Below the pieces are notes generated by a model. That model was not told where the DNA came from. It saw only the letters and a list, made by a program, of their open reading frames with translations, and did not search any database. Of a stretch of DNA of 64,000 nucleotides, positions 1 through 64,000 are shown one piece after another (position 1 is the first letter of the stretch; every line of letters begins with the position of its first letter). The position numbers and the translations under genes are program-made. The DNA is taken from the IMG/VR virus record IMGVR_UViG_3300009703_004110, positions 1 through 64,000 of that record. One strand, 5' to 3'.

Positions 1-19
1 CTTTTACCGACACCCGGGT

Positions 20-54
20 TGGCACAGAGATTGCACTATGCAAGAGTCATGCCA
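20..54. promoter_or_regulatory. Double sigma54 box palindrome, copy 1
   Basis: + strand TGGCAC-AGAGA-TTGCA, 3-nt spacer, - strand TGGCAT-GACTC-TTGCA. Confidence 0.75.
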
Positions 55-96
55 GGATTCCCGGAGCAAGCCAAAGACCGAGCTTTCGCCCAGTCT

Positions 97-414
97 CTAA
101 GCCGCCAGCCTCTCAAGAGCTTGCCAGCCTCTCAGCACCTCTACCTCGGTGAAGGTGTCATCTGCCCAGCGTCCCTCGTTACAGTCCGTCAGGAAGCCCT
201 CCCAGGACTGGAGGATACCACACTCGATCCCTTCCTCCATCTGGCAGACGATCGCCTCACAGTTGACGTCCAGATCGAACGCAGCGTGGATCCAATCGTG
301 TTGGGTCGAGACGTCGTAGCTCTCATCCGTCTCGTAACCTCGGGCTGCCGCCCAAGCCTCGGAGATCGCCACCCGCTCAGCGACGGGCGGCAGCTTGAAG
401 GTTACTTCCCGCAT
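97..414 (-). CDS. Hypothetical acidic protein
   Basis: 105-aa ORF, GC-biased codons, TGATG coupling with a small upstream ORF. Confidence 0.7.
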   Translation of the reverse strand: MREVTFKLPPVAERVAISEAWAAARGYETDESYDVSTQHDWIHAAFDLDVNCEAIVCQMEEGIECGILQSWEGFLTDCNEGRWADDTFTEVEVLRGWQALERLAA

Positions 415-549
415 CAGTAGGGCGCCCCAGCCTTCTCAGCCTTGAGGGCTGCCATGTTGGCGTCCATGCTGTGCAGCGCGAGCAGGGTCATTCGGGACTC
501 CGTGGTGTACCAGAGCTTTACTGTCCGAGTTTTCTTTTTGTCCGAATGA

Positions 550-834
550 TTAGGGTCGGTAGACCGGAGAAACCATGATATACCATTCCTGCGTTAGATC
601 GTTCCACACCAGATCGGTGACGTACGAGCCGTCAGCGGTGAGCATCTCAGCGCACCAGCGGTGCCCATTCTCCCAGAACTCCTCTGGAACGATGCAGACC
701 TCTCCGGGGTAGTAGAGCACTTCCGGCCGGATCGGGTCAGCCGCGTTGGACGCATGGCCCTTGGGGACCGTAGCACAAGCGGTAAGCTGCGCCAGGATTG
801 ACAGGAAGAGCAGGAGGGTAGTGATTGTACGCAT
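550..834 (-). CDS. Putative lipoprotein
   Basis: Signal peptide MRTITTLLLFLSILAQ with lipobox LTAC; GAGG RBS upstream. Confidence 0.75.
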   Translation of the reverse strand: MRTITTLLLFLSILAQLTACATVPKGHASNAADPIRPEVLYYPGEVCIVPEEFWENGHRWCAEMLTADGSYVTDLVWNDLTQEWYIMVSPVYRP

Positions 835-991
835 GTGTTCTTATTACCTCGTCCATTTTCTTTCTGCTCAATCGTCCAGACCACGCTCAGCGCGGGTCGG
901 AGGCCAGCCGAAACCGACGATCAGAATCAGAATGAAGATGGTAGTCATACGACAGACTTACTTTCTAATCTTTCTTTCTGCCCGTGCGTGT

Positions 992-1026
992 TGGTACGCC
1001 TCTTGCATAATGCATAAAGCGTGCCA
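992..1026. promoter_or_regulatory. Double sigma54 box palindrome, copy 2
   Basis: + TGGTAC-GCCTC-TTGCA, taa, - TGGCAC-GCTTT-ATGCA. Confidence 0.75.
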
Positions 1027-1086
1027 ACTTTCTGGGGCACGACTAAGGGGAGCCGAAAGGCTCCCCGTGGGCGCACGACCCCTCTC

Positions 1087-1548
1087 TCAGAGGGGCTCGA
1101 TTTCGTAGACCGCGACGGCTTCCCCGTACTCGATGATATCGCGGAGTAGGCGGCGGTACTCTCGGCGTCCGATATCGAGGACCATCTGCATTTTGCGGTC
1201 GGTGACCTCCAACCCAACAGTCTGGCCCATCGCCTGGCACCAGGAGATACTGGCCTTGTGCTGGGAGGTCGCGGTCAGCGCCTCATTGAGCACCAGGGCC
1301 TCTTCCGTCAGGATCGGGCGCGACGGAGCGTTGGGCGTCGGGTCGGTCTTGAAGAAGAACCGGCGCAGGACGGGGCTCCAGCCGAACCGCTCCGCGAACA
1401 GGAAGTGGTAACAGTCGTGGACCTCGAATCCGTCGCCGAAGATCGGCAAGTCATCTGCGAACTGGATCCAGCTCCTGTCGTGCTCGCGAGTCTCGATGAT
1501 GGTCCGGTTACCTCGGTGATACCAGCGGACCTCGATGATACGCGCCAT
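1087..1548 (-). CDS. Stand-alone MazG C-terminal-domain-like protein
   Basis: HDCYHFLFAERFGWSPVLR...RPILTEEAL resembles the HDxxH..GWSPV.R..EE pattern of MazG_C; start moved to the Met at 1548 (GGAG RBS). Confidence 0.6.
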   Translation of the reverse strand: MARIIEVRWYHRGNRTIIETREHDRSWIQFADDLPIFGDGFEVHDCYHFLFAERFGWSPVLRRFFFKTDPTPNAPSRPILTEEALVLNEALTATSQHKASISWCQAMGQTVGLEVTDRKMQMVLDIGRREYRRLLRDIIEYGEAVAVYEIEPL

Positions 1549-1636
1549 GCAGGAAGCTCCATAGGGTGGGTTACACCCTGCACTTACCGTCTCAGTTTTC
1601 TTTTTGCTCCAGCGATTGGTCGCCCTTATCTCACGC

Positions 1637-1671
1637 TGGCATAGCAGGTGCATTATGCAAGTAGCGTGCCA
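1637..1671. promoter_or_regulatory. Double sigma54 box palindrome, copy 3
   Basis: + TGGCAT-AGCAG-GTGCA, tta, - TGGCAC-GCTAC-TTGCA. Confidence 0.75.
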
Positions 1672-1677
1672 GGTTAT

Positions 1678-1812
1678 TCAACACAAACCAATGGCGGGCT
1701 GGCCTTTTACCTGGAACCTATCTTGCACTATGCAAGGACTGTGCCAGGTTTGAAAGGCCACAGCACACCCGGAGAGGAGAACGGAGGAGAGCAGCAGGGT
1801 CAGGACTCGCAC
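1678..1812 (-). pseudogene. Short lipoprotein-like ORF, possibly a truncated remnant
   Basis: GTG start, MRVLTLLLSSVLLSGC lipobox; the frame runs straight into palindrome copy 4 and ends after 44 aa. Confidence 0.4.
1712..1746. promoter_or_regulatory. Double sigma54 box palindrome, copy 4
   Basis: + TGGAAC-CTATC-TTGCA, cta, - TGGCAC-AGTCC-TTGCA. Confidence 0.7.
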
Positions 1813-1861
1813 GATGACTTTCCTATGTAGTATGATGATTGGGCACCCTTTCGTTACCCGT

Positions 1862-2371
1862 CTAGTTTTCTTTCTGAGCGTAGAGGTTGGACACCAGCAC
1901 AAGGATCAGGAAGCAACAGTGCTCCCACAACTCCATCCGCTCCCCGATCAGGATGTCCCCCATGCAGAACATGGCAAAGACCATCGCAGATGCCCTATGG
2001 GCCTTGTCCAGGGCCCCTCGGGTCGGCGGGTAGCCCCGGAAGGTGCGGAGAAGCAGGATCAGGAACCACAGGCCGATCAAACCCTCCATGGAAGCCGCTC
2101 CATAGAGCAGAGCAAGGGAGACGGAGCGCGGGGCCCCGATTCGGGCAAACATTGCCGCCATTTTGTTGTCCCGATTGACCCCATAACCCCCAGTGGTTTC
2201 CATCGGCTGAATCCGCCCGATCTCAGCCCCCTCGGCATCGTAGATCACACCAGACGACGCAAAATCGCCTTGGAGGGGCTGATAGGTCCCGTTAAAGACC
2301 TTGTCACCAGCATTCAGCAGCCAGAATCCCGCCCAAAAGGCGATCAGGAGGGTAATCCAGCTACGGTGCAT
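1862..2371 (-). CDS. Integral membrane protein (DoxX/DUF2165-like, ~4 TM)
   Basis: Four hydrophobic stretches; LLNAGDK and MEGLIG patterns. Confidence 0.6.
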   Translation of the reverse strand: MHRSWITLLIAFWAGFWLLNAGDKVFNGTYQPLQGDFASSGVIYDAEGAEIGRIQPMETTGGYGVNRDNKMAAMFARIGAPRSVSLALLYGAASMEGLIGLWFLILLLRTFRGYPPTRGALDKAHRASAMVFAMFCMGDILIGERMELWEHCCFLILVLVSNLYAQKEN

Positions 2372-2465
2372 TTTACGTCCAGAAAGAGGGTATTAAAGGC
2401 TCATTACGACCCTGTTTTTCTTTTTGAGCGAAATGAGGCTCTTATTTGGGGCTATTATCCGCCCT

Positions 2466-2500
2466 TGGCATAGGCCTTGCATACTGCATAAATCATACCA
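2466..2500. promoter_or_regulatory. Double sigma54 box palindrome, copy 5
   Basis: + TGGCAT-AGGCC-TTGCA, tac, - TGGTAT-GATTT-ATGCA. Confidence 0.75.
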
Positions 2501-2784
2501 ACTTTGGTCGATAATAGGGTCGAACTGAGGGGATGGGAGGCCCTTATCGTGGCTTATAACCCGGTTAGGGTCAGAAGGTGAACAACGTTTTGTAAATAAA
2601 AAAACAATAGTTGTTTTGTTTTGTTCGTTTTGTAACAGTGCAAGTTGTTTTTGTTTTTTACAAATAGTTACTTGACAGCTTGACCCGAGACGCGATTTAT
2701 ACGGCTTATACGGCTCTGGCGCGAGTTGGCGACTGGCGTGGAAGTTGCGCACCGCTGGAGGTATTTTATCTTTTCTGAAAACCC

Positions 2785-2871
2785 ATCCATTGGTTTAAAG
2801 CTTATTCATTAACTCCTCAATCTTATCCATTGGATCTAAAGCAGTTCCATACGAAAAAACTTATCCATTGG
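2785..2871 (+). repeat. Three direct repeats of ATCCATTGG in a non-coding region
   Basis: Copies at 2785, 2825 and 2863 (CTTATCCATTGG at 2822 and 2860); degenerate copies near 2801, 2884 and 2900. Confidence 0.75.
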
Positions 2872-3015
2872 TTCTTCAGGCACATCCATCAGAAAGCATA
2901 TCCCTTGGGTCCACATATGCAAAAGAATGAACATTATCTTTACATATCACAATAGACTTATGGACTTGATAAATGAAGAAAACAAAACCATGGTATACCC
3001 TATGGTTTTTATATT

Positions 3016-3312
3016 TCACTTCTTCTTTTTACCCCTCGCCTTTAGCAGGGACCATGACTCAATGAATTGCGCTTTCTCTCGTGGACTCAGACTGTTTAAC
3101 ACCTTATCGGTTTTAACTTGCATCAGATAAGCTTTAGACCCTTTAGTCACATACTCAGTCCACATCCTTACGGGGGACTCTTGATATACTACAAGGGCAA
3201 AATCTTTTACCTTATAAACCCTTACTTCTACATCCTGTGCTATTAGGAATTCTAGATCTAGTTCTGGTGCATGTTTTAGGAATGGAATTCTATTATACTT
3301 ATCAACTACCAT
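3016..3312 (-). CDS. Hypothetical protein
   Basis: 98-aa ORF in a run of minus-strand genes. Confidence 0.65.
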   Translation of the reverse strand: MVVDKYNRIPFLKHAPELDLEFLIAQDVEVRVYKVKDFALVVYQESPVRMWTEYVTKGSKAYLMQVKTDKVLNSLSPREKAQFIESWSLLKARGKKKK

Positions 3313-3335
3313 ATCAAATTCTCTCAGAAATAATA

Positions 3336-3653
3336 TTAGCCGGCTTCGTTCTTAATCAGCAGATCAAGATGGTAAAGCAGCGGCTCCTTTTGTTCATTTG
3401 GGAGGGACTCAAACACTTCCTCAAAAGAAACTTGGGTGTGAGGATCCGCTTGCTCCATATTCTTATCTTGAAATATGGCTTCGCGGCGGAACCATCTTGG
3501 GCCTTCGGAAGTGGAAAATAACCTATAATTTGGTGAGCCCTTTATGGTCATCAGCCCGGGGATTATGCCTTGATTCATTAAAACATTAACCAATGTGTCC
3601 AAATGTCCTGGATATGTCATATCAAACTCGGTTAATGCAAACGTTCTTGTCAT
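3336..3653 (-). CDS. Hypothetical protein with FEEV..LxYHLD motif
   Basis: C-terminal SFEEVFESLPNEQKEPLLYHLDLL shared with other ORFs in the window. Confidence 0.75.
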   Translation of the reverse strand: MTRTFALTEFDMTYPGHLDTLVNVLMNQGIIPGLMTIKGSPNYRLFSTSEGPRWFRREAIFQDKNMEQADPHTQVSFEEVFESLPNEQKEPLLYHLDLLIKNEAG

Positions 3654-3674
3654 GGTTGAATTGTACCTTGGAAG

Positions 3675-4070
3675 TTATCTTTGGTTCAAGAAAAAGATTA
3701 AATTAACTTGCTCCTCTTTGGTGCAACGCTCAAATAGCGTCTTCATCAAGAGTGGCTGATAGATCCTTCCATCGCGTTCCTTTAGCGCACCGGACGCTAT
3801 CTCTGCTTCCTCAAGAAGGCTTTTATTCCCCTCGGTATCAATAAACATAAGATATTGTCCTTGGGCCGCATGGTTTGCTTTCAGCTCTATGTAAGCTCCC
3901 TCCGGTTCCTTTAAAGCATGCCGTCTTCTCTTTGGCGCCATTAAACATTCCGGCCAGTCCATATAATTCGATAACCAAAGATCTTCCATTGCATTAAAGT
4001 CGTTTAAATTAACTTTGCTTAATAACTCCGCGCCCATCACCAAGTGCATGTGACTCCAGGCGTTCATCAT
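3675..4070 (-). CDS. Hypothetical protein
   Basis: Start moved to MMNAWS at 4070 (GGAG RBS, ATGA overlap with the upstream frame). Confidence 0.65.
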   Translation of the reverse strand: MMNAWSHMHLVMGAELLSKVNLNDFNAMEDLWLSNYMDWPECLMAPKRRRHALKEPEGAYIELKANHAAQGQYLMFIDTEGNKSLLEEAEIASGALKERDGRIYQPLLMKTLFERCTKEEQVNLIFFLNQR

Positions 4071-4420
4071 GGTGGAAGCTCCAACCCCTCTTGGCTTGAA
4101 ACGGTAATGGTTCCCACCGGATAATTTAGAGATTTTCCTCCTGGGATAGCCCGGATATTTCGTTTCAGCTTTGCCATCTTTTGCTCCCCGGCGTACATCC
4201 ATCTGATAGCCTTATAAATATAGTACCCTCGACTCCAAACCCGGTCATAAAAACCTTCGAAATTTCTTTCACGATGACAATTATGGTTGTTTAGCCGATA
4301 TCTAAATTCGGCGTCATAAATTTTAGTGCTTTGTCGTTGATAATCAAGTAGAATATAAAGATAAGTTGATGAGCCATCTAAGTGTCCTGTTTTATATATA
4401 AAACTATCAACTGCATTTAT
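4067..4420 (-). pseudogene. 118-codon open frame without a canonical start at its 5' end
   Basis: Stop-free frame (INAVDSFIYKTGHLDG...GLELPP*) whose TGA overlaps the next ATG; not in the ORF track. Confidence 0.45.
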
Positions 4421-4496
4421 TCATGATTATCAATAATTTATAAGATTTATTTATACGTGATACCTGATAAATTTAGATCGTAATTTATACGGTCGT

Positions 4497-4859
4497 TTGA
4501 CCCTTCGGATTTATATGACCAAGTCTTGTCCAATATCTATAGCTGAATTACCGGAACCTAACCAGGTTTTTGAGGCTATAGACGGCAATATTGTGGTAGT
4601 TTATCGACCTGATTTATTCTACATGATGTCCGCCAGAATGGAACTCGCTCCGGCCTTTAGCTTTCATGAGAAGCCGATTATTGAGGACCAAGAGTCTGAC
4701 AGGTATTTAATGCATGTTGCTACCGCTGATTTCGTAGAGGGTCGCTTCTATATCTTACTAACGGTTGGCTTTGGTCATATAGAGGTCGTATTAGATGCAA
4801 CTACTGTTAAGATGCATTTAGAAAAGGAGTTTGTAAGTAACTATGATATTCAAAAATAA
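4497..4859 (+). CDS. Hypothetical protein
   Basis: 120-aa ORF overlapping the next gene; start may be the Met at 4515. Confidence 0.6.
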   Translation: MTLRIYMTKSCPISIAELPEPNQVFEAIDGNIVVVYRPDLFYMMSARMELAPAFSFHEKPIIEDQESDRYLMHVATADFVEGRFYILLTVGFGHIEVVLDATTVKMHLEKEFVSNYDIQK

Positions 4860-5730
4860 AAAACTAACTCCCGAACATTTAATGGTTTATAATCAGATGC
4901 CTGAGCGAGCGCAGATGGCAATGAATAATATACGGCCCGGATGGTCGTATCGCGGACCTATACGTAACGGATTGATATCTATCAACTTCTATGAGTGGGA
5001 GCAGATCAAGCGTAATGAGTCTAGTGGCCGCTGGGCTTCCAAGCCCAAGTCTCATCTGTCAAAAGAACTTGACTTTATTGATGTTAGTGAAAAGAATAAG
5101 CTTGATAATTGGATGTATTGCATTGAATATAATAATGAAATTCATCATCATTTCAATACCGCAGATTCCACAAATACTTATCAGTCCGGAGATATGCAGT
5201 TACCAAGGCATGCTATGTTTATCAGTGATAATATCAAACGCTTACTAGAGTTATCCAATGAGAACCTTCTTGCCAGTAGCACTAAGATAATGGATGTTAA
5301 TCTGATTAGAAATGCCCCAGAAAAGTCTATAACTTTTATTACCGAAGATGATGAGGAGTTCGTTGGCACAGGTTCCACTTTAAATATAGCCGCCATTATG
5401 CTCTTTGGTAAGACCTTTAAATACAAGTATATGATGGAGCGTCCTTCTATATCTCAATTCAAATGTGACGATATTTCTTTTGATACTTTAATTAGAGGGC
5501 AGAATACTGTTGTTATGAAAGGCATAAAATCTTGGTATGCGCACATTAGAAATATGAATCTTGATAACTATACTGTTTTTATGTCAAGAAAGATATTTCA
5601 AGAAATACAGGATGAGATAGGGGATAACTTTAATTATCTTGGATGTTATAGCTTCGAAGAGGGCGAATATCATGCAGTAGAAGAGGATAATGGTCTCGGA
5701 ATAATCAACGGACTGTTCGATAGCTTTTAA
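4843..5730 (+). CDS. Hypothetical protein
   Basis: 295-aa ORF with AAGGAG upstream. Confidence 0.75.
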   Translation: MIFKNKKLTPEHLMVYNQMPERAQMAMNNIRPGWSYRGPIRNGLISINFYEWEQIKRNESSGRWASKPKSHLSKELDFIDVSEKNKLDNWMYCIEYNNEIHHHFNTADSTNTYQSGDMQLPRHAMFISDNIKRLLELSNENLLASSTKIMDVNLIRNAPEKSITFITEDDEEFVGTGSTLNIAAIMLFGKTFKYKYMMERPSISQFKCDDISFDTLIRGQNTVVMKGIKSWYAHIRNMNLDNYTVFMSRKIFQEIQDEIGDNFNYLGCYSFEEGEYHAVEEDNGLGIINGLFDSF

Positions 5731-5784
5731 TGATGATTATCATCATTAAAAAAGGCCCCGCAGGAGAAATCCCGTGAGGCCTTT
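5725..5784. terminator. Bidirectional terminator region between convergent genes
   Basis: Perfect 13-bp inverted repeat 5725-5751 followed by an AAAGGCC...GGCCTTT stem 5751-5784. Confidence 0.7.
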
Positions 5785-5801
5785 GTTCCAGCTTATTTGG
5801 C

Positions 5802-6749
5802 TTATACGTCGAAGTCGATTTCTCCACCAGTATAAGCTATCTCTCCCTGCCACTCAAATGGCCCAAGACTTAATGCGCTGTATTGACCGGCATATTGAGA
5901 GATGCCTGGATACTGAGACGGCCAGTCAATGCCGGCGACAATCTCTTCCAGAGACTCTTTGTGCTTGGCCGTTAGACCGGGGTTCTCTTGCTTCCCACCT
6001 GATGGCTCCGCAACTACTGAGCCAGGAACAGGCTTAGCATTGGTGTCCAACTTAAAGGCAAACTGATAGTTCTTAGCCTGACCTTCAGTTACTTCGTATG
6101 GTAAGCCGAAGCCTTCCGCATTATCATAAAACGGAGACTGCTCGCCAAGCGCTATATATCTCTTATAGAAGTCTTGCTGCTCTCTTGCTGGGTCAGCTGC
6201 TGCAACTACAGTTTTTTTTTCAGCCGATTTGAGAAGTTCATCTATAGTGAGCATGGCTTCAGCCACCGGAGAGCTTCCAGGCTCGCCAGAGAGTCCCTCT
6301 ACACCCCAAGCTGTATATGGCTTAGGCTCCTCTCCTCTCATTTCAGAATAGACGTCTCCACCCAAGTGTAACTGCTGAAGACTTTGTACAATCGGTTCTA
6401 ATTGAGCCAACTGAGCCTTTTCTTCTGGTCCGCCCCATCCCTCATCGATCATATCCTTAAGAGCCTGAACACCCGCCAAAAGATCTTTAACCTTTTCAGT
6501 CGCTTCTGCCTCTAGGTCTCCGCCGCTTTCGCCAGCTAACGGCTCTTCGCCCGGAAGCCCCTCTTCAAGAGGCTCCTCTCCGAATGCTTCTACGGCTGCT
6601 TCGTCCATGCTATCAAAAGGCGTCTGTGAGGCTGTATCGTCCCACTCATCTAGCGCCTTCTTAGCTAACCGATCTGCTATATCCGCTTCTTTGGTAAGTC
6701 CTGCGGCATCCAGATCGTTAGCCAACTTTAATAATTTAACGTGAATCAT
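5802..6749 (-). CDS. Acidic protein with the shared N-terminal leader; putative virion protein
   Basis: KLLKLANDLDAAGLTKEADIADRLAKKA leader; GGAG RBS. Confidence 0.75.
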   Translation of the reverse strand: MIHVKLLKLANDLDAAGLTKEADIADRLAKKALDEWDDTASQTPFDSMDEAAVEAFGEEPLEEGLPGEEPLAGESGGDLEAEATEKVKDLLAGVQALKDMIDEGWGGPEEKAQLAQLEPIVQSLQQLHLGGDVYSEMRGEEPKPYTAWGVEGLSGEPGSSPVAEAMLTIDELLKSAEKKTVVAAADPAREQQDFYKRYIALGEQSPFYDNAEGFGLPYEVTEGQAKNYQFAFKLDTNAKPVPGSVVAEPSGGKQENPGLTAKHKESLEEIVAGIDWPSQYPGISQYAGQYSALSLGPFEWQGEIAYTGGEIDFDV

Positions 6750-6759
6750 TATATCTCCA

Positions 6760-7458
6760 TCACTTTAATCTAGTTAGATTTTTTAGTCGTTTATCTGGAT
6801 TACGCCAGTCCATTCTGGACAGCCACCATTCAACATAAGCCTCTTTATCGAGACCAAAATCAGCAAAGTAAGCGTGCTCCCACATATCAAGTGCCGCAAT
6901 AGGGACACTGAAGATTGGAACACCAATTTCGTGCAGGTCAATGACGTCGATGTAAATCATCTTTGTCTTAATGCAATAGTTAACCAGTACCCAACCATTA
7001 CGAGTAAGCTTAGCTGCTCGGGTCAAATCTTTGGTAAAGTCTTTGGCACTTCTAATATATAAGTCACCAAGGTTACCGCTAAGAAACTTAGCTTTTTCCA
7101 TTGGCGTTGGTCTGCTATCATAAACATCTTCAAAATACATTTCATGAAGAAAAACTGCGTTCTCTGCATTGGAGGTACCACGTTGTACTTCGCGAAGCTT
7201 GCCGTAGGCTGGAGTATCTTTCTCATTAGAAGAAAGCAGAGTTTTCTTCTTTTCTTTGGTCAAAGACTCTAGTGCTTTCTGGTACATCTCTGCTAATTCA
7301 TGATGAGCATTGACTGTACTTTGTTGTACACCGCTCTTATGCATTTCAACCTTGGCAGTTTTACGCATATATGTATCAAGAATGTCCACCTCGCTGGACA
7401 TTCCTTGCTCGTCAATACGTGCCAAAGCGTGCAATACTTCTTTAAGATTTTCGCTCAT
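6760..7458 (-). CDS. Fe/Mn superoxide dismutase family protein with leader
   Basis: LDMWEHAY (DxWEHAY) and NAVFLHEMYF motifs; start moved to MSENLK at 7458 (GAGG RBS). Confidence 0.85.
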   Translation of the reverse strand: MSENLKEVLHALARIDEQGMSSEVDILDTYMRKTAKVEMHKSGVQQSTVNAHHELAEMYQKALESLTKEKKKTLLSSNEKDTPAYGKLREVQRGTSNAENAVFLHEMYFEDVYDSRPTPMEKAKFLSGNLGDLYIRSAKDFTKDLTRAAKLTRNGWVLVNYCIKTKMIYIDVIDLHEIGVPIFSVPIAALDMWEHAYFADFGLDKEAYVEWWLSRMDWRNPDKRLKNLTRLK

Positions 7459-7693
7459 ATTTGAACCTCTACTATGTTTATCTTTATTAGTAAAACCAAT
7501 CAAACCATTTATACTTGACGGAACATCCCTTTGCTGGTTAAAAGCCTGGGACGCGATAGGCTTCCCCCGCCCGTTAAAGGCTCCTGGGGCCCCTCAGCAC
7601 TCCCGTATAATAAAACTAAGGCCCTCGTACTGGAGCGGGATACAAGTCACAGTCAGCGGACCTTACAGGGCCTGCATATCAATGCCAAATTGA

Positions 7694-10567
7694 TTACTCC
7701 TCTTCTTCATTGTAAACCCAGGTCTCTTCGGGCAGGTAGATTGTTTCCGATGGATCTTCATCTTCATCACTTGGTAGGAATTCGGATGGAGTTATCCCCT
7801 TCGGATGTCTATTTGAAGGATCAAAGTATACTGGTGTATCACCTCTGTATCCCAGGTTTCCACTGTGAACATCTGTATTATCGGAGATTAACTGAAATAT
7901 CATTGATCGAACAATATCTGGCAACCAGCCCTTGGGAAGAGAAAGTCTTCTTTCTGCTTCTTTAAATACAGGCATAACTTCACCGTATAGACTTGAGCCA
8001 ATAAACTCGCCCACTAAGCCGTTAGTAAAAGTTTCTATATCTTTCATATCAGAATCAGGACCTGGTTTATTAGGTGCCCTCTGGAATGCACCACTGACAA
8101 CAACCTCATTTTGAGAATTTCTTTTGCCACCAAAATATACATTTAGCTTTCCAAAGGCTTTCTTAAATTCTCTCAATAATGACTTAGTTATATTAGACTC
8201 TTCTTTGTCTTCTATGTTCAGATATTTAGCCAAGTCTTTTAGCTGGTCATCATAAGATTTAACCATACTTCTGATTGGATTTAATTTCTCGATTACAACC
8301 CACGACATATTTCTTAGCTTCTTAACATCATATGGCTTCTTAGCTAATGGCACATCGAATATGCCATAGTCGAAAACCATTAGATTGTACTTGCTTCCCT
8401 TCTCTGGATCATGAACAGCTGCCGCCTGTTCTTTGTAATAGTCTAGGTCTTTATCATTAGACATAAGCTTAATCACACGATCATCTTCTGTAGTCCAAGC
8501 ATCGGCATAGCTACCAGATCCAAGAAAGTTTGTAGGCTTGTATCGTTCTAAGACGTCGGCGTTTCTGTTTAAGAAGTCCTTTACCCAGATCTCTTTACTT
8601 TCCCTGCTCTTCTCACCCTTAAACGAAGAAAACATTTCGCCTACTAAATTACCTATCACGGTTTCAGCGGAAAATATCTTACCGTACTCGCCAAACTCTC
8701 CCACTCTTTGTGGAAGTAAGTGCTCTAATCCGTATTGCTTGGCAAGCTCGGGAGTTAATATAGTCTCATCATAAGCGAAGTTTTCTCTGGCTCCATAATC
8801 TAGGTTTCTTCTGATTGGGCCAAGGGCGCTAGATAGAATAGTTTTAAGTCTATTTAGCTTCGCAGTCTTATCCCAGTCTCTAATTTCTGTATATTCTTCT
8901 GGTGCCTCATAAGCTGGAGACGGATTGTATGCATCAAAGAAGACCGGTGTAGTTCCGCGATAGCCCATGTTTTCTGGCTTAGTATCTCGGTGACCTCTAG
9001 TTAGAGACTTGAAGTTAGAAATCATAAAATCTTCAATCCATGATTTTTCTAGGCCATAGTGCTCTATGCCAGCGACTCTTAGTCTTTCTACTGAAAAATA
9101 CTGCTTGCGTCTCGAAGGCCTCTTCATCCATCTTTCGAAATGATGATTAATTCTCTTATCAACTAAGAATTTCGCAATATCTTCGTCAGATGTACTTCTC
9201 GGGATCTCGTCAGAGCCAGAAAGTATTTTGCTCATTGCTCTGGCAAAATCTGATACATAGCCAAGAAGATGATCAAGCGTAGGCTTACCTTGATAGGGAC
9301 TAAATCCAGGCTCTAAGAACTTCCTTGGTGTCTTAAGCTCTTCTGTAACTACCCATCCAAGATCAAAATGCTCTTTCATGTTTTCTTTAATTTCGCGCCC
9401 ATCTAAGCTTAATGGAAGATCTGGCATCCTAAATGGACCAGAATCATAAACTCTAAGGTCTCTCTTATCTCCAGTCTCAGGGTCAAAGGGCACGTCCTCA
9501 AGTCTTTTATATTCTTCCAAGGCTCCGAGCCCACCAAAGATCTTAAAGACTCGTCCATCCTCTAGCTTATAAGCGTGACCATGGGCTCCTGCACCAATGC
9601 TTTCTACTGGCATATACTCTGTAAATATGTCTGAATTAATATCTATGAACCTTTCGATAAAGGCTGCCGGGTTAGTATAGTTTTGTGACAGTTTTAACAA
9701 TGGCTCGGACTGCTCGATTAAATCAAATTGTGGCATTTCACCAAATAAATCATCAGCGTCATTTTGGCCAGGACTAAACGGATCAAAAAATACGGGAGTC
9801 TCGTTTCGATATCCGAGATTCTTAGAACCCAGGGTATCTACTCGTCCTTGTAACATAGAGTACAATAAAGCAATAATGTAGTTCTTTACAGTCTTCGAGC
9901 CCTCTGGAGAATCGTAGCCTTCCGGCTGGACTTCTTCTAATGGATAGAAGGCAATGAATCCTTGGTAAATTATATCTGCTGCTTTAGCCAGATTATCGGA
10001 AGTTATTTCCTTGATAGAGTCTGGATCAAAATTATAAGTGATATAATCATAGATGTTTCGATAGAATTCATCTTCACCAATCCCACCTTGATTCGGTAAG
10101 TATTCCGTTAGAGCCCATCCTAAGAAATCCACTCCTTTTTGCTCTGGAAGCTCGAATTTACCAAAGTCATAAATCTGAATGGTAGATTGTGTAGCGGCTC
10201 CCTGATAAAGCTTGTCAGTTTCTTCCTGATAGAAGCTCATTAGTTTTGGCTCATTAAAGAGCTTCAAGACCCTGCTGTCATCAGTGAGGTAAGCTTCGCC
10301 ATCCGCACCACCTCCAAGTCGTTTAACTGGGGTATGGATAGAGAAGATGGCAGAGTTCAGATCTAGAAATTTTCCAACCCATTGTTCTGCGATATTTTCA
10401 TCCATACCCTGAAGCATACTACCGAATAAGGGCGAATTCTGCACGAGATCAAGTCCAGGCATAATGCCCGAAGATAACTTATATAATGAAACAAGCTCCT
10501 CATCAAGGGACTCTTCTGTTAAGAGCTTTCCAAGATTATATAGTTTATTTGCTATCCTCGTCTTCAC
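7694..10567 (-). CDS. Protein with three tandem protein-kinase-like domains
   Basis: Three sets of G-loop + VxK (LGGGADG/VLK, IGAGAHG/VFK, LGSGSYA/VIK), catalytic loops (VDTLGSKN, HRDTKPEN, TDVHSGN) and (F/Y)FD. Confidence 0.85.
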   Translation of the reverse strand: MKTRIANKLYNLGKLLTEESLDEELVSLYKLSSGIMPGLDLVQNSPLFGSMLQGMDENIAEQWVGKFLDLNSAIFSIHTPVKRLGGGADGEAYLTDDSRVLKLFNEPKLMSFYQEETDKLYQGAATQSTIQIYDFGKFELPEQKGVDFLGWALTEYLPNQGGIGEDEFYRNIYDYITYNFDPDSIKEITSDNLAKAADIIYQGFIAFYPLEEVQPEGYDSPEGSKTVKNYIIALLYSMLQGRVDTLGSKNLGYRNETPVFFDPFSPGQNDADDLFGEMPQFDLIEQSEPLLKLSQNYTNPAAFIERFIDINSDIFTEYMPVESIGAGAHGHAYKLEDGRVFKIFGGLGALEEYKRLEDVPFDPETGDKRDLRVYDSGPFRMPDLPLSLDGREIKENMKEHFDLGWVVTEELKTPRKFLEPGFSPYQGKPTLDHLLGYVSDFARAMSKILSGSDEIPRSTSDEDIAKFLVDKRINHHFERWMKRPSRRKQYFSVERLRVAGIEHYGLEKSWIEDFMISNFKSLTRGHRDTKPENMGYRGTTPVFFDAYNPSPAYEAPEEYTEIRDWDKTAKLNRLKTILSSALGPIRRNLDYGARENFAYDETILTPELAKQYGLEHLLPQRVGEFGEYGKIFSAETVIGNLVGEMFSSFKGEKSRESKEIWVKDFLNRNADVLERYKPTNFLGSGSYADAWTTEDDRVIKLMSNDKDLDYYKEQAAAVHDPEKGSKYNLMVFDYGIFDVPLAKKPYDVKKLRNMSWVVIEKLNPIRSMVKSYDDQLKDLAKYLNIEDKEESNITKSLLREFKKAFGKLNVYFGGKRNSQNEVVVSGAFQRAPNKPGPDSDMKDIETFTNGLVGEFIGSSLYGEVMPVFKEAERRLSLPKGWLPDIVRSMIFQLISDNTDVHSGNLGYRGDTPVYFDPSNRHPKGITPSEFLPSDEDEDPSETIYLPEETWVYNEEEE

Positions 10568-10836
10568 CTACCTGCTCTCCAGTGTCTTTTGTACCAACGT
10601 TCCATAACTATTATCGCATCTTCAATCTCAGACTCTTGCTCTTTTACTTTTTTCATGATAATCAAGACAGATTCGACTTCCTTAATTATTCGCAAGATTT
10701 GTTTGCACCGCTCCCTTTTACCCGGTATAGCCATAATGTGCGCCCACCGCGTATCCAGATTGCGCGCATAACGCATTGCGTCTGCTCGGTTTATCGGGTA
10801 TTTTATCTGATGAAGGTTCTTCATGTTGCTGGTCAC
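10564..10836 (-). CDS. Hypothetical protein
   Basis: 90-aa ORF with GTGA overlap to the kinase gene; start uncertain. Confidence 0.55.
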   Translation of the reverse strand: MTSNMKNLHQIKYPINRADAMRYARNLDTRWAHIMAIPGKRERCKQILRIIKEVESVLIIMKKVKEQESEIEDAIIVMERWYKRHWRAGR

Positions 10837-10938
10837 CAGTAAGATGTTGCGTGTTCATTTGGGCGCATCCTTTGTAATTAAATAGTACCTATCTTGCTAT
10901 CAAATATTAATAGTAATTGTTTATTAGGGAGAATATGT

Positions 10939-11451
10939 ATGTCAGAATGGCAAACATCGAAATTAAAATCGCACACAATACGAGATTTAAGTCAAAACGT
11001 ATATTCGTTTGACGAATTTATTGAATCATTAAAAGAGCACAACGAACAAGGTTATGATACCTTCGTTGGTACCGACTCACAAATTCATAAGGGCCAGATC
11101 CACATTGCAACTTGTGTAGCCTTTGTACGTAGAGATAAGCCAGACATAGGCGGAGACAGATCCGGTCAGGTATTCTACATTAAGGAGAAAATCTCGCGTA
11201 GAGATTATCCAAATCTACGCATGAGAATGATGCTAGAGGCATACAGGTCTTTAGAGGTTGCAATGGAGATAGAACAATATGTTACTGAAACTCTTAGTGT
11301 TCACCTTGATATTGGGCCTAATCCTAGGAAGTCTAAGACCTCCGCATTTAAGGTAGAGCTAACCGGCATGATCAAGGGTCAGGGCTATGAAGTAGCTATC
11401 AAGCCTGACGCTTGGTGTGCTTCCGGTGTAGCCGATCGAGTATGTCGTTAG
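10939..11451 (+). CDS. RNase H-like YkuK (DUF458) family protein
   Basis: VGTDSQ, EAYRS, VHLDIG, IKPDAWCASGVAD motifs; start at MSEWQ. Confidence 0.85.
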   Translation: MSEWQTSKLKSHTIRDLSQNVYSFDEFIESLKEHNEQGYDTFVGTDSQIHKGQIHIATCVAFVRRDKPDIGGDRSGQVFYIKEKISRRDYPNLRMRMMLEAYRSLEVAMEIEQYVTETLSVHLDIGPNPRKSKTSAFKVELTGMIKGQGYEVAIKPDAWCASGVADRVCR

Positions 11452-11474
11452 AACTGAAGTAAAATAGGTACTAA

Positions 11475-11510
11475 AAAAGGGGAAGAGAGTTTAAACTCTC
11501 TTCCCCTTTT
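11475..11510. terminator. Bidirectional rho-independent terminator
   Basis: Perfect 36-bp palindrome AAAAGGGGAAGAGAGTTTAAACTCTCTTCCCCTTTT between convergent genes. Confidence 0.9.
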
Positions 11511-11521
11511 GCTTTGTCTGA

Positions 11522-12094
11522 TTATTTCTCTTGAGATGTTTCTAATAGCTTTACCAACTCAATATAAGATGGATAGTGTGCCTTCTTAAGAAAGGATGCC
11601 AAGTGGCTCAATTTCTCCATCTTCCATGAATCAGGAAGTAGACCATGAAGTTCGCCTGGAGTCTCTGTGTGCTGTAATTGAACAAATTGAATTTTATTAT
11701 CCGGGTATTGTTCCTGAAGATAAGTAAACTCAAAGTTGTCATCATCGAAATGAAGTTCTGAGCCAATCTCTTGTAGCTTATGTGCCTTGTCATTACCTAC
11801 AAAAATTAGCTCTTTAAAGTGTTATAGCATACCATTCGCTTGTAGAAATTCGATAACTTCGACACGATTTTCTGGTGAGTCCTTTCTGCTGGTAACCATG
11901 TATAATGTAGTGCCAGCTGCAGACAAGCGTGTGATAATATCTTTGATAATCGGAGACATTCTATGTCCAGTTACTTCATAATTAGCCCAGTCTTCTGGCA
12001 CTCGATAGATGTTAAATTGCAGAGTATCATCGAAATCAAAGCTCGCCATAGCGGGCGGGCTGGCCATAATTGATTCGATTAACTCTGCGCTCAT
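11522..12094 (-). pseudogene. HAD-superfamily phosphatase interrupted by an in-frame TAA at 11822-11824
   Basis: FDFDDTL (motif I) and VTSR (II) precede the stop; the same frame continues with NDK (III) and LHFDDD (IV) to a TAA at 11522. Confidence 0.75.
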
Positions 12095-12096
12095 TT

Positions 12097-12432
12097 TTAC
12101 TTTCCTGGCGCGAAGCTCATACCGCACCCACAGGATTTAGAGCCTGGAACATTAAACTTAAATCCACCATTAACAATATCGTCTGAAAAATCTATCTCCA
12201 TTCCATTTAGATAAAGATATGATTTTCTATCAACTACAATTGACTCTTCTGTCTCTTGATCTACGACAACCAGTCTATCTCCTTCTGAAATCTGGCTGGT
12301 TATTTCTACTTCATACATAAATCCAGAGCAACCTCCTCCACGTAAGGCAACCTTTAAGTGGCCGTCCGGCATTTGAAGTTGATTTCTGAGGCTAGCGATT
12401 TTTGCTAGCGCATTAGCTGTAGCTGTGATCAT
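12097..12432 (-). CDS. iscA: A-type Fe-S cluster carrier (IscA/HesB family)
   Basis: GGGCSGF and SCGCGMSF motifs. Confidence 0.92.
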   Translation of the reverse strand: MITATANALAKIASLRNQLQMPDGHLKVALRGGGCSGFMYEVEITSQISEGDRLVVVDQETEESIVVDRKSYLYLNGMEIDFSDDIVNGGFKFNVPGSKSCGCGMSFAPGK

Positions 12433-12734
12433 TATTCTATTCCGTGTAGTCTCTCCGCCACTCTAAGTAAAATTAGGTAGCCTAGAAGATCTTTTGTTAT
12501 ATCCTCACTGTTTATAGCATTATTATTAGATACATGGTCATTTGCCATACGAGATAATTTATCATCAATTCGACATTTTATTTGTTCTACTGGAGACGCT
12601 TTTGAAAAGATTCTTTTCGGATTAATTGCCGAGTTTCCATAAGCTTGATTCTTCTCGATTAACAAATCTTTAACACCATCGCATTCTTCCGCAATTAGTG
12701 CCTGCACCTCATCTAATGTAAACTTTTTACTCAT
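12432..12734 (-). CDS. Nucleotide-modification-associated domain protein (DUF1599-like)
   Basis: KNQAYGNSA, RIDDKLSR, DLLGYLIL. Confidence 0.75.
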   Translation of the reverse strand: MSKKFTLDEVQALIAEECDGVKDLLIEKNQAYGNSAINPKRIFSKASPVEQIKCRIDDKLSRMANDHVSNNNAINSEDITKDLLGYLILLRVAERLHGIE

Positions 12735-13230
12735 CCGTTTCCTCCATTATTTCTTTCATCATTTGGCCTTTGTAATTTTCAGAATATAAAACTGAATATA
12801 CAAAGTTTTTAACTCTTTCATCTCCAATGTCAATTACCTCAGAATTATATATTTCGTCTATATGTAATAAGGAAAGATGCTTGTTTTTCTGAATTATCGG
12901 ACCGTAAGCCTGAACAGCCTTTGGCGATAGCTTTACCAAGATGTGCTTTACTCTATCATAATCCTTTTCATCTTCATTAAACTCAAAGTCGGGATCATCT
13001 GTTTTGAGATCTACCAGGGCCAAGCTCCCATATTCATTGGGAGGGAGTTTGATATAATTGTATATTGTCCTTCCAAGATATTCATCATACTTCATATTAG
13101 AGGTTTTTGAAAACCTTGGTATATCAAAGGAGGGCGTCGCCTCTCCTTTGTTTATTGTTAATATGTATTCACCAAATATAAAGTAAATATATGTCAGCTC
13201 TGCGCCGAACAGTATAATCAGCTCGTCCAT
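12727..13230 (-). CDS. Hypothetical protein
   Basis: 167-aa ORF in an operon-like run. Confidence 0.7.
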   Translation of the reverse strand: MDELIILFGAELTYIYFIFGEYILTINKGEATPSFDIPRFSKTSNMKYDEYLGRTIYNYIKLPPNEYGSLALVDLKTDDPDFEFNEDEKDYDRVKHILVKLSPKAVQAYGPIIQKNKHLSLLHIDEIYNSEVIDIGDERVKNFVYSVLYSENYKGQMMKEIMEETDE

Positions 13231-13233
13231 ATT

Positions 13234-13629
13234 TTATCCTTTAGCTATGTATTCTTTTAATGTGCTTACCAACCATTTTCCTAGAGGAATGAAGTCATAA
13301 TTATCAAGCTCTTCTATCGTAATCCAGGCCATATCAGAACTCTCATTATTAATTTTAGCTTCTCCTTCGGATTTTTTTGTTCCATAAAAGTAAAGAATTT
13401 TATCTGACTGCTCAATTTGTCCGAAATAATCAAGCTTATTTTCATTAGCCCATAGGTTAGCTTCTTCTTCTAACTCTCTTGCGGCAGCTTGAAAAGGATA
13501 TTCGTACTTATCTACTTCTCCACCTGGAAAGTTCCATAGTCCTGGCGCGGTTGTCCAATCAGCTCTTTTTAATATCAGAAATTTATCATTACGTACTGGT
13601 ATCAGTATCGCCACTTTTCTTTTGGTCAT
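13234..13629 (-). CDS. NUDIX hydrolase
   Basis: Nudix box GGEVDKYEYPFQAAARELEEEANL. Confidence 0.92.
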   Translation of the reverse strand: MTKRKVAILIPVRNDKFLILKRADWTTAPGLWNFPGGEVDKYEYPFQAAARELEEEANLWANENKLDYFGQIEQSDKILYFYGTKKSEGEAKINNESSDMAWITIEELDNYDFIPLGKWLVSTLKEYIAKG

Positions 13630-13852
13630 ATGCTAACCTCTTTTGCATTGTTTCGTAAAGCTCTGTTATAACAGAGCTTCCTGTCGTGGTGAATAAAAAC
13701 GGAAAAACGCCGTGAACTAATAGAACAACGGCGGTTGATGCTAATATGAATGAAGTTCTGACGCAACACCATAAATGTTCCAGATATGTTTCTCCGACAG
13801 ATTCTGGATGTTTATTAAAGTCTTCTTTTATTTTCTTGCAACAGCCTTTCAT
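13589..13852 (-). CDS. DUF6356-like small membrane protein
   Basis: HPESVGETYLEH and VHGVFPFLFTTTGS. Confidence 0.75.
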   Translation of the reverse strand: MKGCCKKIKEDFNKHPESVGETYLEHLWCCVRTSFILASTAVVLLVHGVFPFLFTTTGSSVITELYETMQKRLAYDQKKSGDTDTST

Positions 13853-14385
13853 CCTATGGCTCCTTCTAAGTTTACTACTCCAAGTCTATACAACTTTCTT
13901 TTTAAGGTAGGGCTCTTTGTATCTGTATATATTTGATACATAGATCCTACTTCTTCAAACTTATATAGTTTATTAACCAAAGATAAATGCGTTAAAGCAG
14001 AGACGCAATCTTGATATCTCGTAGCCAACTCAACATATGGCATTGGCCTTTTTCCAAGCTTAGCTACTTGATAATATGCTGCCGAGCCCATATCTGTATA
14101 ATATGAATGATTGTTTATGCTATCTGGAAAGTATCCTGAAATAAACAAACTGTAATCTCCAAGCTGCCTTAGTCTTTGCATCCTCTCTATTCTACCAGGT
14201 GCTCCTTTTGCTTCTAGATATAAATCTACCAAATAGGTCTTTTCTCCTGCCGCCCATACCGCTTCTGAGGTTATAGAATTGGTCATTAAGTCAACAAGGT
14301 AAGATAATGATCTTGGGGCTATTGGCCCTCGCCTGTCTAGAATATGAGACAGTTCTTCTCTAAAAGAAGAAGCTGGTTCTTGCAT
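13849..14385 (-). CDS. Conserved uncharacterised bacterial-type protein
   Basis: LGDYSLFISGYFPDS...YYTDMGSAAY pattern recalls a conserved bacterial hypothetical family. Confidence 0.65.
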   Translation of the reverse strand: MQEPASSFREELSHILDRRGPIAPRSLSYLVDLMTNSITSEAVWAAGEKTYLVDLYLEAKGAPGRIERMQRLRQLGDYSLFISGYFPDSINNHSYYTDMGSAAYYQVAKLGKRPMPYVELATRYQDCVSALTHLSLVNKLYKFEEVGSMYQIYTDTKSPTLKRKLYRLGVVNLEGAIG

Positions 14386-14387
14386 GG

Positions 14388-14633
14388 TTACTCCGCAAAT
14401 TCGGCATTCTCCACAACTAATTCATCATTTTGAAAATGTTCTATCATGTAATTTTGAATCTGAAACAGCGTTGCTCCTAAAGATGAGGGACAGCCTGCGC
14501 AGCCCCCGTGAAAAGAAAGTATTACCCTATTCTCTTCAACTCTTGATAGTGACACAAATCCATTATGAATGGCCAAAGAAGGATTGATTTCTTCTTGCAA
14601 TAATTCATTTACATTTTTGTTATTTAATTCCAT
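14388..14633 (-). CDS. NifU/NfuA C-terminal (Nfu) Fe-S carrier domain
   Basis: INPSLAIHNG and GGCAGCPSS (CxxC). Confidence 0.9.
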   Translation of the reverse strand: MELNNKNVNELLQEEINPSLAIHNGFVSLSRVEENRVILSFHGGCAGCPSSLGATLFQIQNYMIEHFQNDELVVENAEFAE

Positions 14634-14657
14634 ATTCTGCTTCCTCTTATAAACCTA

Positions 14658-15236
14658 TTATAGATAGGACTTATTAAGTTCGTCGCTAAATATTTCAAAT
14701 AAAGAGCGAGACTCTCTGTCTTTTTCGCTCAACCTCAAGTCTTTCATCCAGCTATTGATAATCTCAGTTCCTTCTTCTAAGTTAGAATAAGCCTCTGGCC
14801 TAGCCTCGATTTCTATAACGTCCCTGCCATCTTCTAACGTATAAAATGATACATCGCAATCTTCAAAGTGATAGATCCAAGCCTTCTTGGTAACTGTGAA
14901 TTGGAATTCATAATTTGCTAGCTTTAAGAAATCTACTACATTCTCTTCAGGATTGCCCAAGACGTTGATATCAACTTCTTTTCTGCATGAATTACCATTT
15001 ATCTTTCTCTTAATGGTTATTTCAGCGTATGGGTTTCCACTTCTTAAAGAGACGCCTTTTCTGTGCCTCAGGAAGCCCTGATGCCCGCTACTGGTGTAAT
15101 AGTCATCTTCTGATATTACAACCTTTGGAACCAAGGTTTCTTCAGCAAGGTTCTCTACGATCTCATGAAACTGGCGTCTATTGACGTGAGCCCAGAACTT
15201 ATATTCGATCTCAGTATTTATTTTAGTATTAAACAT
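14658..15236 (-). CDS. CYTH domain protein (class IV adenylate cyclase / triphosphate tunnel metalloenzyme)
   Basis: EIEYKF (ExExK), DDYY, LRHR, IEIE; start moved to MFNTK. Confidence 0.8.
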   Translation of the reverse strand: MFNTKINTEIEYKFWAHVNRRQFHEIVENLAEETLVPKVVISEDDYYTSSGHQGFLRHRKGVSLRSGNPYAEITIKRKINGNSCRKEVDINVLGNPEENVVDFLKLANYEFQFTVTKKAWIYHFEDCDVSFYTLEDGRDVIEIEARPEAYSNLEEGTEIINSWMKDLRLSEKDRESRSLFEIFSDELNKSYL

Positions 15237-15246
15237 AATCATCCTT

Positions 15247-15807
15247 TTATAACATGGAGGCTTGAGGGTGGTGCTTATAACACCTTGGCTCATACATTTC
15301 TGAGCCTCCCACCTCAATTTCTCCGGACGCCTTTTCGCCTGCACCTTCGAACTTGAAGGTGAAGTGTGCGTCTTCATAACACTCAGTTACGCCACATATA
15401 GAGCTACATTTATAAATCTCTGTGGCATAAGGCATTATGAGTGCAATGTCTGGAAATGGTTCCAGGCTTGATGAGAGATCAAGAGAGGAAACCAAAACAA
15501 TCTTATCTTGAGCATATAGGCTTAGAATTTCTGAGCCAATATTCTTAATCATGAATGCTTCGTCAATTGCTATGACATCATAAAGTTCAGGATTGAGCTT
15601 TCTAATATCAAAAAGATTCTTTACGCTTACAGCTTCCAGGGATATTCCTGTATGTGTACATACGTGTGTCTCTGAGAATCTACCATCTACCTTGGGTTTG
15701 AGTAGAAGGATTTTCTTGTTCTTATATCTATATCTATCTAATTCTGCTAAAACGCTTGTTGTCTTTCCCGAGAACATCGGGCCAACATAAAGAGCTAATC
15801 TTGCCAT
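15247..15807 (-). CDS. tdk: Thymidine kinase
   Basis: GPMFSGKTT, IDEAFM, VGGSEMYEPRC. Confidence 0.95.
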   Translation of the reverse strand: MARLALYVGPMFSGKTTSVLAELDRYRYKNKKILLLKPKVDGRFSETHVCTHTGISLEAVSVKNLFDIRKLNPELYDVIAIDEAFMIKNIGSEILSLYAQDKIVLVSSLDLSSSLEPFPDIALIMPYATEIYKCSSICGVTECYEDAHFTFKFEGAGEKASGEIEVGGSEMYEPRCYKHHPQASML

Positions 15808-16022
15808 TGTTCGTCACCTAACTGAATATCTTCCTCTCGTTCGATATTTATAAAATTCCATCCAGTTTGATAAGCGGCTCTCCCACCGTTACTAAAATAA
15901 AGCATGTACTGAATAGTTTGGTCAGATAAAATGGCCGTATCTACGTCTTGAAAAGTTCCGTAATGTGGATAAACTTCTGTGACTCGCTTAATTATTTGTT
16001 TTTCTAATTCATTAAGTGTCAT
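15795..16022 (-). CDS. Hypothetical protein
   Basis: 75-aa ORF overlapping both neighbours. Confidence 0.6.
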   Translation of the reverse strand: MTLNELEKQIIKRVTEVYPHYGTFQDVDTAILSDQTIQYMLYFSNGGRAAYQTGWNFINIEREEDIQLGDEQWQD

Positions 16023-16788
16023 TTAATTTCCTGTATATCTTCTCTATATGTTTCTTAAAATCATTCAAACTAGCTGTTTTCTTCATCGAGTTACAAGTAA
16101 AGCAGCAAGGTACGATGTTGTCTAATTGATATCCAATAGTGCTATCTATTCTATCTAGACCTATTGTCTTTATTTTATCATCACAATATGTACAATTTGA
16201 TTGCCAATATTTATAAAACTCTTTATCAGACAAAGACCATTCAATATTTCTTTTTTTTGCTCCTATCTTATAAGTTGCCAATCTTCCTTTTTTTGTATTT
16301 TTATATAACTTATTCTTCTTATTAGAACAATCTTTGCATATATTAGATATTCCATCTTTAGAACGAGATTCTTTTATAAAGAATTTAAGTAATTTTTCTA
16401 TGTTGCACGAAGAGCAGGTTTTAATTATTGTATCAAGCTCCTCTTCTGTTCGATAATTATCTCTATAATCATATTTTCTATCGCGCGCATATCTGGCATC
16501 ACAAGTTTTACAATAACAACTTAATCCATCTGTTCTTTCCAGTACTTTATAAAAAAATTTTCCAAGTTTTAACTTGTGACATTTCATACATTCTTTTCTT
16601 TTTTTAAAAATTTGACTATAATTATGTCCACCGCTTTGAATTATTTTATTAACTCTTTTTTCTTTAATCTTTCTTGTCTGAGCTGATCTACATTTTTTAC
16701 ATACATTCCTATATGAATCAGAGTCTTTTCTAAAAGAAAACTTCTCTATATTTTTATCTGTATTGCACTCTTTGCATATCTTTTTCAT
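16012..16788 (-). CDS. HNH homing endonuclease with three N-terminal Zn-ribbon repeats
   Basis: Repeated CxxC...CKxC units; C-terminal CTYC...GLDRIDS..GY..DNIVPCCFTCN. Confidence 0.85.
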   Translation of the reverse strand: MKKICKECNTDKNIEKFSFRKDSDSYRNVCKKCRSAQTRKIKEKRVNKIIQSGGHNYSQIFKKRKECMKCHKLKLGKFFYKVLERTDGLSCYCKTCDARYARDRKYDYRDNYRTEEELDTIIKTCSSCNIEKLLKFFIKESRSKDGISNICKDCSNKKNKLYKNTKKGRLATYKIGAKKRNIEWSLSDKEFYKYWQSNCTYCDDKIKTIGLDRIDSTIGYQLDNIVPCCFTCNSMKKTASLNDFKKHIEKIYRKLNDT

Positions 16789-16804
16789 TATATAATAATT
16801 CTCC

Positions 16805-16845
16805 GGGCAGTATGGTGCTTTTTACTTTAAATTACCATACTGCCC
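16805..16845. promoter_or_regulatory. 12-bp inverted repeat between topA and the HNH gene
   Basis: GGGCAGTATGGT ... ACCATACTGCCC, immediately upstream of the HNH RBS. Confidence 0.6.
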
Positions 16846-16850
16846 TACTT

Positions 16851-19088
16851 CTATTTATTAGTATAACGACACTTGGGAAAGGAACTGCATCCTCGCCAAT
16901 TTCCAGATCCAAATTTTGACTTTCGTTCGATTAATGTTCCTATCTTACATTTAGGGCAAGAAACTCCAGTGTCTTTGCCTCCCGCTCCTTTCTTCTTCTT
17001 AATAATAAAATTATCGTTTTCATCCAAGCTTACGCTATTTTTGCACTTGGGATACTGATCGCATGCAGCGAAACTTCCGAACTTGCCACTTCTCTTTAGC
17101 ATCTTTCCTTTTTTGCATTTAGAACACTTGATACCCATGTCTTTTGCTGCAGATTTACCTGATGCAATCACCTTACCTTCTACTTCTTTTCCGGTAAAGG
17201 TGCATGCAGATCCTTGACATCTGAGGTACGATCCATATTGTCCGTTTTTAGCTTCCAGCATGTTACCGCATACTGGACACGGATGACCTGTTTCGACTTC
17301 TACATCAACAGGGTTACCATCGGTATCAAAGTTAACGGTATGACCACATTCCGGCCATTTATCGCAGCCCATAAAGACACCAAGCGATGATATCTTTTTA
17401 ATCATCTTGGTACCGTCTTTGCAAGCCTTGCAATCTATGTCAGTTTTAAATATTTGATTTTTTGCCTTCTTTGCTACATCTACTTCGCTCATCAACTGTG
17501 CAAAGAAAGCAGTCATAGATGGCTTTAAAGCTTTTTTACCAGCAGCTATCTCATCAAGTTCAAGCTCCATCTTCGCTGTAAACGCGGAACTAGTGACGTT
17601 ACCAAAGAAGTGAGTTAGATAGTCAGATACCATAATTCCAACCTCAGTTGCCTTAATGGTTTGCTTTTGACGCTCTACGTAATTTCGATTAATCAAAGTA
17701 TCCATAGTGGCAGCATAGGTCGCTGGTCTACCAATTCCTTCCTTCTCCATCTTATCGGTGAAAGTTCCGGGATCGGTATATCGTGGCGGAGCCTTGGTGA
17801 AATGCTGAGCCGGATTAAACTTCTTTATCTTAATTAATTGCCCATTTTTTAGGACAGGAAGAGCACTATCTTTCGTAGCAGAACCGTAAATCTTCAAGAA
17901 GCCATCGAATCTCTGAATAGAGCCTGATGTTCTGAAGTTATATACGTCTTTCTTACCCTTGACACTAAGTTTGATTGAGGCCTGATCGAAAACGGCTTCC
18001 GCCATTTGCGACGCCATAAATCTATTTGAGATTAACTTAAGAAGCTTTCTTTCATCAGTACCTAAACTCGCAGGGGTTGGATCAAAGGTGGGTCTAATTG
18101 CTTCGTGAGCATCTTGAGAGCCGCCCTTAGACTTATAAGCCCTGGTCTTAAGTGACAAATACTGCTTACCGTGAGCTTTTTCGATTCTATCTCTGATGTC
18201 TATAATCTTTGTCGGATCCGATCTAACGCTGTCAGTACGATGGTATGTAATCAGTCCCTGTGAGAACAAGCTTTGTGCTGTATTCATGACTCTCTTACCA
18301 GTCCATCCAAACCTGGTACCTGCGTCTTTTTGCATAGACGCGGTAACGAATGGTGGAGCAGGCTTACGAGTTCTCTTCTTTTTGGTATATGAATCTACAG
18401 TTACCTGTTTGACCATATCAGCCAGTATTTCGTCAGCTTTCTTCTTAGTTCTGGGAACATACTTTTTGTCGTTAATTCCATAAAAATCGGCTTGGAATCC
18501 TAGTTCTGTTAAAGCTTTGATGGTCCAGTATTCTTCTGGAACAAAGGCTCTAATCTCTCGCTCTCTATCTACGATAAACTTTAAAGCAGCAGATTGTACG
18601 CGCCCAGCACTAGTATTCTTAAGGCCCTTGGTCCACATAATAGGGCTAACTTTAAAACCAACCAGCCTATCAGTGATTCGTCTAGCTTGCTGTGCTGCAA
18701 AAAGATCATCATTAAACGGAATTGGTTTTTTAATACCAGCTAATACATCCTTCTTAGTAATGGTCTTAAACAAGACACGATGAACATTCTTACCCCTTTT
18801 AGGCAGAATTTCTCTTAAATTAAAGGCGATCGCAGATCCTTCTCTGTCTCCATCTGTTGCGATATAAATATCTGTATGATTTTTAGCCGCCAACTTAAGG
18901 CCTTTAACTACATCTTTCTTACCCGGACTAACTACATATGTAGTATCCCATGTAGTAAGATCAATACCCATTTTTTTCTTTTCCAAATCCATAATGTGAC
19001 CCACTGAGGCCATCACTACATAACCGTTACCAAGGATTTTTTTAATCTTTGCACACTTATTTGGTGATTCAACTATTACTAACGCCAT
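16851..19088 (-). CDS. topA: DNA topoisomerase I (type IA) with C-terminal Zn ribbons
   Basis: IVESPNK, ATDGDREG, SAGRVQS, ITYHRTDS, DAHEAIRPT, GIGRPATY. Confidence 0.97.
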   Translation of the reverse strand: MALVIVESPNKCAKIKKILGNGYVVMASVGHIMDLEKKKMGIDLTTWDTTYVVSPGKKDVVKGLKLAAKNHTDIYIATDGDREGSAIAFNLREILPKRGKNVHRVLFKTITKKDVLAGIKKPIPFNDDLFAAQQARRITDRLVGFKVSPIMWTKGLKNTSAGRVQSAALKFIVDREREIRAFVPEEYWTIKALTELGFQADFYGINDKKYVPRTKKKADEILADMVKQVTVDSYTKKKRTRKPAPPFVTASMQKDAGTRFGWTGKRVMNTAQSLFSQGLITYHRTDSVRSDPTKIIDIRDRIEKAHGKQYLSLKTRAYKSKGGSQDAHEAIRPTFDPTPASLGTDERKLLKLISNRFMASQMAEAVFDQASIKLSVKGKKDVYNFRTSGSIQRFDGFLKIYGSATKDSALPVLKNGQLIKIKKFNPAQHFTKAPPRYTDPGTFTDKMEKEGIGRPATYAATMDTLINRNYVERQKQTIKATEVGIMVSDYLTHFFGNVTSSAFTAKMELELDEIAAGKKALKPSMTAFFAQLMSEVDVAKKAKNQIFKTDIDCKACKDGTKMIKKISSLGVFMGCDKWPECGHTVNFDTDGNPVDVEVETGHPCPVCGNMLEAKNGQYGSYLRCQGSACTFTGKEVEGKVIASGKSAAKDMGIKCSKCKKGKMLKRSGKFGSFAACDQYPKCKNSVSLDENDNFIIKKKKGAGGKDTGVSCPKCKIGTLIERKSKFGSGNWRGCSSFPKCRYTNK

Positions 19089-19187
19089 AGAGGTTCCTTA
19101 CAAAAATAGCAGAAGAAGATTTATTCTCCCTCTTCTATATATGATACCGGCGTAGGTATAGCCGGTCTCGAAAATGTATGTACTTTG

Positions 19188-19430
19188 TTATTCCGGAGCT
19201 TCTCCCAGGCTGTCACCCAGCGCGGTAAAAACCTCTCTCAGGATCTTCAATTCTTCTTCCGGTATTTCTATCGAATCCGGCAGACCTGTTGCTCCCTCTA
19301 AGTTAATATCATCAAGAGCGCCTACTTCTGCTTTTTTATAAGCGATAATTAAATTGGTTACAAAATCTGCATCCTCGGCCAATCCCGCCCTGTCTAAATT
19401 ATCTGCAATCTTTACTAATCTTTTAATCAT
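19188..19430 (-). CDS. Small protein consisting largely of the shared leader
   Basis: MIKRLVKIADNLDRAGLAEDADFVTNLIIAYKKA; GGAG RBS before 19430. Confidence 0.7.
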   Translation of the reverse strand: MIKRLVKIADNLDRAGLAEDADFVTNLIIAYKKAEVGALDDINLEGATGLPDSIEIPEEELKILREVFTALGDSLGEAPE

Positions 19431-19449
19431 AACTTTAAACTCCAAATAA

Positions 19450-19854
19450 TTATTTTAATACTTCTTGCTTTCCAAAAGCAATGCATTCGAAAAAGTCTAA
19501 AGAAGTTAGATCATCCTGTATAGTAACTTCGATCTTATCTGTTGTACCTGGAAATAGAACTACCGGAAAGGTTAATTGATATACTGCCATAAAATAATCA
19601 ACATTGGCACTTATAGCGCCTACGTCAGAAATAATTGATGTATTGATTCTGACTCCACCCCCGCTTTGTCCTGCGTAATTATAAAAATCGCCCAGAACCG
19701 TCATAGGATCAACAAATAAGTTTACAATTTCAGAATTAATAAACTGAAATTTAATTCCATTTGTAAGCGGAGTATTATTAGATGTGGCGGTACCAAACCT
19801 TCTACTATCCGCACTAAATATATTTAGATTATTACTATGAATAATAAATCTCAT
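19450..19854 (-). CDS. Hypothetical, probably structural protein
   Basis: Beta-rich composition; ATGA-coupled to the upstream fibre-like gene. Confidence 0.6.
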   Translation of the reverse strand: MRFIIHSNNLNIFSADSRRFGTATSNNTPLTNGIKFQFINSEIVNLFVDPMTVLGDFYNYAGQSGGGVRINTSIISDVGAISANVDYFMAVYQLTFPVVLFPGTTDKIEVTIQDDLTSLDFFECIAFGKQEVLK

Positions 19855-20492
19855 TTCATTATTGGGCCGGTAACAACCTCTGGTTCATCAGGGATCGGGG
19901 CGTCAGCTATTTCCGCTAGTAAGGCTATGATCCTATCTAATTGCACACCAACATCAGATGCATTATCTTTTGCGGTCTCAAGTATGACGTCTAAATCTTC
20001 AAGCTGATTGTCAACTCCTATTAACTGCCCCTCAATCTTTTCATTTGAAACAGAATAATTAGTAGGTGAGTAATCGATAAATAAGTTACCTCCTATTATT
20101 TCATCTGAACCACCAGCAATATGAGTAGAGGCATGTACTTTTGGCATTCTGGTTTTAGAAGTGTCATCTAATGTCGCATCAGAAATAATATCATTAAGTT
20201 CAGATAAAGTTGCTAGACCAAGATCTTTAAAATTAAGATTTTCTATTCTAAGCCTTAAACCCTCTAGTTCTTGGTCTAATTTATTTAACTCATCATTAAA
20301 GTCATCTAGCCTAGCCCTTACTGTAAAAAAACTACTCGAAGACGGAAGGACTCCTAGTTCTGCTTCTATATTTGCAATAGCTGAACGAAGAGTGTTAACA
20401 CTAAAAGCATTAATTTCAGTTGACCCATCTACTGCAATGGGCAACTGAGCGTAGCCATCGATCGCGTTAGGATATATACTGAAATCTGACAT
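19851..20492 (-). CDS. Tail-fibre-like protein with shared N-terminal anchor domain
   Basis: YPNAIDGYAQLP...LRSAIANIEAELG paralogous to 23233-24477; HASTHIAGGSDEI fibre motif. Confidence 0.65.
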   Translation of the reverse strand: MSDFSIYPNAIDGYAQLPIAVDGSTEINAFSVNTLRSAIANIEAELGVLPSSSSFFTVRARLDDFNDELNKLDQELEGLRLRIENLNFKDLGLATLSELNDIISDATLDDTSKTRMPKVHASTHIAGGSDEIIGGNLFIDYSPTNYSVSNEKIEGQLIGVDNQLEDLDVILETAKDNASDVGVQLDRIIALLAEIADAPIPDEPEVVTGPIMK

Positions 20493-20527
20493 TTATTCTC
20501 CTAAAAAGAGTTAAATAATTAATATGC

Positions 20528-21091
20528 TTATTCTTCCTCTATTTTAGTCAGAACTTCTTTTCTAGCAGAGGCCGTGGTCATGCTCTCTGTAGAGCCAAAT
20601 CCGCCGATACCTCTTTCGGTAGTGGGAAGTTCACTTACTACATTAAACTTAGAATCATATCTTTTTCGAAGAATTAGCTGAGTTAGAACAGGCTTCAATC
20701 TTAAGACCCCATCAGCCAGAGCTGACATGTTTCTATATCTCTTTCCTTCAAAAGAAATGATGCCATTTGCAAATTGCTGGCTTTTACCAACGCCTTCTCC
20801 GGCATAAGCGTGATGAACTCTTATTGCCACCAAAACTTCTCCGCGATAATCTTCGTCAATAATTCCAATAGAATTAGCCAATGACAGACCCTGTTTGGAT
20901 ATACGACTGCACGGTGCAATCTCCCAATAGAATCCTTCTGGTGATGCGACAGATATCCCGGTCTTAAAGAATATCACGTCTCCAACAATTTTATGTACTC
21001 CGATAAAGGTTAGGTCATAACCCGTATCAGCGTCATGTGCTCTTGATGGCACTACGGCCTTTTCATCTAACAGCTTAATATCAGTAATCAT
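20528..21091 (-). CDS. dut: Trimeric dUTPase
   Basis: TGYDL, GIIDEDYRGEV, ERGIGGFGST; ~45-aa insertion; start at MITDIK. Confidence 0.9.
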   Translation of the reverse strand: MITDIKLLDEKAVVPSRAHDADTGYDLTFIGVHKIVGDVIFFKTGISVASPEGFYWEIAPCSRISKQGLSLANSIGIIDEDYRGEVLVAIRVHHAYAGEGVGKSQQFANGIISFEGKRYRNMSALADGVLRLKPVLTQLILRKRYDSKFNVVSELPTTERGIGGFGSTESMTTASARKEVLTKIEEE

Positions 21092-21519
21092 TTGTTCTCC
21101 ATAAGTGCCCACTCCATATATTTGGTTAAGGCGTCAGCTCGTTCAATTTCCCACTTTATATCATCAATAGGAATCTTTAATTTTTTTCCAAGTTTATAGC
21201 CGCGCTTCCAAGCTTCGGCTTCTTCTAATATTACTAAAACCCTCTCTTCTTTGGTTAAGGCTTTCTCTTCTCGTTTTGATGCCGGAAGCAGCTTTATATT
21301 TCCTGGCGCACGATGAATTAAAATATGGCCTGCTTCATGCAAAGCAATATATGTTTTATTTTCTAAATCAAGATTATCTGCTCTAAGTTCTATTATTTTA
21401 GATTCAGCACACATACAATTATCATTTCCATCTAAATCTACATAATATCCCTTGTCCTCCGCCCAATCAGATACTATATATAAGCAAGCTTCCCATAGCA
21501 TAGAGTTATCCTCCTTCAT
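21088..21519 (-). CDS. Zincin-like metallopeptidase (ImmA/IrrE-like)
   Basis: ALHEAGH (HExxH) with downstream EEAEAW. Confidence 0.7.
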   Translation of the reverse strand: MKEDNSMLWEACLYIVSDWAEDKGYYVDLDGNDNCMCAESKIIELRADNLDLENKTYIALHEAGHILIHRAPGNIKLLPASKREEKALTKEERVLVILEEAEAWKRGYKLGKKLKIPIDDIKWEIERADALTKYMEWALMENK

Positions 21520-21569
21520 ATATCATACCTCGGAGAGCAACAAACTACATTTTGAGGTATAAAAAATTA

Positions 21570-22526
21570 TTATGGCAAGTTGTAGAAAAGTACCGAATCT
21601 TCATTATCTCCATTTAAACGTGAGCCGACTAAAAATCCACGATCTGTAGAGTCACTATTTTGTATAATAGTGCGAGCGCGATACTCCTGATAATATCCAG
21701 CCTGCCTTAGGTGTCCGGCGTAATTATTTGGAGTGCCTTCCTGAATAAATAATATTGGACAAAACACACTTGAGCCACCATTAGTATTCATACGTGGTGA
21801 GCCATTACCACTAGCTAATAAACTATGTTTGTCTACATCATCAAAAGTTGCCGGAACTGACGGTCTAAAGGCACCATGAGATACACTAGTATTGCTGGCA
21901 CTTGAGCCAAAAAATGTATTGACATTTGAACACGTATCACTGCTTATGAGGGCCGTTCCAGACCATGCGATAGCATAGACGCGTCCTGGCGTACCTTCAC
22001 CATCAGCATCGTCTGGTGGTGCTATAGATGCACCGCCATAAAACCCCCTAATATCGTCCGGACCTGATTCGTGAAACCAGATGGAAAAAGTTTCTTGGCT
22101 TTCTAAAATCCAAAATGAAGCAACTGCATCTGTGGTCGGCAAAAGAACTTTTCCATATTCAGAAAATCTTTGCGCTCCAAACGGATTAGACGCACTATTC
22201 CATACATTTGGTAGGACGGTTATATCAGAATCAGGCGACATTCCTACGTATAGGCAGTTTGCTATTTTATTATAAGGAGTTCTTATTTGAGCGGCATCCG
22301 GGCCTGTTCCGTCACCAGCGATTAAAAATCTTAATGCTGGCACATTTGAGCCTGACTTAGGACCTATCATAATAAAGTCCGCTCCAGATGATCCTTTGAT
22401 TTCCCAATAAGTTGAGTTTGCCATTTCAGCATTAATTGCAGCTATAACTCCAGCAATGGTATTCCCAGTCGCCGGTACTACTAATGGCCTCTGAAGAAAA
22501 GTTAAGTTTGGTAATGTACTCGCCAT
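21570..22526 (-). CDS. Putative virion structural/tail protein
   Basis: G/S/T/N-rich, lies after the fibre genes. Confidence 0.55.
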   Translation of the reverse strand: MASTLPNLTFLQRPLVVPATGNTIAGVIAAINAEMANSTYWEIKGSSGADFIMIGPKSGSNVPALRFLIAGDGTGPDAAQIRTPYNKIANCLYVGMSPDSDITVLPNVWNSASNPFGAQRFSEYGKVLLPTTDAVASFWILESQETFSIWFHESGPDDIRGFYGGASIAPPDDADGEGTPGRVYAIAWSGTALISSDTCSNVNTFFGSSASNTSVSHGAFRPSVPATFDDVDKHSLLASGNGSPRMNTNGGSSVFCPILFIQEGTPNNYAGHLRQAGYYQEYRARTIIQNSDSTDRGFLVGSRLNGDNEDSVLFYNLP

Positions 22527-22540
22527 AATATACTCCTAAT

Positions 22541-23233
22541 TTATGCTAGTATGAATCCAGGAACTGCATAAGGCGTCAGCTGTTCCGTCAGAATGTCCAC
22601 CCTATTGAGATGTCTGTAACCTGCGACCGCTAGAACATTGGCACCAGCGGCGGCAGTATCACCCTCCTGCTTTGAAAAAAAAAGATCATTGGTTCCGACC
22701 ACATCTGAGCCAGGATCGCTGGAGCAAACCCAGATAGCATCTCCGTTATCAGTGCCTCTTGTGGCTACTACACTAGCTCCAGACGCACCTTGAGCTGCCA
22801 ACATATCATATGGCCTAGTCCAAGCTCCTGACTTAACCTGATAAACTCCATTATCTTTACTGTCGGTTTGCGCAGTTAAAAGAACTCTAAATCCGGCAGT
22901 TGCTGTAGTTCCATCTATCGAAGTAGAGGTTCCAGACAAAGTTGCAATATTAACAGTTGCAACCAAATCTACTTTGTTTCGCCCACCTTGATCTAAAAAT
23001 TCTAGAAAAAAGGCTAGAGACTCTGCTTTTGTTACAGCACCATTACCTCTTCCAATTAGCAAAGAATTATCATCGATCAGACCATGCAGCGATAGTGAAC
23101 CTCTAATTTCTGCCATAGTGGCATAATCTGTTAAGGTAACAGTAGCACTAGCTGCTATCGGTATACCTAGATCTTCAATGTCGACCTGGCTTGCAAGCTG
23201 GTTAATTACCTGTAATGTATTTGGTAGAGCCAT
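22541..23233 (-). CDS. Tail-fibre-associated protein
   Basis: RVLLTAQTDSKDNGVY..W.R..D motif common in phage fibre proteins; start at MALPN. Confidence 0.7.
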   Translation of the reverse strand: MALPNTLQVINQLASQVDIEDLGIPIAASATVTLTDYATMAEIRGSLSLHGLIDDNSLLIGRGNGAVTKAESLAFFLEFLDQGGRNKVDLVATVNIATLSGTSTSIDGTTATAGFRVLLTAQTDSKDNGVYQVKSGAWTRPYDMLAAQGASGASVVATRGTDNGDAIWVCSSDPGSDVVGTNDLFFSKQEGDTAAAGANVLAVAGYRHLNRVDILTEQLTPYAVPGFILA

Positions 23234-24477
23234 TATCTCCTCCACTTATAGTATATCTTACCCATAGTACCTGTTGTGGAATCATCAGTCGAAGCACTGT
23301 TTATCCCTACTGATAGAATATCATTAGCATTAAAGTCACTATTGGTGGCAAAAACAGTACTTGTTGCGGCAGTGGTCAGCGTAGTTTCAACTAGTACAGT
23401 TCCGCCTTTGAAAACAGTATATCTAATACTGCTAGGAAGAGACGCTGGTGCATCTCTAGTTAATGTAATATGAACAACAGTACCGTCACGTATAGCTACT
23501 TCGCCTATAGTTGAGGACATAGCCTTGCCATCTATTCCTCTAAAGAATCCGCCTTTAGCAACTGTATTATTTCTTCCAAATGGGATGGAATATGTGGCTA
23601 CAGATAGCCACTTACTTTTTGCATTATCATAATACATCTCTTCCATAATAGTGGTGTCAAAGTAAGTATCACCATTTGATGCGGCAGGATATGGAGAAGT
23701 AGGTGCTGCAGTTTGCCCACCATAATTTCTTCGTCCTGTCATGGCAAAAGTTCCGCCATTTAGGAAGAAGGATTTGTCATTTGTTGCTAAGTTGGCAGTT
23801 ATACTGTCACTAAATGTAGATGTACCTGTAACACTGATAGTAGAGTCAAAGGTAGCAGCCGCTGTAGAAGTGAAAGATGTACCAACTGTGGCTCCACCAT
23901 TAAACGTTGCAAGGCCACCCACTGTTAATGCTCCACTGGCAGTGATATCAACGAATGTAACGGCGCCAAGGATGCTTAATGCTCCAGTAATGGTTGTGGT
24001 AGATAAGGTGGAAGCCCCACGTACAATTAGGTCCGACTTTAAAGTGGTCGTACTATCTACTTCAAGCTCCTCTTCTATTCTTAAGTTTTTAACTATAGAT
24101 GGATTACCTTGAGCAACAATACCTCCCTGTACAATAATATTGTCAGGAAAGGTTGTCTTACCGTTGTTATCAACTATAATATTTGTTCCGGTAACTAGCT
24201 TTCCAGATGTATCTGTTGCTTTAATTAAACCATTAGCCATTGGAGATGTTATTTTTTGGACATCTTCTTCGACTGCGTTTAATAAGCTATCTAGCTCATC
24301 AAGCCTATCTTTAACGCTGCCAAATTCTCCACGAGGTGTGGTCCCAAGCTCACTTTCTATATTAACAATGGCTGAACGCATGGCATTTATATTGCCCGCG
24401 TCGATAGTAGTGACGCCATCGACAATCAATGGCAACTGAGAATATCCATCTATTGCATTGGGATAAAGACTATCCAT
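23233..24477 (-). CDS. Tail fibre protein
   Basis: Shared N-terminal anchor domain, T/G/V-rich beta-repeat shaft, NGDTYFDT motif. Confidence 0.7.
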   Translation of the reverse strand: MDSLYPNAIDGYSQLPLIVDGVTTIDAGNINAMRSAIVNIESELGTTPRGEFGSVKDRLDELDSLLNAVEEDVQKITSPMANGLIKATDTSGKLVTGTNIIVDNNGKTTFPDNIIVQGGIVAQGNPSIVKNLRIEEELEVDSTTTLKSDLIVRGASTLSTTTITGALSILGAVTFVDITASGALTVGGLATFNGGATVGTSFTSTAAATFDSTISVTGTSTFSDSITANLATNDKSFFLNGGTFAMTGRRNYGGQTAAPTSPYPAASNGDTYFDTTIMEEMYYDNAKSKWLSVATYSIPFGRNNTVAKGGFFRGIDGKAMSSTIGEVAIRDGTVVHITLTRDAPASLPSSIRYTVFKGGTVLVETTLTTAATSTVFATNSDFNANDILSVGINSASTDDSTTGTMGKIYYKWRR

Positions 24478-24487
24478 GTTCTCCTTC

Positions 24488-24622
24488 CTACTTTCGTTTC
24501 TTCAACCTTATTATACTCTTTGTCTGAATTTTAGGCTTACGGCCGCCAGCAACGCGCCTTCTCTTCTTGCCTGACTTGGAGTATTTTGCATTCTTCTTTT
24601 TTTTATTGCATCCGCAACCCAT
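24488..24622 (-). CDS. 44-aa highly basic protein (MGCGC...)
   Basis: MGCGCNKKKKNAKYSKSGKKRRRVAGGRKPKIQTKSIIRLKKRK; AAGGGA RBS; below the ORF track cutoff. Confidence 0.75.
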   Translation of the reverse strand: MGCGCNKKKKNAKYSKSGKKRRRVAGGRKPKIQTKSIIRLKKRK

Positions 24623-24700
24623 AAGACATCCCTTCTTTTCAAATTTAACAGGAATATTAGCAGCTTAATTTCTTTCTGTATTAATAATATAACATATAAA

Positions 24701-25564
24701 ATGTGGGAATACGTTTGTTCTCACTTAATGACCAAGGAGATTAATTTGAAAAGAAAGCTATTTAAGTTTACTGTTTACTTATACGCTTTTGTTCTCGCCA
24801 TTTTAGTCGCTATCAATATTCCGCTTTCATTCACTGAAGAACCTGTTCACGTCGATATTCCTGTTACTATGGAAGGAACTTATTTAGAATTATCTAATAA
24901 GGACGCAGATAATTACTTGAAACCCGTTGTTCTGCTACAATTAACCGTTGATAACGGCTCAGGACCACGACTTTACGGATCTGCAACAGGATTCTCTGTT
25001 TCTGGTTCAAAAAAAGATAACGAAAGCTACTTATTAACAAACGACCATTTTTGTTCTGATGCTTTGACGATTGGCATTAGTCCATTTAAAACAGCCTCTA
25101 TTATATATAACCAAGGAGACGAAAGATCTCCGATTCTTTACAATCCATCTGGTGTTGCATATATTGTTTATACAGATCCTTCTCAAGACTTATGTCTTTT
25201 AAAGATTAATGAATATATAAAGCCTGTTATATTTGATAAAAAACAGGTTGAGCCAGTTACACCGGTTAAAATTGTAGGAGCCCCACAGGGTATTTTTCCT
25301 GTTATTTTTGATACCTATATTTCTAGCACAATTTTAAGGACCGAACTACCGTTCGAAAATCTTGTTGGAAATGGAAGAGATTTCCTATTTATTTCAGGAA
25401 GAGTGGTACCAGGAGGTTCTGGCAGTCCGATCTTCAATGAAGAAGGCAGGGTTGTAGGAATCATTTTCGCATCTCCAATGGCGGCGTATGGTGGCATTGG
25501 AATACAAGCAAAAGATATTACTGATTGGCTTGATGAACTAGATTATAATTACAAAGAACGTTAA
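24701..25564 (+). CDS. Membrane-anchored trypsin-like (S1) serine protease
   Basis: N-terminal TM; ATGF, LTNDHFC, DL, PGGSGSPIF catalytic-triad motifs; start uncertain. Confidence 0.88.
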   Translation: MWEYVCSHLMTKEINLKRKLFKFTVYLYAFVLAILVAINIPLSFTEEPVHVDIPVTMEGTYLELSNKDADNYLKPVVLLQLTVDNGSGPRLYGSATGFSVSGSKKDNESYLLTNDHFCSDALTIGISPFKTASIIYNQGDERSPILYNPSGVAYIVYTDPSQDLCLLKINEYIKPVIFDKKQVEPVTPVKIVGAPQGIFPVIFDTYISSTILRTELPFENLVGNGRDFLFISGRVVPGGSGSPIFNEEGRVVGIIFASPMAAYGGIGIQAKDITDWLDELDYNYKER

Positions 25565-25866
25565 TCATTCGTATCTTCTAATCTAGATTTTATAGTCCTT
25601 TTAACGCCTTTGCGTTTATCTATTCTTCGTAGATTCGCAATAGCGTTTTTTGTATATAGCTTATAAAATGCTAAATCTAGTTGCCTTCCATTTAGTAAAG
25701 AGTCCATGAGATTACTTGCAAATTCTACCGAGCGCATTGCTTCTACTGTATATTCATCAAGTCTTTCTCCGGCATCTTTCTTTTTTTGTACATCCTGCAT
25801 TATATCAAAAGCAGACGTCTCCACAATAATTTGATCAGGTATTGACTTATCAATCTTCTTCGACAT
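25561..25866 (-). CDS. Hypothetical protein
   Basis: 101-aa ORF. Confidence 0.65.
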   Translation of the reverse strand: MSKKIDKSIPDQIIVETSAFDIMQDVQKKKDAGERLDEYTVEAMRSVEFASNLMDSLLNGRQLDLAFYKLYTKNAIANLRRIDKRKGVKRTIKSRLEDTND

Positions 25867-26044
25867 TATTTAACCTCGTTCGTAAAGAAATTAATTGCGT
25901 TATTATGGTATCTAGATGTTCTTTCTTCAAAGTTACAGATATTAAATAACTTTCTTTACCTTGCTTTGTTTTAATACCCATTCGGATGGCATTGCCATCT
26001 TTTTCGATAATCATATAACTATCTGAATTAAGTGTTATTTTCAT
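25850..26044 (-). CDS. Hypothetical protein
   Basis: Start at MKITLN, ATGA-coupled to the lysozyme stop. Confidence 0.6.
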   Translation of the reverse strand: MKITLNSDSYMIIEKDGNAIRMGIKTKQGKESYLISVTLKKEHLDTIITQLISLRTRLNNVEED

Positions 26045-26712
26045 CCGGTCCCGCCCTTCCACATTGCCGCCTCTGCGGCTCTCCTTTTTTGGTGACCAGG
26101 AGAAGAAACAAATGCCACTGGTATTAGATTTCCAGCACCAGTTAAATCGCCTGAATTAATTAACTTCAGAAGTTTTGACCTGGAGATTGTTCCAACTCCA
26201 GTGTTGTATATTATACTAACTAATGCATTAACTTGATTGGTATTTAATGGCGTTGTCACATTTCTCTTAATAAAGCCGAGAACTTTATCCATGTCTTTAG
26301 TCAGATACTGATCGGCCTGTGATTTGGTAATTCTCATTGGACTAGTTTGCCCAACTTTACCGTGCCTATGACCATATCCAATTGCCCACCAACCACCATC
26401 ATCATATGATTCCAATCGAAGGCCTTCAAATTTCTTAATCATATTAGCGCCCTCCTGATCATAAGCGGCTTCCGCATTAGGATCTGGAACTTCTATTATT
26501 TGGCCGATCTGTAATTTAGTCCAATCAAGATCAGGGTTTGCATTCTCAATCATTCTTTGATAAACTGGATTACCACCAGAGATACTCCAGGCCGTATCTC
26601 CCGATTTGATTGTATATGTTTTTGCTGTTTTCAAAAAAGAAAAGAGAAGACGGGCCTCTTTATGAAGCCCCTCTTCTCTTAAATATTGGTATAAACCTTC
26701 TAGCTTTTTCAT
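26041..26712 (-). CDS. Leader + LysM + GH24 lysozyme
   Basis: YTIKSGDT...LQIGQIIEVP (LysM); IKKFEG...YDD...IGYGH and RRAAE (GH24). Confidence 0.92.
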   Translation of the reverse strand: MKKLEGLYQYLREEGLHKEARLLFSFLKTAKTYTIKSGDTAWSISGGNPVYQRMIENANPDLDWTKLQIGQIIEVPDPNAEAAYDQEGANMIKKFEGLRLESYDDGGWWAIGYGHRHGKVGQTSPMRITKSQADQYLTKDMDKVLGFIKRNVTTPLNTNQVNALVSIIYNTGVGTISRSKLLKLINSGDLTGAGNLIPVAFVSSPGHQKRRAAEAAMWKGGTG

Positions 26713-26746
26713 TCAGCCCTCACATATAGAGGGTGTAAATTAGTAT

Positions 26747-29125
26747 TTACATCACTTTTGCAGCAAAAGTTGCTAACTTACTCCTTTCTCCCCTAACTAG
26801 GGTTATATGCCCAGAGCCTTCAAATTCTTTAAATTTGTCAACTACGACGCCCAAGCCAGATGTTTTTATGTTTAATTTATCAGAATCTATCTGGTCCAAA
26901 TCTCCAAGTAATACAATCTTTGAGTTATTGCCCATTCTTGTAATTAAAGCTTTGGCTTCTTTCATATTGATATTCTGAGATTCATCAATAATAAAATAAG
27001 TATTAGGAAGCGTTCGTCCCCTAATATAAGATAATGCTTCGATTTCAATCTGACCTTTCTCGAACATCAGATTGATATAACCACCGCCATGTTTTCCTAA
27101 TAGAACTTTAATATTGTCCATCACAGGCTGTAACCAAGGCAACATCTTTTCTTCTTTGGTTCCAGGCAAAAAGCCGATCTCCTTAGAAGTACTTTCTGCG
27201 GGACGAGATATGATTATCTTTTCATAAGTACCAGCTTGAAGCTCCTGCAAACCTGCAGCAATAGCAAGCAAAGTATTATGTGTTACAATATAATCATCTG
27301 TAATATACAGATGATCTTTGCTGTCGATCATGATGCATTGAGTCTCTTTCTTTGAAAGCTTATCGATTTTATCAATATATTTTCTAAGATTAACAGAACT
27401 CGTTGGACGCCACCTATTAGCCTTTCTTGATAATAAAAATGGACAAAATTCTTTAGAAAGTGAAATGGTTACTCTAAAAGACTCTTTACCTATTTTGGTT
27501 CTTCCTTTGTATTTATAAGTAGTAAATCTACTATTTACAGTTGCTTTGCCACCTAACGAACGAACAATTTCTGCCAAGTCATTTGCAAGCTTGGCAGATG
27601 TACTAGTAAATGTTGATTTTAAACCAGATTTGGTCACTGTGCCGTCTGTATCCATCAAGCCTCTGATTATAGACAATCTATCTCCTACGGATGATAGCTT
27701 ATAATCCTTTGGAATAAACTTATCTTCAGAACCTAAGCCCTGTAATTTAAGCTCAGATAAAAACTCTTTTAGTGGATTTGCAAAATTATTTCTTTTGTTT
27801 CCATCTTTAGTAATCCTATAATCATATTTCGAACCATTTATTTTTGAAATCTTACACCCAATTGACGGTAAGTAATCTGCAAAAAAATCTAAAATTTCAT
27901 TATCTGCCGATGATAAACATGGTGAACCAGATTTTATATATCCGTCTCCAAGTAAACATCCTAATATATATGGATCAATTTTTAACTCTTTAAAATCAAA
28001 CTCTATAGGAGATACAATTGGAATTGAGTGATTTCTTTTTCCATTTTTATTTCTCAAGGATTTTGAAATCTCTTCTAAAGATTTAACTTCACCTTTTCTA
28101 TTATAATCACGATCTCTCTGAGTTCTTGTTAGCCATAAATGTTCTATACATGACTCTGCAGATGTACCATCAGAAAATGTTATCTTATAGACATCCTTTT
28201 TTCCCTGCGGAAATACCCCAATAACATTAGCCATAGATCCGTCCGGTGTTAATACTTTACTTCCAAGCTTAATATCGCCCATTTTAACCCAACCATCTGG
28301 TGTTAAAATTCTCGAATAAAGAGGCTGCGCTTTTCCGCACCCCGCCATGCCAGTTAAGGTCACCATTGAAATACCGGGATCTAATAGCAATTCTAAAGCA
28401 AGAGTTTGCTCTTTATTTCTCGGTCTAATACCCTGAACTTTAAACTTTTTAGTAGAGCCGGCATAATGTAGCTTTCTCCAAATGCCATCTGTCCAGACCC
28501 TTGCTAGAGCGCTTTGCTGCCCTGACTTTAAAATTAAGAATTCATTTGAATAGTAGACGTCATCTAGATCAAATTCTTTCGGATCTATTTCTCCTTCTGC
28601 ATAAAAAGTATCTATAATTGACTCTTCAACCGCTAAGGTATGGACTCCGGTGAACTCACCTTCTTCTCTTTGCGCGATTAAATCTGATATACAGCAACAA
28701 TCAATCTTAAGCGCATCACACTTAACTCGTAAAGCAATATCCTCACTGACCAAGGTTACATTATCAAATACAGCCTTTGACTGCTTGGCTACTGCAATAA
28801 TTCTATTATCGACTATATCCTTCATATTTGGCGGAAGGACTGATAAATCTGATGTTGATATAACAAAGATTCTTGAATTATTTTGGGTAATGACACCCTT
28901 AAAAATACTTCCAGTCTTTCTTAGCGCATCAAGCCTTCTATTTACCTGCCTCGCTGAGGCGCCAGTGACATCTCTATATGTTTTAAGTTTGTCAAGCTCC
29001 TCCAAGACTTCTAGTGGAATATAGATGTCGTGGTCTTGTATGACATCTGTTAGTTCTGGAAACGCTATAAGTGATGAGGTATCAACTACTAAAATAGCCC
29101 TTCCTAATGCTGAGCTTTTACTCAT
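26747..29125 (-). CDS. phoH: PIN-PhoH (PhoH2/YlaK-type) protein, intein-containing
   Basis: PIN VVDTS/VLEELD/DNRI; Walker A GMAGCGK|T; IGFLPG, IRGRT, IIDESQN, TRMG. Confidence 0.93.
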   Translation of the reverse strand: MSKSSALGRAILVVDTSSLIAFPELTDVIQDHDIYIPLEVLEELDKLKTYRDVTGASARQVNRRLDALRKTGSIFKGVITQNNSRIFVISTSDLSVLPPNMKDIVDNRIIAVAKQSKAVFDNVTLVSEDIALRVKCDALKIDCCCISDLIAQREEGEFTGVHTLAVEESIIDTFYAEGEIDPKEFDLDDVYYSNEFLILKSGQQSALARVWTDGIWRKLHYAGSTKKFKVQGIRPRNKEQTLALELLLDPGISMVTLTGMAGCGKAQPLYSRILTPDGWVKMGDIKLGSKVLTPDGSMANVIGVFPQGKKDVYKITFSDGTSAESCIEHLWLTRTQRDRDYNRKGEVKSLEEISKSLRNKNGKRNHSIPIVSPIEFDFKELKIDPYILGCLLGDGYIKSGSPCLSSADNEILDFFADYLPSIGCKISKINGSKYDYRITKDGNKRNNFANPLKEFLSELKLQGLGSEDKFIPKDYKLSSVGDRLSIIRGLMDTDGTVTKSGLKSTFTSTSAKLANDLAEIVRSLGGKATVNSRFTTYKYKGRTKIGKESFRVTISLSKEFCPFLLSRKANRWRPTSSVNLRKYIDKIDKLSKKETQCIMIDSKDHLYITDDYIVTHNTLLAIAAGLQELQAGTYEKIIISRPAESTSKEIGFLPGTKEEKMLPWLQPVMDNIKVLLGKHGGGYINLMFEKGQIEIEALSYIRGRTLPNTYFIIDESQNINMKEAKALITRMGNNSKIVLLGDLDQIDSDKLNIKTSGLGVVVDKFKEFEGSGHITLVRGERSKLATFAAKVM
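27275..28330 (-). mobile_element. Class 3 intein (Ala1) with LAGLIDADG endonuclease, in PhoH Walker A
   Basis: AQPLYS...HLW...GLMDTDG...TQCI...VTHN|T; 352 aa. Confidence 0.9.
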
Positions 29126-29165
29126 GAATGTTATCTCCTAAGGATAGTTTGAATACTTTAACTGG

Positions 29166-29510
29166 TTACTCCATATCAATTTCTTCTTCTATGAAGGTCC
29201 ATGCCTCTATTACTATTTCATAGTATTTTTCGCCTGTTTCTTCCTCTGTTTTTAAAATAAAATCCGGGCCGGCCCATTCGCCTACAGTCTCTTCTTCAAG
29301 ATCTATCCGAAGTGCACTAACGCCCGGATATGTAATGATTTCTATTTTGTACTGCTCTATTAAAAGCTCCACTTGCTCTGGCTGCTCTAGACTAGCTAGC
29401 TCACCCATATCTACGCCAAGAGCTGTCAGAAGGTCATTAAGCCACTCGTGCTTGACCTCCTCAACATCTTGCAGATAACCTGTTCGATTGGCGAGCAGTC
29501 TAATCTCCAT
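29166..29510 (-). CDS. Hypothetical acidic protein
   Basis: 114-aa ORF abutting the RNR stop. Confidence 0.7.
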   Translation of the reverse strand: MEIRLLANRTGYLQDVEEVKHEWLNDLLTALGVDMGELASLEQPEQVELLIEQYKIEIITYPGVSALRIDLEEETVGEWAGPDFILKTEEETGEKYYEIVIEAWTFIEEEIDME

Positions 29511-32500
29511 TTAAAACTCTATAGTGCATGTGGCCCCATCACAAAACTTGTCCTCTTTCTCGTGGACGCTAAAGCTTAAATCAATATCTTTTAGATTGCT
29601 AGATAGTTTCAAGTATTCTTCTCTAGAAATAGTCTCGTAAGGTGCCAATTTATATCCGTGGTCATTCAATGGTAGGAAACTTATGGACTTTAGTCTGGTC
29701 TCATACATAGAAAGTGCTGTAGAAATTTGCTTAGCCTCAGTCTCGTTGAATGTAATTGTGGCAGAAACTTGATTATCAGCCCAGTATCTTTGCATCTGAG
29801 CTACTAACTCTAATTGCTCCCACATACTAGCATCATACTTAGACTTAACAAAATTCTCTATGTAAATAGGAAAGTCAACGACCATAGAGTCTGGTTGATA
29901 AGGGCATGGGTTTACCTGATGTCCTGCCTCAATACATGCCGGAATAATAGGAGAGTCTTTCTGAATTCTAATTCTTCTAATATAGTATTCGCTATGATCA
30001 AAATGAACACCAGGAGAAACACCTGGCAAGAGAGAGACTGTACCACTCGGCTTAACAGATGTCATTTTAATAGAGCGAGGTACGCAAAGCCAGTCGCTAT
30101 ATTTCTTGTCCAATCCTCTAATTCTATCGTATCCACTATCACACCATTCCATATGAGCACGGTACCCAACTTTTGCAATATTATTTTGGATACCAGACTG
30201 AGAGCAACCAATTCTTCTATTACGCATCATTACCGCATTAGTACGTGGGTCGTGCGTTGGAAGTAGTGTGACCGTTTTGGCATATAAATATGCGTACTTA
30301 AGGGTCGCCAGATAATCCTCAAGGCTTTCGTGATTAACAGGGAAGGTCTCGACTAGACAGCATAACTCAAAGCTCTCTAGCGTTTGCTCAGAACAGTTGT
30401 GAACAATAATTCCATTTGCCCCAAATCTATGTACTTCATCAATAGTACAATCATATACCTTTTCAATACCAATATAAGTAACCGACTCTACTTCTGCAAC
30501 AAATCTTTCTCTATTTAGAGTTCGTCTATAATCATTCATTCTAAGTCGTAATTTATCATTTCTTTCCATTTCATCAAAATTAATCTGTAATAAAAAGTGT
30601 GATAAATTATCATTACTAATTACTAATTCATGCATAGCATTACATTCATATAGTTTATATCCACTTTTTCCATCTGGTAGCAACCGCTTTCCAGCTTCGC
30701 GCCTATTTCTATAAACTGTTGAATTAACTCCAAAATTAAGTAACATTTTTTGAATAATTAATAAATGCTGCTCGTTTGCTAATCCTATTCTAACCGAAAG
30801 TCCCTTGGTTTGAGTGCCCTGAACTGAGCCATCTGCATCAAAAAAGCCACGTAAAAACCCTGCTTGAAATTTAGATGATGTACATAATAAGGTGCTTTCA
30901 TTTATTATATTTTTTTCATGATCAATTCCATAATCTATTGCTTTTTCCCAAAGTTGCCGACTTTTAATTGAGACCATATCTTTTGAATCTATATTACACC
31001 CATTTCTATTAGAGTGATACCTAGGATCTCCCCCCAAGGTCTTTGTTCTTTCTATAGCAAGATTAAGCATATCATTTTTTGTAGATCCCCAATATTGCAA
31101 AATTCCTGATTTTTGCTCTTTATGAAAATATCCATCTCCTAGCAAGCCACCCAATAACCATCCTTCATTAAATGAGCCATCGCCTTCCCAGCTAATAAGA
31201 TTATTTTCATTATATCTTGTGTCATTTAATATCAACTTATCACCAGCATCTAAATCACCAGCTTCTACCCATAATTCATATCGCTTTTTTCTTGTAATTT
31301 TTGGAGCAGTTAATATCTTGTGATCTTCGGTTACTTTAATAGAATGTCCTTCTTTTGTTTTAACCAAATATACTGGCTTTGTTCCTGTTTCAAAAACACC
31401 GGTTTTACAGTTATATTTTTTTCCATTGACTATAGCTATAAATGGTTTATCAAGCATTTCATCTGCTCTAACAGGTCCTTCTTCTGTAAAAATTAAGGTA
31501 TCTCCGGTAATACATGGGTTGGCACCCTCTGCTCTCCTATCTTTCCAGTTAGGTGGCTCCATCATACGACCGTAAGCTCTAGCGTTATGAAGCCACATAA
31601 ATCCAGGCTCGCCATTTACTTTGATCATATCAGCAAACTTAGAATAATCTATCCCAATTTCTGCAAAAATAGAATTATTAGAGGCCCAACGACGATCTTC
31701 TAAGGCTTCTTTGTTAAGTTTTAAAGATCTAAACTCTTTATCTTCGGGAGATCCGAACATAATTTCGGCAATTCTGCGCACATTACCTGCAACAACACAT
31801 TTGCCGACATAATTAAAGATGTCCACAATTTGTGTTGAATTAATCTCATAAGGTGTGAACTCTTGTATCTCAATAGAAAAAGATAAAGGCTCTGGGCGTT
31901 CTGTTTCTGACATAACTGTAGTAGGTGTAATTTTAGTATCGTTTGGTACCAAAACAGAGATTATATTCTCATGCAAATTTCTTAATGGGCCGGCACCAGA
32001 CGCAGTTCCACCGAATCCTCTAATTGGGGCTCCGTATGGTCTAATTTTAGAATAATTAAAAACTGGAATAGAGCCTCTTCCGACAAAGGCATCCAATAGA
32101 ACTCTAACAGATTCTACCCAGCCTTCTCTTGTGTCAGGGATTACCCATTCCGCCTGTGCCATTTTCGGTGTTTTAATAGTAACAAGGCCGGCACCTTTTA
32201 CATCTCCACCGACACCAACTCCAAGCATTGACATATCCATAAGAAACGTAAATGGTGAGGCAAAGTCTGATGAAATATCCTTAGTACTTGTGAAAGCGCA
32301 ATTATTTAAAGCAGCACTTCCCATTTTCCATATTTGAGGAACCCCCATCATCCAAAGTCCGCGTCCTGGTGGAAGAAATTTAAACTCCCACATTCTAGTA
32401 AACATTTCTTGAGCACTTCTTTGTGATTTATGAGCATTCCAAGGCAGCCTTAGTCTTTCACAGTGTGACCTCTGAATATTATAAACACCTTCAACAACTC

Positions 32501-32675
32501 TTTGGCAAGTTTGCCAAAATTCTTCGGTTCTCCCGGACTCTTCATCAATTACTCTAGCGTAAGTTCGCTTATAAGTAACATATCCGAGCGGGCCCCACTT
32601 CGGTTGCTGGTCTATAAAGTTCGACATGAACTTGGTAGACAGCTTAAACGGGTTCGCTGGAAAAGACAGCATCAT
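29511..32675 (-). CDS. nrdJ: Class II (AdoCbl-dependent, monomeric RTPR-type) ribonucleotide reductase, intein-containing
   Basis: PPGRGLW, ALNNC, GNVRR, GANP|C.E, VKPSGT, C-terminal CDGATC. Confidence 0.93.
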   Translation of the reverse strand: MMLSFPANPFKLSTKFMSNFIDQQPKWGPLGYVTYKRTYARVIDEESGRTEEFWQTCQRVVEGVYNIQRSHCERLRLPWNAHKSQRSAQEMFTRMWEFKFLPPGRGLWMMGVPQIWKMGSAALNNCAFTSTKDISSDFASPFTFLMDMSMLGVGVGGDVKGAGLVTIKTPKMAQAEWVIPDTREGWVESVRVLLDAFVGRGSIPVFNYSKIRPYGAPIRGFGGTASGAGPLRNLHENIISVLVPNDTKITPTTVMSETERPEPLSFSIEIQEFTPYEINSTQIVDIFNYVGKCVVAGNVRRIAEIMFGSPEDKEFRSLKLNKEALEDRRWASNNSIFAEIGIDYSKFADMIKVNGEPGFMWLHNARAYGRMMEPPNWKDRRAEGANPCITGDTLIFTEEGPVRADEMLDKPFIAIVNGKKYNCKTGVFETGTKPVYLVKTKEGHSIKVTEDHKILTAPKITRKKRYELWVEAGDLDAGDKLILNDTRYNENNLISWEGDGSFNEGWLLGGLLGDGYFHKEQKSGILQYWGSTKNDMLNLAIERTKTLGGDPRYHSNRNGCNIDSKDMVSIKSRQLWEKAIDYGIDHEKNIINESTLLCTSSKFQAGFLRGFFDADGSVQGTQTKGLSVRIGLANEQHLLIIQKMLLNFGVNSTVYRNRREAGKRLLPDGKSGYKLYECNAMHELVISNDNLSHFLLQINFDEMERNDKLRLRMNDYRRTLNRERFVAEVESVTYIGIEKVYDCTIDEVHRFGANGIIVHNCSEQTLESFELCCLVETFPVNHESLEDYLATLKYAYLYAKTVTLLPTHDPRTNAVMMRNRRIGCSQSGIQNNIAKVGYRAHMEWCDSGYDRIRGLDKKYSDWLCVPRSIKMTSVKPSGTVSLLPGVSPGVHFDHSEYYIRRIRIQKDSPIIPACIEAGHQVNPCPYQPDSMVVDFPIYIENFVKSKYDASMWEQLELVAQMQRYWADNQVSATITFNETEAKQISTALSMYETRLKSISFLPLNDHGYKLAPYETISREEYLKLSSNLKDIDLSFSVHEKEDKFCDGATCTIEF
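30396..31514 (-). mobile_element. Intein with LAGLIDADG endonuclease, directly before the RNR catalytic Cys
   Basis: NP|CITGDT...GFFDADG...IIVHN|CSEQ; 373 aa. Confidence 0.93.
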
Positions 32676-33198
32676 TAGCCTCCATATAATCTTTTACTTT
32701 TTGTATTGATCTCTTTTTTAGAATACGCACACGCTCGACAGACACGTTCAGCTCTTGGCTTATTGAGGTTAGAGTGTGCTCTTCGAGTAAAGACATGTAT
32801 AATATTTTTTGTTCTCTATTCGAAAGCATTTTGCAACTTAAAACCTCTTTTACCAGCACAACATTTTCCTGCCATTTTACATTCAAACCGCTAAGATTAA
32901 TAGACTTCAGTGGTCTGTATTTTTTCTGAAAGTCTCTACTTGCATTAGCAAAATGCCAGTTGGACCATCGGTAAAAGTCAAAATGTCTATGGCAGTCAAA
33001 AGTTTTAATGGAGGTCCAGAGGGCCAAGTTAAATTCCTGCTCCAAATCCTCCACATGAGAAAAACTTCTAAATTTTTTTATTCTACTAATAACAAGTGGA
33101 CGCAGTTTCAAAAACAGATCTGCCTGCCATTTACTAGAAGTACCGTTAGCGTTGTCTGAGAATATGCTATGAACCTCATGATTACTCAAGAGAGACAT
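32644..33198 (-). CDS. Sigma70-family sigma factor (regions 2 and 4)
   Basis: EDLEQE..LALW.SIKTFD (region 2); LSNREQKIL...TLTSISQELNVSVERVR (region 4); start at MSLLSN. Confidence 0.85.
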   Translation of the reverse strand: MSLLSNHEVHSIFSDNANGTSSKWQADLFLKLRPLVISRIKKFRSFSHVEDLEQEFNLALWTSIKTFDCHRHFDFYRWSNWHFANASRDFQKKYRPLKSINLSGLNVKWQENVVLVKEVLSCKMLSNREQKILYMSLLEEHTLTSISQELNVSVERVRILKKRSIQKVKDYMEANDAVFSSEPV

Positions 33199-33199
33199 T

Positions 33200-33751
33200 T
33201 TATTCCTTATCTTCGCCTTGTCTGTATTGCTCAGTGAACGCGCCATCCTTCCACATTCGGACAGTTAGTGTTTCTTCTGACAATGTAAATGTCGCAACCA
33301 CATCATCCCGTACAGAGAATGAGGCCGCAGATATATGTCTCGTGCCGCTTCCTTCCGGTATTTCTAAGGATGGCTCTTCAACGGTTAGATATATTCCAGT
33401 GCCAAGAATTTGGCCATTATGATTAATTACAATGGCACCGTCATCTCCGCTTTCAAAAATCTTATCCACCTCTTGATCAAATTGTCCAAAAGCAACATTC
33501 ATATACTTTTGAATTAGATTCTTGCCAAGCTGGCGCATACCAGGTACGGCGTGATCATGATATCTATCAAAGGCTCCTAGGACCACTAAAACCCCGATGC
33601 GCTTTCCTTTCTTTTGCAAATTATCAGCTAGAGAGCACATCAAGGAATATATTTTCTTTTCCGATCGCTCTCTTGCCATGTTAAATTGATATGAGTAATC
33701 TACGTGTGGTTCTTTACGAACTGTTACATTTGTTTCAGCAGATTCAGCCAT
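33200..33751 (-). CDS. Stand-alone diadenylate cyclase (DAC/DisA_N) domain protein
   Basis: DGA motif (DDGAIVI), GTRHISAA, LSEET. Confidence 0.85.
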   Translation of the reverse strand: MAESAETNVTVRKEPHVDYSYQFNMARERSEKKIYSLMCSLADNLQKKGKRIGVLVVLGAFDRYHDHAVPGMRQLGKNLIQKYMNVAFGQFDQEVDKIFESGDDGAIVINHNGQILGTGIYLTVEEPSLEIPEGSGTRHISAASFSVRDDVVATFTLSEETLTVRMWKDGAFTEQYRQGEDKE

Positions 33752-33762
33752 GATATCTCCAA

Positions 33763-35205
33763 TTACTTTTTAAAGGTTACGTTATACTTTTCGTCCTCTT
33801 CATCATCTTGTATGCTGAGACCAAGCTCATCATAAGTATAATGAATTGTCTCACCTTCATTATCGACAGTTTCTAGGTTTATAATCCCTGGCCAGATATC
33901 ATGTATATACTCTAATACATTTTCAACGTGCTTAGGATCTAACGTACCAATTTGTCCACTCTTGTGCTCTAGCTCGATGCCCATAGCGGAGGCCTTACTT
34001 ATTGCGATAATGGGGGCACGGTAGTTGTAAATACCCCTTGCTATATATTCTACCACGTCCTCTACATCCGTACTTTTAATTTGTATGATTTTCTCTTTTG
34101 CTCGGTTGTAACCCTGCTTATAGACGAACATCTTAAGCTTGTCGACAATGGCCTGTGTCAGATAATTTCTCAAGAAGGAAATATCGTCTTCATCTTCTAC
34201 TATCTGAAGTATTTTTTGCAGCCCCGTTACGTCTGAGCTGCCTGCTTTATACATTCTATCCCATCGCTCTCTAACGTCATTTAAGATGGTGAAGCCCAAA
34301 AAGTATGGATTTATATTAAGCTTATTGCTACCTGGTTGAACAACACGTTCATGAATCTTGACAAACTCAAGATACTCGTGTGGAGATAATTCATCATCAG
34401 AAAGCAGATACATTAATTCTGCATGAATGAAGCTGGCAAAACCTTCATTCACAATCTTAGTGCAGTACTGAGGATAGAAGTAAAAGGACTCTTCTCTGAT
34501 GATCTCAAATATATCTCTTTCCCATGGTTCTAAATTGGCATAATTGGCGAAGAACCAAAGAAGGTCCTCTTCTGGTCGCGGAGGAAACTGGTCATTCTCA
34601 ACCACCTGCTTAAAAGAAGGCTCCTTGTCAAGCCCGAACATATCGTCAAACTCGTTCTCTTTTCTTTTTTTCCAGACTTTCTTTCGACCCTCATATGGCT
34701 TTCTATGTATATCTCTCTTCCAGTTAATATTTTTGTCCATAGCAAATGCTGTGTCCATAATTCTTTCAACTGTATCAAGACCATACTTTGTAATATATTC
34801 CTCTACTCTGGCTGCTCGCTCTGCTGCATGATAGACCATCTTGCGATCTGTTTTCTTAAACAAATAGTTGTTCTTAAAGAAGTGCACGTGCCCTATGACG
34901 TGAGCAATAACCATTGTATTTGCGATGTTACTGTTAGATTCGAGCAAGAATGCATAGGAAGGGTCATTGTTGAGCACAAGCTCATAAACCTTAGACATGC
35001 CCATCTCACCCTGAGTCTTCTGATACTCATAACTTTGACCATAAGACCAGTGACGAGCCCTAGTGGGAAGACCATAGCTCATAATTTCTAGCATTACTTC
35101 TTCCGGTACAACTTCCCACATAATCGGGAAGAAATCTAACCCAAGATCCTTCTCGGCCGTTTCTTCGAACATTTTGGTTCGTCTGGCTAAAACTTCATTC
35201 ATCAT
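33763..35205 (-). CDS. spoVR: SpoVR/YcgB family protein
   Basis: HWSYG, YELVLNNDP, AHVIGHVHFFKNN, TKIVNEG, NPYFLG. Confidence 0.93.
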   Translation of the reverse strand: MMNEVLARRTKMFEETAEKDLGLDFFPIMWEVVPEEVMLEIMSYGLPTRARHWSYGQSYEYQKTQGEMGMSKVYELVLNNDPSYAFLLESNSNIANTMVIAHVIGHVHFFKNNYLFKKTDRKMVYHAAERAARVEEYITKYGLDTVERIMDTAFAMDKNINWKRDIHRKPYEGRKKVWKKRKENEFDDMFGLDKEPSFKQVVENDQFPPRPEEDLLWFFANYANLEPWERDIFEIIREESFYFYPQYCTKIVNEGFASFIHAELMYLLSDDELSPHEYLEFVKIHERVVQPGSNKLNINPYFLGFTILNDVRERWDRMYKAGSSDVTGLQKILQIVEDEDDISFLRNYLTQAIVDKLKMFVYKQGYNRAKEKIIQIKSTDVEDVVEYIARGIYNYRAPIIAISKASAMGIELEHKSGQIGTLDPKHVENVLEYIHDIWPGIINLETVDNEGETIHYTYDELGLSIQDDEEDEKYNVTFKK

Positions 35206-35704
35206 CTAGCTCCTCATCAAATAGGTCAAGGAAGTCCTTGGTTGACATATTTCTTGTCTCATCTAAAAATGTATCAAAATCTGCACCGCCACGTATCTTG
35301 GTACCACTATATATAATCCTATCTAAAGATTTTGGTACTGGTACGCCATTAGAGTTGGGACTTAATGACGTGTATTGCATCTTCTTATTAAAGACATCCA
35401 TGTGGTAGATCAATTCATTACGAATATAATCTGGGCACTCATCAAAAACCTCTTCAAATGGTATAGTGACATATCTTATCGACGCTCTTGCACTATTTCT
35501 CAAAGCTTTTCTGCCAACAGCGGTAGATTTATCTACCTTATGAGGCCCAGGCGCCCTTCCAACGACCTTTTTCTTCCATATAGCTCCATCTCTTCTGATG
35601 GTTACAATGAAACCTGTATGCTTTAAGGTGAATTCTCCTCTTTCCAGAGAGATTGGAGTTAATAGCCCTGTTTTAAAAGCCTTTTTAACTGCCTCAGACA
35701 TCAT
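35195..35704 (-). CDS. Hypothetical protein with FEEV..LxYHMD motif
   Basis: IPFEEVFDECPDYIRNELIYHMDVF; lies between yeaH-like and spoVR. Confidence 0.7.
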   Translation of the reverse strand: MMSEAVKKAFKTGLLTPISLERGEFTLKHTGFIVTIRRDGAIWKKKVVGRAPGPHKVDKSTAVGRKALRNSARASIRYVTIPFEEVFDECPDYIRNELIYHMDVFNKKMQYTSLSPNSNGVPVPKSLDRIIYSGTKIRGGADFDTFLDETRNMSTKDFLDLFDEELDDE

Positions 35705-36915
35705 GACTTTACTTTTCTTCTTCGCTTCCTAACAACTCGTTTCTTTTTATTAGAAACATCATCTATATTGAAGAACTTTTTAAGAGCGTCAAAAACATCA
35801 TCACGTTCTTGAAGTCTAAGTGTAACATACCTAGTTCTGGTGATGCCTTTATCTAAGATATCTGATAGTCTATCATGATTATTAAACCATGCACTTTCTC
35901 GTTCTACATTTGGAATTATCTCTCCGTATCCTATTGCCCTACACATAGGAAGAAGTCTTTTGACATATTCTAGGCAAATATTATTATCATTTCCCCAGTT
36001 ATCACCATCACTGAACTCAATTAAATAGTTATTCCATCTATCTGGCGGATGATGTGATGACATATGTTCATAAGCAAGCTTAAAGGCTGAGCTGCACTGA
36101 GTTCCCCCCGAAGAGTTAATGGAGAAGAACCTTTGCTCGGTTTCAATCCAGGCCTTAGAATCATGGGCTATAAAGACTATATCTATTTTTTTGTATCGTC
36201 TTCTTAAGAATTGAACCATCCAAAAGAAAAAGCTTTTTGCGATGTGCGTCTTCTCTTCACCCATAGATCCTGAACGATCCATTAGAAGATAAACAGCGGC
36301 ATTAGAATGGTATTCTTTAGTAACGTCCCACTCTCTGTACCTAAAGTCATCTTGGTGAAACTCACCTACTTTGGCATCGCCTTTAGCGGCGTTTCTAATC
36401 AGGTTCTGTATTAGAGTTCTTTTGATATCAAGATTTGGCATAATGCCTTTTTTCTCAATAGAGGAAAACTCTTCTAATTCTGACTCAATCTGGGTCGCAC
36501 CTTTTGGCTCCATCCACGGTAAATCTAATTCTTCCAGGAGAATATCGACCACTTCGTTGATTGACACTTCTGCATCGTAATACTTTTCCCCATCTTCATT
36601 ACCGGCGCCTTGGCCCTTACCTTGTTGACTCGGACCTTTGCCTATCTTATATTTATCGCCCTTTTTGCCATCAAGACCTTGTCCAACCTCCTGGTTGTCT
36701 TTAATTCTGCCATATTTAAACCTATATCTGTCAAGATACTTTACCGGTACTTTAATTTTCTTATCGCCATCGGATCGTATGACATCATATTCTGTGATCA
36801 GGTCTTTACCATTTTTACGAATAGCGCGCTTAACCAGCTCTTTATGTCGAGCTGAGTCTCGCTTACCTCGTCTTTTCAACTTCCATATATCAGAAAGGCT
36901 ATCATACTTTGGCAT
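35701..36915 (-). CDS. yeaH: YeaH/YhbH (DUF444) vWA-domain protein
   Basis: D..RH, LELP-like LDLP, MDRSGSM (MIDAS), SGGTQCSSA, SDGDNW. Confidence 0.92.
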   Translation of the reverse strand: MPKYDSLSDIWKLKRRGKRDSARHKELVKRAIRKNGKDLITEYDVIRSDGDKKIKVPVKYLDRYRFKYGRIKDNQEVGQGLDGKKGDKYKIGKGPSQQGKGQGAGNEDGEKYYDAEVSINEVVDILLEELDLPWMEPKGATQIESELEEFSSIEKKGIMPNLDIKRTLIQNLIRNAAKGDAKVGEFHQDDFRYREWDVTKEYHSNAAVYLLMDRSGSMGEEKTHIAKSFFFWMVQFLRRRYKKIDIVFIAHDSKAWIETEQRFFSINSSGGTQCSSAFKLAYEHMSSHHPPDRWNNYLIEFSDGDNWGNDNNICLEYVKRLLPMCRAIGYGEIIPNVERESAWFNNHDRLSDILDKGITRTRYVTLRLQERDDVFDALKKFFNIDDVSNKKKRVVRKRRRKVKS

Positions 36916-36917
36916 TA

Positions 36918-38822
36918 TTAGTTCCGTGCCATTAGAGAGCTAACGTAACGTAGAAGCTGGTTGGCGCTTGCCGCTGTGTATCCATGCTTTTCGCATAAGA
37001 CTTCTACTACTCCATTAACTCTTTTTAGCTCATTAGCATCAGGGTTTCTAGAACTTACGGTCAATCTAATTACATCCTGTCTCTCATCAAAAAGCTGCTT
37101 CTCTAAAGCCTCACGGAGATGTGGGTGATCTTGGTAGCGATATTCGCCATGATTTTTGAGGGAGCGAAGCATTTTTCTATAGATCTCTTGGCGGAAAGAG
37201 GTTTTGCCATTTTCAGATATCTGAATCTTCTCCTCAACGGAGCGCATTAGTCTCTCATCTGGCTCAGCAGGATTGCCCCACTCATCTTCTAGCTCAGTTC
37301 CATCTAGGAAAGCCTCCACTTGCTCTAGGTAATTCTTCAGAAGATTGCCGATTTCCTGTTCGAAGTTAACAAAGAAAGCCTTCTGAACGTCGTTACGGGC
37401 CATCTTGTTGTACTCTTCAATAATTAGAACCAATAAGGCCTCCAGCCTTTCAGTTTCAGCTCTGTCAATCTTGGGATTAGATTCAAACCCGTCCCTCAAT
37501 GATCTTACGATATCGATTGGAGTAACGAAGGTCTTGCCGTTAGCCAGTTCGGATGAGATACGATTGATTACATATCTCGGTGAAATACCTGACATTCCTT
37601 CGCTAGCGAATTCGCCCTTGAACTTACCGCTCTCTGAAACAGTAAAGCCTTCTACTTCCTCACCGTTGTAAAGCCTCATTTTGTTCAGTAGGGTTAGTCC
37701 TTGATTTGAAGATGTCTTTAGGCGAGATAGAACCGCCAACATTGCGGCACACTTTAGGGTATGCGGTGCAAGATGCCTCTCTCCAAAGTTTGCCTGCGAG
37801 ATTAGCTTCTCATAAATCTTGACCTCTTCGTCAACCTGAAGATTATATGGAACTCTTACCACGATTGTTCTGTCATGAAGCGCTTCCATTTCATCTTTTG
37901 CCAAGAATCGGTTATATTCTGTCTCATTAGTGTGAGCTAAAATGAACTCGTCTGCATAAATTAATGGAAATCTTCCAGTCTTAATGTTCTTTTCTTGTGC
38001 TAAGGTTAGAAGAACATACAAGAACTTCTGATCAACCTTTAGCATCTCTACGAACTCCATCATTCCTCGGTTGGCTACATTTAACTCTCCGTCAAATCTG
38101 TAGGCTCTAGGGTCTGATTCTGCTCCATAAGTCCCAATAGTACTCAGATCTAATGAGCCAACTAATTCGGAGATATCTTGGCTCTTCTTATCTGATGGTA
38201 CAAAGGTTCCGATGCAAGCTCGGTCTAATTCTGAAATAAAGACTCTGCGCACTGGCATAGAGAGGAAGTCACCGTCATATTTCTCTTTCAGGTGCAATGC
38301 CATGAGCGGGCTCAATTGGCCTTGTATATTTACGCCGTATCGGTCTTTGAAAGTTTGTCGTAACTCGACTGGGATGGCCGTTAACGGATCTTCGTACATT
38401 GGTGAATCTTCTAAGGCGTAAAGTGCGCCGGCGTCTGTTTTGGAGTAGGCCTCCAATCCTCTTTTTAGCAAAATAGCCAACTGTGATTTACCCGATGATG
38501 TTGGTCCGTAAAGTAGTAATATTCTTCGGCCAACTTCACTCCCAGCCGCGGCAGCTCTAAGATAAGACATAATATGTTCAATTGGAACATCAATACCAAA
38601 CAAATCTTCTTCAAAGAAATTATAGCTGGTTATATTACCATCATCATCTTTTTCAACACCATGAGATTCAATCATCTCTAAAACTCTCTGGTGTGCGTTT
38701 TTATGAAGGCCTGGATTTTCAGTAATTAACTGAACATAATCCTTTAAAGTTCCTTCCCATGCTGTTACGTCGTTATGTTCGACGTGACTTTGCAATAATT
38801 CAAATAGTTCAGTCTCAGCCAT
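36918..38822 (-). CDS. prkA: PrkA/YeaG AAA+ serine kinase family protein
   Basis: LLYGPTSSGKS, SDPRAYRFDGELNVANRGMMEFVEMLK, GISPRYV; start at MAETE. Confidence 0.95.
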   Translation of the reverse strand: MAETELFELLQSHVEHNDVTAWEGTLKDYVQLITENPGLHKNAHQRVLEMIESHGVEKDDDGNITSYNFFEEDLFGIDVPIEHIMSYLRAAAAGSEVGRRILLLYGPTSSGKSQLAILLKRGLEAYSKTDAGALYALEDSPMYEDPLTAIPVELRQTFKDRYGVNIQGQLSPLMALHLKEKYDGDFLSMPVRRVFISELDRACIGTFVPSDKKSQDISELVGSLDLSTIGTYGAESDPRAYRFDGELNVANRGMMEFVEMLKVDQKFLYVLLTLAQEKNIKTGRFPLIYADEFILAHTNETEYNRFLAKDEMEALHDRTIVVRVPYNLQVDEEVKIYEKLISQANFGERHLAPHTLKCAAMLAVLSRLKTSSNQGLTLLNKMRLYNGEEVEGFTVSESGKFKGEFASEGMSGISPRYVINRISSELANGKTFVTPIDIVRSLRDGFESNPKIDRAETERLEALLVLIIEEYNKMARNDVQKAFFVNFEQEIGNLLKNYLEQVEAFLDGTELEDEWGNPAEPDERLMRSVEEKIQISENGKTSFRQEIYRKMLRSLKNHGEYRYQDHPHLREALEKQLFDERQDVIRLTVSSRNPDANELKRVNGVVEVLCEKHGYTAASANQLLRYVSSLMARN

Positions 38823-38823
38823 T

Positions 38824-39120
38824 CTATCTCCGATATTTGTATGGATTTGGCGTATCGCCATATATAGAGTCTATAGTGTTTTGGTTGCCAGCCTTTATTT
38901 TGTCTACAGTTTTTCTAACGCCTTCTTTGATTTCGTCGATTATCTCGGAAGAATCTTTGTCGACTTTATTGGAAATACTGCCTAGCTTATGAAATAGTAC
39001 CCCGTTCTCGCACTGCGAACACTCTTTTTTTTCTTTCTTCTTTTTCACGAACTCAGATATGGTCATGTTCTGAGTGCCTATAAAATCACATTCTGAGCAT
39101 CCAAAAGTATATTTAGGCAT
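38824..39120 (-). CDS. FmdB-like zinc ribbon protein
   Basis: MPKYTFGCSEC...CSQC. Confidence 0.8.
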   Translation of the reverse strand: MPKYTFGCSECDFIGTQNMTISEFVKKKKEKKECSQCENGVLFHKLGSISNKVDKDSSEIIDEIKEGVRKTVDKIKAGNQNTIDSIYGDTPNPYKYRR

Positions 39121-39301
39121 CGTCTTCTTCGTCCACAAAGATCATATCCGTACCCTCAACTTTTAGATTGCCAGATAGTGATAAATCCCTAAGTAATTGC
39201 TTTTTAAACTTTGGATCAGTAATTAAAATTGTTACCTCTAAATCCTTAGTATCAGGACGAAAAGATAAATTTTTAATTTTCCCAATAACTTTCTTCTTCA
39301 T
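39113..39301 (-). CDS. Hypothetical protein
   Basis: 62-aa ORF overlapping both neighbours. Confidence 0.65.
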   Translation of the reverse strand: MKKKVIGKIKNLSFRPDTKDLEVTILITDPKFKKQLLRDLSLSGNLKVEGTDMIFVDEEDDA

Positions 39302-39575
39302 TAAAAGCCTTCTCCAATGCTGCGATTATATCTTTGTGTTTTAGTCCAACTAAATACATTAAGTTATCGACTTCGTTCTTTGTTATCCTATTATACCCAA
39401 TTATTTTTGTTCTTGGTATGGAAATTCTTCCGATCAATTCAGTAATAAGCTCGGGTTGATCAAATTTAAACAGAGGCAATACCTCAACGTGACTTTTCTT
39501 ATTGGACAAAACGATTGCGATGAACTTAGTATCTTCAAGTTCGATGCTGACAAATTCGTGTTTATCAAACGTCAT
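39273..39575 (-). CDS. Hypothetical protein
   Basis: Start probably MTFDKH, overlapping the DnaB stop. Confidence 0.6.
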   Translation of the reverse strand: MTFDKHEFVSIELEDTKFIAIVLSNKKSHVEVLPLFKFDQPELITELIGRISIPRTKIIGYNRITKNEVDNLMYLVGLKHKDIIAALEKAFNEEESYWEN

Positions 39576-40923
39576 TTTCATCACCAATTTCTTCTGCCCA
39601 GTCATCAGGCACACTCAAAATTCTGGATTTTGTAAAGTCTTTAAGCAAAGAGAGCTTGCCCTTTTTGCCGTCCCTATTTTTAACAACATGGACCGCCATA
39701 TCCTCCCTAAGGTGCTCTTCATCTCGTTTTTCGATTAGCAAAACAATGTTGGCATTATCACCAATCATCTTAGAACGAGCCAAATCCTCCAGATCGTTGC
39801 CAGGGTCTTTTGCGTTCTTATTTCTTGCCTTCCTCTGTGATGCAGTAATTACTGGAACATCTTTTGCTCTCGCAAACTCAGCCATATTTTCAGCAATATA
39901 CCCTAGATCCAGCCAGTCAGAATTATTTATGCTGTTTGGCTTCATAATTCCAAGATAGTCTATGCACACTAGGTCTGGCTTGAATTCTGCTATAATAGTA
40001 TCATACCTGGCCTCTATATCTGTCATCTTTGAGCCACGAGGCATGTCACAGATGTATAGGGTCTTATCGTATTTACTCTGAAAGGTAAGCGTGCTTCTCC
40101 ATCTTTCTTTCTCTTGAGCAGTAAGCATTCCTCTAACAAGATGCTTATGTTCCATTCCAGATATGCAAGCGTCTATTCTCTGCTCGGTCTGTGCTTTGGA
40201 CATCTCTAAAGTGAAGTAAAGAATATTGGCGCCATCCTTTTTGACTGGGGCGCCATGCAGAGGGTTGTTAGTTCCCAGCCAAGCATTTATTCCTATATTT
40301 AGCATCAGCATTGACTTACCAGATGACGATGGTCCTGCAATAATCATTAGCTCTTGCTTTTTGATACCCCAAATATATTCGTCAACTTCGCGATAGCCTG
40401 TCAAGACACCAGAGACTTCTCCCGGATTTGCCTCAACATACTTATAAGCTTCCAGCCTATCTTTTGCGGAATCTGCGAAGTTTCCTTCTGCAAATACTGC
40501 GCTTCTTTTCATTCTTTCAATTTTGGCACCGATTCTCAAAACTTCAGTTTCAAAATCTTCAGCGTCAAATTCGTCTTCATCGACTGAAACAGATTCTGCC
40601 AAAGCTCTAGCTAAGAACGCTTGGTATCTTTTTTTGATTTCATCGACGTGAAATCCGACCTCTGCCTCTACACACGTAGATTCTCTAATGACTCCTATAA
40701 GTTCAATGTGATCAATATCATCTAATAAACTTTCTTCCATTAATTCGAAAGTAGGAGGAGACCTGTATCTTTTAAAATAATCTCTTACGGTCCTAGCAAT
40801 GGGCTTATAATTTGGCAACATTGCTTCGATCAATAAATTAGTATCGATCATTCTTGAGACTTGATTGAACTCAATCGGACCCTTCATCATATAATTGATG
40901 ACCTTTCTTTCTCTCAAGGACAT
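39565..40923 (-). CDS. dnaB: Replicative DnaB-like helicase
   Basis: GPSSSGKS, FTLEM, CIDYLGIM, TASQ, KNRDG. Confidence 0.93.
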   Translation of the reverse strand: MSLRERKVINYMMKGPIEFNQVSRMIDTNLLIEAMLPNYKPIARTVRDYFKRYRSPPTFELMEESLLDDIDHIELIGVIRESTCVEAEVGFHVDEIKKRYQAFLARALAESVSVDEDEFDAEDFETEVLRIGAKIERMKRSAVFAEGNFADSAKDRLEAYKYVEANPGEVSGVLTGYREVDEYIWGIKKQELMIIAGPSSSGKSMLMLNIGINAWLGTNNPLHGAPVKKDGANILYFTLEMSKAQTEQRIDACISGMEHKHLVRGMLTAQEKERWRSTLTFQSKYDKTLYICDMPRGSKMTDIEARYDTIIAEFKPDLVCIDYLGIMKPNSINNSDWLDLGYIAENMAEFARAKDVPVITASQRKARNKNAKDPGNDLEDLARSKMIGDNANIVLLIEKRDEEHLREDMAVHVVKNRDGKKGKLSLLKDFTKSRILSVPDDWAEEIGDENDV

Positions 40924-42401
40924 TTACTTTCTCCAGTTACATATGTGTACGGTTTATTTTTTATCCATAATCTCTGCCCGGCATCATAAATTTTTACCAG
41001 TCCCAACTCCTTAGCGTGCTCCTTTTGAGATATTTTTCTAATATCCATGTTTGCTCTACAGTGTAGCCTATTATATGTTTTATTTAAATCTGTCCACTTC
41101 CATCCTAATATATCATGAGAATGAATAAATCCAATTTGTTTCAAGAAGTTTCCAGTTCCGTATCTTAAATCAACCCAATAGTGTATTTCATTTATAGATT
41201 CCAAAGAACCCTCTAAATGTTTCAATAATTTAGAAAAACCGCCCATAACAATGTGATTATTTTTTGAGACCGTTCTTTCTATTTTTAAAATATTATTTGA
41301 GACTTTATAAGAAATCATCATAATTAACTTATCATTAATTTTAAGACCAATATGCCTCGCCTTAATCCTACCCATTAAATGATTTTCTGTTAGAAATTGA
41401 TCTGCATCTTTTTGATTTATAGTGCAAATATTAGTTTTTCTTCCGTGTATTTTTTTTGACTTAAATAACTGGTTGTTTATCATTGATTCTAAAATATCAA
41501 GTTTGTAATTTACTTCATCTTCTCTAAACTGTAATATTTTAAGACCAAGATCTTCATATGCTTTTCTCATATGAAAATGATAATATTTGTCATCTTTTAC
41601 TAACTCTGAATGCCAATATAGCCCATCAACATTTATTGCGAGTTTATTATTTAATTTAAAATCAGGTTTGTATCTAAGATTTGGATACCTCTCTAAATCA
41701 AAATATTTATTATGCAACTCTATAGATAACTTGTTTTTTAAAATATTTTCAATATTTGTAATACCTGGCTCATAAGTCTTTAAAAAATTAACAAACTCTT
41801 CTTTTGTATGATTCTTATGTGAATATATCCATCTATATACTATAATGTTTGTAATATTATATTCTTGCGCCCATTCATATGCAGTTTTTCCATACAATAT
41901 TGTATTTTTTCTGTCCTCTCTTTCTTTATAGGCCTTGCTTCTGAAATAACTTTTATGTCCATATTTATTTAATATAGTCTTATTTTTTTTATCTATAACT
42001 TCTTTTGTAGAATTAAAGTGCACTCCGCCATATTTTAAATTAGATATTTCAGCAATTCTCGATATTCTTGCTTCTTTTTCATCAGCTTGACTTCTTACAA
42101 TATTCCATTTCGATAATTTTTCGAATATCAAAGATCTATTTACGCCATATTCTTCCGCTATTTTAATAGGTAATTTCTTTAAAACTACGTATTCTTTATA
42201 AAGCTGCTTTTTTGTAATTTTAGATTTAGACGAACGCTTTTTATACTTAGTCAGCATAAACCTATCTTTATATCTAGACAATGTTGTTTTGCTATATCCA
42301 AACTCATCAGATATTTGCTTTATAGTTTTATTTTTTATTATATACTGTTCAAATAACCAATCTTTATTTTTGTATTTTTCTAAAGTCTTTTCCTGCGACA
42401 T
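40914..42401 (-). CDS. Free-standing homing endonuclease (HTH repeats + PD-(D/E)XK/Vsr-like nuclease + C-terminal domain)
   Basis: KPDF..LAINVDGLYWHSE, QFREDE, VDLRYGTG, IYDAGQ; wedged between the loader and helicase genes. Confidence 0.8.
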   Translation of the reverse strand: MSQEKTLEKYKNKDWLFEQYIIKNKTIKQISDEFGYSKTTLSRYKDRFMLTKYKKRSSKSKITKKQLYKEYVVLKKLPIKIAEEYGVNRSLIFEKLSKWNIVRSQADEKEARISRIAEISNLKYGGVHFNSTKEVIDKKNKTILNKYGHKSYFRSKAYKEREDRKNTILYGKTAYEWAQEYNITNIIVYRWIYSHKNHTKEEFVNFLKTYEPGITNIENILKNKLSIELHNKYFDLERYPNLRYKPDFKLNNKLAINVDGLYWHSELVKDDKYYHFHMRKAYEDLGLKILQFREDEVNYKLDILESMINNQLFKSKKIHGRKTNICTINQKDADQFLTENHLMGRIKARHIGLKINDKLIMMISYKVSNNILKIERTVSKNNHIVMGGFSKLLKHLEGSLESINEIHYWVDLRYGTGNFLKQIGFIHSHDILGWKWTDLNKTYNRLHCRANMDIRKISQKEHAKELGLVKIYDAGQRLWIKNKPYTYVTGESKCP

Positions 42402-43035
42402 ATAGCACCTTCATATATTTTGAGAATAATGACTCAGTAGTTCTAGAGAAGTCACCAGATAAAACTTTCGTAATATCTGGTGTATTAGAACAAATTATTG
42501 TAGGCATTCCATTTTGAAATCTATGTCTTAAAATAGACTCCATTGTTTGTCCAAATAAAGTTTCCGACCTCTCTGATGGAAATACCCATCGGGAATCATA
42601 TTCATCAATACATATAAAATCAATATTAGTAATTTCTTCAAAAAAATTCTTATGGTCATTTGATATGCTTAATCTTATTACTTCGTCCATATTGTAATAA
42701 TGTCCAGAAAAGCCACTCACGAGCGCTTTTTTAAGCATACAAGATGCGGCGTAAGTTTTTCCAGTACCAAGGTTTCCTACAAATGCAAAGGACTCTCCTC
42801 GTTCGTAAACTCCTTCTATATCTCGGATCTGGTCAACAACAAAGTTTCCAAAGTTTTTATCTCCTTGAAAGTCTTTAAACGCAAGCATCCAATAGTCGAC
42901 AGGTATGCCCGCCGTTGCGTACGCAGAAACTCTGCTTACTTTTCCGTGACACTTTCCGCACCCAGCGCCAGAGCAAGGACACTTTTCCTTGATCTTTTTC
43001 TTTATGAATTCAAGTTTATTCTTCGGAATCAACAC
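42364..43035 (-). CDS. DnaC/IstB-like AAA+ helicase loader
   Basis: CPC..GCGKC, GNLGTGKT, ICIDE, R..N..PTIICSN, GKDFR. Confidence 0.85.
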   Translation of the reverse strand: MLIPKNKLEFIKKKIKEKCPCSGAGCGKCHGKVSRVSAYATAGIPVDYWMLAFKDFQGDKNFGNFVVDQIRDIEGVYERGESFAFVGNLGTGKTYAASCMLKKALVSGFSGHYYNMDEVIRLSISNDHKNFFEEITNIDFICIDEYDSRWVFPSERSETLFGQTMESILRHRFQNGMPTIICSNTPDITKVLSGDFSRTTESLFSKYMKVLYVAGKDFRKIQK

Positions 43036-43459
43036 TCACCTCTATTTTTCCTGCGGGAGCGGCAAAAGAGACTGCAAACTCATCTACTGCATCACCTACG
43101 GAATCTCCATCCAATAAGTCTGCCGGAAGGATGCTGCCGTATTGATTGTCAGTACCAATGTCATTTGACTCTGTTGGCTCATAATCGCCGCGCTTCACAC
43201 TAACTCCAGAAGCCAATCTGCTTCTAGGAAAATGGTACGAGGGCGAGTCTTCGGTATCTCGTTGGGCTTCTGAATCTCTTACTGAAGGATCTATTCGAAT
43301 CATAGAAATTTTAGATTTCAGGACTATGAACACCGAGTTGTCCTTAGTGATTAGTCCCATTCTATCCTGCCTATCTAACTCTACTTTTCCATGAGCACTC
43401 CAGCCACCATCCGTATATACGGTGATAGTTTTTCCTTCTAAGTTTTTGATATCATTCAT
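43016..43459 (-). CDS. Sm/Hfq-like domain protein with acidic tail
   Basis: ITVYTDGG..HGKV (Sm1-like) and IVLKSKISMI (Sm2-like, cf. Hfq MVYKHAISTV). Confidence 0.5.
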   Translation of the reverse strand: MNDIKNLEGKTITVYTDGGWSAHGKVELDRQDRMGLITKDNSVFIVLKSKISMIRIDPSVRDSEAQRDTEDSPSYHFPRSRLASGVSVKRGDYEPTESNDIGTDNQYGSILPADLLDGDSVGDAVDEFAVSFAAPAGKIEVSVDSEE

Positions 43460-44055
43460 ATTAATTTAAGCTCCTGCGCTTTCGCAATTAATTTAGTTTC
43501 CGGAGCCGAGGCATCGAGTTTATACATTTCTATATATTTAGATATCATACCGAGATCGTTAATTCTTTCCAACTGGTGGCTATCTAGAACTTCTGGTATC
43601 TCGGTTTTGACCCACTCTAGAAGAGTCTCGATACCTGCTTTTTCATCGCTCTTTTTCTTATGTAGATCATACATAACTTCAAACTCGTTGAGCATATTGT
43701 GATTTAGAAAAATTCCAGTACCAGTTACGGTCTTGTTTCCATATCTAAACTTATAATCAAACATCCAGTTGACATAGTTATATATCTTCTGATTTACAAC
43801 ATGCCTTACTTCTTTCTTTCTGTCTGAATTAAGATTCTTGTAATCATCTGGTGCAAATAACTTAAATAATTTTGCAAAATCTTTACTTTCCTTGGTTAAG
43901 GCCGGATTGCTCTTCCAGCTTGCAGGAATAAAATTGACACCTGATCTTTTCTTGTACTTGTGAAAGAAATAAGCCATCAAAGTGAGGTGGTTCCACCTGG
44001 ACTTTTCTTGTGAGATCCAGTACTCTATTTGTTGGTAAAATTCATTTCTTGTCAT
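43456..44055 (-). CDS. Hypothetical protein at the head of the replication operon
   Basis: 199-aa ORF downstream of a TATAAT box. Confidence 0.75.
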   Translation of the reverse strand: MTRNEFYQQIEYWISQEKSRWNHLTLMAYFFHKYKKRSGVNFIPASWKSNPALTKESKDFAKLFKLFAPDDYKNLNSDRKKEVRHVVNQKIYNYVNWMFDYKFRYGNKTVTGTGIFLNHNMLNEFEVMYDLHKKKSDEKAGIETLLEWVKTEIPEVLDSHQLERINDLGMISKYIEMYKLDASAPETKLIAKAQELKLI

Positions 44056-44072
44056 GATTTCTCTCTTATACT

Positions 44073-44090
44073 ATTATACTGTAGTATAAT
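44073..44090. promoter_or_regulatory. Back-to-back TATAAT boxes between divergent genes
   Basis: ATTATACT-GT-AGTATAAT inverted repeat. Confidence 0.6.
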
Positions 44091-44114
44091 GATAGGTTCC
44101 AATAGGAGTTATAT

Positions 44115-45523
44115 ATGTTTGGACAACTTGATGCCCTATATTCTATATTGATAATCGAAGGCTTATATTCTGAAGCTTTAGATCTTTTATGCTTAGTCAA
44201 GGAAGCAGGAAGTTCAAAGATAATAAGTGATTATGAAGAAGGCGAAAGTATGGGGCGTAGTGGAGAAGGTCGTCAAAGTATGTCTCCGGAAAAAAGAGAG
44301 TTTCTTTGGGACCTAATAGAAGCTATTTTAACACATCTTGGAAAATCTCTCGATACAGTTAATGGTACTGACTTTGTTCCTTCTGGCCTTAAAGCTACTA
44401 GATATACTGCCATAGCAATAGACTTACTTCGTAACCCTGATATTAAAGCAGTCGCTGATCAATATAATTTTAATATGAATATAAAAATCATGTACATAAT
44501 GAAGGCTATTAGTTTTATTGCAATGGACATTGTTAAAAAAATGTATTTGAAAAATCCATCTATACCGCTTAAAGAGGCCAAAGAGAGACTTGCAGAGCGC
44601 GGATTTTTATACAGCACAATTACAGCTGTTCGTTTTCTTAAACTCGCGCCCGATTATCAAAATATATATTTGGTAGAACGTGACTTTGAAGATGCTTCAG
44701 AATCATTCTTACTTAGATATGCAGAGAAGCTTGCTGAGCAAGACCCAGAAGCTCCCGTAACAGCAAAAGAATAATTGATAGCTTTATTACTGAATTTCCA
44801 GAGCAACCAATAGATCCTGCAAATGCAATTCGTGCAGCAATTGTATATAAAAATAAGGCGAGTCAAAACTATGAGCCAATGATTTTATCGATTATTATGG
44901 AATCTCTAATTGGCGGCGATGGAAAAATAACTGCCGACAAACTAATGGAGCAATTTTATAAAAAGTATCCTAATGCCATTAAGAGACCAAAGACCTGGTT
45001 CAATGCATTTTTATCCGATCTTAAAAAACATTTTAAAACCTTTATTGCCGATATTATTATGCAGTTAATAGAAGAGGGCGTTTCAACTACCTCTATATCT
45101 TTATATTTATCTACCGCTTTAAACTATAATATTACACAAGCAAATGTTAGTCAAATATCTAAAAAGTTACTATCTGGTACGCCTCTTCATAAAAAGCCTC
45201 CAAAAACTGAGTTGCAAGATACAGTTAATTTTGAAAAAAGAAGAACCATGGAAGATGTGGATGCAAAACGAAATATTCTAAATCAAAGATTAAATAACTT
45301 ATACAATAATATGATTAATGAATATCAATCACCAACTACAAACCAGCCTAAAGACTTTGTTGAGATCTGGATAAAACGATATCAATATTACATTAATGAA
45401 GCAATAACTAATGTTGGATTACTTCCAGAACAAGCTGATGATTTGGTTTTAGAAATCATTGACAAAATTCGTGCTAAATTGCAAGCTATTGAATCGGCTC
45501 ATAGCCAATCTCAGGATGTTTAA
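44115..45523 (+). pseudogene. Leader-bearing protein split by an apparent -1 frameshift (ORFs 44115-44774 and 44879-45523)
   Basis: The second ORF's frame is open from 44738; adding one A at GCAAAAGA joins the two ORFs. Confidence 0.6.
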
Positions 45524-45548
45524 GCTCTGCATTTCATCTTACCTCACA

Positions 45549-45854
45549 TTATATCAGTCCAAGCTTCTTGATTAATTTCTGAGCGTCTTTTGAAACTTTT
45601 GCGTGTACTTTTGCCGGATCAAGAAACGGACCCTTAGAGCCCTCTCTGATGCGTATAACGTCCATCGCTAAAACATAAAATATATAATCAGTTCCAAGCA
45701 ATTTATACCTGCCTTTCCACTTTGGAGCCGCTCCATATCCGGCAGTTACATCTTTTAACCTAGTAAATAACTTCGAATCATTAATTGCTCTTTGAGCAAT
45801 GGATACTGAAGGCTTTCTTTGTCTGCGTCTCGCACCTGCGCCAAAAATACTCAT
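45549..45854 (-). CDS. Hypothetical basic protein
   Basis: 101-aa ORF ATGA-coupled to the helicase. Confidence 0.65.
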   Translation of the reverse strand: MSIFGAGARRRQRKPSVSIAQRAINDSKLFTRLKDVTAGYGAAPKWKGRYKLLGTDYIFYVLAMDVIRIREGSKGPFLDPAKVHAKVSKDAQKLIKKLGLI

Positions 45855-48316
45855 TTCTCGTTCCTCTTGATTTTGAAACCAGGCTCTGATGAATATATTC
45901 TGTATCTAGCCTGACTATGTTCTCTTAGATATTTACAGTTATCATAGAAGTCTACAACTGCTGCATTGATCTTTCCTTCATTACGTCTGATAACTCTTCC
46001 AATTCTTTGAAGAGCCCTGGCCGTCGACTTACCGGAGCCGGCCAAAATAAGAGCGTCTAACTCAGGTATGTCAATGCCTTGGTCAAAAATACGAGAAGCA
46101 ATCATGACATCTAAATCCCCGTCTCTCATCTGGCGGATAGCCTTCATGCGGTCCGCTGTGGAATTCATACCGTTGAGACTATTGACCTTCAAATTGGGAT
46201 CCAAAAAATCTTGAATCACTTTTCCGTGGTCAACCTTCGTCACCAGAATCAAAACCTTTCTTCCGGCATCTGACATTTTTTTAGCAACTTCTGCAATTTT
46301 GAAATTTCTATAATCATTGTTAACAATAAAGTTATTGTATACTTCTGGATAAGTTTTGCCAACGCCCCTGATTGTTGGAATGTTTATAAATGTAATGTAC
46401 GGCCTTACTAACCAGTTGGTGTCTATTAGTTCGGTCGCAGTAATGTCACAAAATTTTGGCCCGCTAACAGCTTCTATCAGAATGTCGTCGCCATTTTCTC
46501 GCCACGGCGTACCCGAAAGCAAGAACCTATGTCTAGCGGAAGCTGACTCTTTATGAAGAAACTGCACTGTCTCGGCCGCTGCATATTGGCATTCATCAAG
46601 AAAGAAAAGCTCTGCAGATCGGACAAGGTCTTTGACCGCCTCTCTCTTTTGCATATTCTTTGTAAGTGCCTTGCCCTTCGTACTATCTGAATCTAAGAGC
46701 TTAACTTTCTTGTTGAATGCCGAAGCAGCAGACCATATGGTTACAATGTTAATCCCATCCACTATGTCACATTGTCCATCGCCTACGATTCCACACTTTA
46801 CGCCAAGTGATTCTTCTATGGTTGACTTCATTTGATACAGTAATTCTTTTCCAATAACATAAACCACTGTTTTGACATTGTAATGTCCGGCGATCATCGC
46901 AATGACCAGAGATTTACCAGAATTATGTGTTACTGTAAAGTCGTCTAATAAATATCTATTATCTCCATCTACTTGGAATCCAAAATACTCTTGAACCCCG
47001 GCTTCCTCATAGGAAAAGTCGGTCCTTAGTACGCTCTTCTTCTGAAGTCGCTTCTTAGCACGCTTTCTTGCTAGTTTTGTTGGAATAATACTGCAGTCTC
47101 CAGATATGCTAACTCTAAAATATGTTCCAGTAAATCCAGTCGTTCTAATGCTCTTTTCGCATTTTTTTATATAAGCGGCTAGGCCGATACTTCTGGATAA
47201 GAAGCATACATCTTCAGCTAATTTTTTTGATTTTGATATATAATCAAATCCACCGTGCGACAAAGATCCATCTGAATCTAATAATCCTGCCAATATAGCG
47301 AGCCTATCTATTTTAGAGGCTGTTTTGTATTTTGCCGGAATATACTTATTTTTAGAGCCTAACCCAAGAAGTTTTAAATCTCGTAACTCATTTCTAAGTT
47401 TATTTTTATACTTACCACTTCCTTTAAAATAGTAAGTTATCCCGTTCTTTCTTATTTCTAAATTATATTTTTTTGCTATAGTGTGTATATAATTTGATAT
47501 AACCTCATCTGCTGTCGTTATTCCAACCTGACCTTTTAAGCTTCCATCACCAAGCAAAAGACCTAAAAAATATGGATCGGTAGCCAACTCTTCCCTTGCT
47601 TTAAAATCAATTGGTACCCTGAATAATTTATGAATATGCTTAAATGTCTTACTTTTATTCTCCCAATCAGAAAACTTTATATCTATTACATCGCCATTAA
47701 ACTTATTATTTATAGTTTTGTTTGTTCTTTGTAACGACAAAACATGTTCTTGGTTTATAATAAAACTATCGCCCTTTACAGGGTTTATTTTAACCATTCT
47801 GTCAGTTCCGGCACAAAGCTTTAGAACCATTCTAGGGGCACTATCCGGTCCCATTAGGCGATCACCAACCATGATATTTTCTACGGCTTTAATAGAGCCG
47901 TCATACATTAAAATCCCTTGGCCTTTAGCATGGCACCCGGTAGCTGCACGTAGGATTCCGCTTTCGGCTTTGATTGCCGCTTCCACAGCAGATATCTGAT
48001 AGTCTCTCGGAATAAAAACACTGCTTGGGTCAATAGCTATCGAGCTTCCATATTGTAAAGGATCACGCTGATCCACTATCTTATATTTGTACTTATTAAC
48101 TTTTAGGATGTTCTCAACCACATGAAGCATACCGATTGGGAATACACCATTTCTCTTGTTAAAGAGGCGGTATCTTCCGTCCCATCCAGTATGCTTTTTC
48201 ATGAACTGATAACTCTGCACCATATAACTAAGGTGCTTGTCAAGCTCACGCAGGACCTTCCCATCAGACAGGCCTGTTAGCTGACACTTTGAGTTATTTA
48301 CATAAATAGTGAGCAT
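45851..48316 (-). CDS. SF2 DExD/H-type helicase (UvsW-like), intein-containing
   Basis: PRDYQ, AATG|SGKS, DECQ, SGTP, QGIDIP, QRIGRVIR; start at MLTIY. Confidence 0.92.
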   Translation of the reverse strand: MLTIYVNNSKCQLTGLSDGKVLRELDKHLSYMVQSYQFMKKHTGWDGRYRLFNKRNGVFPIGMLHVVENILKVNKYKYKIVDQRDPLQYGSSIAIDPSSVFIPRDYQISAVEAAIKAESGILRAATGCHAKGQGILMYDGSIKAVENIMVGDRLMGPDSAPRMVLKLCAGTDRMVKINPVKGDSFIINQEHVLSLQRTNKTINNKFNGDVIDIKFSDWENKSKTFKHIHKLFRVPIDFKAREELATDPYFLGLLLGDGSLKGQVGITTADEVISNYIHTIAKKYNLEIRKNGITYYFKGSGKYKNKLRNELRDLKLLGLGSKNKYIPAKYKTASKIDRLAILAGLLDSDGSLSHGGFDYISKSKKLAEDVCFLSRSIGLAAYIKKCEKSIRTTGFTGTYFRVSISGDCSIIPTKLARKRAKKRLQKKSVLRTDFSYEEAGVQEYFGFQVDGDNRYLLDDFTVTHNSGKSLVIAMIAGHYNVKTVVYVIGKELLYQMKSTIEESLGVKCGIVGDGQCDIVDGINIVTIWSAASAFNKKVKLLDSDSTKGKALTKNMQKREAVKDLVRSAELFFLDECQYAAAETVQFLHKESASARHRFLLSGTPWRENGDDILIEAVSGPKFCDITATELIDTNWLVRPYITFINIPTIRGVGKTYPEVYNNFIVNNDYRNFKIAEVAKKMSDAGRKVLILVTKVDHGKVIQDFLDPNLKVNSLNGMNSTADRMKAIRQMRDGDLDVMIASRIFDQGIDIPELDALILAGSGKSTARALQRIGRVIRRNEGKINAAVVDFYDNCKYLREHSQARYRIYSSEPGFKIKRNEK
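46922..47935 (-). mobile_element. Intein with LAGLIDADG endonuclease in helicase Walker A
   Basis: G|CHAKGQ...LAGLLDSDG...VTHN|S; 338 aa. Confidence 0.93.
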
Positions 48317-48376
48317 GCGTTCTCCATACCTAGATTTTACTCTAGGCACGAAGAAATGCTTGAATTTATATGTAAA

Positions 48377-48910
48377 TCATTGAGATTTTCGTTTCGCCCG
48401 TCTCTTGATATCCCTTAGTTCTCTCTCGGTATCAACATAATATTCCCTAGTACCAAGTAACTTATCGATCCAGTCAAAACGTACTCCCCAATTCGATTCT
48501 TGGTTTGGCGCCATGTGATGAGCATAATGCCAAGGAAAATTGCGCCTTCCCCATTCTGGAAATTTATGGCAAAAAGTATGTGCCACAAAATAATGAACAG
48601 AGCATGCAAACAAGGCAAGAAATGCCCACGGTGCCAATAACAACAATGGCGTGTGCAGCAAAATTAACATTGTCAAAACTGCAATTTCTTTTCCGGAACC
48701 ATTTTTAAGTGTAAAGTTTGTTAATCTTTCATAGGCCGGATCTCTAAAGTCATTGGTTCTCGTATTTCTATGGTGATCGTGGTAATGAAAAGAAAGAACG
48801 CTTCGTTTGTTCTTTCCTAATCCATGAAGAATATATTTATGTAAAAACCATTCTAATCCAATGCTATATATAAACGCTAGAACTATCTGTGCTATAATGA
48901 ATGCCACCAC
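48377..48910 (-). CDS. Fatty acid hydroxylase / sterol desaturase family membrane protein
   Basis: His boxes HKYILH, HDHH, HTFCH, HYAHH; NWGV..DKLLGT. Confidence 0.85.
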   Translation of the reverse strand: MVAFIIAQIVLAFIYSIGLEWFLHKYILHGLGKNKRSVLSFHYHDHHRNTRTNDFRDPAYERLTNFTLKNGSGKEIAVLTMLILLHTPLLLLAPWAFLALFACSVHYFVAHTFCHKFPEWGRRNFPWHYAHHMAPNQESNWGVRFDWIDKLLGTREYYVDTERELRDIKRRAKRKSQ

Positions 48911-48937
48911 TTTCTGAACCTCCTTCTTTTAAAACGC

Positions 48938-48972
48938 AAAAAGTCCAACCACCAAACAGGTGATTAGACTTT
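48938..48972 (-). terminator. Rho-independent terminator after the tubulin-like gene
   Basis: Minus-strand AAAGTCTAATCACC-loop-GGTGGTTGGACTTTTT. Confidence 0.75.
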
Positions 48973-49002
48973 AAGTATTGGCATCGTGAATTTTCATTCC
49001 GA

Positions 49003-50424
49003 TTATCTTCTTCTCCTTCTCTTATCAATTATAGACTTTCTAGCTCCGCCCTGTAGACGATTAAATCCAGACTTCTTTTTCTTGATCTTTTGGTGGACTT
49101 TGTCTGCCATACTGGCAACCTTATCTTCCTCAAGGTCTAGCGTCATTTGTGAAGCCCTTGCCTTATCCTTGCCAGCAGCCACAGAATCTTGTGCTCTGCT
49201 TTCTTTGCGAAGATTTTCAATTCGATCCTGTGGTAGGCCGAGACCCGCGAACCACGTATAAATACGAATCTTATCTTCTGTCATATCAGGATCAGAGTAG
49301 ATACCCTGAAAGACGTTTGCCCCATTTGTTTCTTGCGAAATCATATGGAAACAATAGTCTATATTGACCGCAGGAAGTTCGTTTAATGCCTCCTCTGGCC
49401 CAACAATTATTACTCCGCCGGTACGTGTCTGAGTAAGATTGAATCCTTCTGCTAACATATTCCCGCTTAAACTTTCAATTACTGCTTCAGCTAAAGCTGT
49501 TTCTTCTAAGTAATCAGCTACTTCAATCATTCCGTATACAGAGCAGTCACCGCATGAAATTATTTTACCAAAATCAGATGGGTCCAACGATGTGTGACGT
49601 GATGCTTGAGCAGTTTTAGTATTGAATAGATGCAGTGGCTCTACAATTGCTGCGTTAGCAGTAGTCCAAAACTGAGCCTGTCCTAATCCTCCGTAGATAT
49701 TTTCAATTCTTGCATTATCTACGACGACAAGTGAAGAAATCATATTATCGGTTGTCTGGCGAGCAAGCCTCGCTAGCGTTTCGATTGCATTCTTTTTAGA
49801 TTGCGCATCCTCTGTCGCCTTCGGAAGAACATAAATAACTCCCACCGGCATTCCTAATTCAAATAACATTGGAATCATTGTGCTAACAGAGCTAGAGCCT
49901 GTTCCGCCTCCGCCAGACATGGCCAAGAAAATCATATCATTTCCATCGGCTATTCCGTCTACGAAGTCTCTCACAATATTTTCGCTTGCTTCAAATATTT
50001 CTCGTCCAAGATCTAGATCCTTACCTGTTCCGCCTAAACTTCCTTCCAAAAGAAGCTTTTGCGACGGTAGGACGTCAATAAACTTTAAGTCCTGAGCTGA
50101 CGTATTAATTACGCCCGCATCATAACCACATCTATGAAACTCTTCTGCGATCCTTGATCCGGCTTGGCCTACACCAACAATGCCTAAATTAATGCTAACT
50201 TCTTGGCTGGCAACTACGTCCATCATTGGTTCCTCCTTTGCTGCGCTAGGTTCATCAGTTCCTTCTTTTTTTGCTTTAAGTTTTGCTAAGATATCTGGAT
50301 TCATACCAGTACTCTCCTTTTCTTCGCTTGCGAAAGCTGCAAATAGATCCTGGTTATCTCGTGATACCTTGTCTTGTGATTTATTGCTTTCAATACGTTC
50401 TTTGGTTATTTTTACTTCTGACAT
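49003..50424 (-). CDS. Tubulin/FtsZ-family GTPase
   Basis: VGVGQAGSRIA, GGTGKD, GGGTGSS, VVDN, LDPSDF. Confidence 0.9.
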   Translation of the reverse strand: MSEVKITKERIESNKSQDKVSRDNQDLFAAFASEEKESTGMNPDILAKLKAKKEGTDEPSAAKEEPMMDVVASQEVSINLGIVGVGQAGSRIAEEFHRCGYDAGVINTSAQDLKFIDVLPSQKLLLEGSLGGTGKDLDLGREIFEASENIVRDFVDGIADGNDMIFLAMSGGGGTGSSSVSTMIPMLFELGMPVGVIYVLPKATEDAQSKKNAIETLARLARQTTDNMISSLVVVDNARIENIYGGLGQAQFWTTANAAIVEPLHLFNTKTAQASRHTSLDPSDFGKIISCGDCSVYGMIEVADYLEETALAEAVIESLSGNMLAEGFNLTQTRTGGVIIVGPEEALNELPAVNIDYCFHMISQETNGANVFQGIYSDPDMTEDKIRIYTWFAGLGLPQDRIENLRKESRAQDSVAAGKDKARASQMTLDLEEDKVASMADKVHQKIKKKKSGFNRLQGGARKSIIDKRRRRR

Positions 50425-51446
50425 TTTATATCTCCATATGCACGCTTAATTTGCTCATAGATTTTTGATGTACTTAAGACGGCTAACGGAACCAGCCTTT
50501 GGTCTTTACGTGTCGATTCTACGGAACACAAATATTGGGTGCCACACTTATTCATTGGTTGTAAATTAGTTGTTATAATCAAACAGTTGCAAGCCTGAGC
50601 CTCATAAAGACTCAAGCCCAATCCCTCTCGGGATGAGGGTGCTAAAACGCAATGACTTTCTTTATACAAATCAGCAATGGCACTACGATCTAATACCCCA
50701 TCTATAGTATGAATATTATCATGTTTTTCAATTATTCTCTGACTTTTTAAATTTTTAATTACACCAGATATTGTAAGTGTGGCGTCCGGATTATCTCTTT
50801 TTAGAAATCTATCGAATGCTTGGATCACCAAATCAGTATTTTTTGTTGAATATTCTGGATTTAAGCTGGCGGCATGGAAATACCTCACCGGGCCATCTTC
50901 CTTTTCTACCGGGGCGAATAAATCTCGGTCAACCAAATCCCACTCGACTCTTTGTGTGGCCTTATAATCTGAAAAATAATTGTGACATTGCTCGGTAAGA
51001 CACCATATCTGATCAAACATGATATAAGAATTTCCCTTTAATAAGTTAGGGCTAACCCACTCAATCATAGGAACGTCAATCATGTGTACATGATGCTTTC
51101 TTTTAACTTTATATATCCATTGAGATTTTTCCATTAAAGTTTCGAAAGAAATAATTGTATCAGAGTCATATTTAATAATAGCATTAGAAACCTGATTCTC
51201 TACTGTCTTTCTTTCGTCAAACCAATGAACAATTTCGCCATCTAATAGAGTCTCGTCGTTTGGCTTTAAATAATTACGATAAAAAATACTTCCGTCTAAT
51301 AAGTACTTAGACTTTGGAATATATATTACAGTGTGTCCTTGGCTCTTTAAAAGGTCTCCAAGTGACTTTGCTAAATAAAATAATCCAGACTCATGTAAGT
51401 ATGTTTTAATCAATATCGGTTTCGATGTTTCCAACTTTGGCAGCAT
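50412..51446 (-). CDS. GT-B (GT4-like) glycosyltransferase
   Basis: KNTD, PSSREGLGLSLYEAQAC (Ex7E). Confidence 0.85.
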   Translation of the reverse strand: MLPKLETSKPILIKTYLHESGLFYLAKSLGDLLKSQGHTVIYIPKSKYLLDGSIFYRNYLKPNDETLLDGEIVHWFDERKTVENQVSNAIIKYDSDTIISFETLMEKSQWIYKVKRKHHVHMIDVPMIEWVSPNLLKGNSYIMFDQIWCLTEQCHNYFSDYKATQRVEWDLVDRDLFAPVEKEDGPVRYFHAASLNPEYSTKNTDLVIQAFDRFLKRDNPDATLTISGVIKNLKSQRIIEKHDNIHTIDGVLDRSAIADLYKESHCVLAPSSREGLGLSLYEAQACNCLIITTNLQPMNKCGTQYLCSVESTRKDQRLVPLAVLSTSKIYEQIKRAYGDIKCQK

Positions 51447-52137
51447 TCATTCTCTCCAATGATTCTTCTTTCACAATATCTAAAGATCCGCGATGTTTGG
51501 CTTGTAACTCAGCTCTATTGGTTAGGGAATTTCCGTCCTTAACAACTGAGTACTGGTATAATACGCGATGGATATACTTTATTTTATATCGCTCCGAACA
51601 TCTTAACCACAGCTTATAATCCTCTCCAATCCACAGATCTTCATCAAATCCGTTAAGCTCCTCAAAGACATAGCGCCTCATAGTCACGCTACCCGAGGCA
51701 ACGTAATTTTGCCTCATTAGAGAGTCCCACGTTATATTAAGTGGGTGACGATAAAATGGGTGACACAATTTTGCTCTATCTACAAGTCTTCGATAATTTC
51801 CGCAGGTCATTCCGATTTCCGGATCTCTTTTGAATTCTGCAACACTCATATCTAGCTTGTGCGGCTCCCATATATCGTCATGATCTAAGAAGCTAATTAG
51901 CTCCCCGTTTCCAAACCTGGCCCCGTAATTTCTAGCTGCTGCAGGGCCTCTATTCTTGTCCAGTCTTACATACAAAGTTTTGCGATATTTTCTGACCAAA
52001 GGCTCAAAATCTTCTGTAGAACCATCGTCAACCACAATTACATTGAAATTTTTATAGGTTTGGGCCATACAACTATTTAGGGCTTCACGCAAATATGGGC
52101 CTGGATTGTGTACGGGTATGATAACATCAACCTTCAT
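51406..52137 (-). CDS. GT2 glycosyltransferase
   Basis: VIIPVHN, VVDDGS, GPAAARN, FLDHDD, GEDY. Confidence 0.93.
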   Translation of the reverse strand: MKVDVIIPVHNPGPYLREALNSCMAQTYKNFNVIVVDDGSTEDFEPLVRKYRKTLYVRLDKNRGPAAARNYGARFGNGELISFLDHDDIWEPHKLDMSVAEFKRDPEIGMTCGNYRRLVDRAKLCHPFYRHPLNITWDSLMRQNYVASGSVTMRRYVFEELNGFDEDLWIGEDYKLWLRCSERYKIKYIHRVLYQYSVVKDGNSLTNRAELQAKHRGSLDIVKEESLERMNAAKVGNIETDID

Positions 52138-52156
52138 CTTTATTTTTCCGTGAGAA

Positions 52157-55100
52157 TTATAGCGTTATACCAAGCATATTATTGTCAACAATAACAGATA
52201 ATCTATATATCCTTTCTGAGCGAGATATTTTTGCCTTTTTCTTTTTGATTTTAATTTTTTGCTTGAATTTTGGTGTAGTTAAATCTATACTACTGCGCGG
52301 AGACCAATCTGTTCGGCCTTGATATTTATATTCATATACAAAATCTCGTGGATCGCATCTGAGACTTTTTTTCTTAAATCTGTCTGGATCCAACTTGGTA
52401 AATCTCTTTCCACAGAGCACATATTTTGCTCTAAGTTTCGATTCTACGTGGGTCGCCCAAGCCGCATACATGTCGTCCATAGAATACCCAATGTGATATT
52501 CTGCGCCTCGTCCATATAAAGATGCCTCAACATTATCTAAAATATATCCATGATCTGATTGTACATAATGAAAATAACTTTGAGAGGCTATTTTCCAGCC
52601 AACTTCGGTATTGATCTCTAAGATTAACACTCCAGCTAGCGGATTCACATAAGAATCGATAGCCGCATTTTTGCCGACACCATTAATATGCTGGCAACAA
52701 CTTGTTTCTAGACCAATACTGAAGTGCAATGAATCATAAGTTCTAAGGGTTCTAAATCTAAATTTCTGTCCAATGGGCGCCCAATCAATCTTGTGAATAT
52801 CTGGCGATTTAATTTCTGTTTCTTCGTTATACTCAGAATACTCTCCAAACTCCTGAACACTCTTGAGGTCTGATAGGGCCGTTTCAATGAACCGCTTGTT
52901 TTCTTCAAAGTCTGGTTGCCCTGGCACTAACTTTGGTGGATTATTGCACAAAGTTATTAGCTTCTTAACTCTAGCGCCAAAACCTCTCTTAATATATCCC
53001 TGTTCTACCATAATTTTAGCCACAGGATATATTGTTTCCATTATTTTTCTATATCCACCAAGCCTCTTTAGTTGAGCACATGCTTCAAAGTATCGTCCGA
53101 CCAAGTGAATCTTTCCCCAGTTTTTAAAGTTCTGGCTCTTGAGCATATTTGCAAAGAAAGACTTTGGAAGACCTTCACCGCGATTATGGACAAAAGCGGC
53201 CATTCTAATAGCGGCACTTATCTTCTTTTTAAAGTTTCCCGGCACGCTTATTAGCGTATCTGGGAAATAAGTTTTAACCTCTTCGTACCCTATATTTCCT
53301 TCTGCGGCTCTCCAAGTTTGGTCCAAAACATTTCCCATTTCGATAAAATTATTATAGCTTGTAATACCAAGTACTTTGGCAGTTACTAATTTTGCATAGA
53401 ACATCGGAGGCATATCTCTAGGTTTTTTAGAGACCTCCCTATAAAACTCACTAACATCATCAATTGGATAAAGCTCGGTCATATCTGAAATTTTAGACGG
53501 ATACTCCATTTCTTTTGCCTTACCTTTTATCATTTCTTTGGCCCATACACTTATAGGGATGCCTTCGAGCCACGGCTTACCTTCGAGCGCTTTAAACTTT
53601 TTGAGGATTGTTCTTGGACCTACCGCTTTAAAAATCTGCCCTCTTTTTTTAGCTAATAACCTGTAGTTAACTTCTGCATGCATGAGTCTAAGCTCTTGGG
53701 CCAGATTTGGCAACGAATTTTTAATAAATGTTAGTTCTTTATTAAATCGAATGTTTCGTTCTATTTCTTGTCTAACTTTACCTAATATCTCATTAGTTCT
53801 TCGTTTTTTATCTTCTTCTCCGAAGGCGTACTCTAACTCTTTGTCTATAACGGCTTGAATGCTTTCATCAGGATATTGCTCAGGTAGTAATTCAAGTTCC
53901 GATGTTGTCTTAATAAGCCCTTCTAAATCTTCGCCTCTAAAAGGCTGTCTTGAGAAATAATCTTTATTAAAAATACTAGTCCCTCTATTTTCATTTCTTT
54001 TATTTATAATATTGACTAAGGAGCTTTTTATATTTTTATGGATCTTTTCTAAATGTCTCGGCTTATCATATCTTCTTACATTTCTAAATCCAGATGCCAT
54101 CCATCTATCAAAATCTTTTATCTCATTATTGAATCTGTTATAGCGAGTTTCTTCTTCTTCATTTATATTTCCATCTAAAAAGTCAGAAATTAACCTTTCT
54201 TTAGAAAAATAATTGTGACTGACTAAATTTGTAACACTGGAATATCTCTCTTCTAGTGCAGTAACCTGATTCATTTCTTCTTTGGAATCTCTATATGGAA
54301 GTTCTCTAACTGAGGCAAAGACCATTTTCTTTTTTAAAACAGTAATTAATCTTGGTTTTAAAAACTTCTTCTTACTCAGAATATGCGTGGTGATATCTGC
54401 GATGTCTCTGCTTTTTATAGTTATATATCCTCTTTTGATTAACTTTTCTAATTCAATATTGAAATTATCATCTAAAGAACTTAATGATCCGGTAATTGTA
54501 TCTACAATTTTTTCTCCAAGAATTTGTGAGCTAGTAGACATCATATCGCCCGAAAGAGTTTTATCTTTAAACAAGAATTTTGGATAATTAAGTGCTGATA
54601 TATACAAAATTCTATTTTCTGGATCAAACTTAGTCCAATTAGATACTAGTGACTTTGCAACTTCAGGAGATATGTTAGACCCCCTTAGGTCCTCTACACT
54701 ATATCCCGTTGCTTCTCTGATAACTTCATCTATTATAATTTTTGAAGCTTGATCTCTAGCAGGTTGAAGAATTCTCTTAGTAACATCACTAACCACACTA
54801 TTAAATATATCAGATATTAAATATGCAAAGTTTTCAATAATGGAGATCTGAGTATGTTTGCCATGTAAAATAGATATCAGATTAAATTTCTTTAAATTTT
54901 CTTCGTCTGATCTTCTGTAACTATCAGTTTTATAAAATCCTGACTGATTATGATAATAAGAATAACCTGTTGCTATATCCTTTTCTTTTTCAATTTCACT
55001 GGCAAATAAAAGATATTTTTCATGTATTTCATCTTGCATATGCTTTATCACGCTATTTGCTATACGCGCTCTAGCTCCGCTTTTACTTTTCAGTACTTTG

Positions 55101-56314
55101 TTAAGTTTCTTTTTAAATCCCTTTAGAAATCTCTGGCCTCTCTTGACCGATGCTAACGTTCTATCTAAAGAATCGTCATAACTGTCCAAGTTATTATATT
55201 TTCTTGAAAACCAATAAGATATAGTAGATTTTTGTGAAATAGAGTAGCTATACACATTAACTGCGACTTCATTTTTAAAGCTCGGAGCCTCTTCCAGATA
55301 TTCTTTCATAAGCGCTGGATTATCAAACCAACCTTCCTCTAGATTGTCAAAAAATCCTTTAAGGCCCAGTCTGCTCCAGTCGTCCCCTCGGCCTGTTGAA
55401 GCGCCAAAGATAGATATGCCAACAGAATCTATAACAATCTTGTATATTTGGTGGTAAAGTCTATTAGATAAATCTTCGACCATTTCATCATAGCCTTTAA
55501 AGTTCATGCTTTCTGGTGGCAGTGGCTCAGATGCTGCTTGTGAAATCTTAATATCATCTAGAATGGTAATTATTTGCGTTCTTTTTTGTGATATAGAGAG
55601 GTACTTAGAGTAAAGCTCTCCAACCATCTTCCTATATTCTTCTCTATCAATATTATAATCGACTTGAATATTTTCTGGCTTTAATTTCTGGCGATATCGA
55701 TAATTACCTTCTTCAACGTAATCATATCCGGGAATATTCATCTTTTCGTAATTACTTGGATTACGCCCTTTCTCTGCAATAAATTCCTCTAGTTTCTCAC
55801 GATATAGTTTTCTTTTTTCGGTCCATTCATCCTCCAAGGCAGCTCTTTCTTCTTCTAACCGTCTAGGATCTGGAAGTATACGAATCTCGGGCGGCATATC
55901 GGGAATTGAAGTCTGTGCCTGCTCCAAGTTATATGAGGGAATTTGTGCTTTTAACTCTGGATATCTATCTCTATATTCTTTTATTGTAACCAAGAATTCT
56001 GTATGATCAGCAGGAATTGACATAACTTCTTGCGCCAACTCTTCTTTACTTCTATCTGGGTGACTTCTCATTAAAACCTGAAGAAGCCTATTCCTCATTT
56101 TTCTCTGATCTTCCGGAATATAAACTTCTTGACTAGTAGGCCGAGGGCCTGCCTCACTCATTTCCGGCACGACCTCTGGCCGACCTTCTTCCGTTTCTTC
56201 ACGCACTTCTTCAAACAACTGAAGCTGCTCTTGAGCAAGCTTAAGAAGATAATTATATTCTGAATAAAAACCATTAGTTTTTAGATATTCTGCAAGTCTG
56301 CGAATATCGGTCAT
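52157..56314 (-). CDS. 1385-aa leader-bearing protein; putative internal virion protein
   Basis: MTDIRRLAEYLKTNGFYSEYNYLLKLAQ leader; C-terminal domain IGLETSCCQH...YILDNVE. Confidence 0.75.
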   Translation of the reverse strand: MTDIRRLAEYLKTNGFYSEYNYLLKLAQEQLQLFEEVREETEEGRPEVVPEMSEAGPRPTSQEVYIPEDQRKMRNRLLQVLMRSHPDRSKEELAQEVMSIPADHTEFLVTIKEYRDRYPELKAQIPSYNLEQAQTSIPDMPPEIRILPDPRRLEEERAALEDEWTEKRKLYREKLEEFIAEKGRNPSNYEKMNIPGYDYVEEGNYRYRQKLKPENIQVDYNIDREEYRKMVGELYSKYLSISQKRTQIITILDDIKISQAASEPLPPESMNFKGYDEMVEDLSNRLYHQIYKIVIDSVGISIFGASTGRGDDWSRLGLKGFFDNLEEGWFDNPALMKEYLEEAPSFKNEVAVNVYSYSISQKSTISYWFSRKYNNLDSYDDSLDRTLASVKRGQRFLKGFKKKLNKVLKSKSGARARIANSVIKHMQDEIHEKYLLFASEIEKEKDIATGYSYYHNQSGFYKTDSYRRSDEENLKKFNLISILHGKHTQISIIENFAYLISDIFNSVVSDVTKRILQPARDQASKIIIDEVIREATGYSVEDLRGSNISPEVAKSLVSNWTKFDPENRILYISALNYPKFLFKDKTLSGDMMSTSSQILGEKIVDTITGSLSSLDDNFNIELEKLIKRGYITIKSRDIADITTHILSKKKFLKPRLITVLKKKMVFASVRELPYRDSKEEMNQVTALEERYSSVTNLVSHNYFSKERLISDFLDGNINEEEETRYNRFNNEIKDFDRWMASGFRNVRRYDKPRHLEKIHKNIKSSLVNIINKRNENRGTSIFNKDYFSRQPFRGEDLEGLIKTTSELELLPEQYPDESIQAVIDKELEYAFGEEDKKRRTNEILGKVRQEIERNIRFNKELTFIKNSLPNLAQELRLMHAEVNYRLLAKKRGQIFKAVGPRTILKKFKALEGKPWLEGIPISVWAKEMIKGKAKEMEYPSKISDMTELYPIDDVSEFYREVSKKPRDMPPMFYAKLVTAKVLGITSYNNFIEMGNVLDQTWRAAEGNIGYEEVKTYFPDTLISVPGNFKKKISAAIRMAAFVHNRGEGLPKSFFANMLKSQNFKNWGKIHLVGRYFEACAQLKRLGGYRKIMETIYPVAKIMVEQGYIKRGFGARVKKLITLCNNPPKLVPGQPDFEENKRFIETALSDLKSVQEFGEYSEYNEETEIKSPDIHKIDWAPIGQKFRFRTLRTYDSLHFSIGLETSCCQHINGVGKNAAIDSYVNPLAGVLILEINTEVGWKIASQSYFHYVQSDHGYILDNVEASLYGRGAEYHIGYSMDDMYAAWATHVESKLRAKYVLCGKRFTKLDPDRFKKKSLRCDPRDFVYEYKYQGRTDWSPRSSIDLTTPKFKQKIKIKKKKAKISRSERIYRLSVIVDNNMLGITL

Positions 56315-56385
56315 ATTAACTCCAGCATTTTAAGAAGATTCTATTTTAGTCAAGTAAATTAGTAGCTGTAAGAGATATAATTACT

Positions 56386-57966
56386 CTAAATATTGACATA
56401 CTCTTTAACCCATAATCTTTGGCCTGCATCGTAAATTTTACACCAACCAAGTTCTTCTGCGTGTTCTTGTTGAGATAGGGATCTATTGTCCATATTTGCT
56501 CGACACTGAAGTCTATTATAGGTATGTCGTAAGTTCGTCCATTTCCACCCAAGAGTTTCTTTTGATTCTATAAATCCCATTTTTTTTAAAAAATTACCAG
56601 TTCCGTATCGTAAATCAACCCAATAATGGACAGATGAGAACTCATTATGTTTCTTCAGAAAACAGAATAATTTAGAGGCCCCGCCTACTACTACTGCACC
56701 ACATTTTGATGATAATCTGTCTATTTTGCATATTGAATTTTTAATCTTGTATGACAGTATCATTACCAATTGATTTTTATATTTAAGTCCAATATGTTTA
56801 GATTTAATATCACCCTTAATATGAGTTTCTTTCAAGAACTTTGAAGCTTCTTTTTGAGATAAAATAATAGGCTTTGTTTTTCTGGCAAAAATTCTATGTG
56901 ATTTTCCTAGATTATTTAAAACCATGGATCTAACTATTGGCATTTTATATAGGACCTCATCCTCTCTAAATTGAAAAATTCTAAGACCTTGTTTTTCATA
57001 TTCCCGTCTCATTTTAAAATGATAGCGCCTATCCGGTTGTTTTAGCTCTGAATGCCAATATAGCCCATCAACATTTACTGCTAACCCACCTTCAAACTTA
57101 AAATCTGGCCGATAACGAAGTCCTGGGAAATTCTTTAGATCATAAAAATTATTATATCGTGATACAGAAAATTCATCAGCAAAAATTCTCTCTATGTTGG
57201 TTATATTATTGTTGTAATCTGAAGCTATTATCTCAAGATCTTTCAAAGATGTTTCGATATTAATTCGTCTAATGAGATAATCATATGGCACCACAAAAGC
57301 TTCTGCTAGCTCTTTAACTGTTTTTCCATCTATAGAAATAGATGTTTGATTTTTAACTCTTGATGCGATTCGTTTTTTGCAGACAATATCAAGTTCTGAT
57401 GGATTCTGAACTCCGTATCTAGATACCATTGTTTCCTTAAATTTAGCAGCACCTATTTCGCTTTGCATAATGTGTCTCACACCATATTTGTTTTCTATTT
57501 TATTATAAATCTTTTTTGATGTTATATGGCTTCCGAAGCCTATACCCCCATATTTATGCTCCAATGATTTGGCCACCTTCTCTGCTATCTTGGCATTTTT
57601 CATTGGATTCTCAATACCATATTTTTTAAGATTAGCTTCCTTTGTTTTCTGTCGTATATCGTCATTTAATAGACAACACTCGTGTCCATATTTTTTTAAA
57701 TTAGTTTCTCTAATTTTTTCTTTTGTAGAATCTAAGGAGAAGGGGTTTTTTACGCCGTATCTGTCTAAATTAGTTTTCTCAAAATTATTGATTCTAGAGG
57801 CTTGTGCTTTATCTTTGTCTTTTTTTATATTAAGCCTTTTTATGGCCCTATAAATCGTAGCCTTAGGAATATCAAGTTCTTTAGATAACTCTGATAAACT
57901 TTTGTTATTTTTAATATAATGTAACTTCAAAAAATCTTCAGTAAGGATGGGGTATTTTTTGCTCAT
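56386..57966 (-). CDS. Free-standing homing endonuclease, paralogue of 40914-42401
   Basis: Repeated N/TL.KYG..NP units; RPDF..AVNVDGLYWHSE; VDLRYGTG; IYDAGQ. Confidence 0.8.
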   Translation of the reverse strand: MSKKYPILTEDFLKLHYIKNNKSLSELSKELDIPKATIYRAIKRLNIKKDKDKAQASRINNFEKTNLDRYGVKNPFSLDSTKEKIRETNLKKYGHECCLLNDDIRQKTKEANLKKYGIENPMKNAKIAEKVAKSLEHKYGGIGFGSHITSKKIYNKIENKYGVRHIMQSEIGAAKFKETMVSRYGVQNPSELDIVCKKRIASRVKNQTSISIDGKTVKELAEAFVVPYDYLIRRINIETSLKDLEIIASDYNNNITNIERIFADEFSVSRYNNFYDLKNFPGLRYRPDFKFEGGLAVNVDGLYWHSELKQPDRRYHFKMRREYEKQGLRIFQFREDEVLYKMPIVRSMVLNNLGKSHRIFARKTKPIILSQKEASKFLKETHIKGDIKSKHIGLKYKNQLVMILSYKIKNSICKIDRLSSKCGAVVVGGASKLFCFLKKHNEFSSVHYWVDLRYGTGNFLKKMGFIESKETLGWKWTNLRHTYNRLQCRANMDNRSLSQQEHAEELGWCKIYDAGQRLWVKEYVNI

Positions 57967-58909
57967 TTAAAATTTCCATATAATTATTTATAATTACTGA
58001 TGGAGAAAAATTATCTTCCATGTATTTTATCGCACCATTAGATAGATGATTATACAGTCTATCATCAGTCATTATTTCATTTATTGCTTGGACATATGAG
58101 TCTACATCATAACTGGTTATAATTCCTGTTTTATAGTTTTCTCCATGCAAGTAAATTTTTGGATGCGAAACACTCGGCACACCGCTCTGCCATGCTTCTG
58201 CCATAGCTAAGCCCATAGTTTCACTAAGAGACGTAACTATTAATAGTTTTGATCTTTTAGCATCTTCAATATGCTCAAAGTAATTATATGGCCTAGGGTA
58301 TCCGATATATTTAAACTCATACTTGCCCTTTAATCTCTGTTCTATTTTTTTAGCAAAATGTATATTCTTAACAAACTGCTTGCTATTGCCTTTCCATAAA
58401 ATAGATCCATCAGTCTCTTCTAACGGGCGCCACAAGTCTGGGTCAGGCCCAACTTGATACACGGATATATCCTTTAGATTGATCTTGTGTTCCTTAGCAA
58501 TCCTAAAAGACAGTCGCTCGTTGACCGCTAGAATTTTGTCGTATCCAATCTTCTTTAGAAAGAAACGTTCCTTTTCTAATTCAACTGTATCTAATACGTT
58601 TGGACCAATAATTATTTTCTTATTTAAGCTATTAGCAAAATTAATCGCCCTTGGTATGCCGTGAGACATTCCGCTCCAAACATGTAAAATATCTGAACTA
58701 AGAATGGCTCTAGATAATGCTTTTGAGTTGCTAATTGATAAGGCCGGAGCCCATTTGTCTCCTGTTGGCTTTAATATTGTAAAAATGTTAACCTTTATTT
58801 CTGGATATATTTTGTTTAAAAACTTTACAAAATTAACCAGACACATTCCCGGCCCATTAACAAAACGCCCGGCATATCCGTAGTTAAAGGCCAGAATGGT
58901 TATTTCCAT
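57938..58909 (-). CDS. GT-B (GT4-like) glycosyltransferase
   Basis: NGPG near the N-terminus; SLSETMGLAMAEAWQSGVP. Confidence 0.85.
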   Translation of the reverse strand: MEITILAFNYGYAGRFVNGPGMCLVNFVKFLNKIYPEIKVNIFTILKPTGDKWAPALSISNSKALSRAILSSDILHVWSGMSHGIPRAINFANSLNKKIIIGPNVLDTVELEKERFFLKKIGYDKILAVNERLSFRIAKEHKINLKDISVYQVGPDPDLWRPLEETDGSILWKGNSKQFVKNIHFAKKIEQRLKGKYEFKYIGYPRPYNYFEHIEDAKRSKLLIVTSLSETMGLAMAEAWQSGVPSVSHPKIYLHGENYKTGIITSYDVDSYVQAINEIMTDDRLYNHLSNGAIKYMEDNFSPSVIINNYMEILNEQKIPHPY

Positions 58910-58917
58910 TTAAACTC

Positions 58918-59124
58918 CTAGTCCTCTGCGTTAGTCTCCTCTATGACTTCTGCTTCGGCATCTTCGTCAGCTTGTGACTGATAAGGATCGACGCCCTTAT
59001 CAGTATCTGACACTAAATCATCAATTCCATATCTCATTAACTTCTTAACCTTAGCCAGTTTCTTAGTAAAACCACCAAGCGGTCTTTTAAACACTTTTGT
59101 TTCGCCATTCTTTTTGAATGCCAT
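58918..59124 (-). CDS. Hypothetical protein
   Basis: 68 aa, GGAG RBS. Confidence 0.6.
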   Translation of the reverse strand: MAFKKNGETKVFKRPLGGFTKKLAKVKKLMRYGIDDLVSDTDKGVDPYQSQADEDAEAEVIEETNAED

Positions 59125-59141
59125 TTTATCTCCACCTATAT

Positions 59142-59528
59142 TTAGGTTGCTTCATCTAGATTATAGATGATTTGCCACTTTAATCTATCAGAAACTTCTT
59201 CGCTCTTTAATATTTCTTCAACTCCGCCGCTAACGCCAAGCTCTTGACATATCTCTGCAACCACTTCTGGCGGTATATCTGCCATCTGTCTACCTAGAGA
59301 GTCTATCTGTCCTTTAAGATTGCCTATTATTTTAACAGCATTTTGAACAGTCGCCTTTTGTAGATCTTTTTTAGTGATCCCGGGGTCCAATTCGGTCGGA
59401 ATAGTGTATGGCACAGACTCTAAAGTCTTCTCCATGCCCCAAACATTTCGCTTGATAATATTTCTTTTATCTGAGCGATTTATTCGGTCCCTTCTATTCT
59501 GTTCTATTTGGTCCTTAGTTAGCTTCAA
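59142..59528 (-). CDS. Hypothetical protein with degenerate EE..IYNLD motif
   Basis: TTG start with GAGG RBS; C-terminal VEEILKS...IIYNLD. Confidence 0.65.
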   Translation of the reverse strand: MKLTKDQIEQNRRDRINRSDKRNIIKRNVWGMEKTLESVPYTIPTELDPGITKKDLQKATVQNAVKIIGNLKGQIDSLGRQMADIPPEVVAEICQELGVSGGVEEILKSEEVSDRLKWQIIYNLDEAT

Positions 59529-60420
59529 GCAGCCTCCTCATACCATCCTCAAATGATATATTCGGATTATACCCAATTGCTTTTAATTTTGAGATACTTG
59601 CCTGAGATCTCATAACGTCACCCGGTCTTTTATCTGCGTATATGGCCGGCGGTGCACCAGATAATTTATGAACTTTATTTATAGTTATCCTATCTTCGCA
59701 CCCTACATTGAACGCCTCACCATCAAACCTACCTTGATGTATTGCCACCAAAATGTTCGCTTGGACCACGTTGTCTACGTAACAAAAGTCTCTGTATTGT
59801 TCACCGTTCCCATATATCGTTGGCCTTCTGTCGGTCTTGGCACAATTTATAAATGCCGGAATAACCGCAGCATATGGGGAGTCGTGTCTCTGTCTCGGCC
59901 CAAAGACATTAAAGTATCTTAGGGACACCGTATCTAATCCGTAAATCTTAGAGTATAGCTTGCAGTATTGCTCTCCCATAGTCTTGTGCATAGCGTAAGG
60001 AGATTTCGGATTACAGTCCTTGCTCTCTGGCGTTGGTTGAACTAGTGTACCACCATAGATAGATGATGAGGATGAGAATACCACCCTCTTTACTCCATTC
60101 TGCCGAGCAGCCTCTAAGATGTTAATAGTGCCTGTAACGTTTACATCATGTGTGCCTACCGGATTCTCTATTGACTTAGGAACTCCCGGGTGAGCAGCTA
60201 AGTGAAAGACAATGTCCGGCTTCTCCATTGAGAATATTTGATACATCCTCGGTAAGTTTTCGATACTAACTTTTAAAACATTGATGTCGAAATAATTCAG
60301 ATTTGATTCCAAGCCTGTGGATAAGTTGTCGACAACTACGACTTCATGCCCTTTATCCACAAGTTTATCCACAAGGTGGCTGCCAATAAAGCCCGCTCCG
60401 CCCGTAACTAACGCTTTCAT
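59515..60420 (-). CDS. NAD-dependent nucleotide-sugar epimerase (extended SDR)
   Basis: TGGAGFIG, SSSS, YAMHK (YxxxK), RYFNVFGP. Confidence 0.93.
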   Translation of the reverse strand: MKALVTGGAGFIGSHLVDKLVDKGHEVVVVDNLSTGLESNLNYFDINVLKVSIENLPRMYQIFSMEKPDIVFHLAAHPGVPKSIENPVGTHDVNVTGTINILEAARQNGVKRVVFSSSSSIYGGTLVQPTPESKDCNPKSPYAMHKTMGEQYCKLYSKIYGLDTVSLRYFNVFGPRQRHDSPYAAVIPAFINCAKTDRRPTIYGNGEQYRDFCYVDNVVQANILVAIHQGRFDGEAFNVGCEDRITINKVHKLSGAPPAIYADKRPGDVMRSQASISKLKAIGYNPNISFEDGMRRLLEAN

Positions 60421-60812
60421 CAATAGTCCTTGTTGATAAGTACATCTAAATTGTAAGTTAAAATATTTCTAATGTCTTCATTTTCAGAAGTCAGTAGATC
60501 TTCTAAAGCATTGTTACCATAACAATTCTCATACTCTTTAACTTTGTTTAGAAGAATAAAGACCAGAAAGTCTTCAATTTTAAATTGATACTTAAAATCC
60601 TTTTTCATTTTCATTGCAATAAACTCTTTGATTTCTACTTCTATATTGTGCTCTATAGACGTCTGATCATAAACTGGACTAATGGCTGTATTCATATTTA
60701 CAGAAAATTGATCTGAGAAAAGATTTGGATTTAATATATCATTACATCCTATTAAACTCTCATATATATCTGCACTTTTTATTTCATCACTTATTTTTAT
60801 TCCATTGCTCAT
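60420..60812 (-). CDS. Hypothetical protein with LED..LTYNLD motif
   Basis: C-terminal LEDLLTSENEDIRNILTYNLDVL. Confidence 0.65.
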   Translation of the reverse strand: MSNGIKISDEIKSADIYESLIGCNDILNPNLFSDQFSVNMNTAISPVYDQTSIEHNIEVEIKEFIAMKMKKDFKYQFKIEDFLVFILLNKVKEYENCYGNNALEDLLTSENEDIRNILTYNLDVLINKDY

Positions 60813-61623
60813 CTGACCCTCTCATTTTAATTTGCTCACTAACGCATGCTTCCAATACTTCATGTGGAGAATTGCACCCTTCCATGTATCGTAACAAAGC
60901 CTTGGTATCCTTTGGGAAACATGCGCCACCGTAACTTAGCAGTCCATCATGCCCAGGCACAAGTGTGTGCATTGGATTAATCCAGTTGTTTTGAAGCATG
61001 GCAGATCTTACTTTATCATATTCTGCGTGCGGAGTGGCCTCACACAATGCATATAGCTCATTAAAGAATTGCACCTTTATGGCATAAAAGGCATTACAGG
61101 ATAACTTCATTAATTCTGACTCTTCATAGGAAGGCGTGCTATACTTAGTATTGCTTCTCTTTAAAGTGAAGTGCTTAGTATATAACGACATTAATTCCTT
61201 AACATCACCATATGAACCGTCATCTTGATTTGGATGTCCAATAACAATATGCTTTTGTGTCTCGAAATCTTCTTTAGCTGTCCTTGCAGTTAAGAATTCC
61301 GGATTATGTACAATCCTAAGACCATAAGTATCTCTTAGCATTCTACAGGTTCCAGGTAGCACTGTGCTCTTGATAACTACTACACCACGATAATTCTCTA
61401 TAGACAAGAAGGAGCATACCTCATGTAAAGCGTGTAGGCTGAAGCCTTCAGATTTGTTATATAAGGTGGGAAGACATAGGAATGTTATATCAGTATCTAA
61501 CAATACCCTTGGATTAATGTATGACATTTTATATTTGTCATAGACTCTAATATCTTCTTTTACACTTGAGAAGTAATCAGCAATCGCTCCCCCAACATAT
61601 CCATATCCTGCTACACCTATCAT
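60787..61623 (-). CDS. UDP-glucose/GDP-mannose dehydrogenase (short form)
   Basis: GYGYVG, CLPT, KSTVLPGT, NPEFL, GGACFPKD; lacks the C-terminal domain. Confidence 0.92.
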   Translation of the reverse strand: MIGVAGYGYVGGAIADYFSSVKEDIRVYDKYKMSYINPRVLLDTDITFLCLPTLYNKSEGFSLHALHEVCSFLSIENYRGVVVIKSTVLPGTCRMLRDTYGLRIVHNPEFLTARTAKEDFETQKHIVIGHPNQDDGSYGDVKELMSLYTKHFTLKRSNTKYSTPSYEESELMKLSCNAFYAIKVQFFNELYALCEATPHAEYDKVRSAMLQNNWINPMHTLVPGHDGLLSYGGACFPKDTKALLRYMEGCNSPHEVLEACVSEQIKMRGSDEQWNKNK

Positions 61624-61626
61624 AAG

Positions 61627-62265
61627 TTACCTCAGTAATTCTTTTTTAAAGAATATCTCTTCCATTCTCCAGTCATGTTTTGAGATCAAAAATGTGTTTT
61701 TAATCTTTTCGACCTGACCAGTTCTGGGATTAACTAAGTTGTTTTCATTGTAATAATGAACCTGATTACCACCAAGATCTTTTCTTCTATTTTCTCTACA
61801 AAAGGAAAATCCGTATATTCTACTTGGGTCTAGCTTGCCATGTATACTCTTTAAAATAAATAGAGTTAATAGGCCGGTGCTGGGACAATGACCTAAAATC
61901 TTTGTTAACTCTAGTTCATACTTAATAGGAAAACAATCAAAATTAATGTTTTGCTCTCTAAAGTATTTTCTAGATTTTTCATTACGATCTTTCTTGGCTC
62001 TAATAACCACCATATCAAGGCTATCTAATATTTTCTTTTTTTGCTCAAAAGTATAAACCAGATGGTCATTAGTTCCGCGTATCCAGACATTAGTCTTTCT
62101 TCCATAATCGCGTCTAAATTTTTTATTTAACGAAAAATCATTAAATCTTATTATTAGATCATGACTATCTATTTTGTGCCCATGACGTTGACCAATTTCG
62201 CACGGGCTATTTCCCACGATACAATAATCTTTACGTTTTGAGAATAATTTCTCTATATTTGACAT
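61627..62265 (-). CDS. GT29 (sialyltransferase-like) glycosyltransferase
   Basis: Sialylmotif L (IVGNS..G.KIDSHD.IIRFN..DYG.KT), S (PSTG...YGF), III (HYY), VS (HDWRME); start at MSNIEK. Confidence 0.8.
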   Translation of the reverse strand: MSNIEKLFSKRKDYCIVGNSPCEIGQRHGHKIDSHDLIIRFNDFSLNKKFRRDYGRKTNVWIRGTNDHLVYTFEQKKKILDSLDMVVIRAKKDRNEKSRKYFREQNINFDCFPIKYELELTKILGHCPSTGLLTLFILKSIHGKLDPSRIYGFSFCRENRRKDLGGNQVHYYNENNLVNPRTGQVEKIKNTFLISKHDWRMEEIFFKKELLR

Positions 62266-62322
62266 CCGCGGCCCCCACAAGTATTTTGTACTGCAGACTA
62301 TAATCATGCTCATTTCAAATAC

Positions 62323-62898
62323 TTAATTTTTTGGGACGGCCTCTATTCTAAGCTCTCCCTTTTTTGTAGTCTCTATCCGAACGATATTGAAATATTCAGT
62401 GATAGCTCTAGTCCACCAATCTAAGTCTTTTACTGTGATATGAGAATTTCTACCATTCGGAAGAATCTTCCTAGAAAGCCTGGTGGATATTGTAAAGTAT
62501 GCTGCCATATTAGTTAGATAAGCAATATACTCTAAAGTCGTTTTAACTTTGTCCTCTTCGATATGCTCCATTACATCCATACAAACTACAAGATCTGCTC
62601 TGGATGGAAGACTTGAAAATGATTTAATACACGGATCAAAGTTGGATATCTTTAAATTCAATGGCTCATCTAAAATAAAGTCAGCTATTTCAAAGGCAAT
62701 AGAGAGGGTCGCCTTTCCGCATCCATAATCTAATAGGCTTTCTACATTATATCTGTCTATAATATCATGAACTGCTTTGAAATGCTTATAAGAGTGCCTG
62801 CCGTACGCCAGCCGGTTTATATGAAGGTCTTTATTTAACTGTCGTAACTCATCTGATACTAAAATACCAAGTTCTAGTTTCTGGCCATTTATTATCAC
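62323..62898 (-). CDS. Class I SAM-dependent methyltransferase
   Basis: LLDYGCGK, DLVVCMDVMEHI. Confidence 0.88.
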   Translation of the reverse strand: MIINGQKLELGILVSDELRQLNKDLHINRLAYGRHSYKHFKAVHDIIDRYNVESLLDYGCGKATLSIAFEIADFILDEPLNLKISNFDPCIKSFSSLPSRADLVVCMDVMEHIEEDKVKTTLEYIAYLTNMAAYFTISTRLSRKILPNGRNSHITVKDLDWWTRAITEYFNIVRIETTKKGELRIEAVPKN

Positions 62899-63884
62899 TC
62901 TATCTCCGCAAGATCATTTTCATACATCTCTTTTAATAAGTCTTCACAACTATATGAAGGCTCCCAGCCAAGAACTTTCCTCGCCTTTGTCGCGTCACCC
63001 TTTAGAAAGTTAACCTCTGATGGCCTCATAAATCTTTCATCAACCCTGTAAACATCTTCGACCTTTAATCCGGCCAGATCCTCGCAGACGTACTTGAACA
63101 TTTCCCCAATGGACAGTGGGTTTCCTGTGGCAATTACATAATCATCCGGGACTTCTTGCTGTAACATCATCCATTGGGCCTCAACATAGTCCTTTGCGTG
63201 CCCTTCGTCACGGAAGGCTTCAAGGTTGCCCATTCTAACATGCTCCGCTAGACCACTTTTAACTGCCGCAATACCTTTGGTAATTTTTCTTGTTGCAAAG
63301 TCATGACCACGTCTTGGAGAGCTATGATTAAATAAGATGCCATTTGATGCATGTAATCCATACGCTTCTCTATAGTTAACTACAGCATAAAATGCCGCAG
63401 CCTTTGCTATGGCATATGGTGAACGAGGATGGAATCGGCTGTCTTCATTCAATCCCGCCTCTGGACAGTTAATACCACCAAATAACTCAGAGGTGCTAGC
63501 TTGATAGAACTTTGTGTGCGGTGACAACTGCTTAATCAAATCAAGCTGCATAATTACTGCCTCACCATCAACTCGGAAGGTTGTGATAGGCTCTTTGAAT
63601 GATTGACCAACGTGAGACATTGCGGCCAGATTGTAATATTCATCAGGCTGCCATTCGATCAGCAGCTTTCCAATAAAAGATGAATCTGTTATATCGGAAT
63701 AAAGCAGCTTAAAATTTTCATGCTTCAATATCTTCTCTAGATTCTCTAGTCCATTGTTAACAGACTTTCGCCTGGTTATTCCTATAACCGTGTATCCCTT
63801 CTTTAATAAAAATTCCGATAGGTATGAGCCATCCTGCCCTGCGCATCCGGTCACAATAGCCGTAAGGCTTTTACTTCTTTCCAT
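62895..63884 (-). CDS. gmd: GDP-mannose 4,6-dehydratase
   Basis: TG..GQDGSYL, NLAAMSHV, YQASTSELFG, PRSPY..AK, GILFNH; start at MERSK. Confidence 0.95.
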   Translation of the reverse strand: MERSKSLTAIVTGCAGQDGSYLSEFLLKKGYTVIGITRRKSVNNGLENLEKILKHENFKLLYSDITDSSFIGKLLIEWQPDEYYNLAAMSHVGQSFKEPITTFRVDGEAVIMQLDLIKQLSPHTKFYQASTSELFGGINCPEAGLNEDSRFHPRSPYAIAKAAAFYAVVNYREAYGLHASNGILFNHSSPRRGHDFATRKITKGIAAVKSGLAEHVRMGNLEAFRDEGHAKDYVEAQWMMLQQEVPDDYVIATGNPLSIGEMFKYVCEDLAGLKVEDVYRVDERFMRPSEVNFLKGDATKARKVLGWEPSYSCEDLLKEMYENDLAEIE

Positions 63885-64000
63885 TAATAATCTCCAATAA
63901 TAACTTTTTCCAAATCTCTCTATTAAAATTTGTTTTAGCATGGCAACTTCTACATAAAGTAATTAAATTAAGAACATTGTTATTAAACTTATCATAATCT

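Follow-up and report, generated by a model that had tools for sequence, protein, structure and literature searches.

Among the described phage kinases, T7K of the Autographiviridae (gp0.7; PF27024, PHROG 2828) is a proven promiscuous anti-defence kinase which disarms many bacterial defence systems through pervasive phosphorylation and carries D-P-V in place of DFG; distant homologs were noted in jumbophages of about 400 kb (PMC13645617). The Kinase-PolyVal family (PF18762) has lost the whole C-terminal subdomain while keeping the active-site residues, features described distinguishing Glu, Gln and insert characters and occurs in phage proteins of several domains which are believed to be injected, a precedent for C-lobe-less kinases in such polyvalent proteins (Iyer et al., 2017, PMC5512222). 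Likewise, the bacterial type III effectors SteC, OspG and NleH are minimal kinases with a depleted C-lobe, delivered into a target cell, which they rewire. Chains that hold more than one kinase domain are known from RSK/MSK, JAK and plant tandem kinase proteins. Short N-terminal tags on unrelated enzymes occur in the T4 internal proteins (capsid targeting sequence, CTS) and in the ejection proteins of SPN3US and phiKZ, which gives N-terminal capsid-targeting propeptides a precedent as well (PMC5694885).

P0001, a protein of 957 aa encoded in the window (the whole stretch of 64,000 nucleotides of phage DNA that was analysed), belongs to the T7K-like phage kinases, as a variant of that known kind. 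Its gene starts with GTG, preceded about 9 nt upstream by GGAG, and the product would be a multi-headed phage protein kinase, in which a 33-residue leader, predicted to be a helical hairpin, is followed by three different minimal kinase-like domains, flexible linkers and an acidic tail. The locus comprises the following features:

10564..10836, minus strand: upstream ORF, 90 aa, conserved; its stop overlaps the kinase start (GTGA)
7694..10567, minus strand: whole ORF P0001; leader, three kinase units and acidic tail
10469..10567, minus strand: leader, aa 1-33 (KTRIANKLYNLGKLLTEESLDEELVSLYKLSS); conserved in orthologs and matched by the leader HMM
9758..10402, minus strand: unit 1, aa 56-270; Gly loop 85-90, Lys102, V-D244-TLGSK-N250, Asp262
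9818..9841, minus strand: unit 1 catalytic loop VDTLGSKN, aa 243-250, with one extra residue
9692..9757, minus strand: linker 1-2, aa 271-292
8912..9691, minus strand: unit 2, aa 293-552; Gly loop 325-330, Lys342, H-R-D528-TKPE-N533, Asp545
8969..8992, minus strand: unit 2 catalytic loop HRDTKPEN, aa 526-533
8612..8911, minus strand: linker 2-3, aa 553-652; contains W-D-K-T-A and LTPELAKQYGLEHLLP
7802..8611, minus strand: unit 3, aa 653-922; Gly loop 683-688, Lys700, T-D899-VHSG-N904, Asp916
7856..7876, minus strand: unit 3 catalytic loop TDVHSGN, aa 898-904
7694..7801, minus strand: acidic tail at the C-terminus, aa 923-957, disordered in the model, together with the stop codon

The repeat of three units far exceeds chance, and the homology which the earlier note had claimed for them is borne out by two methods. 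In blastp comparisons, E-values of 3e-18 (units 1 and 2), 2e-13 (units 1 and 3) and 6e-21 (units 2 and 3) were obtained at 25-26% identity, and the family HMM returned three full-length domains (aa 56-270, 293-552 and 653-922; i-E 1.6e-43, 6.7e-46 and 1.2e-57). The motifs listed in that note were all located in P0001 at their claimed places: the W/F-x3-F-[LI]-[DN]-x-N helix begins at aa 63, 303 and 661, G-x-G-x-x-[GA] and V-x-K are present in every unit, N-x-G-Y-R-x3-P-V-[FY]-F-D begins at aa 250, 533 and 904, and the short motifs LYKLS, LLKLS and DKTA stand at aa 28, 290 and 566.

A comparison with T7 gp0.7 had also been drawn, and it proved well founded. Alignment of the family profile with the gp0.7 family profile by hhalign reached a probability of 87% (E 4.1e-6) over 140 columns, covering gp0.7 residues 69-215 with the kinase motifs all in register, and its score of 45.9 stands against a maximum of 23.2 in 60 shuffles; a single gp0.7 sequence matched the family profile weakly (19.7%), the gp0.7 family profile being needed for the strong match. 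Judged by these profiles, the link is a real remote homology, beyond analogy, which extends in the same motif order across the whole kinase core. Both families replace DFG by D-P, are truncated right past the DFG-equivalent Asp and are phage-specific in their distribution. Of the three units, unit 3 with its DVHSGN...FDP is most like T7K, with which it shares the D-x-H-S-G-N loop, and most like the family consensus. Nevertheless, P0001 differs from T7K in its three tandem units and N-terminal leader and lacks the shut-off (SO)/DNA-binding domain of the T7K C-terminus; gp0.7 residue 215 is the last one aligned, and the P0001 chain closes with an acidic disordered tail of 35 aa (residues 926-957 at pLDDT below 50 in the predicted model). 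In the family of P0001, the helical insert that separates the hinge from the catalytic loop is moreover longer, and the family is found in huge uncultured phages instead of Autographiviridae.

This defines a large sister family of T7K, with about 600 cluster representatives from metagenomes only, which no domain library catalogues. The models of PF27024 and PHROG 2828 fail to recognise it, and PHROGs 2828, 15752 and 18305 gave no match. Whole P0001 matched no Pfam family at E<=10 and no PHROG, and Pfam (E<=0.01) and PHROGs found no kinase family in 113 relatives. The PF00069 and PF18762 models matched neither P0001 nor these 113 relatives; PF27024 and PF18762 were likewise absent from the precomputed Pfam annotations of P0001-P0005 and 70 relatives, and NCBIfam held no match for the kinase family. 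A PDB sequence search with P0001 returned nothing useful, megablast and tblastn with P0001, P0061 and P0016 revealed no relative in deposited phage genomes, and the sole IMG/VR match was the window's own genome; the kinase gene occurs only in subsurface metagenome DNA. A profile match (E 8e-4) was obtained to the N-lobe of SteC (8jbi), taking in the helix before the Gly loop, and language-model features place a stand-alone relative near a PF18762 cluster. The family was compared with Kinase-PolyVal by model and description; unlike the polyvalent proteins, which combine disparate activities, P0001 repeats a single one in its three kinase units.

For unit 2, the structure prediction proposed in the earlier note yielded a kinase core ending just past the DFG position (AlphaFold pLDDT 87, pTM 0.86). 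Each unit would comprise an N-lobe that carries the Gly loop and the beta3 Lys, then a hinge and a helical bundle, followed by the catalytic D-x4-N loop, two strands and a Mg-binding Asp in D-P; like T7K and the polyvalent-protein kinases, it would end right past the position of DFG. The units stop about 10 residues past the DFG-equivalent Asp, without the APE activation segment and the subdomains VIII-XI of canonical Hanks kinases. With the activation segment and helices alphaF-alphaI absent in both the model and the structural alignments, the units are no complete Hanks domains. SteC differs here by keeping alphaF and alphaG and by its non-canonical DGD motif. Foldseek of unit 2 against the PDB gave 104 matches at E<=1e-3, of which the best 50 were all kinases or APH; among the Swiss-Prot models the best 30 matches were all Ser/Thr kinases, and the BFVD matches included annotated T7-type kinases. 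In the Atlas, the PF27024 cluster was the best named neighbour (TM 0.49/0.55), and all named structural neighbours were kinase-like. VIA-align gave Z of about 8, a level flagged by the tool as possibly a common arrangement, to MPS1, CDPK, PINK1, CDK7 and CDK2, the aligned stretch of about 135 residues stopping at the DFG of those kinases. Because this Z is accompanied by low TM-scores to solved kinases (0.2-0.3), what carries the assignment is that structure, motif register and profile homology agree with one another. The best matches in PDB, Swiss-Prot and the Atlas, at TM 0.2-0.6, all belong to the protein kinase-like (PKL) superfamily; taken together, the predictions support a bilobal PKL fold with an N-lobe beta-sheet and helix C, a hinge and a catalytic-loop strand pair.

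The catalytic residues are consistent with this fold. All 13 units of 5 orthologs retain the Gly loop, the beta3 Lys, the hinge Glu, the catalytic Asp and Asn and the DFG-equivalent Asp, the latter as a D-P motif, and Lys, Asp, Asn and the Mg-binding Asp stay invariant across orthologs while overall identity amounts to merely 25-45%. Among 133 domains, the Lys and the catalytic Asp are invariant, whereas G-x-G-x-x-G, the hinge Glu, the Asn and the final Asp are conserved to at least 90%. In P0001, the corresponding Asp/Asn/Asp triplets are D244/N250/D262, D528/N533/D545 and D899/N904/D916 in units 1, 2 and 3. Conserved catalytic residues, predicted fold and profile homology thus uphold the previous reading of the units as kinase domains, and very probably these are kinase-fold domains with intact active sites.

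Each unit may use ATP to phosphorylate Ser/Thr (possibly Tyr) residues in proteins of the host or the phage, with the three units differing in substrate preference and the phosphorylation serving host takeover or anti-defence, as with T7K. We consider it reasonably likely that all three heads of P0001 are functional protein kinases of the T7K type, with proteins as their targets in the course of an infection.

The leader points to a route by which these heads could reach the cell. It is predicted to form a helix-turn-helix (helices 2-18 and 22-32), and L9, Y10, L12, G13, L16, E24, L28 and K30 are invariant in orthologs. Its earlier interpretation as a real shared tag is confirmed by leader HMM scores of 22-42 bits (24-30 listed for the P0001 leader) versus 7.8 for the best shuffle; an HMM built from the kinase orthologs alone missed the other tagged ORFs, which a mixed-seed HMM recovered. 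The leader is common to six ORFs of the window, besides ORFs of L001 and L006. In addition to P0001, the leader HMM identified the following tagged proteins:

6760..7503, minus strand: tagged Fe/Mn-SOD-like protein, directly downstream of the kinase ORF
5802..6749, minus strand: tagged acidic protein, 315 aa, no known domain
26041..26712, minus strand: tagged LysM and phage lysozyme protein
44115..44774, plus strand: tagged protein of 219 aa, no known domain
52157..56314, minus strand: tagged protein of 1385 aa, no known domain

The real start of the SOD-like protein is probably an internal ATG (MSENL...). In L006, an internal leader was observed in a 408-aa ORF, which possibly represents two genes called as one.

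The sharing of the leader suggests delivery of P0001 with the virion. In this scenario, the leader would be a targeting signal, most likely for capsid packaging, and the kinases would enter the cell along with the DNA. The evidence is circumstantial and consists, apart from the flexible linkers, in the company which leader and kinases keep. In relatives, the leader occurs on several clustered genes that have a muramidase as neighbour. The relative with five units also carries a PG_binding_1/muramidase-like module in the same chain, and ART-PolyVal fusions were seen in two relatives; taken more widely, some relatives add ART-PolyVal, DUF5661 or PG_binding_1. Several leaders of the window type end in [AS]-x-E, which resembles the protease motif of phiKZ and SPN3US (PMC5694885). 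The leader shows no sequence similarity to known CTS peptides and is longer than these (about 30 aa, two helices). A search for virion clues in the other leader-tagged proteins, including that of 1385 aa, gave none. On balance, virion delivery of P0001 is a tentative reading, though a substantial one.

It is also quite possible that P0001 is an intracellular kinase made after infection, neither packaged nor cut, with the leader as a docking, oligomerisation or localisation module that, e.g., gathers enzymes in one assembly or compartment. The gene lies among replication and nucleotide-metabolism genes and not among head genes, its apparent translational coupling to the small upstream ORF recurs in L001 and L006, and the surrounding synteny is conserved. 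T7K itself is an early, non-virion protein (PMC13645617). A TubZ/PhuZ-like tubulin gene of the phage furthermore makes some organisation inside the cell plausible, and P0001's own leader end is without the [SAG]-x-E protease motif. Scans for promoters and terminators, tRNA and Rfam families offered nothing informative. However, the leader is also borne by the lysozyme of the window, and muralytic and PG-binding enzymes act outside the cytoplasm; such modules adjoin or are fused to kinase arrays in relatives, which suits ejection proteins better than an assembly in the cytoplasm, and the ART-PolyVal fusions point to injected proteins.

The most far-reaching form of virion delivery would make the leader a general capsid-targeting signal in a clade of huge phages, by which three to five kinases, a muramidase, the SOD-like protein and others are loaded into the head, the array then being ejected with the DNA and cut at the linkers into kinases of differing specificity, set to phosphorylate host defence and takeover targets before phage gene expression. 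This is unlikely as a whole; if true, the packaged array would be a time-zero, virion-borne counterpart of the action of T7K after early transcription. Were the tag to signal packaging, this would amount to a testable means for huge phages to deliver an anti-defence toolkit made in advance, and possibly to a handle for putting cargo into capsids. In either case, a shared N-terminal tag ties T7K-like kinases to muralytic and other enzymes.

Regarding the substrates, kinases of the APH, choline-kinase (ChoK) or Kdo type have to be considered, in which case an antibiotic, lipid, sugar or nucleotide signal would be the target and not a protein. The D-x-H-x-G-N loop is typical of APH/ChoK/Kdo kinases, and a loop of this type was ascribed to units 1 and 3 and to most of the family; Kdo and APH/ChoK clusters are neighbours of the units in the Atlas, and APH(2'') gave the longest Foldseek alignments (about 260-280 columns). 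These APH alignments, however, lie at rmsd 14-15 A, the best Z-scores go to eukaryotic-type protein kinases, and the units have no counterpart of the helical subdomain with which APH/ChoK bind the substrate at their C-terminal end. Moreover, T7K, the sole sequence-detectable characterised relative, is a proven protein kinase with D-M-H-S-G-N, and the loop of unit 2 is of the Ser/Thr-kinase type H-R-D-x-K-x-x-N. A small-molecule target is thus improbable, and the units are likely protein kinases.

The differences between the catalytic loops had been given more weight than they can bear. HRDTKPEN was regarded as the canonical state and TDVHSGN as the mark of an atypical kinase, but DxHxxN occurs in 107 of the 133 domains versus DxKxxN in 8 of them; as the former also is the loop of T7K, it does not mark a unit as atypical. 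By sequence comparison, DxHxGN appears as the family norm and HRDxKxxN as a derived minority loop. The possible impairment seen in VDTLGSKN of unit 1 is not indicated either, since P0009 and the divergent ortholog P0005 also have the extra residue and both retain Asp and Asn. That one or more units, e.g., unit 1, are pseudokinase scaffolds or decoys beside a single active head as in JAK/GCN2 is improbable too: the 7-residue D...N loop with replaced His in unit 1 of P0001 and P0005, the Ala at the third Gly position of the unit 3 Gly loop and the want of an evident conserved alphaC Glu would fit it, but the four catalytic residues are invariant in all units of all orthologs, the unit 1 orthologs of P0002 and P0003 have standard loops, and stand-alone single-unit genes are known from each clade, so that each unit type would function alone.

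The same stand-alone genes bear on the origin of the array. Relatives carry 1 to 5 units, and in the tree units 1, 2 and 3 fall into separate clades, with stand-alone genes nested in or beside them. On this phylogenetic basis, the three units are old paralogs fused into one chain, which correspond to separate leader-tagged genes in related phages. T7K-like kinases have thus multiplied and been joined into single chains with as many as five different heads. In contrast to the eukaryotic tandem kinases, which belong to unrelated lineages and usually have two domains, one often being a pseudokinase, and to the single-domain type III effectors directed against eukaryotic hosts, arrays of the P0001 type unite three minimal domains, and in relatives as many as five, all of them apparently competent and encoded by a bacterial virus. 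With three paralogous minimal cores per chain, they offer a natural system for studying the least kinase fold required for activity and specificity.

Cutting of the protein at leader and linkers is conceivable, but cleavage of P0001 into separate kinases is doubtful. Residues 268-278 around the start of linker 1-2 have pLDDT below 50, and in linker 2-3 residues 561-604 are of low confidence, with a lone helix predicted at 565-589. The acidic linkers hold so many [SAG]-x-E protease motifs that these tell nothing about cleavage. The G-x-MP-x-F-x-W motif of linker 1-2 was considered as a cleavage signal and rejected; as it precedes the domain in many single-unit relatives, G-x-MP-x-F-x-[LW]-I is taken to open the extension with which unit 2 begins. 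The general leader HMM found no internal leader in P0001-P0004, linkers included. Of the echoes of the leader end which had been noticed in the linkers, LLKLS did not hold up, being not conserved in orthologs, and its resemblance is probably due to chance as far as the alignments tell. The DKTA region, part of a conserved W-D-K-x-A segment, held up loosely, as a fusion scar: the stretch LTPELAK..GLEHLLP of linker 2-3 comes after the leader in stand-alone unit-3 orthologs, and the region may therefore be the scar of a junction between leader and unit 3, a reading supported only by the similarity which linker 2-3 shows, in pairwise comparison, to the P0007 and P0008 N-termini.

The three-unit protein of the window (P0001) is encoded directly behind a small gene, with the following arrangement:

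7694-10567, minus strand: kinase-array ORF (P0001), 957 aa, GTG start
10564-10836, minus strand: conserved basic 90-aa ORF, stop codon overlapping the kinase start codon (GTGA)

The start codon assignment of P0001 is credible, since its GTG overlaps the stop codon of the upstream ORF and is preceded by GGAG at a distance of ~9 nt; two related metagenomic loci, L001 and L006, show this 4-nt overlap as well, their small ORF having 40-50% identity. The 90-aa product, for which no family match was found, could be a chaperone or regulator for the kinase array. The three homologous units and their motifs described in the earlier note were recovered completely: every motif is in place, the units match one another with E values of 3e-18, 2e-13 and 6e-21, and the family HMM delimits three of them (aa 56-270, 293-552 and 653-922). 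In a model of full-length P0001 confidence is high for all three domains and low for the linkers 268-278 and 561-604 and for the tail 926-957.

The proposal that these units are kinases is well supported, because fold, motif register and homology agree. In all 13 units of P0001 and its four orthologs, the G-x-G of the Gly-loop, the next Ala, V-x-K and a Tyr in the following helix are invariant, as are the Y-D-x-G-x-F strand, hinge Glu, catalytic Asp and Asn, G-x-R and final Asp. When 133 domains with 15-30% identity are considered, neither the Lys nor the catalytic Asp varies, and the other residues are at least 90% conserved. Structure prediction, which had been suggested as a check, gave a kinase fold for unit 2 (AlphaFold2 with the family alignment; pLDDT 87, pTM 0.86), in which two helices lead to three strands with the Gly loop and Lys and a short helix C, then two strands to the hinge Glu, five helices, the catalytic loop and a strand pair with the Asp, the chain stopping about ten residues past this final Asp. 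Foldseek against the PDB returned 104 matches at E<=1e-3, the top 50 being exclusively protein kinases or aminoglycoside phosphotransferases, and the top 30 structural matches among Swiss-Prot models were all Ser/Thr kinases. VIA-align gave Z ~8 to MPS1, CDPK, PINK1, CDK7 and CDK2 over ~135 residues at 3.4-3.8 A, a value not decisive alone, with low TM-scores to solved structures (0.2-0.3); in each solved kinase the aligned span extends from strand 1 until shortly after DFG, e.g., CDK2 1-153.

P0001 is best described as three fused minimal kinase domains resembling the T7 gp0.7 kinase, behind a shared leader. The T7 enzyme has proven kinase activity on Ser, Thr and Tyr, is highly promiscuous and acts against host defences; in it D-P-V replaces DFG, and divergent homologs whose roles are not known occur in ~400-kb jumbophages (PMC13645617). 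The units of P0001 likewise have D-P in place of DFG, but lack the shut-off domain of the T7 kinase. When the P0001 family was compared with an alignment built from T7 gp0.7, the profiles matched with a probability of 87% (E 4.1e-6; 140 columns, gp0.7 residues 69-215) and all motifs in register, the consensus 'FDMHSGNIMF...PYITDP' of the T7 family paralleling 'DLHSGNLGYRG.TPVYFDP'. The T7 profile scored 45.9, compared with a maximum of 23.2 in 60 column-shuffled controls and 13.9 for the reversed profile; single unit clades matched it in register and weakly (E 0.036, 0.0018 and 0.0015). The units stay below threshold with the PF27024 and PHROG 2828 models, the former result being taken from precomputed annotations. 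In the ESM Atlas, the named clusters nearest to unit 2 and to a unit-3 ortholog that stands alone include PF27024 Phage_T7_kinase and Kinase-PolyVal, and among named clusters the PF27024 one is structurally closest to the unit 2 model (TM 0.49/0.55, 171 residues). BFVD matches included annotated T7-type kinases and a jumbo-phage protein, and the deep family profile extended to SteC, a minimal effector kinase, whose N-lobe it matched at E 8e-4.

For the catalytic loops, the earlier reading has to be revised in two respects. The HRDTKPEN loop of unit 2 had been regarded as canonical and D-x-H-x-x-N as atypical, whereas D-x-H-x-x-N is the norm (107 of the 133 domains) and D-x-K-x-x-N is rare (8/133, including every unit-2 ortholog). 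On these frequencies, HRDTKPEN is a derived state resembling Ser/Thr kinases, and D-x-H the ancestral, T7-like one. Unit 1 (VDTLGSKN) had been suspected of impairment. Decay of its loop is unlikely, since Asp and Asn are retained and the longer, seven-residue form, found in four of the 133 domains, recurs in unit 1 of the distant ortholog P0005.

P0001 belongs to a large family that is catalogued in no domain library. The protein itself had no match in Pfam, PHROGs, NCBIfam or PDB sequences, none of 113 relatives gave a hit to the kinase models of Pfam or PHROGs, and all 70 members scored in an annotated database are unnamed and without precomputed Pfam family. A profile of the 13 units from five orthologs, used in an exhaustive search, returned 598 cluster representatives at E<=1e-3, 232 of these at E<=1e-10, mostly single-domain proteins of 270-450 aa. 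The source is a huge phage: P0001 lies on a 391-kb contig, and the metagenomic contigs bearing its four full-length relatives reach 403 kb. The DNA of the window is known from subsurface metagenomes only, and 50,697 deposited phage genomes contained no P0001-like sequence.

The array is a product of fusion between old paralogs, not of recent duplication: its units fall into separate clades together with stand-alone genes, and relatives carry partial arrays. In the maximum-likelihood tree, units 1, 2 and 3 form separate supported clades (94/91, 100/100 and 99/98); P0007 and P0008, which are stand-alone genes, fall inside the unit-3 clade, and P0009, a further relative, and a 308-aa gene of L001 adjoin that of unit 1. 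Among the orthologs, P0004 features units 2 and 3 only and P0005 units 1 and 3 with a decayed middle; in L001 four units are spread over three genes. One relative has five complete units:

L005 10001-15523: P0006, 1840 aa, five kinase units, then a PG_binding_1/muramidase-like C-terminus

No long leader can be recognised in P0006, which starts MNIKNIKKQRINKILTIKKAEE. Linker 2-3 of P0001 retains 'LTPELAK..GLEHLLP', the segment after the leader in stand-alone unit-3 genes, and linker 1-2 of the orthologs P0002 and P0003 is similar to the end of their own leaders; the general leader HMM found no leader inside P0001. An origin by fusion of old paralogs would agree with distinct roles of the three units.

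The leader, a motif of ~30 residues (h..L...L...G[LMF]..E[A]..L..L.K.A), was found at the N-terminus of six ORFs in the window and in related loci, the proteins that carry it being otherwise unrelated:

5802-6749, minus strand: acidic protein
6760-7503, minus strand: SOD-like protein beside the kinase gene (Sod_Fe_C 2.9e-12)
7694-10567, minus strand: kinase array
26041-26712, minus strand: LysM-lysozyme
44115-44774, plus strand: 219-aa protein
52157-56314, minus strand: 1385-aa protein
L001 8129-15631 and L006 12661-16158: leader-tagged genes in relatives

The description of P0001 as leader-tagged thus holds: an HMM built from ten leaders scored real cases at 22-42 bits, including kinase orthologs and L006 cases outside the seed, and the best shuffle at 7.8. 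Many stand-alone family members carry the leader too. The model of full-length P0001 shows it as a pair of helices (2-18 and 22-32), and it is a candidate targeting signal. The SOD-like protein resembles Fe/Mn superoxide dismutases, with an NCBIfam score well under cut-off, and in L001 and L006 its gene likewise lies 3' of the kinase gene. Its listed TTG start has probably been placed upstream of the true one, since the leader begins at an internal Met (MSENL...).

Packaging and ejection of the array with the virion would be the most economical, if still tentative, reading of the shared leader, the PG-binding neighbours and the ART-PolyVal fusions. A PG_binding_1-muramidase gene adjoins the kinase gene in L001, the five-unit array of P0006 is joined in one chain to a homologous PG-binding module, and two relatives are ART-PolyVal fusions. 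Precedents are the capsid-targeting sequences of T4 and giant-phage propeptides (PMC5694885) as well as injected polyvalent proteins containing kinases without C-lobe (PMC5512222). Nevertheless, the location of the gene amid replication genes counts against packaging, the leader end of P0001 has no conserved protease motif, and no virion clue was found for the remaining leader-tagged proteins. Cleavage of the array would be less likely still. The order topoisomerase, NUDIX, RNaseH-like (opposite strand), small ORF, kinase array and SOD-like is kept in four genomes.

In L006, topoisomerase IA contains an intein/LAGLIDADG homing-endonuclease insertion, and such insertions occur in three window genes, all on the minus strand (26747-29125, 29511-32675 and 45851-48349), the hosts being a PIN-PhoH protein, a B12-dependent ribonucleotide reductase and a UvsW-like helicase. 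Positions 1-2000 have 57.7% GC compared with ~38% elsewhere, ORFs overlapping on both strands and a sub-threshold MazG_C hit as sole match, and may reflect a join made in assembly or DNA of foreign or mobile origin. Two minus-strand ORFs (19851-20492 and 23233-24477), without Pfam match, have a common N-terminal motif, YPNAIDGY.QLP..VDG.T.I.A...N.LR.AI.NIE.ELG, which is typical of the tail fibres or tail spikes of phages. At 49003-50424 the minus strand encodes a phage tubulin of the PhuZ/TubZ type, a member of the tubulin/FtsZ family whose C-terminal domain is TubZ-like. Besides, the minus strand at 33763-38861 carries a complete phage-encoded trio of PrkA (AAA_PrkA and PrkA), DUF444 (YeaH-like) and SpoVR-like genes, in bacteria an operon associated with stress and sporulation.

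What the first reader, a model, noticed from the sequence alone, without database searches (positions are those of the whole stretch)
32644..39120. Phage operon coupling PrkA-YeaH-SpoVR to a diadenylate cyclase and a sigma factor
Seen: contiguous, tightly spaced minus-strand genes in the order Zn-ribbon, prkA, yeaH, orphan, spoVR, DAC, sigma70, then nrdJ, placed directly after dnaB. Established: PrkA/YeaG, YhbH/YeaH and SpoVR/YcgB form a conserved triad tied to sporulation in Bacillus and to nitrogen-starvation or stationary-phase survival in E. coli, and DAC domains make c-di-AMP. Inference: the phage carries a complete starvation or dormancy control module wired to a second-messenger enzyme and its own sigma factor, potentially overriding host development. 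I do not know this triad-DAC-sigma linkage as a described system.
Basis: partly seen in the sequence, partly recalled or inferred. Interest (0 to 1): 0.75.

Follow-up and report, generated by a model that had tools for sequence, protein, structure and literature searches.

The report
Phage starvation-protease triad plus c-di-AMP cyclase
A widespread family of very large ocean and subsurface phages carries its own copy of a bacterial starvation-response trio (PrkA, YeaH, SpoVR), always followed by a small enzyme predicted to make the signal molecule c-di-AMP; this suggests the phages recycle and re-tune starved host cells, but no experiment has tested it.

Summary
On the minus strand, tightly packed, lie a 62-aa gene, a Zn-ribbon gene, prkA, yeaH/yhbH, a 169-aa orphan, spoVR, a 183-aa DAC-domain gene and a short sigma-70 gene. 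They sit between dnaB and an intein-bearing nrdJ.

The replicon is a huge phage. It has portal, terminase, DNA polymerase and 19 tRNAs, and its relatives are 316-422 kb. The "provirus" flag looks like a trimming artefact.

In 16 of 16 distinct related lineages the DAC gene directly follows the triad. It is absent within 10 kb of about 75 bacterial triads and from independently acquired phage triads (Thermus phages, RsoM2USA). So the linkage is conserved but arose once, inside a collinear replication module.

The sigma gene is present in only 9 of 16 lineages, needs at least 5 changes on the tree, and is missing from a complete relative. The orphan occupies a variable insertion slot.

The DAC keeps the DGA, GTRH and SEE motifs, but RHR is RHI.

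Recent work ties YeaG/PrkA to ATP-dependent, starvation-induced bulk proteolysis. My best reading is therefore a phage-run host-proteome recycling module with a c-di-AMP adjunct, not a sporulation override. I found no prior description of a phage DAC. Function remains untested.

The parts
39113..39301 (-). 62-aa conserved small protein (o62), first gene of the conserved block
   Evidence: Homologue at the same place in all relatives, 44-69% identity, with a conserved KFKKK-LRDLSLSG motif. No Pfam or PHROG family.
38824..39120 (-). Zn-ribbon protein (CxxC...CxxC, FmdB-like), about 98 aa counted from the ATG at 39120
   Evidence: TIGR02605 weak hit, E 4e-3. The MPKY-start, both CxxC pairs and a C-terminal YG motif are conserved in relatives. 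Always directly upstream of prkA.
36918..38861 (-). PrkA/YeaG-family AAA+ protein; likely start is the ATG at 38822
   Evidence: AAA_PrkA 7e-115 and PrkA_C 1e-65. Walker A GPTSSGKS at residues 119-126. E 4e-133 to solved structure 9xip. phrog_22605. GGAG lies upstream of 38822.
35701..36915 (-). YeaH/YhbH (DUF444, vWA-type) protein
   Evidence: PF04285 3e-85; TIGR02877 7e-111, below its cut-off. MIDAS DxSxS at residue 213. phrog_19072.
35195..35704 (-). 169-aa orphan in a variable slot between yeaH and spoVR
   Evidence: No family. Its N-terminal 111 residues are found only in the nearest relative (L005/L070). Other relatives have nothing, a 107-aa ORF or HNH endonucleases in this slot.
33763..35205 (-). 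SpoVR/YcgB-family protein
   Evidence: PF04293 2e-105. AF2 model pLDDT 85.8. Invariant H102-x3-H106 and N253-E-G..H261 across phage and bacterial members. Zincin-like fold matches, Z up to 12.7.
33200..33751 (-). Stand-alone diadenylate-cyclase (DAC) domain protein, 183 aa
   Evidence: PF02457 1.5e-12. Profile hits CdaA structures and aligns DGA, GTRH and SEE. AF2 model: the top 50 PDB matches are all CdaA, DacM or DisA. RHR is RHI, invariant in the clade. It is the only DAC in the genome.
32644..33246 (-). Short sigma-70 family protein (regions 2 and 4); likely start is the ATG at 33198
   Evidence: Sigma70_r4 1e-10, Sigma70_r2 1e-6, TIGR02937 6.5e-15. Orthologues at 21-54% identity occupy the same place in 9 of 16 lineages.
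39565..40923 (-). DnaB-type replicative helicase (upstream flank)
   Evidence: DnaB_C 2.5e-36. Syntenic in all relatives.
29511..32675 (-). B12-dependent ribonucleotide reductase (RTPR/NrdJ type) interrupted by an intein with a LAGLIDADG endonuclease (downstream flank)
   Evidence: RNR_Alpha 3e-30, Intein_splicing, LAGLIDADG_3, TIGR02505 8e-96.
26747..29125 (-). PIN-PhoH protein interrupted by an intein/LAGLIDADG element (end of the collinear module)
   Evidence: PhoH 1.7e-43, PIN_4 2e-19, LAGLIDADG_3 1e-11. Syntenic in relatives.

Best explanation
SHOWN. This is a conserved, co-directional gene block (o62, Zn ribbon, PrkA, YeaH, SpoVR, DAC) in the DNA-replication and nucleotide-salvage region of a roughly 390-420 kb phage. 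The phage belongs to a widespread marine and subsurface clade. All six genes are kept in every lineage examined. A sigma-70 gene after the DAC is probably ancestral but has often been lost.

INFERRED mechanism, triad. During infection of nutrient-starved hosts the phage makes its own PrkA-YeaH-SpoVR machine. By analogy with E. coli YeaG/SpdA (needed for starvation-induced bulk degradation of cytoplasmic proteins) and B. subtilis PrkA (an ATP-dependent protease in vitro), the machine breaks host proteins down into amino acids and energy for phage protein synthesis. This would be the protein counterpart of the nucleotide salvage encoded next door (RNR, PhoH). PrkA would be the AAA+ motor and YeaH a vWA/MIDAS adaptor. 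SpoVR may be a zincin-like metal-dependent hydrolase subunit.

INFERRED mechanism, DAC. The small soluble DAC dimerises and makes c-di-AMP from ATP. The phage encodes no recognisable receptor or phosphodiesterase, so the signal would act on host c-di-AMP receptors for potassium and osmolyte transport and for central metabolism. This would hold turgor and metabolism steady while the amino-acid pool rises and host gene expression fails.

INFERRED mechanism, sigma. Where present, the sigma factor is a phage transcription factor and is not needed by the block.
For: Gene identities, intact motifs and tight packing.

Phage nature:
- Portal (phrog_16240, 3.5e-48) and TerL (phrog_675, 1e-66).
- DNA polymerase, two GroEL, NAMPT and an elongation factor.
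- 19 tRNAs.

Conservation:
- The PrkA-centred IMG/VR scan and the DAC-centred scan both give the same order in every locus with enough DNA. The same holds for NCBI and JGI contigs of 405 and 422 kb.
- This includes a deep lineage, L176, with PrkA at 57% and DAC at 42% identity.
- The DAC family has 213 clusters at 90% identity or below, on contigs up to 422 kb.
- Inteins and homing endonucleases have invaded prkA and spoVR in relatives, and the inteins sit in invariant motifs. That pattern is typical of genes under strong constraint.

DAC:
- DAC fold.
- DGA, GTRH and SEE align to CdaA.
- The nearest relatives are small stand-alone DACs in which the third RHR residue varies (I, L, M, V, R, K). 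One RHI protein sits in an archaeal-looking chromosome.

No phage-encoded DarA-type receptor, DHH phosphodiesterase or ydaO riboswitch was found in the 332-kb record.

Function of the triad in cells:
- PMC13684143: YeaG-dependent starvation-induced proteolysis.
- bioRxiv 10.1101/072470: yeaG, yeaH and ycgB are cofit in six bacteria.

SpoVR zincin-like fold: about 45 of the top 50 VIA-align matches are zinc metallopeptidase catalytic domains, Z 6.7-12.7.
Against: - No expression or biochemical data exist. No RNA run holds the sequence.
- The triad-DAC linkage arose once. It sits in a module that is collinear from dnaB to phoH in all relatives, so conserved adjacency may simply be inherited gene order.
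- Independent phage triads (Thermus phages, RsoM2USA, about 25 distant IMG/VR loci) and about 75 bacterial triads have no DAC within 10 kb.
- A SpoVR-DAC complex prediction gave no answer. That is not evidence either way.
- RHR is RHI, and only the triple RHR-to-AAA mutant has been tested in the literature I read (PMC3328451).
- The SpoVR-zincin match is structural only. Foldseek found nothing and no Pfam peptidase matched. The glutamate of HExxH is a valine. The tool also warns that largely helical models can reach Z of about 13 by chance.
- The roles of YeaH and YcgB in proteolysis are not shown in the papers read.
- The host is unknown, so it is not known whether it uses c-di-AMP.
Confidence: 0.4

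Rival explanations
1. Inherited neighbours only. The triad and the DAC are two separate auxiliary genes that happen to lie side by side in a rigidly collinear replication module. The DAC has its own job, unconnected to PrkA, YeaH or SpoVR. Examples would be controlling host potassium and turgor to time lysis, keeping an essential host messenger at a working level after host shut-off, or interfering with nucleotide-based immunity.
For: - The whole dnaB-to-phoH region is collinear in all relatives.
- The linkage has one origin.
- No DAC lies beside any of about 100 other triads.
- The complex prediction gave no support (uninformative).
Against: - Other items in the same region are fluid: the sigma gene was lost at least 5 times, RNR class is swapped, the orphan slot varies, and HNH elements and inteins have inserted. 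Yet the DAC is never lost or moved in 16 lineages.
- spoVR and the DAC are 11 nt apart here.
Confidence: 0.3
2. This is a dormancy or sporulation control module, wired to c-di-AMP and to the phage's own sigma factor, that overrides host development.
For: - prkA, yhbH and spoVR are sporulation-associated in Bacillus. The best YeaH model is TIGR02877 spore_yhbH.
- Phage sigma factors that alter sporulation are known (bioRxiv 10.1101/2021.11.12.468384, found).
- A sporulation-specific DAC, CdaS, exists in Bacillus (PMC4568413, title and abstract only).
Against: - The sigma gene is dispensable: 9 of 16 lineages, and absent from a complete 395-kb relative.
- It is a generic short r2+r4 sigma, far below every sporulation-sigma cut-off.
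- The triad is common in non-sporulating bacteria (10.1101/072470).
- The clade is marine or subsurface, with nearest cellular PrkA in Chloroflexota at 47-50% identity.
- No other sporulation genes were noticed.
Confidence: 0.12
3. The DAC-like protein is not a cyclase. Because RHR has become RHI it may only bind nucleotides. It could then act as a sensor or sponge, or as a regulatory subunit of the triad.
For: - The R-to-I change is invariant in the clade.
- The RHR motif is reported as essential, but only as a triple mutant (PMC3328451).
Against: - DGA, G-T-R-H and S-E-E are invariant.
- The third position varies among the nearest cellular stand-alone DACs, including RHI forms on chromosomal contigs.
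- The fold is a full DAC domain.
Confidence: 0.1
4. The region is chromosomal or host-derived and not phage. It would be a provirus flank or a mis-assembly.
For: - IMG/VR labels the record 'provirus'.
- Window 1-2500, and at least 10 kb beyond it on an ENA contig, are 55-62% GC against 38% elsewhere.
Against: - The block lies 30 kb inside uniform 38% GC phage DNA.
- Portal, TerL, DNA polymerase and tRNAs are on the same contig.
- Relatives are free-standing 316-422 kb viral contigs with the same block.
- The JGI source contig continues past the trimmed end with phage-like GC.
Confidence: 0.03

Closest known systems
Bacterial yeaG/prkA - yeaH/yhbH - ycgB/spoVR operon (YeaG recently renamed SpdA)
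   Same: Same three families in the same order, with intact Walker A and MIDAS motifs and the invariant SpoVR residues. The nearest cellular versions are in Chloroflexota: PrkA 47-50%, YeaH about 40%, SpoVR about 36% identity.
   Different: It is encoded by a lytic-type huge phage inside its replication module. It is preceded by a conserved Zn-ribbon gene and a 62-aa gene, and followed by a DAC. None of these three is found beside about 75 bacterial triads. Regulation by RpoS, NtrC or sigma-E cannot apply.
Triads already annotated in phages: Thermus phages phiYS40, TMA, Lalka and MN1; Ralstonia jumbo phage RsoM2USA; uncultured huge phages LR7565xx; PHROGs 22605, 19072 and 35217
   Same: Phage-borne PrkA, DUF444 and SpoVR genes.
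   Different: Only 28-37% identical. Gene order differs in the Thermus phages (yeaH-spoVR-x-prkA), where the genes sit next to packaging genes. None has a DAC or a sigma gene nearby. They look like independent acquisitions.
Diadenylate cyclases CdaA, DacM, DisA, CdaS and archaeal DacZ
   Same: DAC fold, with DGA, G-T-R-H and S-E-E aligned. The best NCBIfam hit is DacZ. It is small and soluble with one long N-terminal helix, so it resembles CdaS in size.
   Different: It has no transmembrane, HhH, YojJ or pyruvate-kinase-like domain. RHR is RHI. It is very divergent: only 419 of 1.84 billion representatives match at E<=1e-3. It has no PHROG family and no match among 50,697 GenBank phage records.
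Phage-encoded sigma factors, such as the sporulation-like sigmas of Bacillus phages
   Same: A short sigma-70 family protein with regions 2 and 4, hitting the PHROG sigma families 351, 1740 and 1190.
   Different: It shows no specific similarity to SigF, SigG or SigE (all far below cut-off). It is one of several sigma-like ORFs in the genome and is dispensable in the clade.
Phage host-recycling and auxiliary metabolic modules (host DNA breakdown with RNR, PhoH and nucleotide kinases)
   Same: It is placed among such genes. The inferred logic is the same: turn host macromolecules into phage building blocks.
   Different: The substrate would be the host proteome, acted on by a cellular starvation-proteolysis system. 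To my knowledge this has not been described for phages.

Membership tests
PrkA/YeaG (SpdA) family | N-terminal AAA_PrkA domain plus C-terminal PrkA domain over the full length | tested here: met
   PF08298 7e-115 (residues 38-386) and PF06798 1.4e-65 (residues 392-639). E 4e-133 over residues 33-646 to PDB 9xip.
PrkA/YeaG (SpdA) family | Walker A lysine needed for ATPase and protease activity (K108 in B. subtilis, PMC9512850) | tested here: met
   GPTSSGKS at residues 119-126. The equivalence to K108 is inferred from the motif, not from a residue-level alignment.
PrkA/YeaG (SpdA) family | ATP-dependent proteolysis, or a requirement for starvation-induced protein degradation | not testable with these tools
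   Needs biochemistry or genetics.
YeaH/YhbH (DUF444) | DUF444 domain with a vWA-type MIDAS motif (DxSxS) | tested here: met
   PF04285 3e-85. DRSGS at residue 213. The NCBIfam equivalogs score below their cut-offs (371 against 468 bits), so it is a divergent member.
SpoVR/YcgB | SpoVR domain, SpoVR_C domain and the family's invariant residues | tested here: met
   PF04293 1.8e-105. SpoVR_C is weak in this member (E 0.026) but present in all 30 aligned members. 37 columns are invariant across phage and bacterial members, including H52, E75, H102, H106, N253 and H261.
Bacterial triad operon | Contiguous order prkA-yeaH-spoVR | tested here: met
   Same order here, apart from the 169-aa insert, and in all clade members.
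Diadenylate cyclase (DAC, PF02457) | DAC domain fold | tested here: met
   Pfam 47.6 bits against a cut-off of 27. In Foldseek the top 50 matches are all DACs, probability 1.0, TM 0.5-0.66.
Diadenylate cyclase (DAC, PF02457) | DGA motif | tested here: met
   D104-G105-A106. D and G are invariant and A is nearly so. Aligned to the CdaA hDGA motif.
Diadenylate cyclase (DAC, PF02457) | RHR motif | tested here: not met
   R138-H139-I140. The third residue is Ile in all 19 aligned clade members. It varies (I, L, M, V, R, K) in the nearest representatives. Only the RHR-to-AAA triple mutant is reported (PMC3328451). I therefore file it as DAC-fold and probably a cyclase, not as a proven canonical member.
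Diadenylate cyclase (DAC, PF02457) | Synthesis of c-di-AMP from two ATP by a head-to-head dimer | not testable with these tools
   Needs an enzyme assay.
Sigma-70 family (group 4-like) | Regions 2 and 4 present | tested here: met
   PF04542 1.3e-6, PF04545 1.3e-10, and TIGR02937 55 bits against a cut-off of 42.9.
Sporulation sigma factors (SigF, SigG, SigE) | Scores above the subfamily model cut-offs | tested here: not met
   SigB/F/G 37 bits against 234, SigG 35 against 372, SigF 19 against 321. Only region 4 aligns.
Zincin/gluzincin metallopeptidases (considered for SpoVR) | HExxH plus a third metal ligand on a zincin fold | tested here: inconclusive
   VIA-align gives Z 6.7-12.7 to many zincin catalytic domains over model residues 1 to about 350. 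SpoVR has an invariant HxxxH and an NE-G motif, but Val replaces the catalytic Glu. There is no Foldseek or Pfam support.
Known anti-phage defence systems (PADLOC) | Match to a defence-system protein model | tested here: not met
   Only insignificant or generic hits were found: DolB at 3e-3 for PrkA, and a match of the sigma protein's N-terminal part (residues 11-99) to MzaA.

The most novel reading that the evidence does not exclude
The block is a self-contained, phage-borne second-messenger circuit. The phage DAC makes c-di-AMP, and that signal directly switches on or tunes a phage PrkA-YeaH-SpoVR proteolytic machine. In that machine SpoVR would be the long-sought metal-dependent peptidase subunit, and the machine would liquidate the host proteome to feed a 400-kb phage in starved cells. 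If so, it would reveal both a new phage takeover strategy and the biochemical logic of the enigmatic bacterial triad.
Probability: 0.12. Interest if true: 0.85.

Novelty: new variant of a known kind. Interest (0 to 1): 0.6.

Why it matters
The PrkA/YeaG-YeaH-SpoVR trio is one of the most widespread bacterial stress modules with no agreed mechanism. A paper from late 2026 now ties YeaG to bulk, starvation-induced proteolysis.

A large, abundant clade of marine and subsurface huge phages keeps its own intact copy. Other phage lineages acquired theirs independently. This argues that control of this pathway pays off during infection of starved cells, which is the normal state of ocean and subsurface bacteria.

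The invariably attached DAC would be, as far as I could find, the first c-di-AMP synthase reported from a phage. It would extend phage manipulation of nucleotide second messengers beyond the degradation or sponging of immune signals.

The phage versions are compact and diverse, and inteins mark the key SpoVR motifs. That makes them a good handle for working out what the three proteins do together.

Tried and rejected
- **DNA-level search of GenBank phages:** no match.
- **tblastn of the DAC against GenBank phages:** no match.
- **Pfam hallmark models on the genome** (Terminase_6N, Terminase_6C, sheath, gp23): nothing found. PHROGs later found portal and TerL.
- **PADLOC:** no defence-system match.
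- **Rfam on the whole 332-kb record:** no c-di-AMP (ydaO) riboswitch. Only tRNAs and one group I intron.
- **Search of the record for a DarA-type c-di-AMP receptor and a DHH phosphodiesterase:** none found.
- **SpoVR + DAC complex prediction:** score 0.00 and verdict 'no answer'. I do not use it as evidence.
- **Orphan 169-aa protein:** Pfam, NCBIfam, PHROGs and the ESM Atlas gave nothing usable. The Atlas model has pLDDT 0.49.
- **RNA-seq evidence:** only two DNA runs of 'subsurface metagenome' hold the sequence. Reads were laid on the GC junction instead.
- **Look-up of a gene near the record's 3' end:** failed. It was replaced by a DNA pattern scan.
- **Foldseek of the SpoVR model against PDB:** only insignificant hits, TM about 0.1. 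I ignore them.
- **AFDB clusters:** returned only SpoVR-family models.
- **First SpoVR alignment for folding:** I dropped that row and did not send it elsewhere.
- **Last paper search:** wasted, because 'YeaG' matched author names.
- **Provirus or chromosomal idea:** considered and rejected for the block itself.
- **Archaeal host idea:** considered because phage contigs were binned with DPANN MAGs and the nearest cellular mini-DACs look archaeal. Rejected because of the sigma-70 genes, DnaB, GroEL and the Shine-Dalgarno sites.

Full report
**1. What is in the sequence**

The minus strand between 39301 and 32644 carries eight co-directional ORFs. In order they are:

- a 62-aa ORF, 39113-39301
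- a Zn-ribbon ORF, 38824-39120, with a weak FmdB-type hit
- PrkA, 36918-38861 (AAA_PrkA 7e-115, PrkA_C 1e-65)
- YeaH/YhbH, 35701-36915 (DUF444 3e-85)
- a 169-aa orphan, 35195-35704
- SpoVR, 33763-35205 (2e-105)
- a 183-aa DAC-domain protein, 33200-33751 (PF02457 1.5e-12, above the cut-off)
- a 200-aa sigma-70 protein with regions 2 and 4, 32644-33246

Upstream lie a 113-aa ORF, DnaB and an HNH homing endonuclease. Downstream lie an RTPR-type NrdJ split by an intein with a LAGLIDADG endonuclease, a 114-aa ORF, and a PIN-PhoH protein that also carries an intein.

Neighbouring ORFs overlap or are at most 11 nt apart. With the conserved internal starts (prkA at 38822, sigma at 33198), stop and start are 1 nt apart and are preceded by GGAG- or AAGGA-like sites. 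This fits co-transcription and translational coupling. A consensus promoter and terminator scan was uninformative.

**2. The replicon is a huge phage**

The window is the first 64 kb of a 332,270-bp IMG/VR record. Nearly all its genes are on one strand and it is about 38% GC. Pfam hallmark models found nothing, but PHROGs found the following:

- a portal protein (3.5e-48) and a large terminase (1.2e-66) at 172-176 kb
- a large DNA polymerase
- two GroEL copies
- NAMPT
- an elongation-factor-like protein

Rfam found 19 tRNAs and a group I intron.

IMG/VR calls the record a 'provirus'. However, the JGI source contig is 391,083 bp and runs on past the trimmed end with 30-48% GC. An ENA assembly of the same phage is 420,521 bp. 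Relatives are free-standing contigs of 316, 335, 395 (100% complete), 405 and 422 kb. The trimming therefore looks like an artefact, and the true genome is about 390-420 kb. The source is a 'subsurface metagenome'. Many relatives come from marine data sets, some with Tara labels.

**3. How conserved the linkage is**

I ran three surveys:

- A PrkA-centred scan of IMG/VR gave 15 loci at 68-80% PrkA identity.
- A DAC-centred scan gave 18 loci.
- Exact-protein look-ups added NCBI and JGI contigs.

After removing duplicates there are 16 lineages in which DNA downstream of spoVR is available. All 16 have the DAC immediately after spoVR. Where upstream DNA is present, the order is dnaB, o62, Zn ribbon, prkA, yeaH, spoVR, DAC, then an RNR, the 114-aa gene and phoH. 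This holds even in a deep lineage, L176, with PrkA at 57%, DAC at 42% and DnaB at 35% identity.

An HMM built from the phage DACs found no DAC within 10 kb in any of these other triad loci:

- about 75 bacterial triads
- the Thermus phage and RsoM2USA triads
- about 25 distant IMG/VR triads

So the DAC-triad linkage is specific to this clade and strictly retained in it. But it arose once, and the whole dnaB-phoH region is collinear. Adjacency by itself therefore cannot prove functional coupling.

What argues for more than inertia is that other features of the same stretch are fluid:

- RNR class differs between relatives, with NrdJ in some and class I in others.
- The slot between yeaH and spoVR holds nothing, small orphans or HNH endonucleases.
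- Inteins come and go.

**4. The sigma factor**

Orthologues at 21-54% identity sit between the DAC and the RNR in 9 of 16 lineages, including the two deepest, L176 and L153. The ancestor therefore probably had the gene. On a PrkA tree, presence and absence need at least 5 changes among 13 scored lineages. In seven lineages the DAC is followed directly by the RNR. A 100%-complete 395-kb relative has no detectable homologue anywhere. The window's genome has further sigma-like ORFs. The protein is a generic short sigma and falls far below every sporulation-sigma cut-off. I conclude it is a dispensable neighbour and not part of the core.

**5. The DAC**

- The clade alignment has invariant D104-G105, G136-T137-R138-H139-I140 and S158-E159.
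- A profile of the clade aligns these residues to the hDGA, GTRHRAA and VSEETG motifs of solved CdaA structures.
- An AlphaFold model (pLDDT 77) has only DACs (CdaA, DacM, DisA) among its top 50 PDB matches, all at probability 1.0.
- The protein has one long N-terminal helix and no membrane, HhH or other domain.
- The canonical RHR is RHI. The literature I could read tested only RHR-to-AAA (PMC3328451).
- In a profile search of 1.84 billion representatives only 419 proteins match at E<=1e-3. The nearest are stand-alone proteins of 170-213 aa in which the third residue varies (I, L, M, V, R, K).
- One RHI protein lies on a 599-kb contig with proteasome, aCPSF1-type and MutS/L genes, so it is cellular and looks archaeal. 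Another lies beside aconitase and fumarase genes.

I therefore think the protein is probably an active cyclase, but this is inference. The record has no DarA-type receptor, DHH phosphodiesterase or ydaO riboswitch, so any c-di-AMP made would act on host targets. PHROGs has no family for this protein, and tblastn finds it in none of 50,697 GenBank phage records. Paper searches found no phage-encoded DAC.

**6. The triad**

Phage PrkA has a Walker A motif (GPTSSGKS) and YeaH has a MIDAS DxSxS motif. PrkA matches a solved PrkA-family structure, 9xip, at 4e-133.

On the PrkA tree the clade is monophyletic (support 100). It sits next to Chloroflexota, mostly Ktedonobacterales, at 47-50% identity. 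Thermus phages branch deeper, and the proteobacterial and Bacteroidota type is far away. One caveat is that the genome scan finds loci through peptide patterns taken from the query.

Triads in other phages were already annotated: phiYS40, and RsoM2USA (PMC8504454). PHROG families exist for all three proteins with 'unknown function'. So the triad in phages is not new. Its independent recurrence in several phage lineages suggests that it pays.

**7. What the triad does in cells, from papers**

- yeaG, yeaH and ycgB are each other's best cofitness partners in six bacteria (bioRxiv 10.1101/072470).
- B. subtilis PrkA is an ATP-dependent, PMSF-sensitive protease in vitro with no kinase activity. 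Its Walker A lysine is needed for sporulation (PMC9512850).
- E. coli YeaG, renamed SpdA, is required for starvation-induced, largely non-specific degradation of cytoplasmic proteins. That degradation supplies amino acids and ATP for new protein synthesis (PMC13684143).

This suggests a concrete role for the phage copy: liquidating host protein to feed phage synthesis in starved cells. It would sit beside genes that do the same for nucleotides (RNR, PhoH).

**8. A structural lead on SpoVR**

An AlphaFold model built from 30 phage and bacterial sequences has pLDDT 85.8.

- Foldseek against PDB gave nothing significant.
- AFDB clusters gave only SpoVR-family models.
- The Foldseek-independent VIA-align search returned almost only zinc metallopeptidase catalytic domains among its top 50. 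These include DUF885 proteins, M1 aminopeptidases, M3, M32, thermolysin, ACE, M49 and M61. Z ranged from 6.7 to 12.7 with 154-203 aligned residues, within model residues 1 to about 390 (mostly 1 to about 350).

Across phage and bacterial SpoVR the invariant residues include H102-x3-H106 and N253-E254-G255..H261. The spacing of the first matches HExxH, although Val replaces the catalytic Glu. From memory, the second resembles the NExxSD third-ligand motif of thermolysin.

Inteins in relatives sit exactly in these two motifs: after residue 104 (L006), after 106 (L017) and after 257 (L070, L007, L010). Inteins typically occupy active-site motifs.

The caveats are real. The tool warns that helical models can reach Z of about 13 without homology. 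No sequence method links SpoVR to peptidases. I could not inspect the coordinates. I treat this as a lead only.

**9. Verdict**

The block is real, phage-borne, conserved and apparently functional. The best-supported explanation (confidence about 0.4) is a phage-run version of the starvation proteolysis system with a c-di-AMP synthase adjunct acting on host physiology.

The main rival (about 0.3) is that the DAC is an independent auxiliary gene kept next to the triad by collinearity.

The SpoVR-DAC complex prediction returned 'no answer' and is not used.

Noticed in passing
window 1-2500 (and L052 9000-20567): There is a sharp composition jump. The first 2.5 kb of the window, and at least 10 kb beyond it on the 420-kb ENA contig, are 55-62% GC against about 38% for the phage. 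The high-GC part carries small ORFs plus ArdC-N/MPTase-PolyVal and L12-like domains. A Logan contig from the source run spans the junction. A second sample has short contigs from both sides at similar low depth. The high-GC piece therefore seems to travel with the phage and is probably not an assembly chimera. Its nature is unexplained; it may be a mobile element inside the phage.
   Followed up: partly
G000 end (332270) / L155: The IMG/VR 'provirus' trimming looks wrong. The JGI source contig Ga0114933_10000002 is 391,083 bp and continues beyond the record's end with 30-48% GC and phage-like ORFs. The true genome is probably 390-420 kb, like its relatives.
   Followed up: partly
window 29511-32675, 26747-29125, 45851-48349: There are three intein-bearing genes in one window: NrdJ, PIN-PhoH and a UvsW-like helicase, each with Hint and LAGLIDADG domains. 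Free-standing HNH homing endonucleases lie at 40914-42401 and 56386-57966.
   Followed up: partly
L006 13946-16519; L017 12222-14711; L070 7336-9990; L007, L010; L017 7973-11032: In relatives, SpoVR carries inteins at two sites, and these coincide with its two invariant motifs: inside AHVxGH, and just after NEGxA. PrkA of L017 is split near residue 310 by an in-frame insert of about 364 aa. A Ktedonobacterales SpoVR (L073) also has an insert near the second site.
   Followed up: partly
window 33763-35205 (model m224a3b96fbaf): The N-terminal ~350 residues of the SpoVR model align almost only with zinc metallopeptidase catalytic domains in a Foldseek-independent search (Z up to 12.7). This would suggest that SpoVR/YcgB is the hydrolase-like partner of the PrkA AAA+ protein. 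It is unconfirmed by sequence methods.
   Followed up: partly
window 49003-50424: A tubulin/TubZ-like protein (Tubulin 4e-15, TubZ-like_C 2e-6). It is reminiscent of the PhuZ/TubZ cytoskeletal proteins of other jumbo phages.
   Followed up: no
window 16851-19088; 6760-7503; 26041-26712: A type IA topoisomerase with C4 zinc fingers, a protein with an Fe/Mn superoxide dismutase C-terminal domain, and a LysM-lysozyme.
   Followed up: no
L067, L068 versus window, L070: The ribonucleotide reductase at the same position after the DAC or sigma gene differs in class between relatives: class I large subunit in L067 and L068, B12-dependent NrdJ here and in L070. This is an in-place swap within a collinear module.
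   Followed up: no
L072, L077: Short contigs carrying the phage-type block, or a related triad, are deposited inside MAGs labelled Candidatus Pacearchaeota and Parvarchaeota. These are most likely phage DNA binned by low GC content and not archaeal genes.
   Followed up: no
G000 187675-189345, 237196-238797, 298813-300483, 319702-321771, 244-332 kb: The phage encodes two GroEL-type chaperonins, a nicotinamide phosphoribosyltransferase, an elongation-factor-like protein, 19 tRNAs and a group I intron. This is a heavy investment in translation and cofactor supply.
   Followed up: no
PDB 9xip, 9xiq, 9xir: A solved PrkA-family structure ('Serine protein kinase', 692 aa, 30 chains over 3 entries, so probably a large oligomer) matches the phage PrkA at E 4e-133. 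I found no paper for it in the library.
   Followed up: no

What the first reader, a model, noticed from the sequence alone, without database searches (positions are those of the whole stretch)
33200..33751. Stand-alone phage diadenylate cyclase domain with RHI in place of RHR
Seen: a 183-aa DAC domain with intact DGA but GTRHIS, and no TM, HhH or other regulatory domain. Established: DGA and RHR are the DAC catalytic motifs. Inference: an unregulated c-di-AMP source, a variant-dinucleotide synthase that interferes with nucleotide-signalled immunity, or a dominant-negative partner for a host DAC.
Basis: partly seen in the sequence, partly recalled or inferred. Interest (0 to 1): 0.6.

Follow-up and report, generated by a model that had tools for sequence, protein, structure and literature searches.

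The report
Jumbo-phage stand-alone diadenylate cyclase
A 330-kb marine jumbo phage carries a small, strongly conserved c-di-AMP synthase gene directly after its PrkA-YeaH-SpoVR stress genes, and its odd 'RHI' motif is a normal variant also found in proven archaeal cyclases, not a sign of a broken enzyme.

Summary
Window 33200-33751(-) encodes a 183-aa protein with one DAC domain (Pfam 47.6 bits, cut-off 27), a confident DAC fold, DGA, GTRHIS, and no TM or HhH domain.

The RHI interpretation is weakened:
- RH[I/L] is fixed in 118 of 120 homologues, and all three Ile codons are used.
- Deeper orthologues in the same gene module carry RHK.
- All 120 haloarchaeal DacZ proteins retrieved carry RHM or RHL, never RHR. 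H. volcanii DacZ is a proven cyclase.
- Published mutagenesis shows only the first Arg to be essential, and it is invariant here, as are D104, H139, S158, E159 and E160; Y121 is nearly invariant.

The gene belongs to a clade of short stand-alone DACs, separate from DacZ/CdaZ (100/100 support). Wherever context was available it lies on phage contigs.

In the RHI family it always follows SpoVR in a PrkA-DUF444-SpoVR-DAC operon. It is usually coupled to a sigma-factor gene (stop, 1 nt, ATG).

Most likely it is an active c-di-AMP synthase used for host takeover. The host and the targets are unknown. No paper found describes it. Interest is moderate.

The parts
33200..33751 (-). Stand-alone diadenylate cyclase (DAC) gene, 183 aa: N-terminal arm and helix (residues 1-48) plus DAC domain (48-171). 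Motifs: D104-G105-A106, Y121-L122, T137-R138-H139-I140, S158-E159-E160.
33757..33760 (-). Shine-Dalgarno GGAG, with 5 nt (33752-33756) between it and the DAC start codon. The SpoVR stop codon TAA is at 33763-33765.
   Evidence: read directly from the sequence
33763..35205 (-). SpoVR-family gene (480 aa), immediately upstream of the DAC gene (11-nt gap).
   Evidence: Pfam SpoVR 1.8e-105; adjacency kept in all RHI-family loci
35195..35704 (-). 169-aa ORF of unknown function between DUF444 and SpoVR. It is present only in the closer relatives.
   Evidence: no confident family
35701..36915 (-). DUF444 / YeaH-YhbH-like gene (404 aa).
   Evidence: Pfam DUF444 3e-85
36918..38861 (-). PrkA / YeaG-like AAA+ protein gene (647 aa), first gene of the module.
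   Evidence: Pfam AAA_PrkA 7.2e-115 and PrkA 1.4e-65
32644..33198 (-). Sigma-70-family factor gene (184 aa from the ATG at 33198; regions 2 and 4). Its start lies 1 nt after the DAC stop codon (TAA-A-ATG).
   Evidence: the same arrangement in 11 of 16 related loci
29511..32675 (-). Class II ribonucleotide reductase gene with a LAGLIDADG intein, next gene downstream in the conserved order.

Best explanation
The ORF encodes a catalytically competent minimal diadenylate cyclase. It belongs to a phage-borne clade of short stand-alone DAC proteins. This is a sister lineage to the DacZ/CdaZ-type cyclases that has lost, or never had, the N-terminal pyruvate-kinase-like domain.

In this lineage of 300-400-kb marine jumbo phages it is fixed as the gene directly after SpoVR in a co-directional, tightly packed PrkA-DUF444(YeaH)-SpoVR-DAC operon. 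It is usually translationally coupled to a phage sigma-factor gene.

SHOWN: DAC fold; invariance of the catalytic Asp, the first Arg and the His of the RHR motif, and the Ser-Glu-Glu metal/phosphate site, and near-invariance of the adenine-stacking Tyr; purifying selection on Ile140; fixed gene order.

SUPPORTED BY A MODEL: a homodimer held by the conserved N-terminal arm.

INFERRED: during infection the protein condenses two ATP into c-di-AMP. This raises the level of a messenger that in many bacteria controls potassium and osmolyte transport and envelope homeostasis, so the phage can hold the host's turgor and stress state, alongside the PrkA/YeaH/SpoVR stress proteins and its own sigma factor, through a long jumbo-phage cycle. 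A phage DHH-DHHA1 phosphoesterase elsewhere in the genome may degrade the signal.

Ile at the third motif position is a tolerated lineage variant, as Met is in DacZ, not a loss of function.
For: Domain and fold:
- Pfam DAC 47.6 bits, cut-off 27. AF2 pLDDT 85.4. All top Foldseek PDB hits are DACs at probability 1.0.

Catalytic residues:
- D104, G105, A106, R138, H139, S158, E159 and E160 are invariant in 120 of 120 homologues. Y121, T137 and I140 are at least 90% conserved.
- These columns align with DGA, the Tyr, GTRH and SEET of solved CdaA chains.

The Ile:
- GTRHIS in 113 of 120. Ile is coded by ATT, ATA and ATC in different orthologues, while flanking codons vary synonymously.
- Deeper orthologues in the same module have RHK (L034, L035).
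- The sister group carries RHK, RHR, RHL and RHM.

Tolerance of a non-Arg third residue:
- P0196 scores 426.5 bits on the haloarchaeal DacZ equivalog (cut-off 430). All 120 of its homologues, many named DacZ by NCBI, have RHM (119) or RHL (1).
- H. volcanii DacZ makes c-di-AMP in vitro and in vivo (PMC6741144).
- Thermococcus and Bathyarchaeota DacZ-type proteins carry RHI.
- Mutagenesis implicates the first Arg (DacM R143A, bioRxiv 10.1101/2022.03.11.483894; Leptospira CdaA R203A, PMC12974146) and the whole motif (Mtb DacA RHR->AAA, PMC3328451). The third residue alone has not been tested.

Operon:
- PrkA-DUF444-SpoVR-DAC order in every related locus with enough flank.
- SD before the DAC gene and TAA-A-ATG into the sigma gene. 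No excess of promoter-like or terminator-like sites inside the cluster.

Dimer:
- Score 0.57 against a best control of 0.02. The mark was reached by 20 of 30 proteins solved as pairs of one chain and by 1 of 23 solved as single chains.
- The runs agree in at least 90% of contacts, and partner pLDDT is at least 84.
- My own alignment was used and ATP/Mn rode along, so the counts hold only roughly. The interface uses the family-specific conserved residues 14-29 and 60-74.

DHH-DHHA1 gene:
- Present in G000 and in 3 of 3 complete DAC-bearing relatives. Absent from RsoM2USA, which has the PrkA triad but no DAC.
- A second, unrelated large phage has a DAC and a DHH gene 5.6 kb apart.
Against: - There is no biochemical evidence for any member of this clade.
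- The third motif residue lost its positive charge relative to the RHK/RHR forms, and its individual role has not been measured.
- The predicted dimer interface is not the head-to-head active-site contact that catalysis needs, so a higher oligomer would have to form.
- The host is unknown. If it is a proteobacterium it may lack c-di-AMP receptors.
- The phage encodes no recognisable c-di-AMP riboswitch, PstA/DarA, RCK_C or CBS receptor.
- The DHH-DHHA1 protein could equally be a nanoRNase or a RecJ-like enzyme.
- Its co-occurrence with the DAC in related phages may only reflect a shared core genome.
Confidence: 0.55

Rival explanations
1. Non-catalytic DAC-fold protein. It would bind ATP or c-di-AMP as a regulator or sponge, or poison a host DAC by forming mixed oligomers.
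For: The basic third residue seen in the deeper orthologues (RHK) was replaced by Ile and then fixed. The predicted homodimer interface lies away from the active site. Tight coupling to a sigma-factor gene would also fit a regulatory binding protein.
Against: The catalytic Asp, the metal-binding Glu, the phosphate-binding Ser and the first Arg are invariant in 120 of 120. A mere binder or poison subunit would not need them all. Identity to CdaA is only 22-24%, and the dimer arm is family-specific, so mixed oligomers with a host CdaA or DisA are unlikely. DacZ enzymes work with a hydrophobic third residue (PMC6741144).
Confidence: 0.2
2. Active cyclase with a different product: another cyclic dinucleotide, a linear pppApA-type product, or use of ADP. 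The product would be made to interfere with nucleotide-signalled immunity.
For: Some DACs accept ADP (Mtb DacA, PMC3328451; DacM, bioRxiv 10.1101/2022.03.11.483894).
Against: The adenine-stacking Tyr and the following Leu (Y121-L122) and the ribose-contacting first Arg are conserved. The same third-position variation occurs in DacZ, which makes c-di-AMP (PMC6741144). There are no matches to defence or CD-NTase families.
Confidence: 0.1
3. The product is c-di-AMP, but the purpose is conflict with defence or with other phages rather than physiology. Examples: desensitising or prematurely triggering c-di-AMP-sensing effectors (SAVED-type), or excluding superinfecting phages.
For: A TIR-SAVED effector in Haloferax senses DacZ-made c-di-AMP, and viral infection raises c-di-AMP there (bioRxiv 10.1101/2025.06.19.660554).
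Against: Making an immune trigger would harm the phage. There is no defence or anti-defence family nearby. The fixed partners are stress-response proteins (PrkA, YeaH, SpoVR), not counter-defence genes.
Confidence: 0.1

Closest known systems
DacZ / CdaZ(DacY)-type diadenylate cyclases of archaea and some bacteria (e.g. Haloferax volcanii DacZ, NCBIfam NF041371)
   Same: This is the best-scoring named family for the DAC domain (42.8 bits, against 19 or less for CdaM, CdaS and DisA). The third residue of the RHR motif is non-basic (RHM in haloarchaea, RHI in Thermococcus). DGA, the first Arg and the His are kept.
   Different: DacZ is about 270 aa and has an N-terminal pyruvate-kinase-C-like domain (PF19294), which is absent here. 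The score is far below the cut-off (430). The phage clade separates from the DacZ type with 100/100 support. Its signature is GxGTRHIS / LSEET rather than GLGxRHxAA / LDGAF.
CdaA/DacA catalytic domain (L. monocytogenes, B. subtilis, S. aureus structures)
   Same: Same fold (Foldseek probability 1.0, target TM about 0.6-0.65). DGA, Tyr, GTRH and SEET align.
   Different: No three-helix membrane anchor. 22-24% identity. RHI instead of RHR. A family-specific N-terminal arm is predicted to mediate dimerisation.
CdaS (sporulation-specific DAC with N-terminal autoinhibitory helices)
   Same: Small soluble DAC with an N-terminal helical extension. Structural match to 2fb5 (rmsd 3.1 A over 146 columns). 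Thematic link to sporulation-type neighbours (SpoVR, PrkA).
   Different: NF038328 scores only 14.4 bits (cut-off 225). There is one long helix rather than the two-helix YojJ-type domain. It is found in phages, not Bacillus.
Phage-borne PrkA-YeaH-SpoVR triads (e.g. Ralstonia jumbo phage RsoM2USA, PMC8504454)
   Same: The same three genes in the same order on a jumbo phage.
   Different: In RsoM2USA no annotated ORF of DAC size follows SpoVR. No phage in the INPHARED collection matched this DAC by tblastn at E<=1e-3. RsoM2USA also has no DHHA1 gene. The DAC addition is specific to the uncultured marine lineage.

Membership tests
DAC domain (Pfam PF02457, diadenylate cyclase superfamily) | Profile match above the curated cut-off | tested here: met
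   47.6 bits against a cut-off of 27, residues 48-171; 47.8 bits in the genome scan
DAC domain (Pfam PF02457, diadenylate cyclase superfamily) | Mixed alpha/beta DAC fold | tested here: met
   AF2 pLDDT 85.4; the top 50 Foldseek PDB hits are all DACs, probability 1.0
DAC domain (Pfam PF02457, diadenylate cyclase superfamily) | DGA motif (catalytic Asp) | tested here: met
   D104-G105-A106, invariant in 120 of 120
DAC domain (Pfam PF02457, diadenylate cyclase superfamily) | RHR motif | tested here: inconclusive
   R138 and H139 are invariant; the third residue is Ile. The third Arg is also absent from all 120 haloarchaeal DacZ proteins retrieved, so it does not define the superfamily.
DAC domain (Pfam PF02457, diadenylate cyclase superfamily) | Metal/phosphate site Ser-Glu-Glu and adenine-stacking Tyr | tested here: met
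   S158-E159-E160 invariant, Y121 at least 90% conserved; both align to SEET and the Tyr of CdaA
DAC domain (Pfam PF02457, diadenylate cyclase superfamily) | Head-to-head oligomer and synthesis of c-di-AMP from ATP | not testable with these tools
   A homodimer is predicted (0.57 against control 0.02) but through the N-terminal arm, not the active-site faces. The product needs biochemistry.
DisA class | C-terminal helical linker and HhH DNA-binding domain, about 360 aa | tested here: not met
   183 aa with no further domain; PRK13482 12.3 bits against a cut-off of 201
CdaA/DacA and CdaM classes | N-terminal transmembrane helices (three in CdaA, one in CdaM) | tested here: not met
   No hydrophobic segment of TM length in residues 1-47 (read from the translation). 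CdaM 19.2 bits against a cut-off of 225. TIGR00159 not reported at E<=1.
DacZ / CdaZ class | N-terminal pyruvate-kinase-C-like domain (PF19294) before the DAC domain; equivalog score | tested here: not met
   Only positions 121-260 of the 270-position model are matched, 42.8 bits against a cut-off of 430. Separate clade with 100/100 support.

The most novel reading that the evidence does not exclude
These jumbo phages carry a self-contained, virus-encoded c-di-AMP circuit. It would consist of a minimal cyclase (this gene), a phage DHH-DHHA1 phosphodiesterase, and phage-encoded effectors: the PrkA/YeaH/SpoVR proteins and/or the translationally coupled sigma factor would act as the c-di-AMP-responsive output. 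The phage would then import a second-messenger system into hosts that may lack it, and use it to time its own gene expression or to force a dormancy-like host state.
Probability: 0.1. Interest if true: 0.8.

Novelty: new variant of a known kind. Interest (0 to 1): 0.5.

Why it matters
c-di-AMP is known as a cellular messenger of bacteria and archaea. The paper searches run here found no description of a virus-encoded diadenylate cyclase. No cultured phage in the INPHARED collection has this gene.

This clade is widespread in ocean metagenomes, including Tara mesopelagic samples (213 homologues at E<=1e-3). It would be the sixth architectural type of DAC and the smallest: an N-terminal arm plus the catalytic domain.

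Its fixed position after SpoVR gives a testable handle on two poorly understood things. One is what the conserved PrkA/YeaG-YeaH-SpoVR/YcgB stress triad does. The other is why jumbo phages carry it.

The work also corrects a textbook shortcut. The second Arg of 'RHR' is not a universal DAC feature, because the haloarchaeal DacZ lineage retrieved here has RHM or RHL.

Tried and rejected
Searches that found nothing:
- tblastn of the DAC and megablast of the 8-kb region against 50,697 GenBank phages: no match.
- Pattern scan of 185,579 species genomes with the family alignment: no relative. The patterns required RHI, so only this family is excluded.
- Host identification failed. There are no tRNAs in the window. 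NCBI-sourced family members carry no organism names. A scan with the phage SOD-like protein found nothing.
- PADLOC: no defence-family match for the DAC, SpoVR, DUF444 or the 169-aa ORF. Only weak partial hits for the sigma factor and PrkA.
- PHROGs: no family for the DAC.
- Phage-encoded c-di-AMP riboswitch (RF00379), PstA/DarA (PF06153), RCK_C (PF02080) and CBS (PF00571): none in the 332-kb record.
- Promoter and terminator scan of 29000-41500: counts near shuffled expectation, no internal signal singled out.

Steps that could not be done:
I did not pursue it by any other route.
- I did not obtain the H. volcanii DacZ sequence itself. The RHM statement rests on 120 haloarchaeal homologues, including NCBI-named DacZ proteins and a Haloferacaceae member.
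- No CdaA or DisA sequences were available as files, so the tree has no such outgroup and is midpoint-rooted only.

Ideas rejected:
- A DisA-like DNA-scanning role: no HhH domain.
- A fragment or fusion with SpoVR: the gene has its own SD and start, and SpoVR has a TAA stop.
- A provirus in a 58% GC host as a clue to the host: the flank looks phage-like, not chromosomal.

Full report
**Observation**

The ORF reported at 33200-33751 exists, but on the minus strand; the plus-strand frame is closed by many stops. It begins with ATG at 33751. A GGAG lies at 33757-33760, 5 nt before the ATG. The gene starts 11 nt after the TAA stop of the upstream SpoVR gene and ends with TAA at 33202-33200.

The 183-aa product has one Pfam domain, DAC (PF02457), at residues 48-171 (E 1.5e-12, 47.6 bits, cut-off 27). 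PHROGs and PADLOC give nothing for it.

The AlphaFold2 model built on 120 homologues is confident (pLDDT 85.4, pTM 0.82). Its best PDB matches are exclusively diadenylate cyclases: CdaA/DacA, CdaM/DacM, DisA and CdaS, at probability 1.0.

HMMER alignments to solved CdaA chains line up these motifs:
- D104-G105-A106 with DGA.
- Y121-L122 with the adenine-stacking Tyr-Leu.
- G136-T137-R138-H139-I140 with GTRHR.
- S158-E159-E160-T161 with SEET.

**What the window is**

The window is the first 64 kb of a 332,270-bp IMG/VR record rated 99% complete. A relative with a 73% identical DAC is a 335,169-bp record with direct terminal repeats. This is therefore a jumbo phage of about 330 kb.

**The family**

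The word-based search found 213 proteins of about 180-190 aa at 50-82% identity. All carry PF02457, and many sit on contigs of 120-420 kb from marine metagenomes, including Tara.

In the 120 best:
- DGA is present in all 120.
- R138, H139, S158, E159 and E160 are invariant.
- Y121, T137 and I140 are at least 90% conserved.
- The motif reads GTRHIS in 113, GTRHIT in 4 and GTRHLT in 1. The remaining two still read RHI.

Across orthologous loci the Ile is encoded by ATT (8), ATA (5) and ATC (2), while the neighbouring Arg and Ser codons vary synonymously. The Ile is therefore held by selection on the protein.

The N-terminal stretch is also conserved (D18, F19, S20, Q22, R27, E31, K32, F35, L38, C39). 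It is not a disordered leader.

**Is RHI an anomaly?**

No. A profile search of 1.84 billion cluster representatives gave only 530 hits at E<=1e-3.
- The nearest are other short (about 170-210 aa) stand-alone DACs whose third motif residue is I, L, M, K, R or H.
- The next tier is the DacZ/CdaZ type (260-450 aa; GLGxRHxAA). There the position is hypervariable: A, V, I, L, M, T, S, Q, N, E, Y and rarely R.
- Named members of that tier include Thermococcus 'diadenylate cyclase' and a Bathyarchaeota protein, both RHI.
- One representative, P0196, scores 426.5 bits over the full length of NCBI's haloarchaeal DacZ equivalog, whose cut-off is 430.
- All 120 of its closest homologues, many named DacZ by NCBI, carry RHM (119) or RHL (1).

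DacZ of Haloferax volcanii is a demonstrated Mn-dependent c-di-AMP synthase and is essential in vivo (PMC6741144).

The mutagenesis I could find tests only the whole motif or the first Arg:
- Whole motif: RHR->AAA in M. tuberculosis DacA (PMC3328451).
- First Arg: R143A in DacM, where that Arg contacts the ribose (bioRxiv 10.1101/2022.03.11.483894).
- First Arg: R203A in Leptospira CdaA (PMC12974146).

The first Arg and the His are invariant here.

**Phylogeny**

A maximum-likelihood tree of 62 DAC domains was built (midpoint-rooted, with no CdaA or DisA outgroup available).
- The short stand-alone proteins separate from the DacZ/CdaZ type with 100/100 support.
- The RHI family is recovered as a clade (99/95).
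- Its sister group contains RHK, RHR, RHL and RHM forms.

Two deep orthologues, L034 (42% identity) and L035 (P0128), sit in the same SpoVR...DAC-sigma module and have RHK. The likely history is therefore a basic residue replaced by Ile; AAA to ATA is a single change. The Ile was then fixed in the marine lineage.

**Context**

In the window the minus strand reads as follows:

| Gene | Coordinates |
|---|---|
| DnaB | 39565-40923 |
| PrkA | 36918-38861 |
| DUF444/YeaH | 35701-36915 |
| 169-aa ORF | 35195-35704 |
| SpoVR | 33763-35205 |
| DAC | 33200-33751 |
| sigma factor | 32644-33198 |
| class II RNR with intein | 29511-32675 |
| 114-aa ORF | 29166-29510 |
| PhoH with intein | 26747-29125 |
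| lysozyme | 26041-26712 |

Gaps between genes range from -11 to +11 nt. Promoter-like and terminator-like sites inside the cluster are no more frequent than in shuffles.

The order PrkA-DUF444-SpoVR-DAC holds in every related locus with enough flank: 24 loci from JGI, ENA/Tara, Logan, NCBI and IMG/VR.
- In the RHI family the DAC gene follows SpoVR at -8 to +77 nt.
- A sigma-factor gene follows the DAC directly in 11 of 16 loci examined. Its start overlaps or abuts the DAC stop; here the junction is TAA-A-ATG.

DAC identity among these phages (42-82%) is similar to that of PrkA (57-85%), DUF444 (47-81%) and SpoVR (48-77%).

The cultured Ralstonia jumbo phage RsoM2USA has the triad, but no ORF of DAC size follows its SpoVR (PMC8504454), and no INPHARED phage matched this DAC. 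The family was also not found in 185,579 species genomes by pattern scan.

Other members of the short clade lie on phage-like contigs without the triad:
- L036, next to an amidase gene.
- L039, a 152-kb contig with RNR, PhoH and Rad52 genes.

One member, P0140, sits beside an aconitase gene and may be cellular.

**Oligomer**

A homodimer prediction with ATP and Mn riding along scored 0.57 against a best control of 0.02.
- The mark was reached by 20 of 30 proteins solved as pairs of one chain and by 1 of 23 solved as single chains.
- The runs agree in at least 90% of contacts, and partner pLDDT is at least 84.
- My own alignment and the ligands make these counts only rough.

The interface uses residues 14-29, 60-74, 80-90 and 108-123. 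That includes the family-specific conserved arm (D18, F19, S20) and the G71-M72-R73 loop, not the active-site faces. This resembles the stable non-catalytic dimers of CdaA catalytic domains. It implies that catalysis would need dimers to meet head to head. That last step is inference.

**Other c-di-AMP parts in the phage**

No c-di-AMP riboswitch, PstA/DarA, RCK_C or CBS domain is encoded in the 332-kb record.

There is one stand-alone DHH-DHHA1 protein (277 aa; G000 229647-230480, minus strand) beside an adenylosuccinate-synthetase-like gene.
- Its DHH and GGGH motifs are intact.
- Its best PDB sequence match is a NrnA-like protein.
- Orthologues occur in all three complete DAC-bearing relatives searched, and none in RsoM2USA.
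- The unrelated large phage contig L039 also has a DHH gene 5.6 kb from its DAC.

This is a lead for a make-and-break pair, not a demonstration.

**Mechanism**

The evidence best fits an active minimal c-di-AMP synthase expressed as part of the phage PrkA-YeaH-SpoVR(-sigma) operon.
- Shown: fold, catalytic residue set, purifying selection, operon position.
- Model-supported: the arm-mediated dimer.
- Inferred: c-di-AMP synthesis; action on host c-di-AMP receptors for potassium and osmolyte transport and envelope homeostasis (established for Firmicutes, Actinobacteria, cyanobacteria and haloarchaea); a role alongside the stress triad in holding the host in a favourable state.

The host is unknown, which is the main weakness.

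Rivals are a non-catalytic binder or poison subunit, a variant product, and a role in immune conflict. On the last, c-di-AMP is sensed by a TIR-SAVED effector in Haloferax (bioRxiv 10.1101/2025.06.19.660554).

**Novelty**

Automated pipelines already label these proteins 'DisA with diadenylate cyclase activity'. I found no paper describing a phage-encoded DAC or its link to the PrkA triad.

It is a new architectural and ecological variant of a known enzyme family, not a new kind of system. The RHI feature that prompted the finding is ordinary once the DacZ-type enzymes are considered.

**Limits**

- No outgroup-rooted tree.
- The H. volcanii sequence itself was not inspected.

Noticed in passing
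window 1-2400 (continues in L014:12000-20528): There is a sharp switch from about 39% GC, which holds for the other 330 kb, to 55-63% GC. The same junction appears in an ENA 420.5-kb contig, the JGI 391-kb contig and a Logan contig, possibly from the same reads. The GC-rich side holds short ORFans, one PHROG family (phrog_7111) and a 151-aa L7/L12-like ORF, so it looks like another phage or mobile element rather than a bacterial chromosome. IMG/VR's 'provirus' label is therefore doubtful. The region may be a chimera, an island or an integration site.
   Followed up: partly
G000 229647-230480 (-), outside the window (L037:1495-2328): A stand-alone DHH-DHHA1 phosphoesterase (277 aa) lies beside an adenylosuccinate-synthetase-like gene. 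Orthologues occur in 3 of 3 complete DAC-bearing relatives, and it is absent from RsoM2USA. It could be a c-di-AMP/pApA phosphodiesterase or a nanoRNase.
   Followed up: partly
window 29511-32675 (-) and 26747-29125 (-): LAGLIDADG-type inteins interrupt the class II ribonucleotide reductase and PhoH genes. In relatives the intein sits elsewhere: SpoVR carries one in L002, L020, L029 and L033, while their RNR or PhoH genes are uninterrupted. Inteins therefore move among genes of this module.
   Followed up: no
window 35195-35704 (-): A 169-aa ORF with no confident family (weak GTP_CH_N hit, 19.6 bits, below cut-off) is inserted between DUF444 and SpoVR. It is present only in the closer relatives (45-47% identity) and absent from L004 and L005.
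   Followed up: no
window 6760-7503 (-): A phage-encoded Fe/Mn superoxide-dismutase C-terminal domain protein (Sod_Fe_C, 47 bits). NUDIX, an IscA-like Fe-S assembly gene and an RNase-H-like gene lie nearby.
   Followed up: no
L039 (JGI 3300033121, 152-kb contig): A different large phage carries a short RHI-type DAC with no PrkA/SpoVR genes in the 7 kb shown on either side. Nearby are HIRAN, Smr, PhoH, Rad52, ClpB-like, DHH and IMPDH genes. Stand-alone DACs have therefore spread among large phages beyond the PrkA-module lineage.
   Followed up: partly
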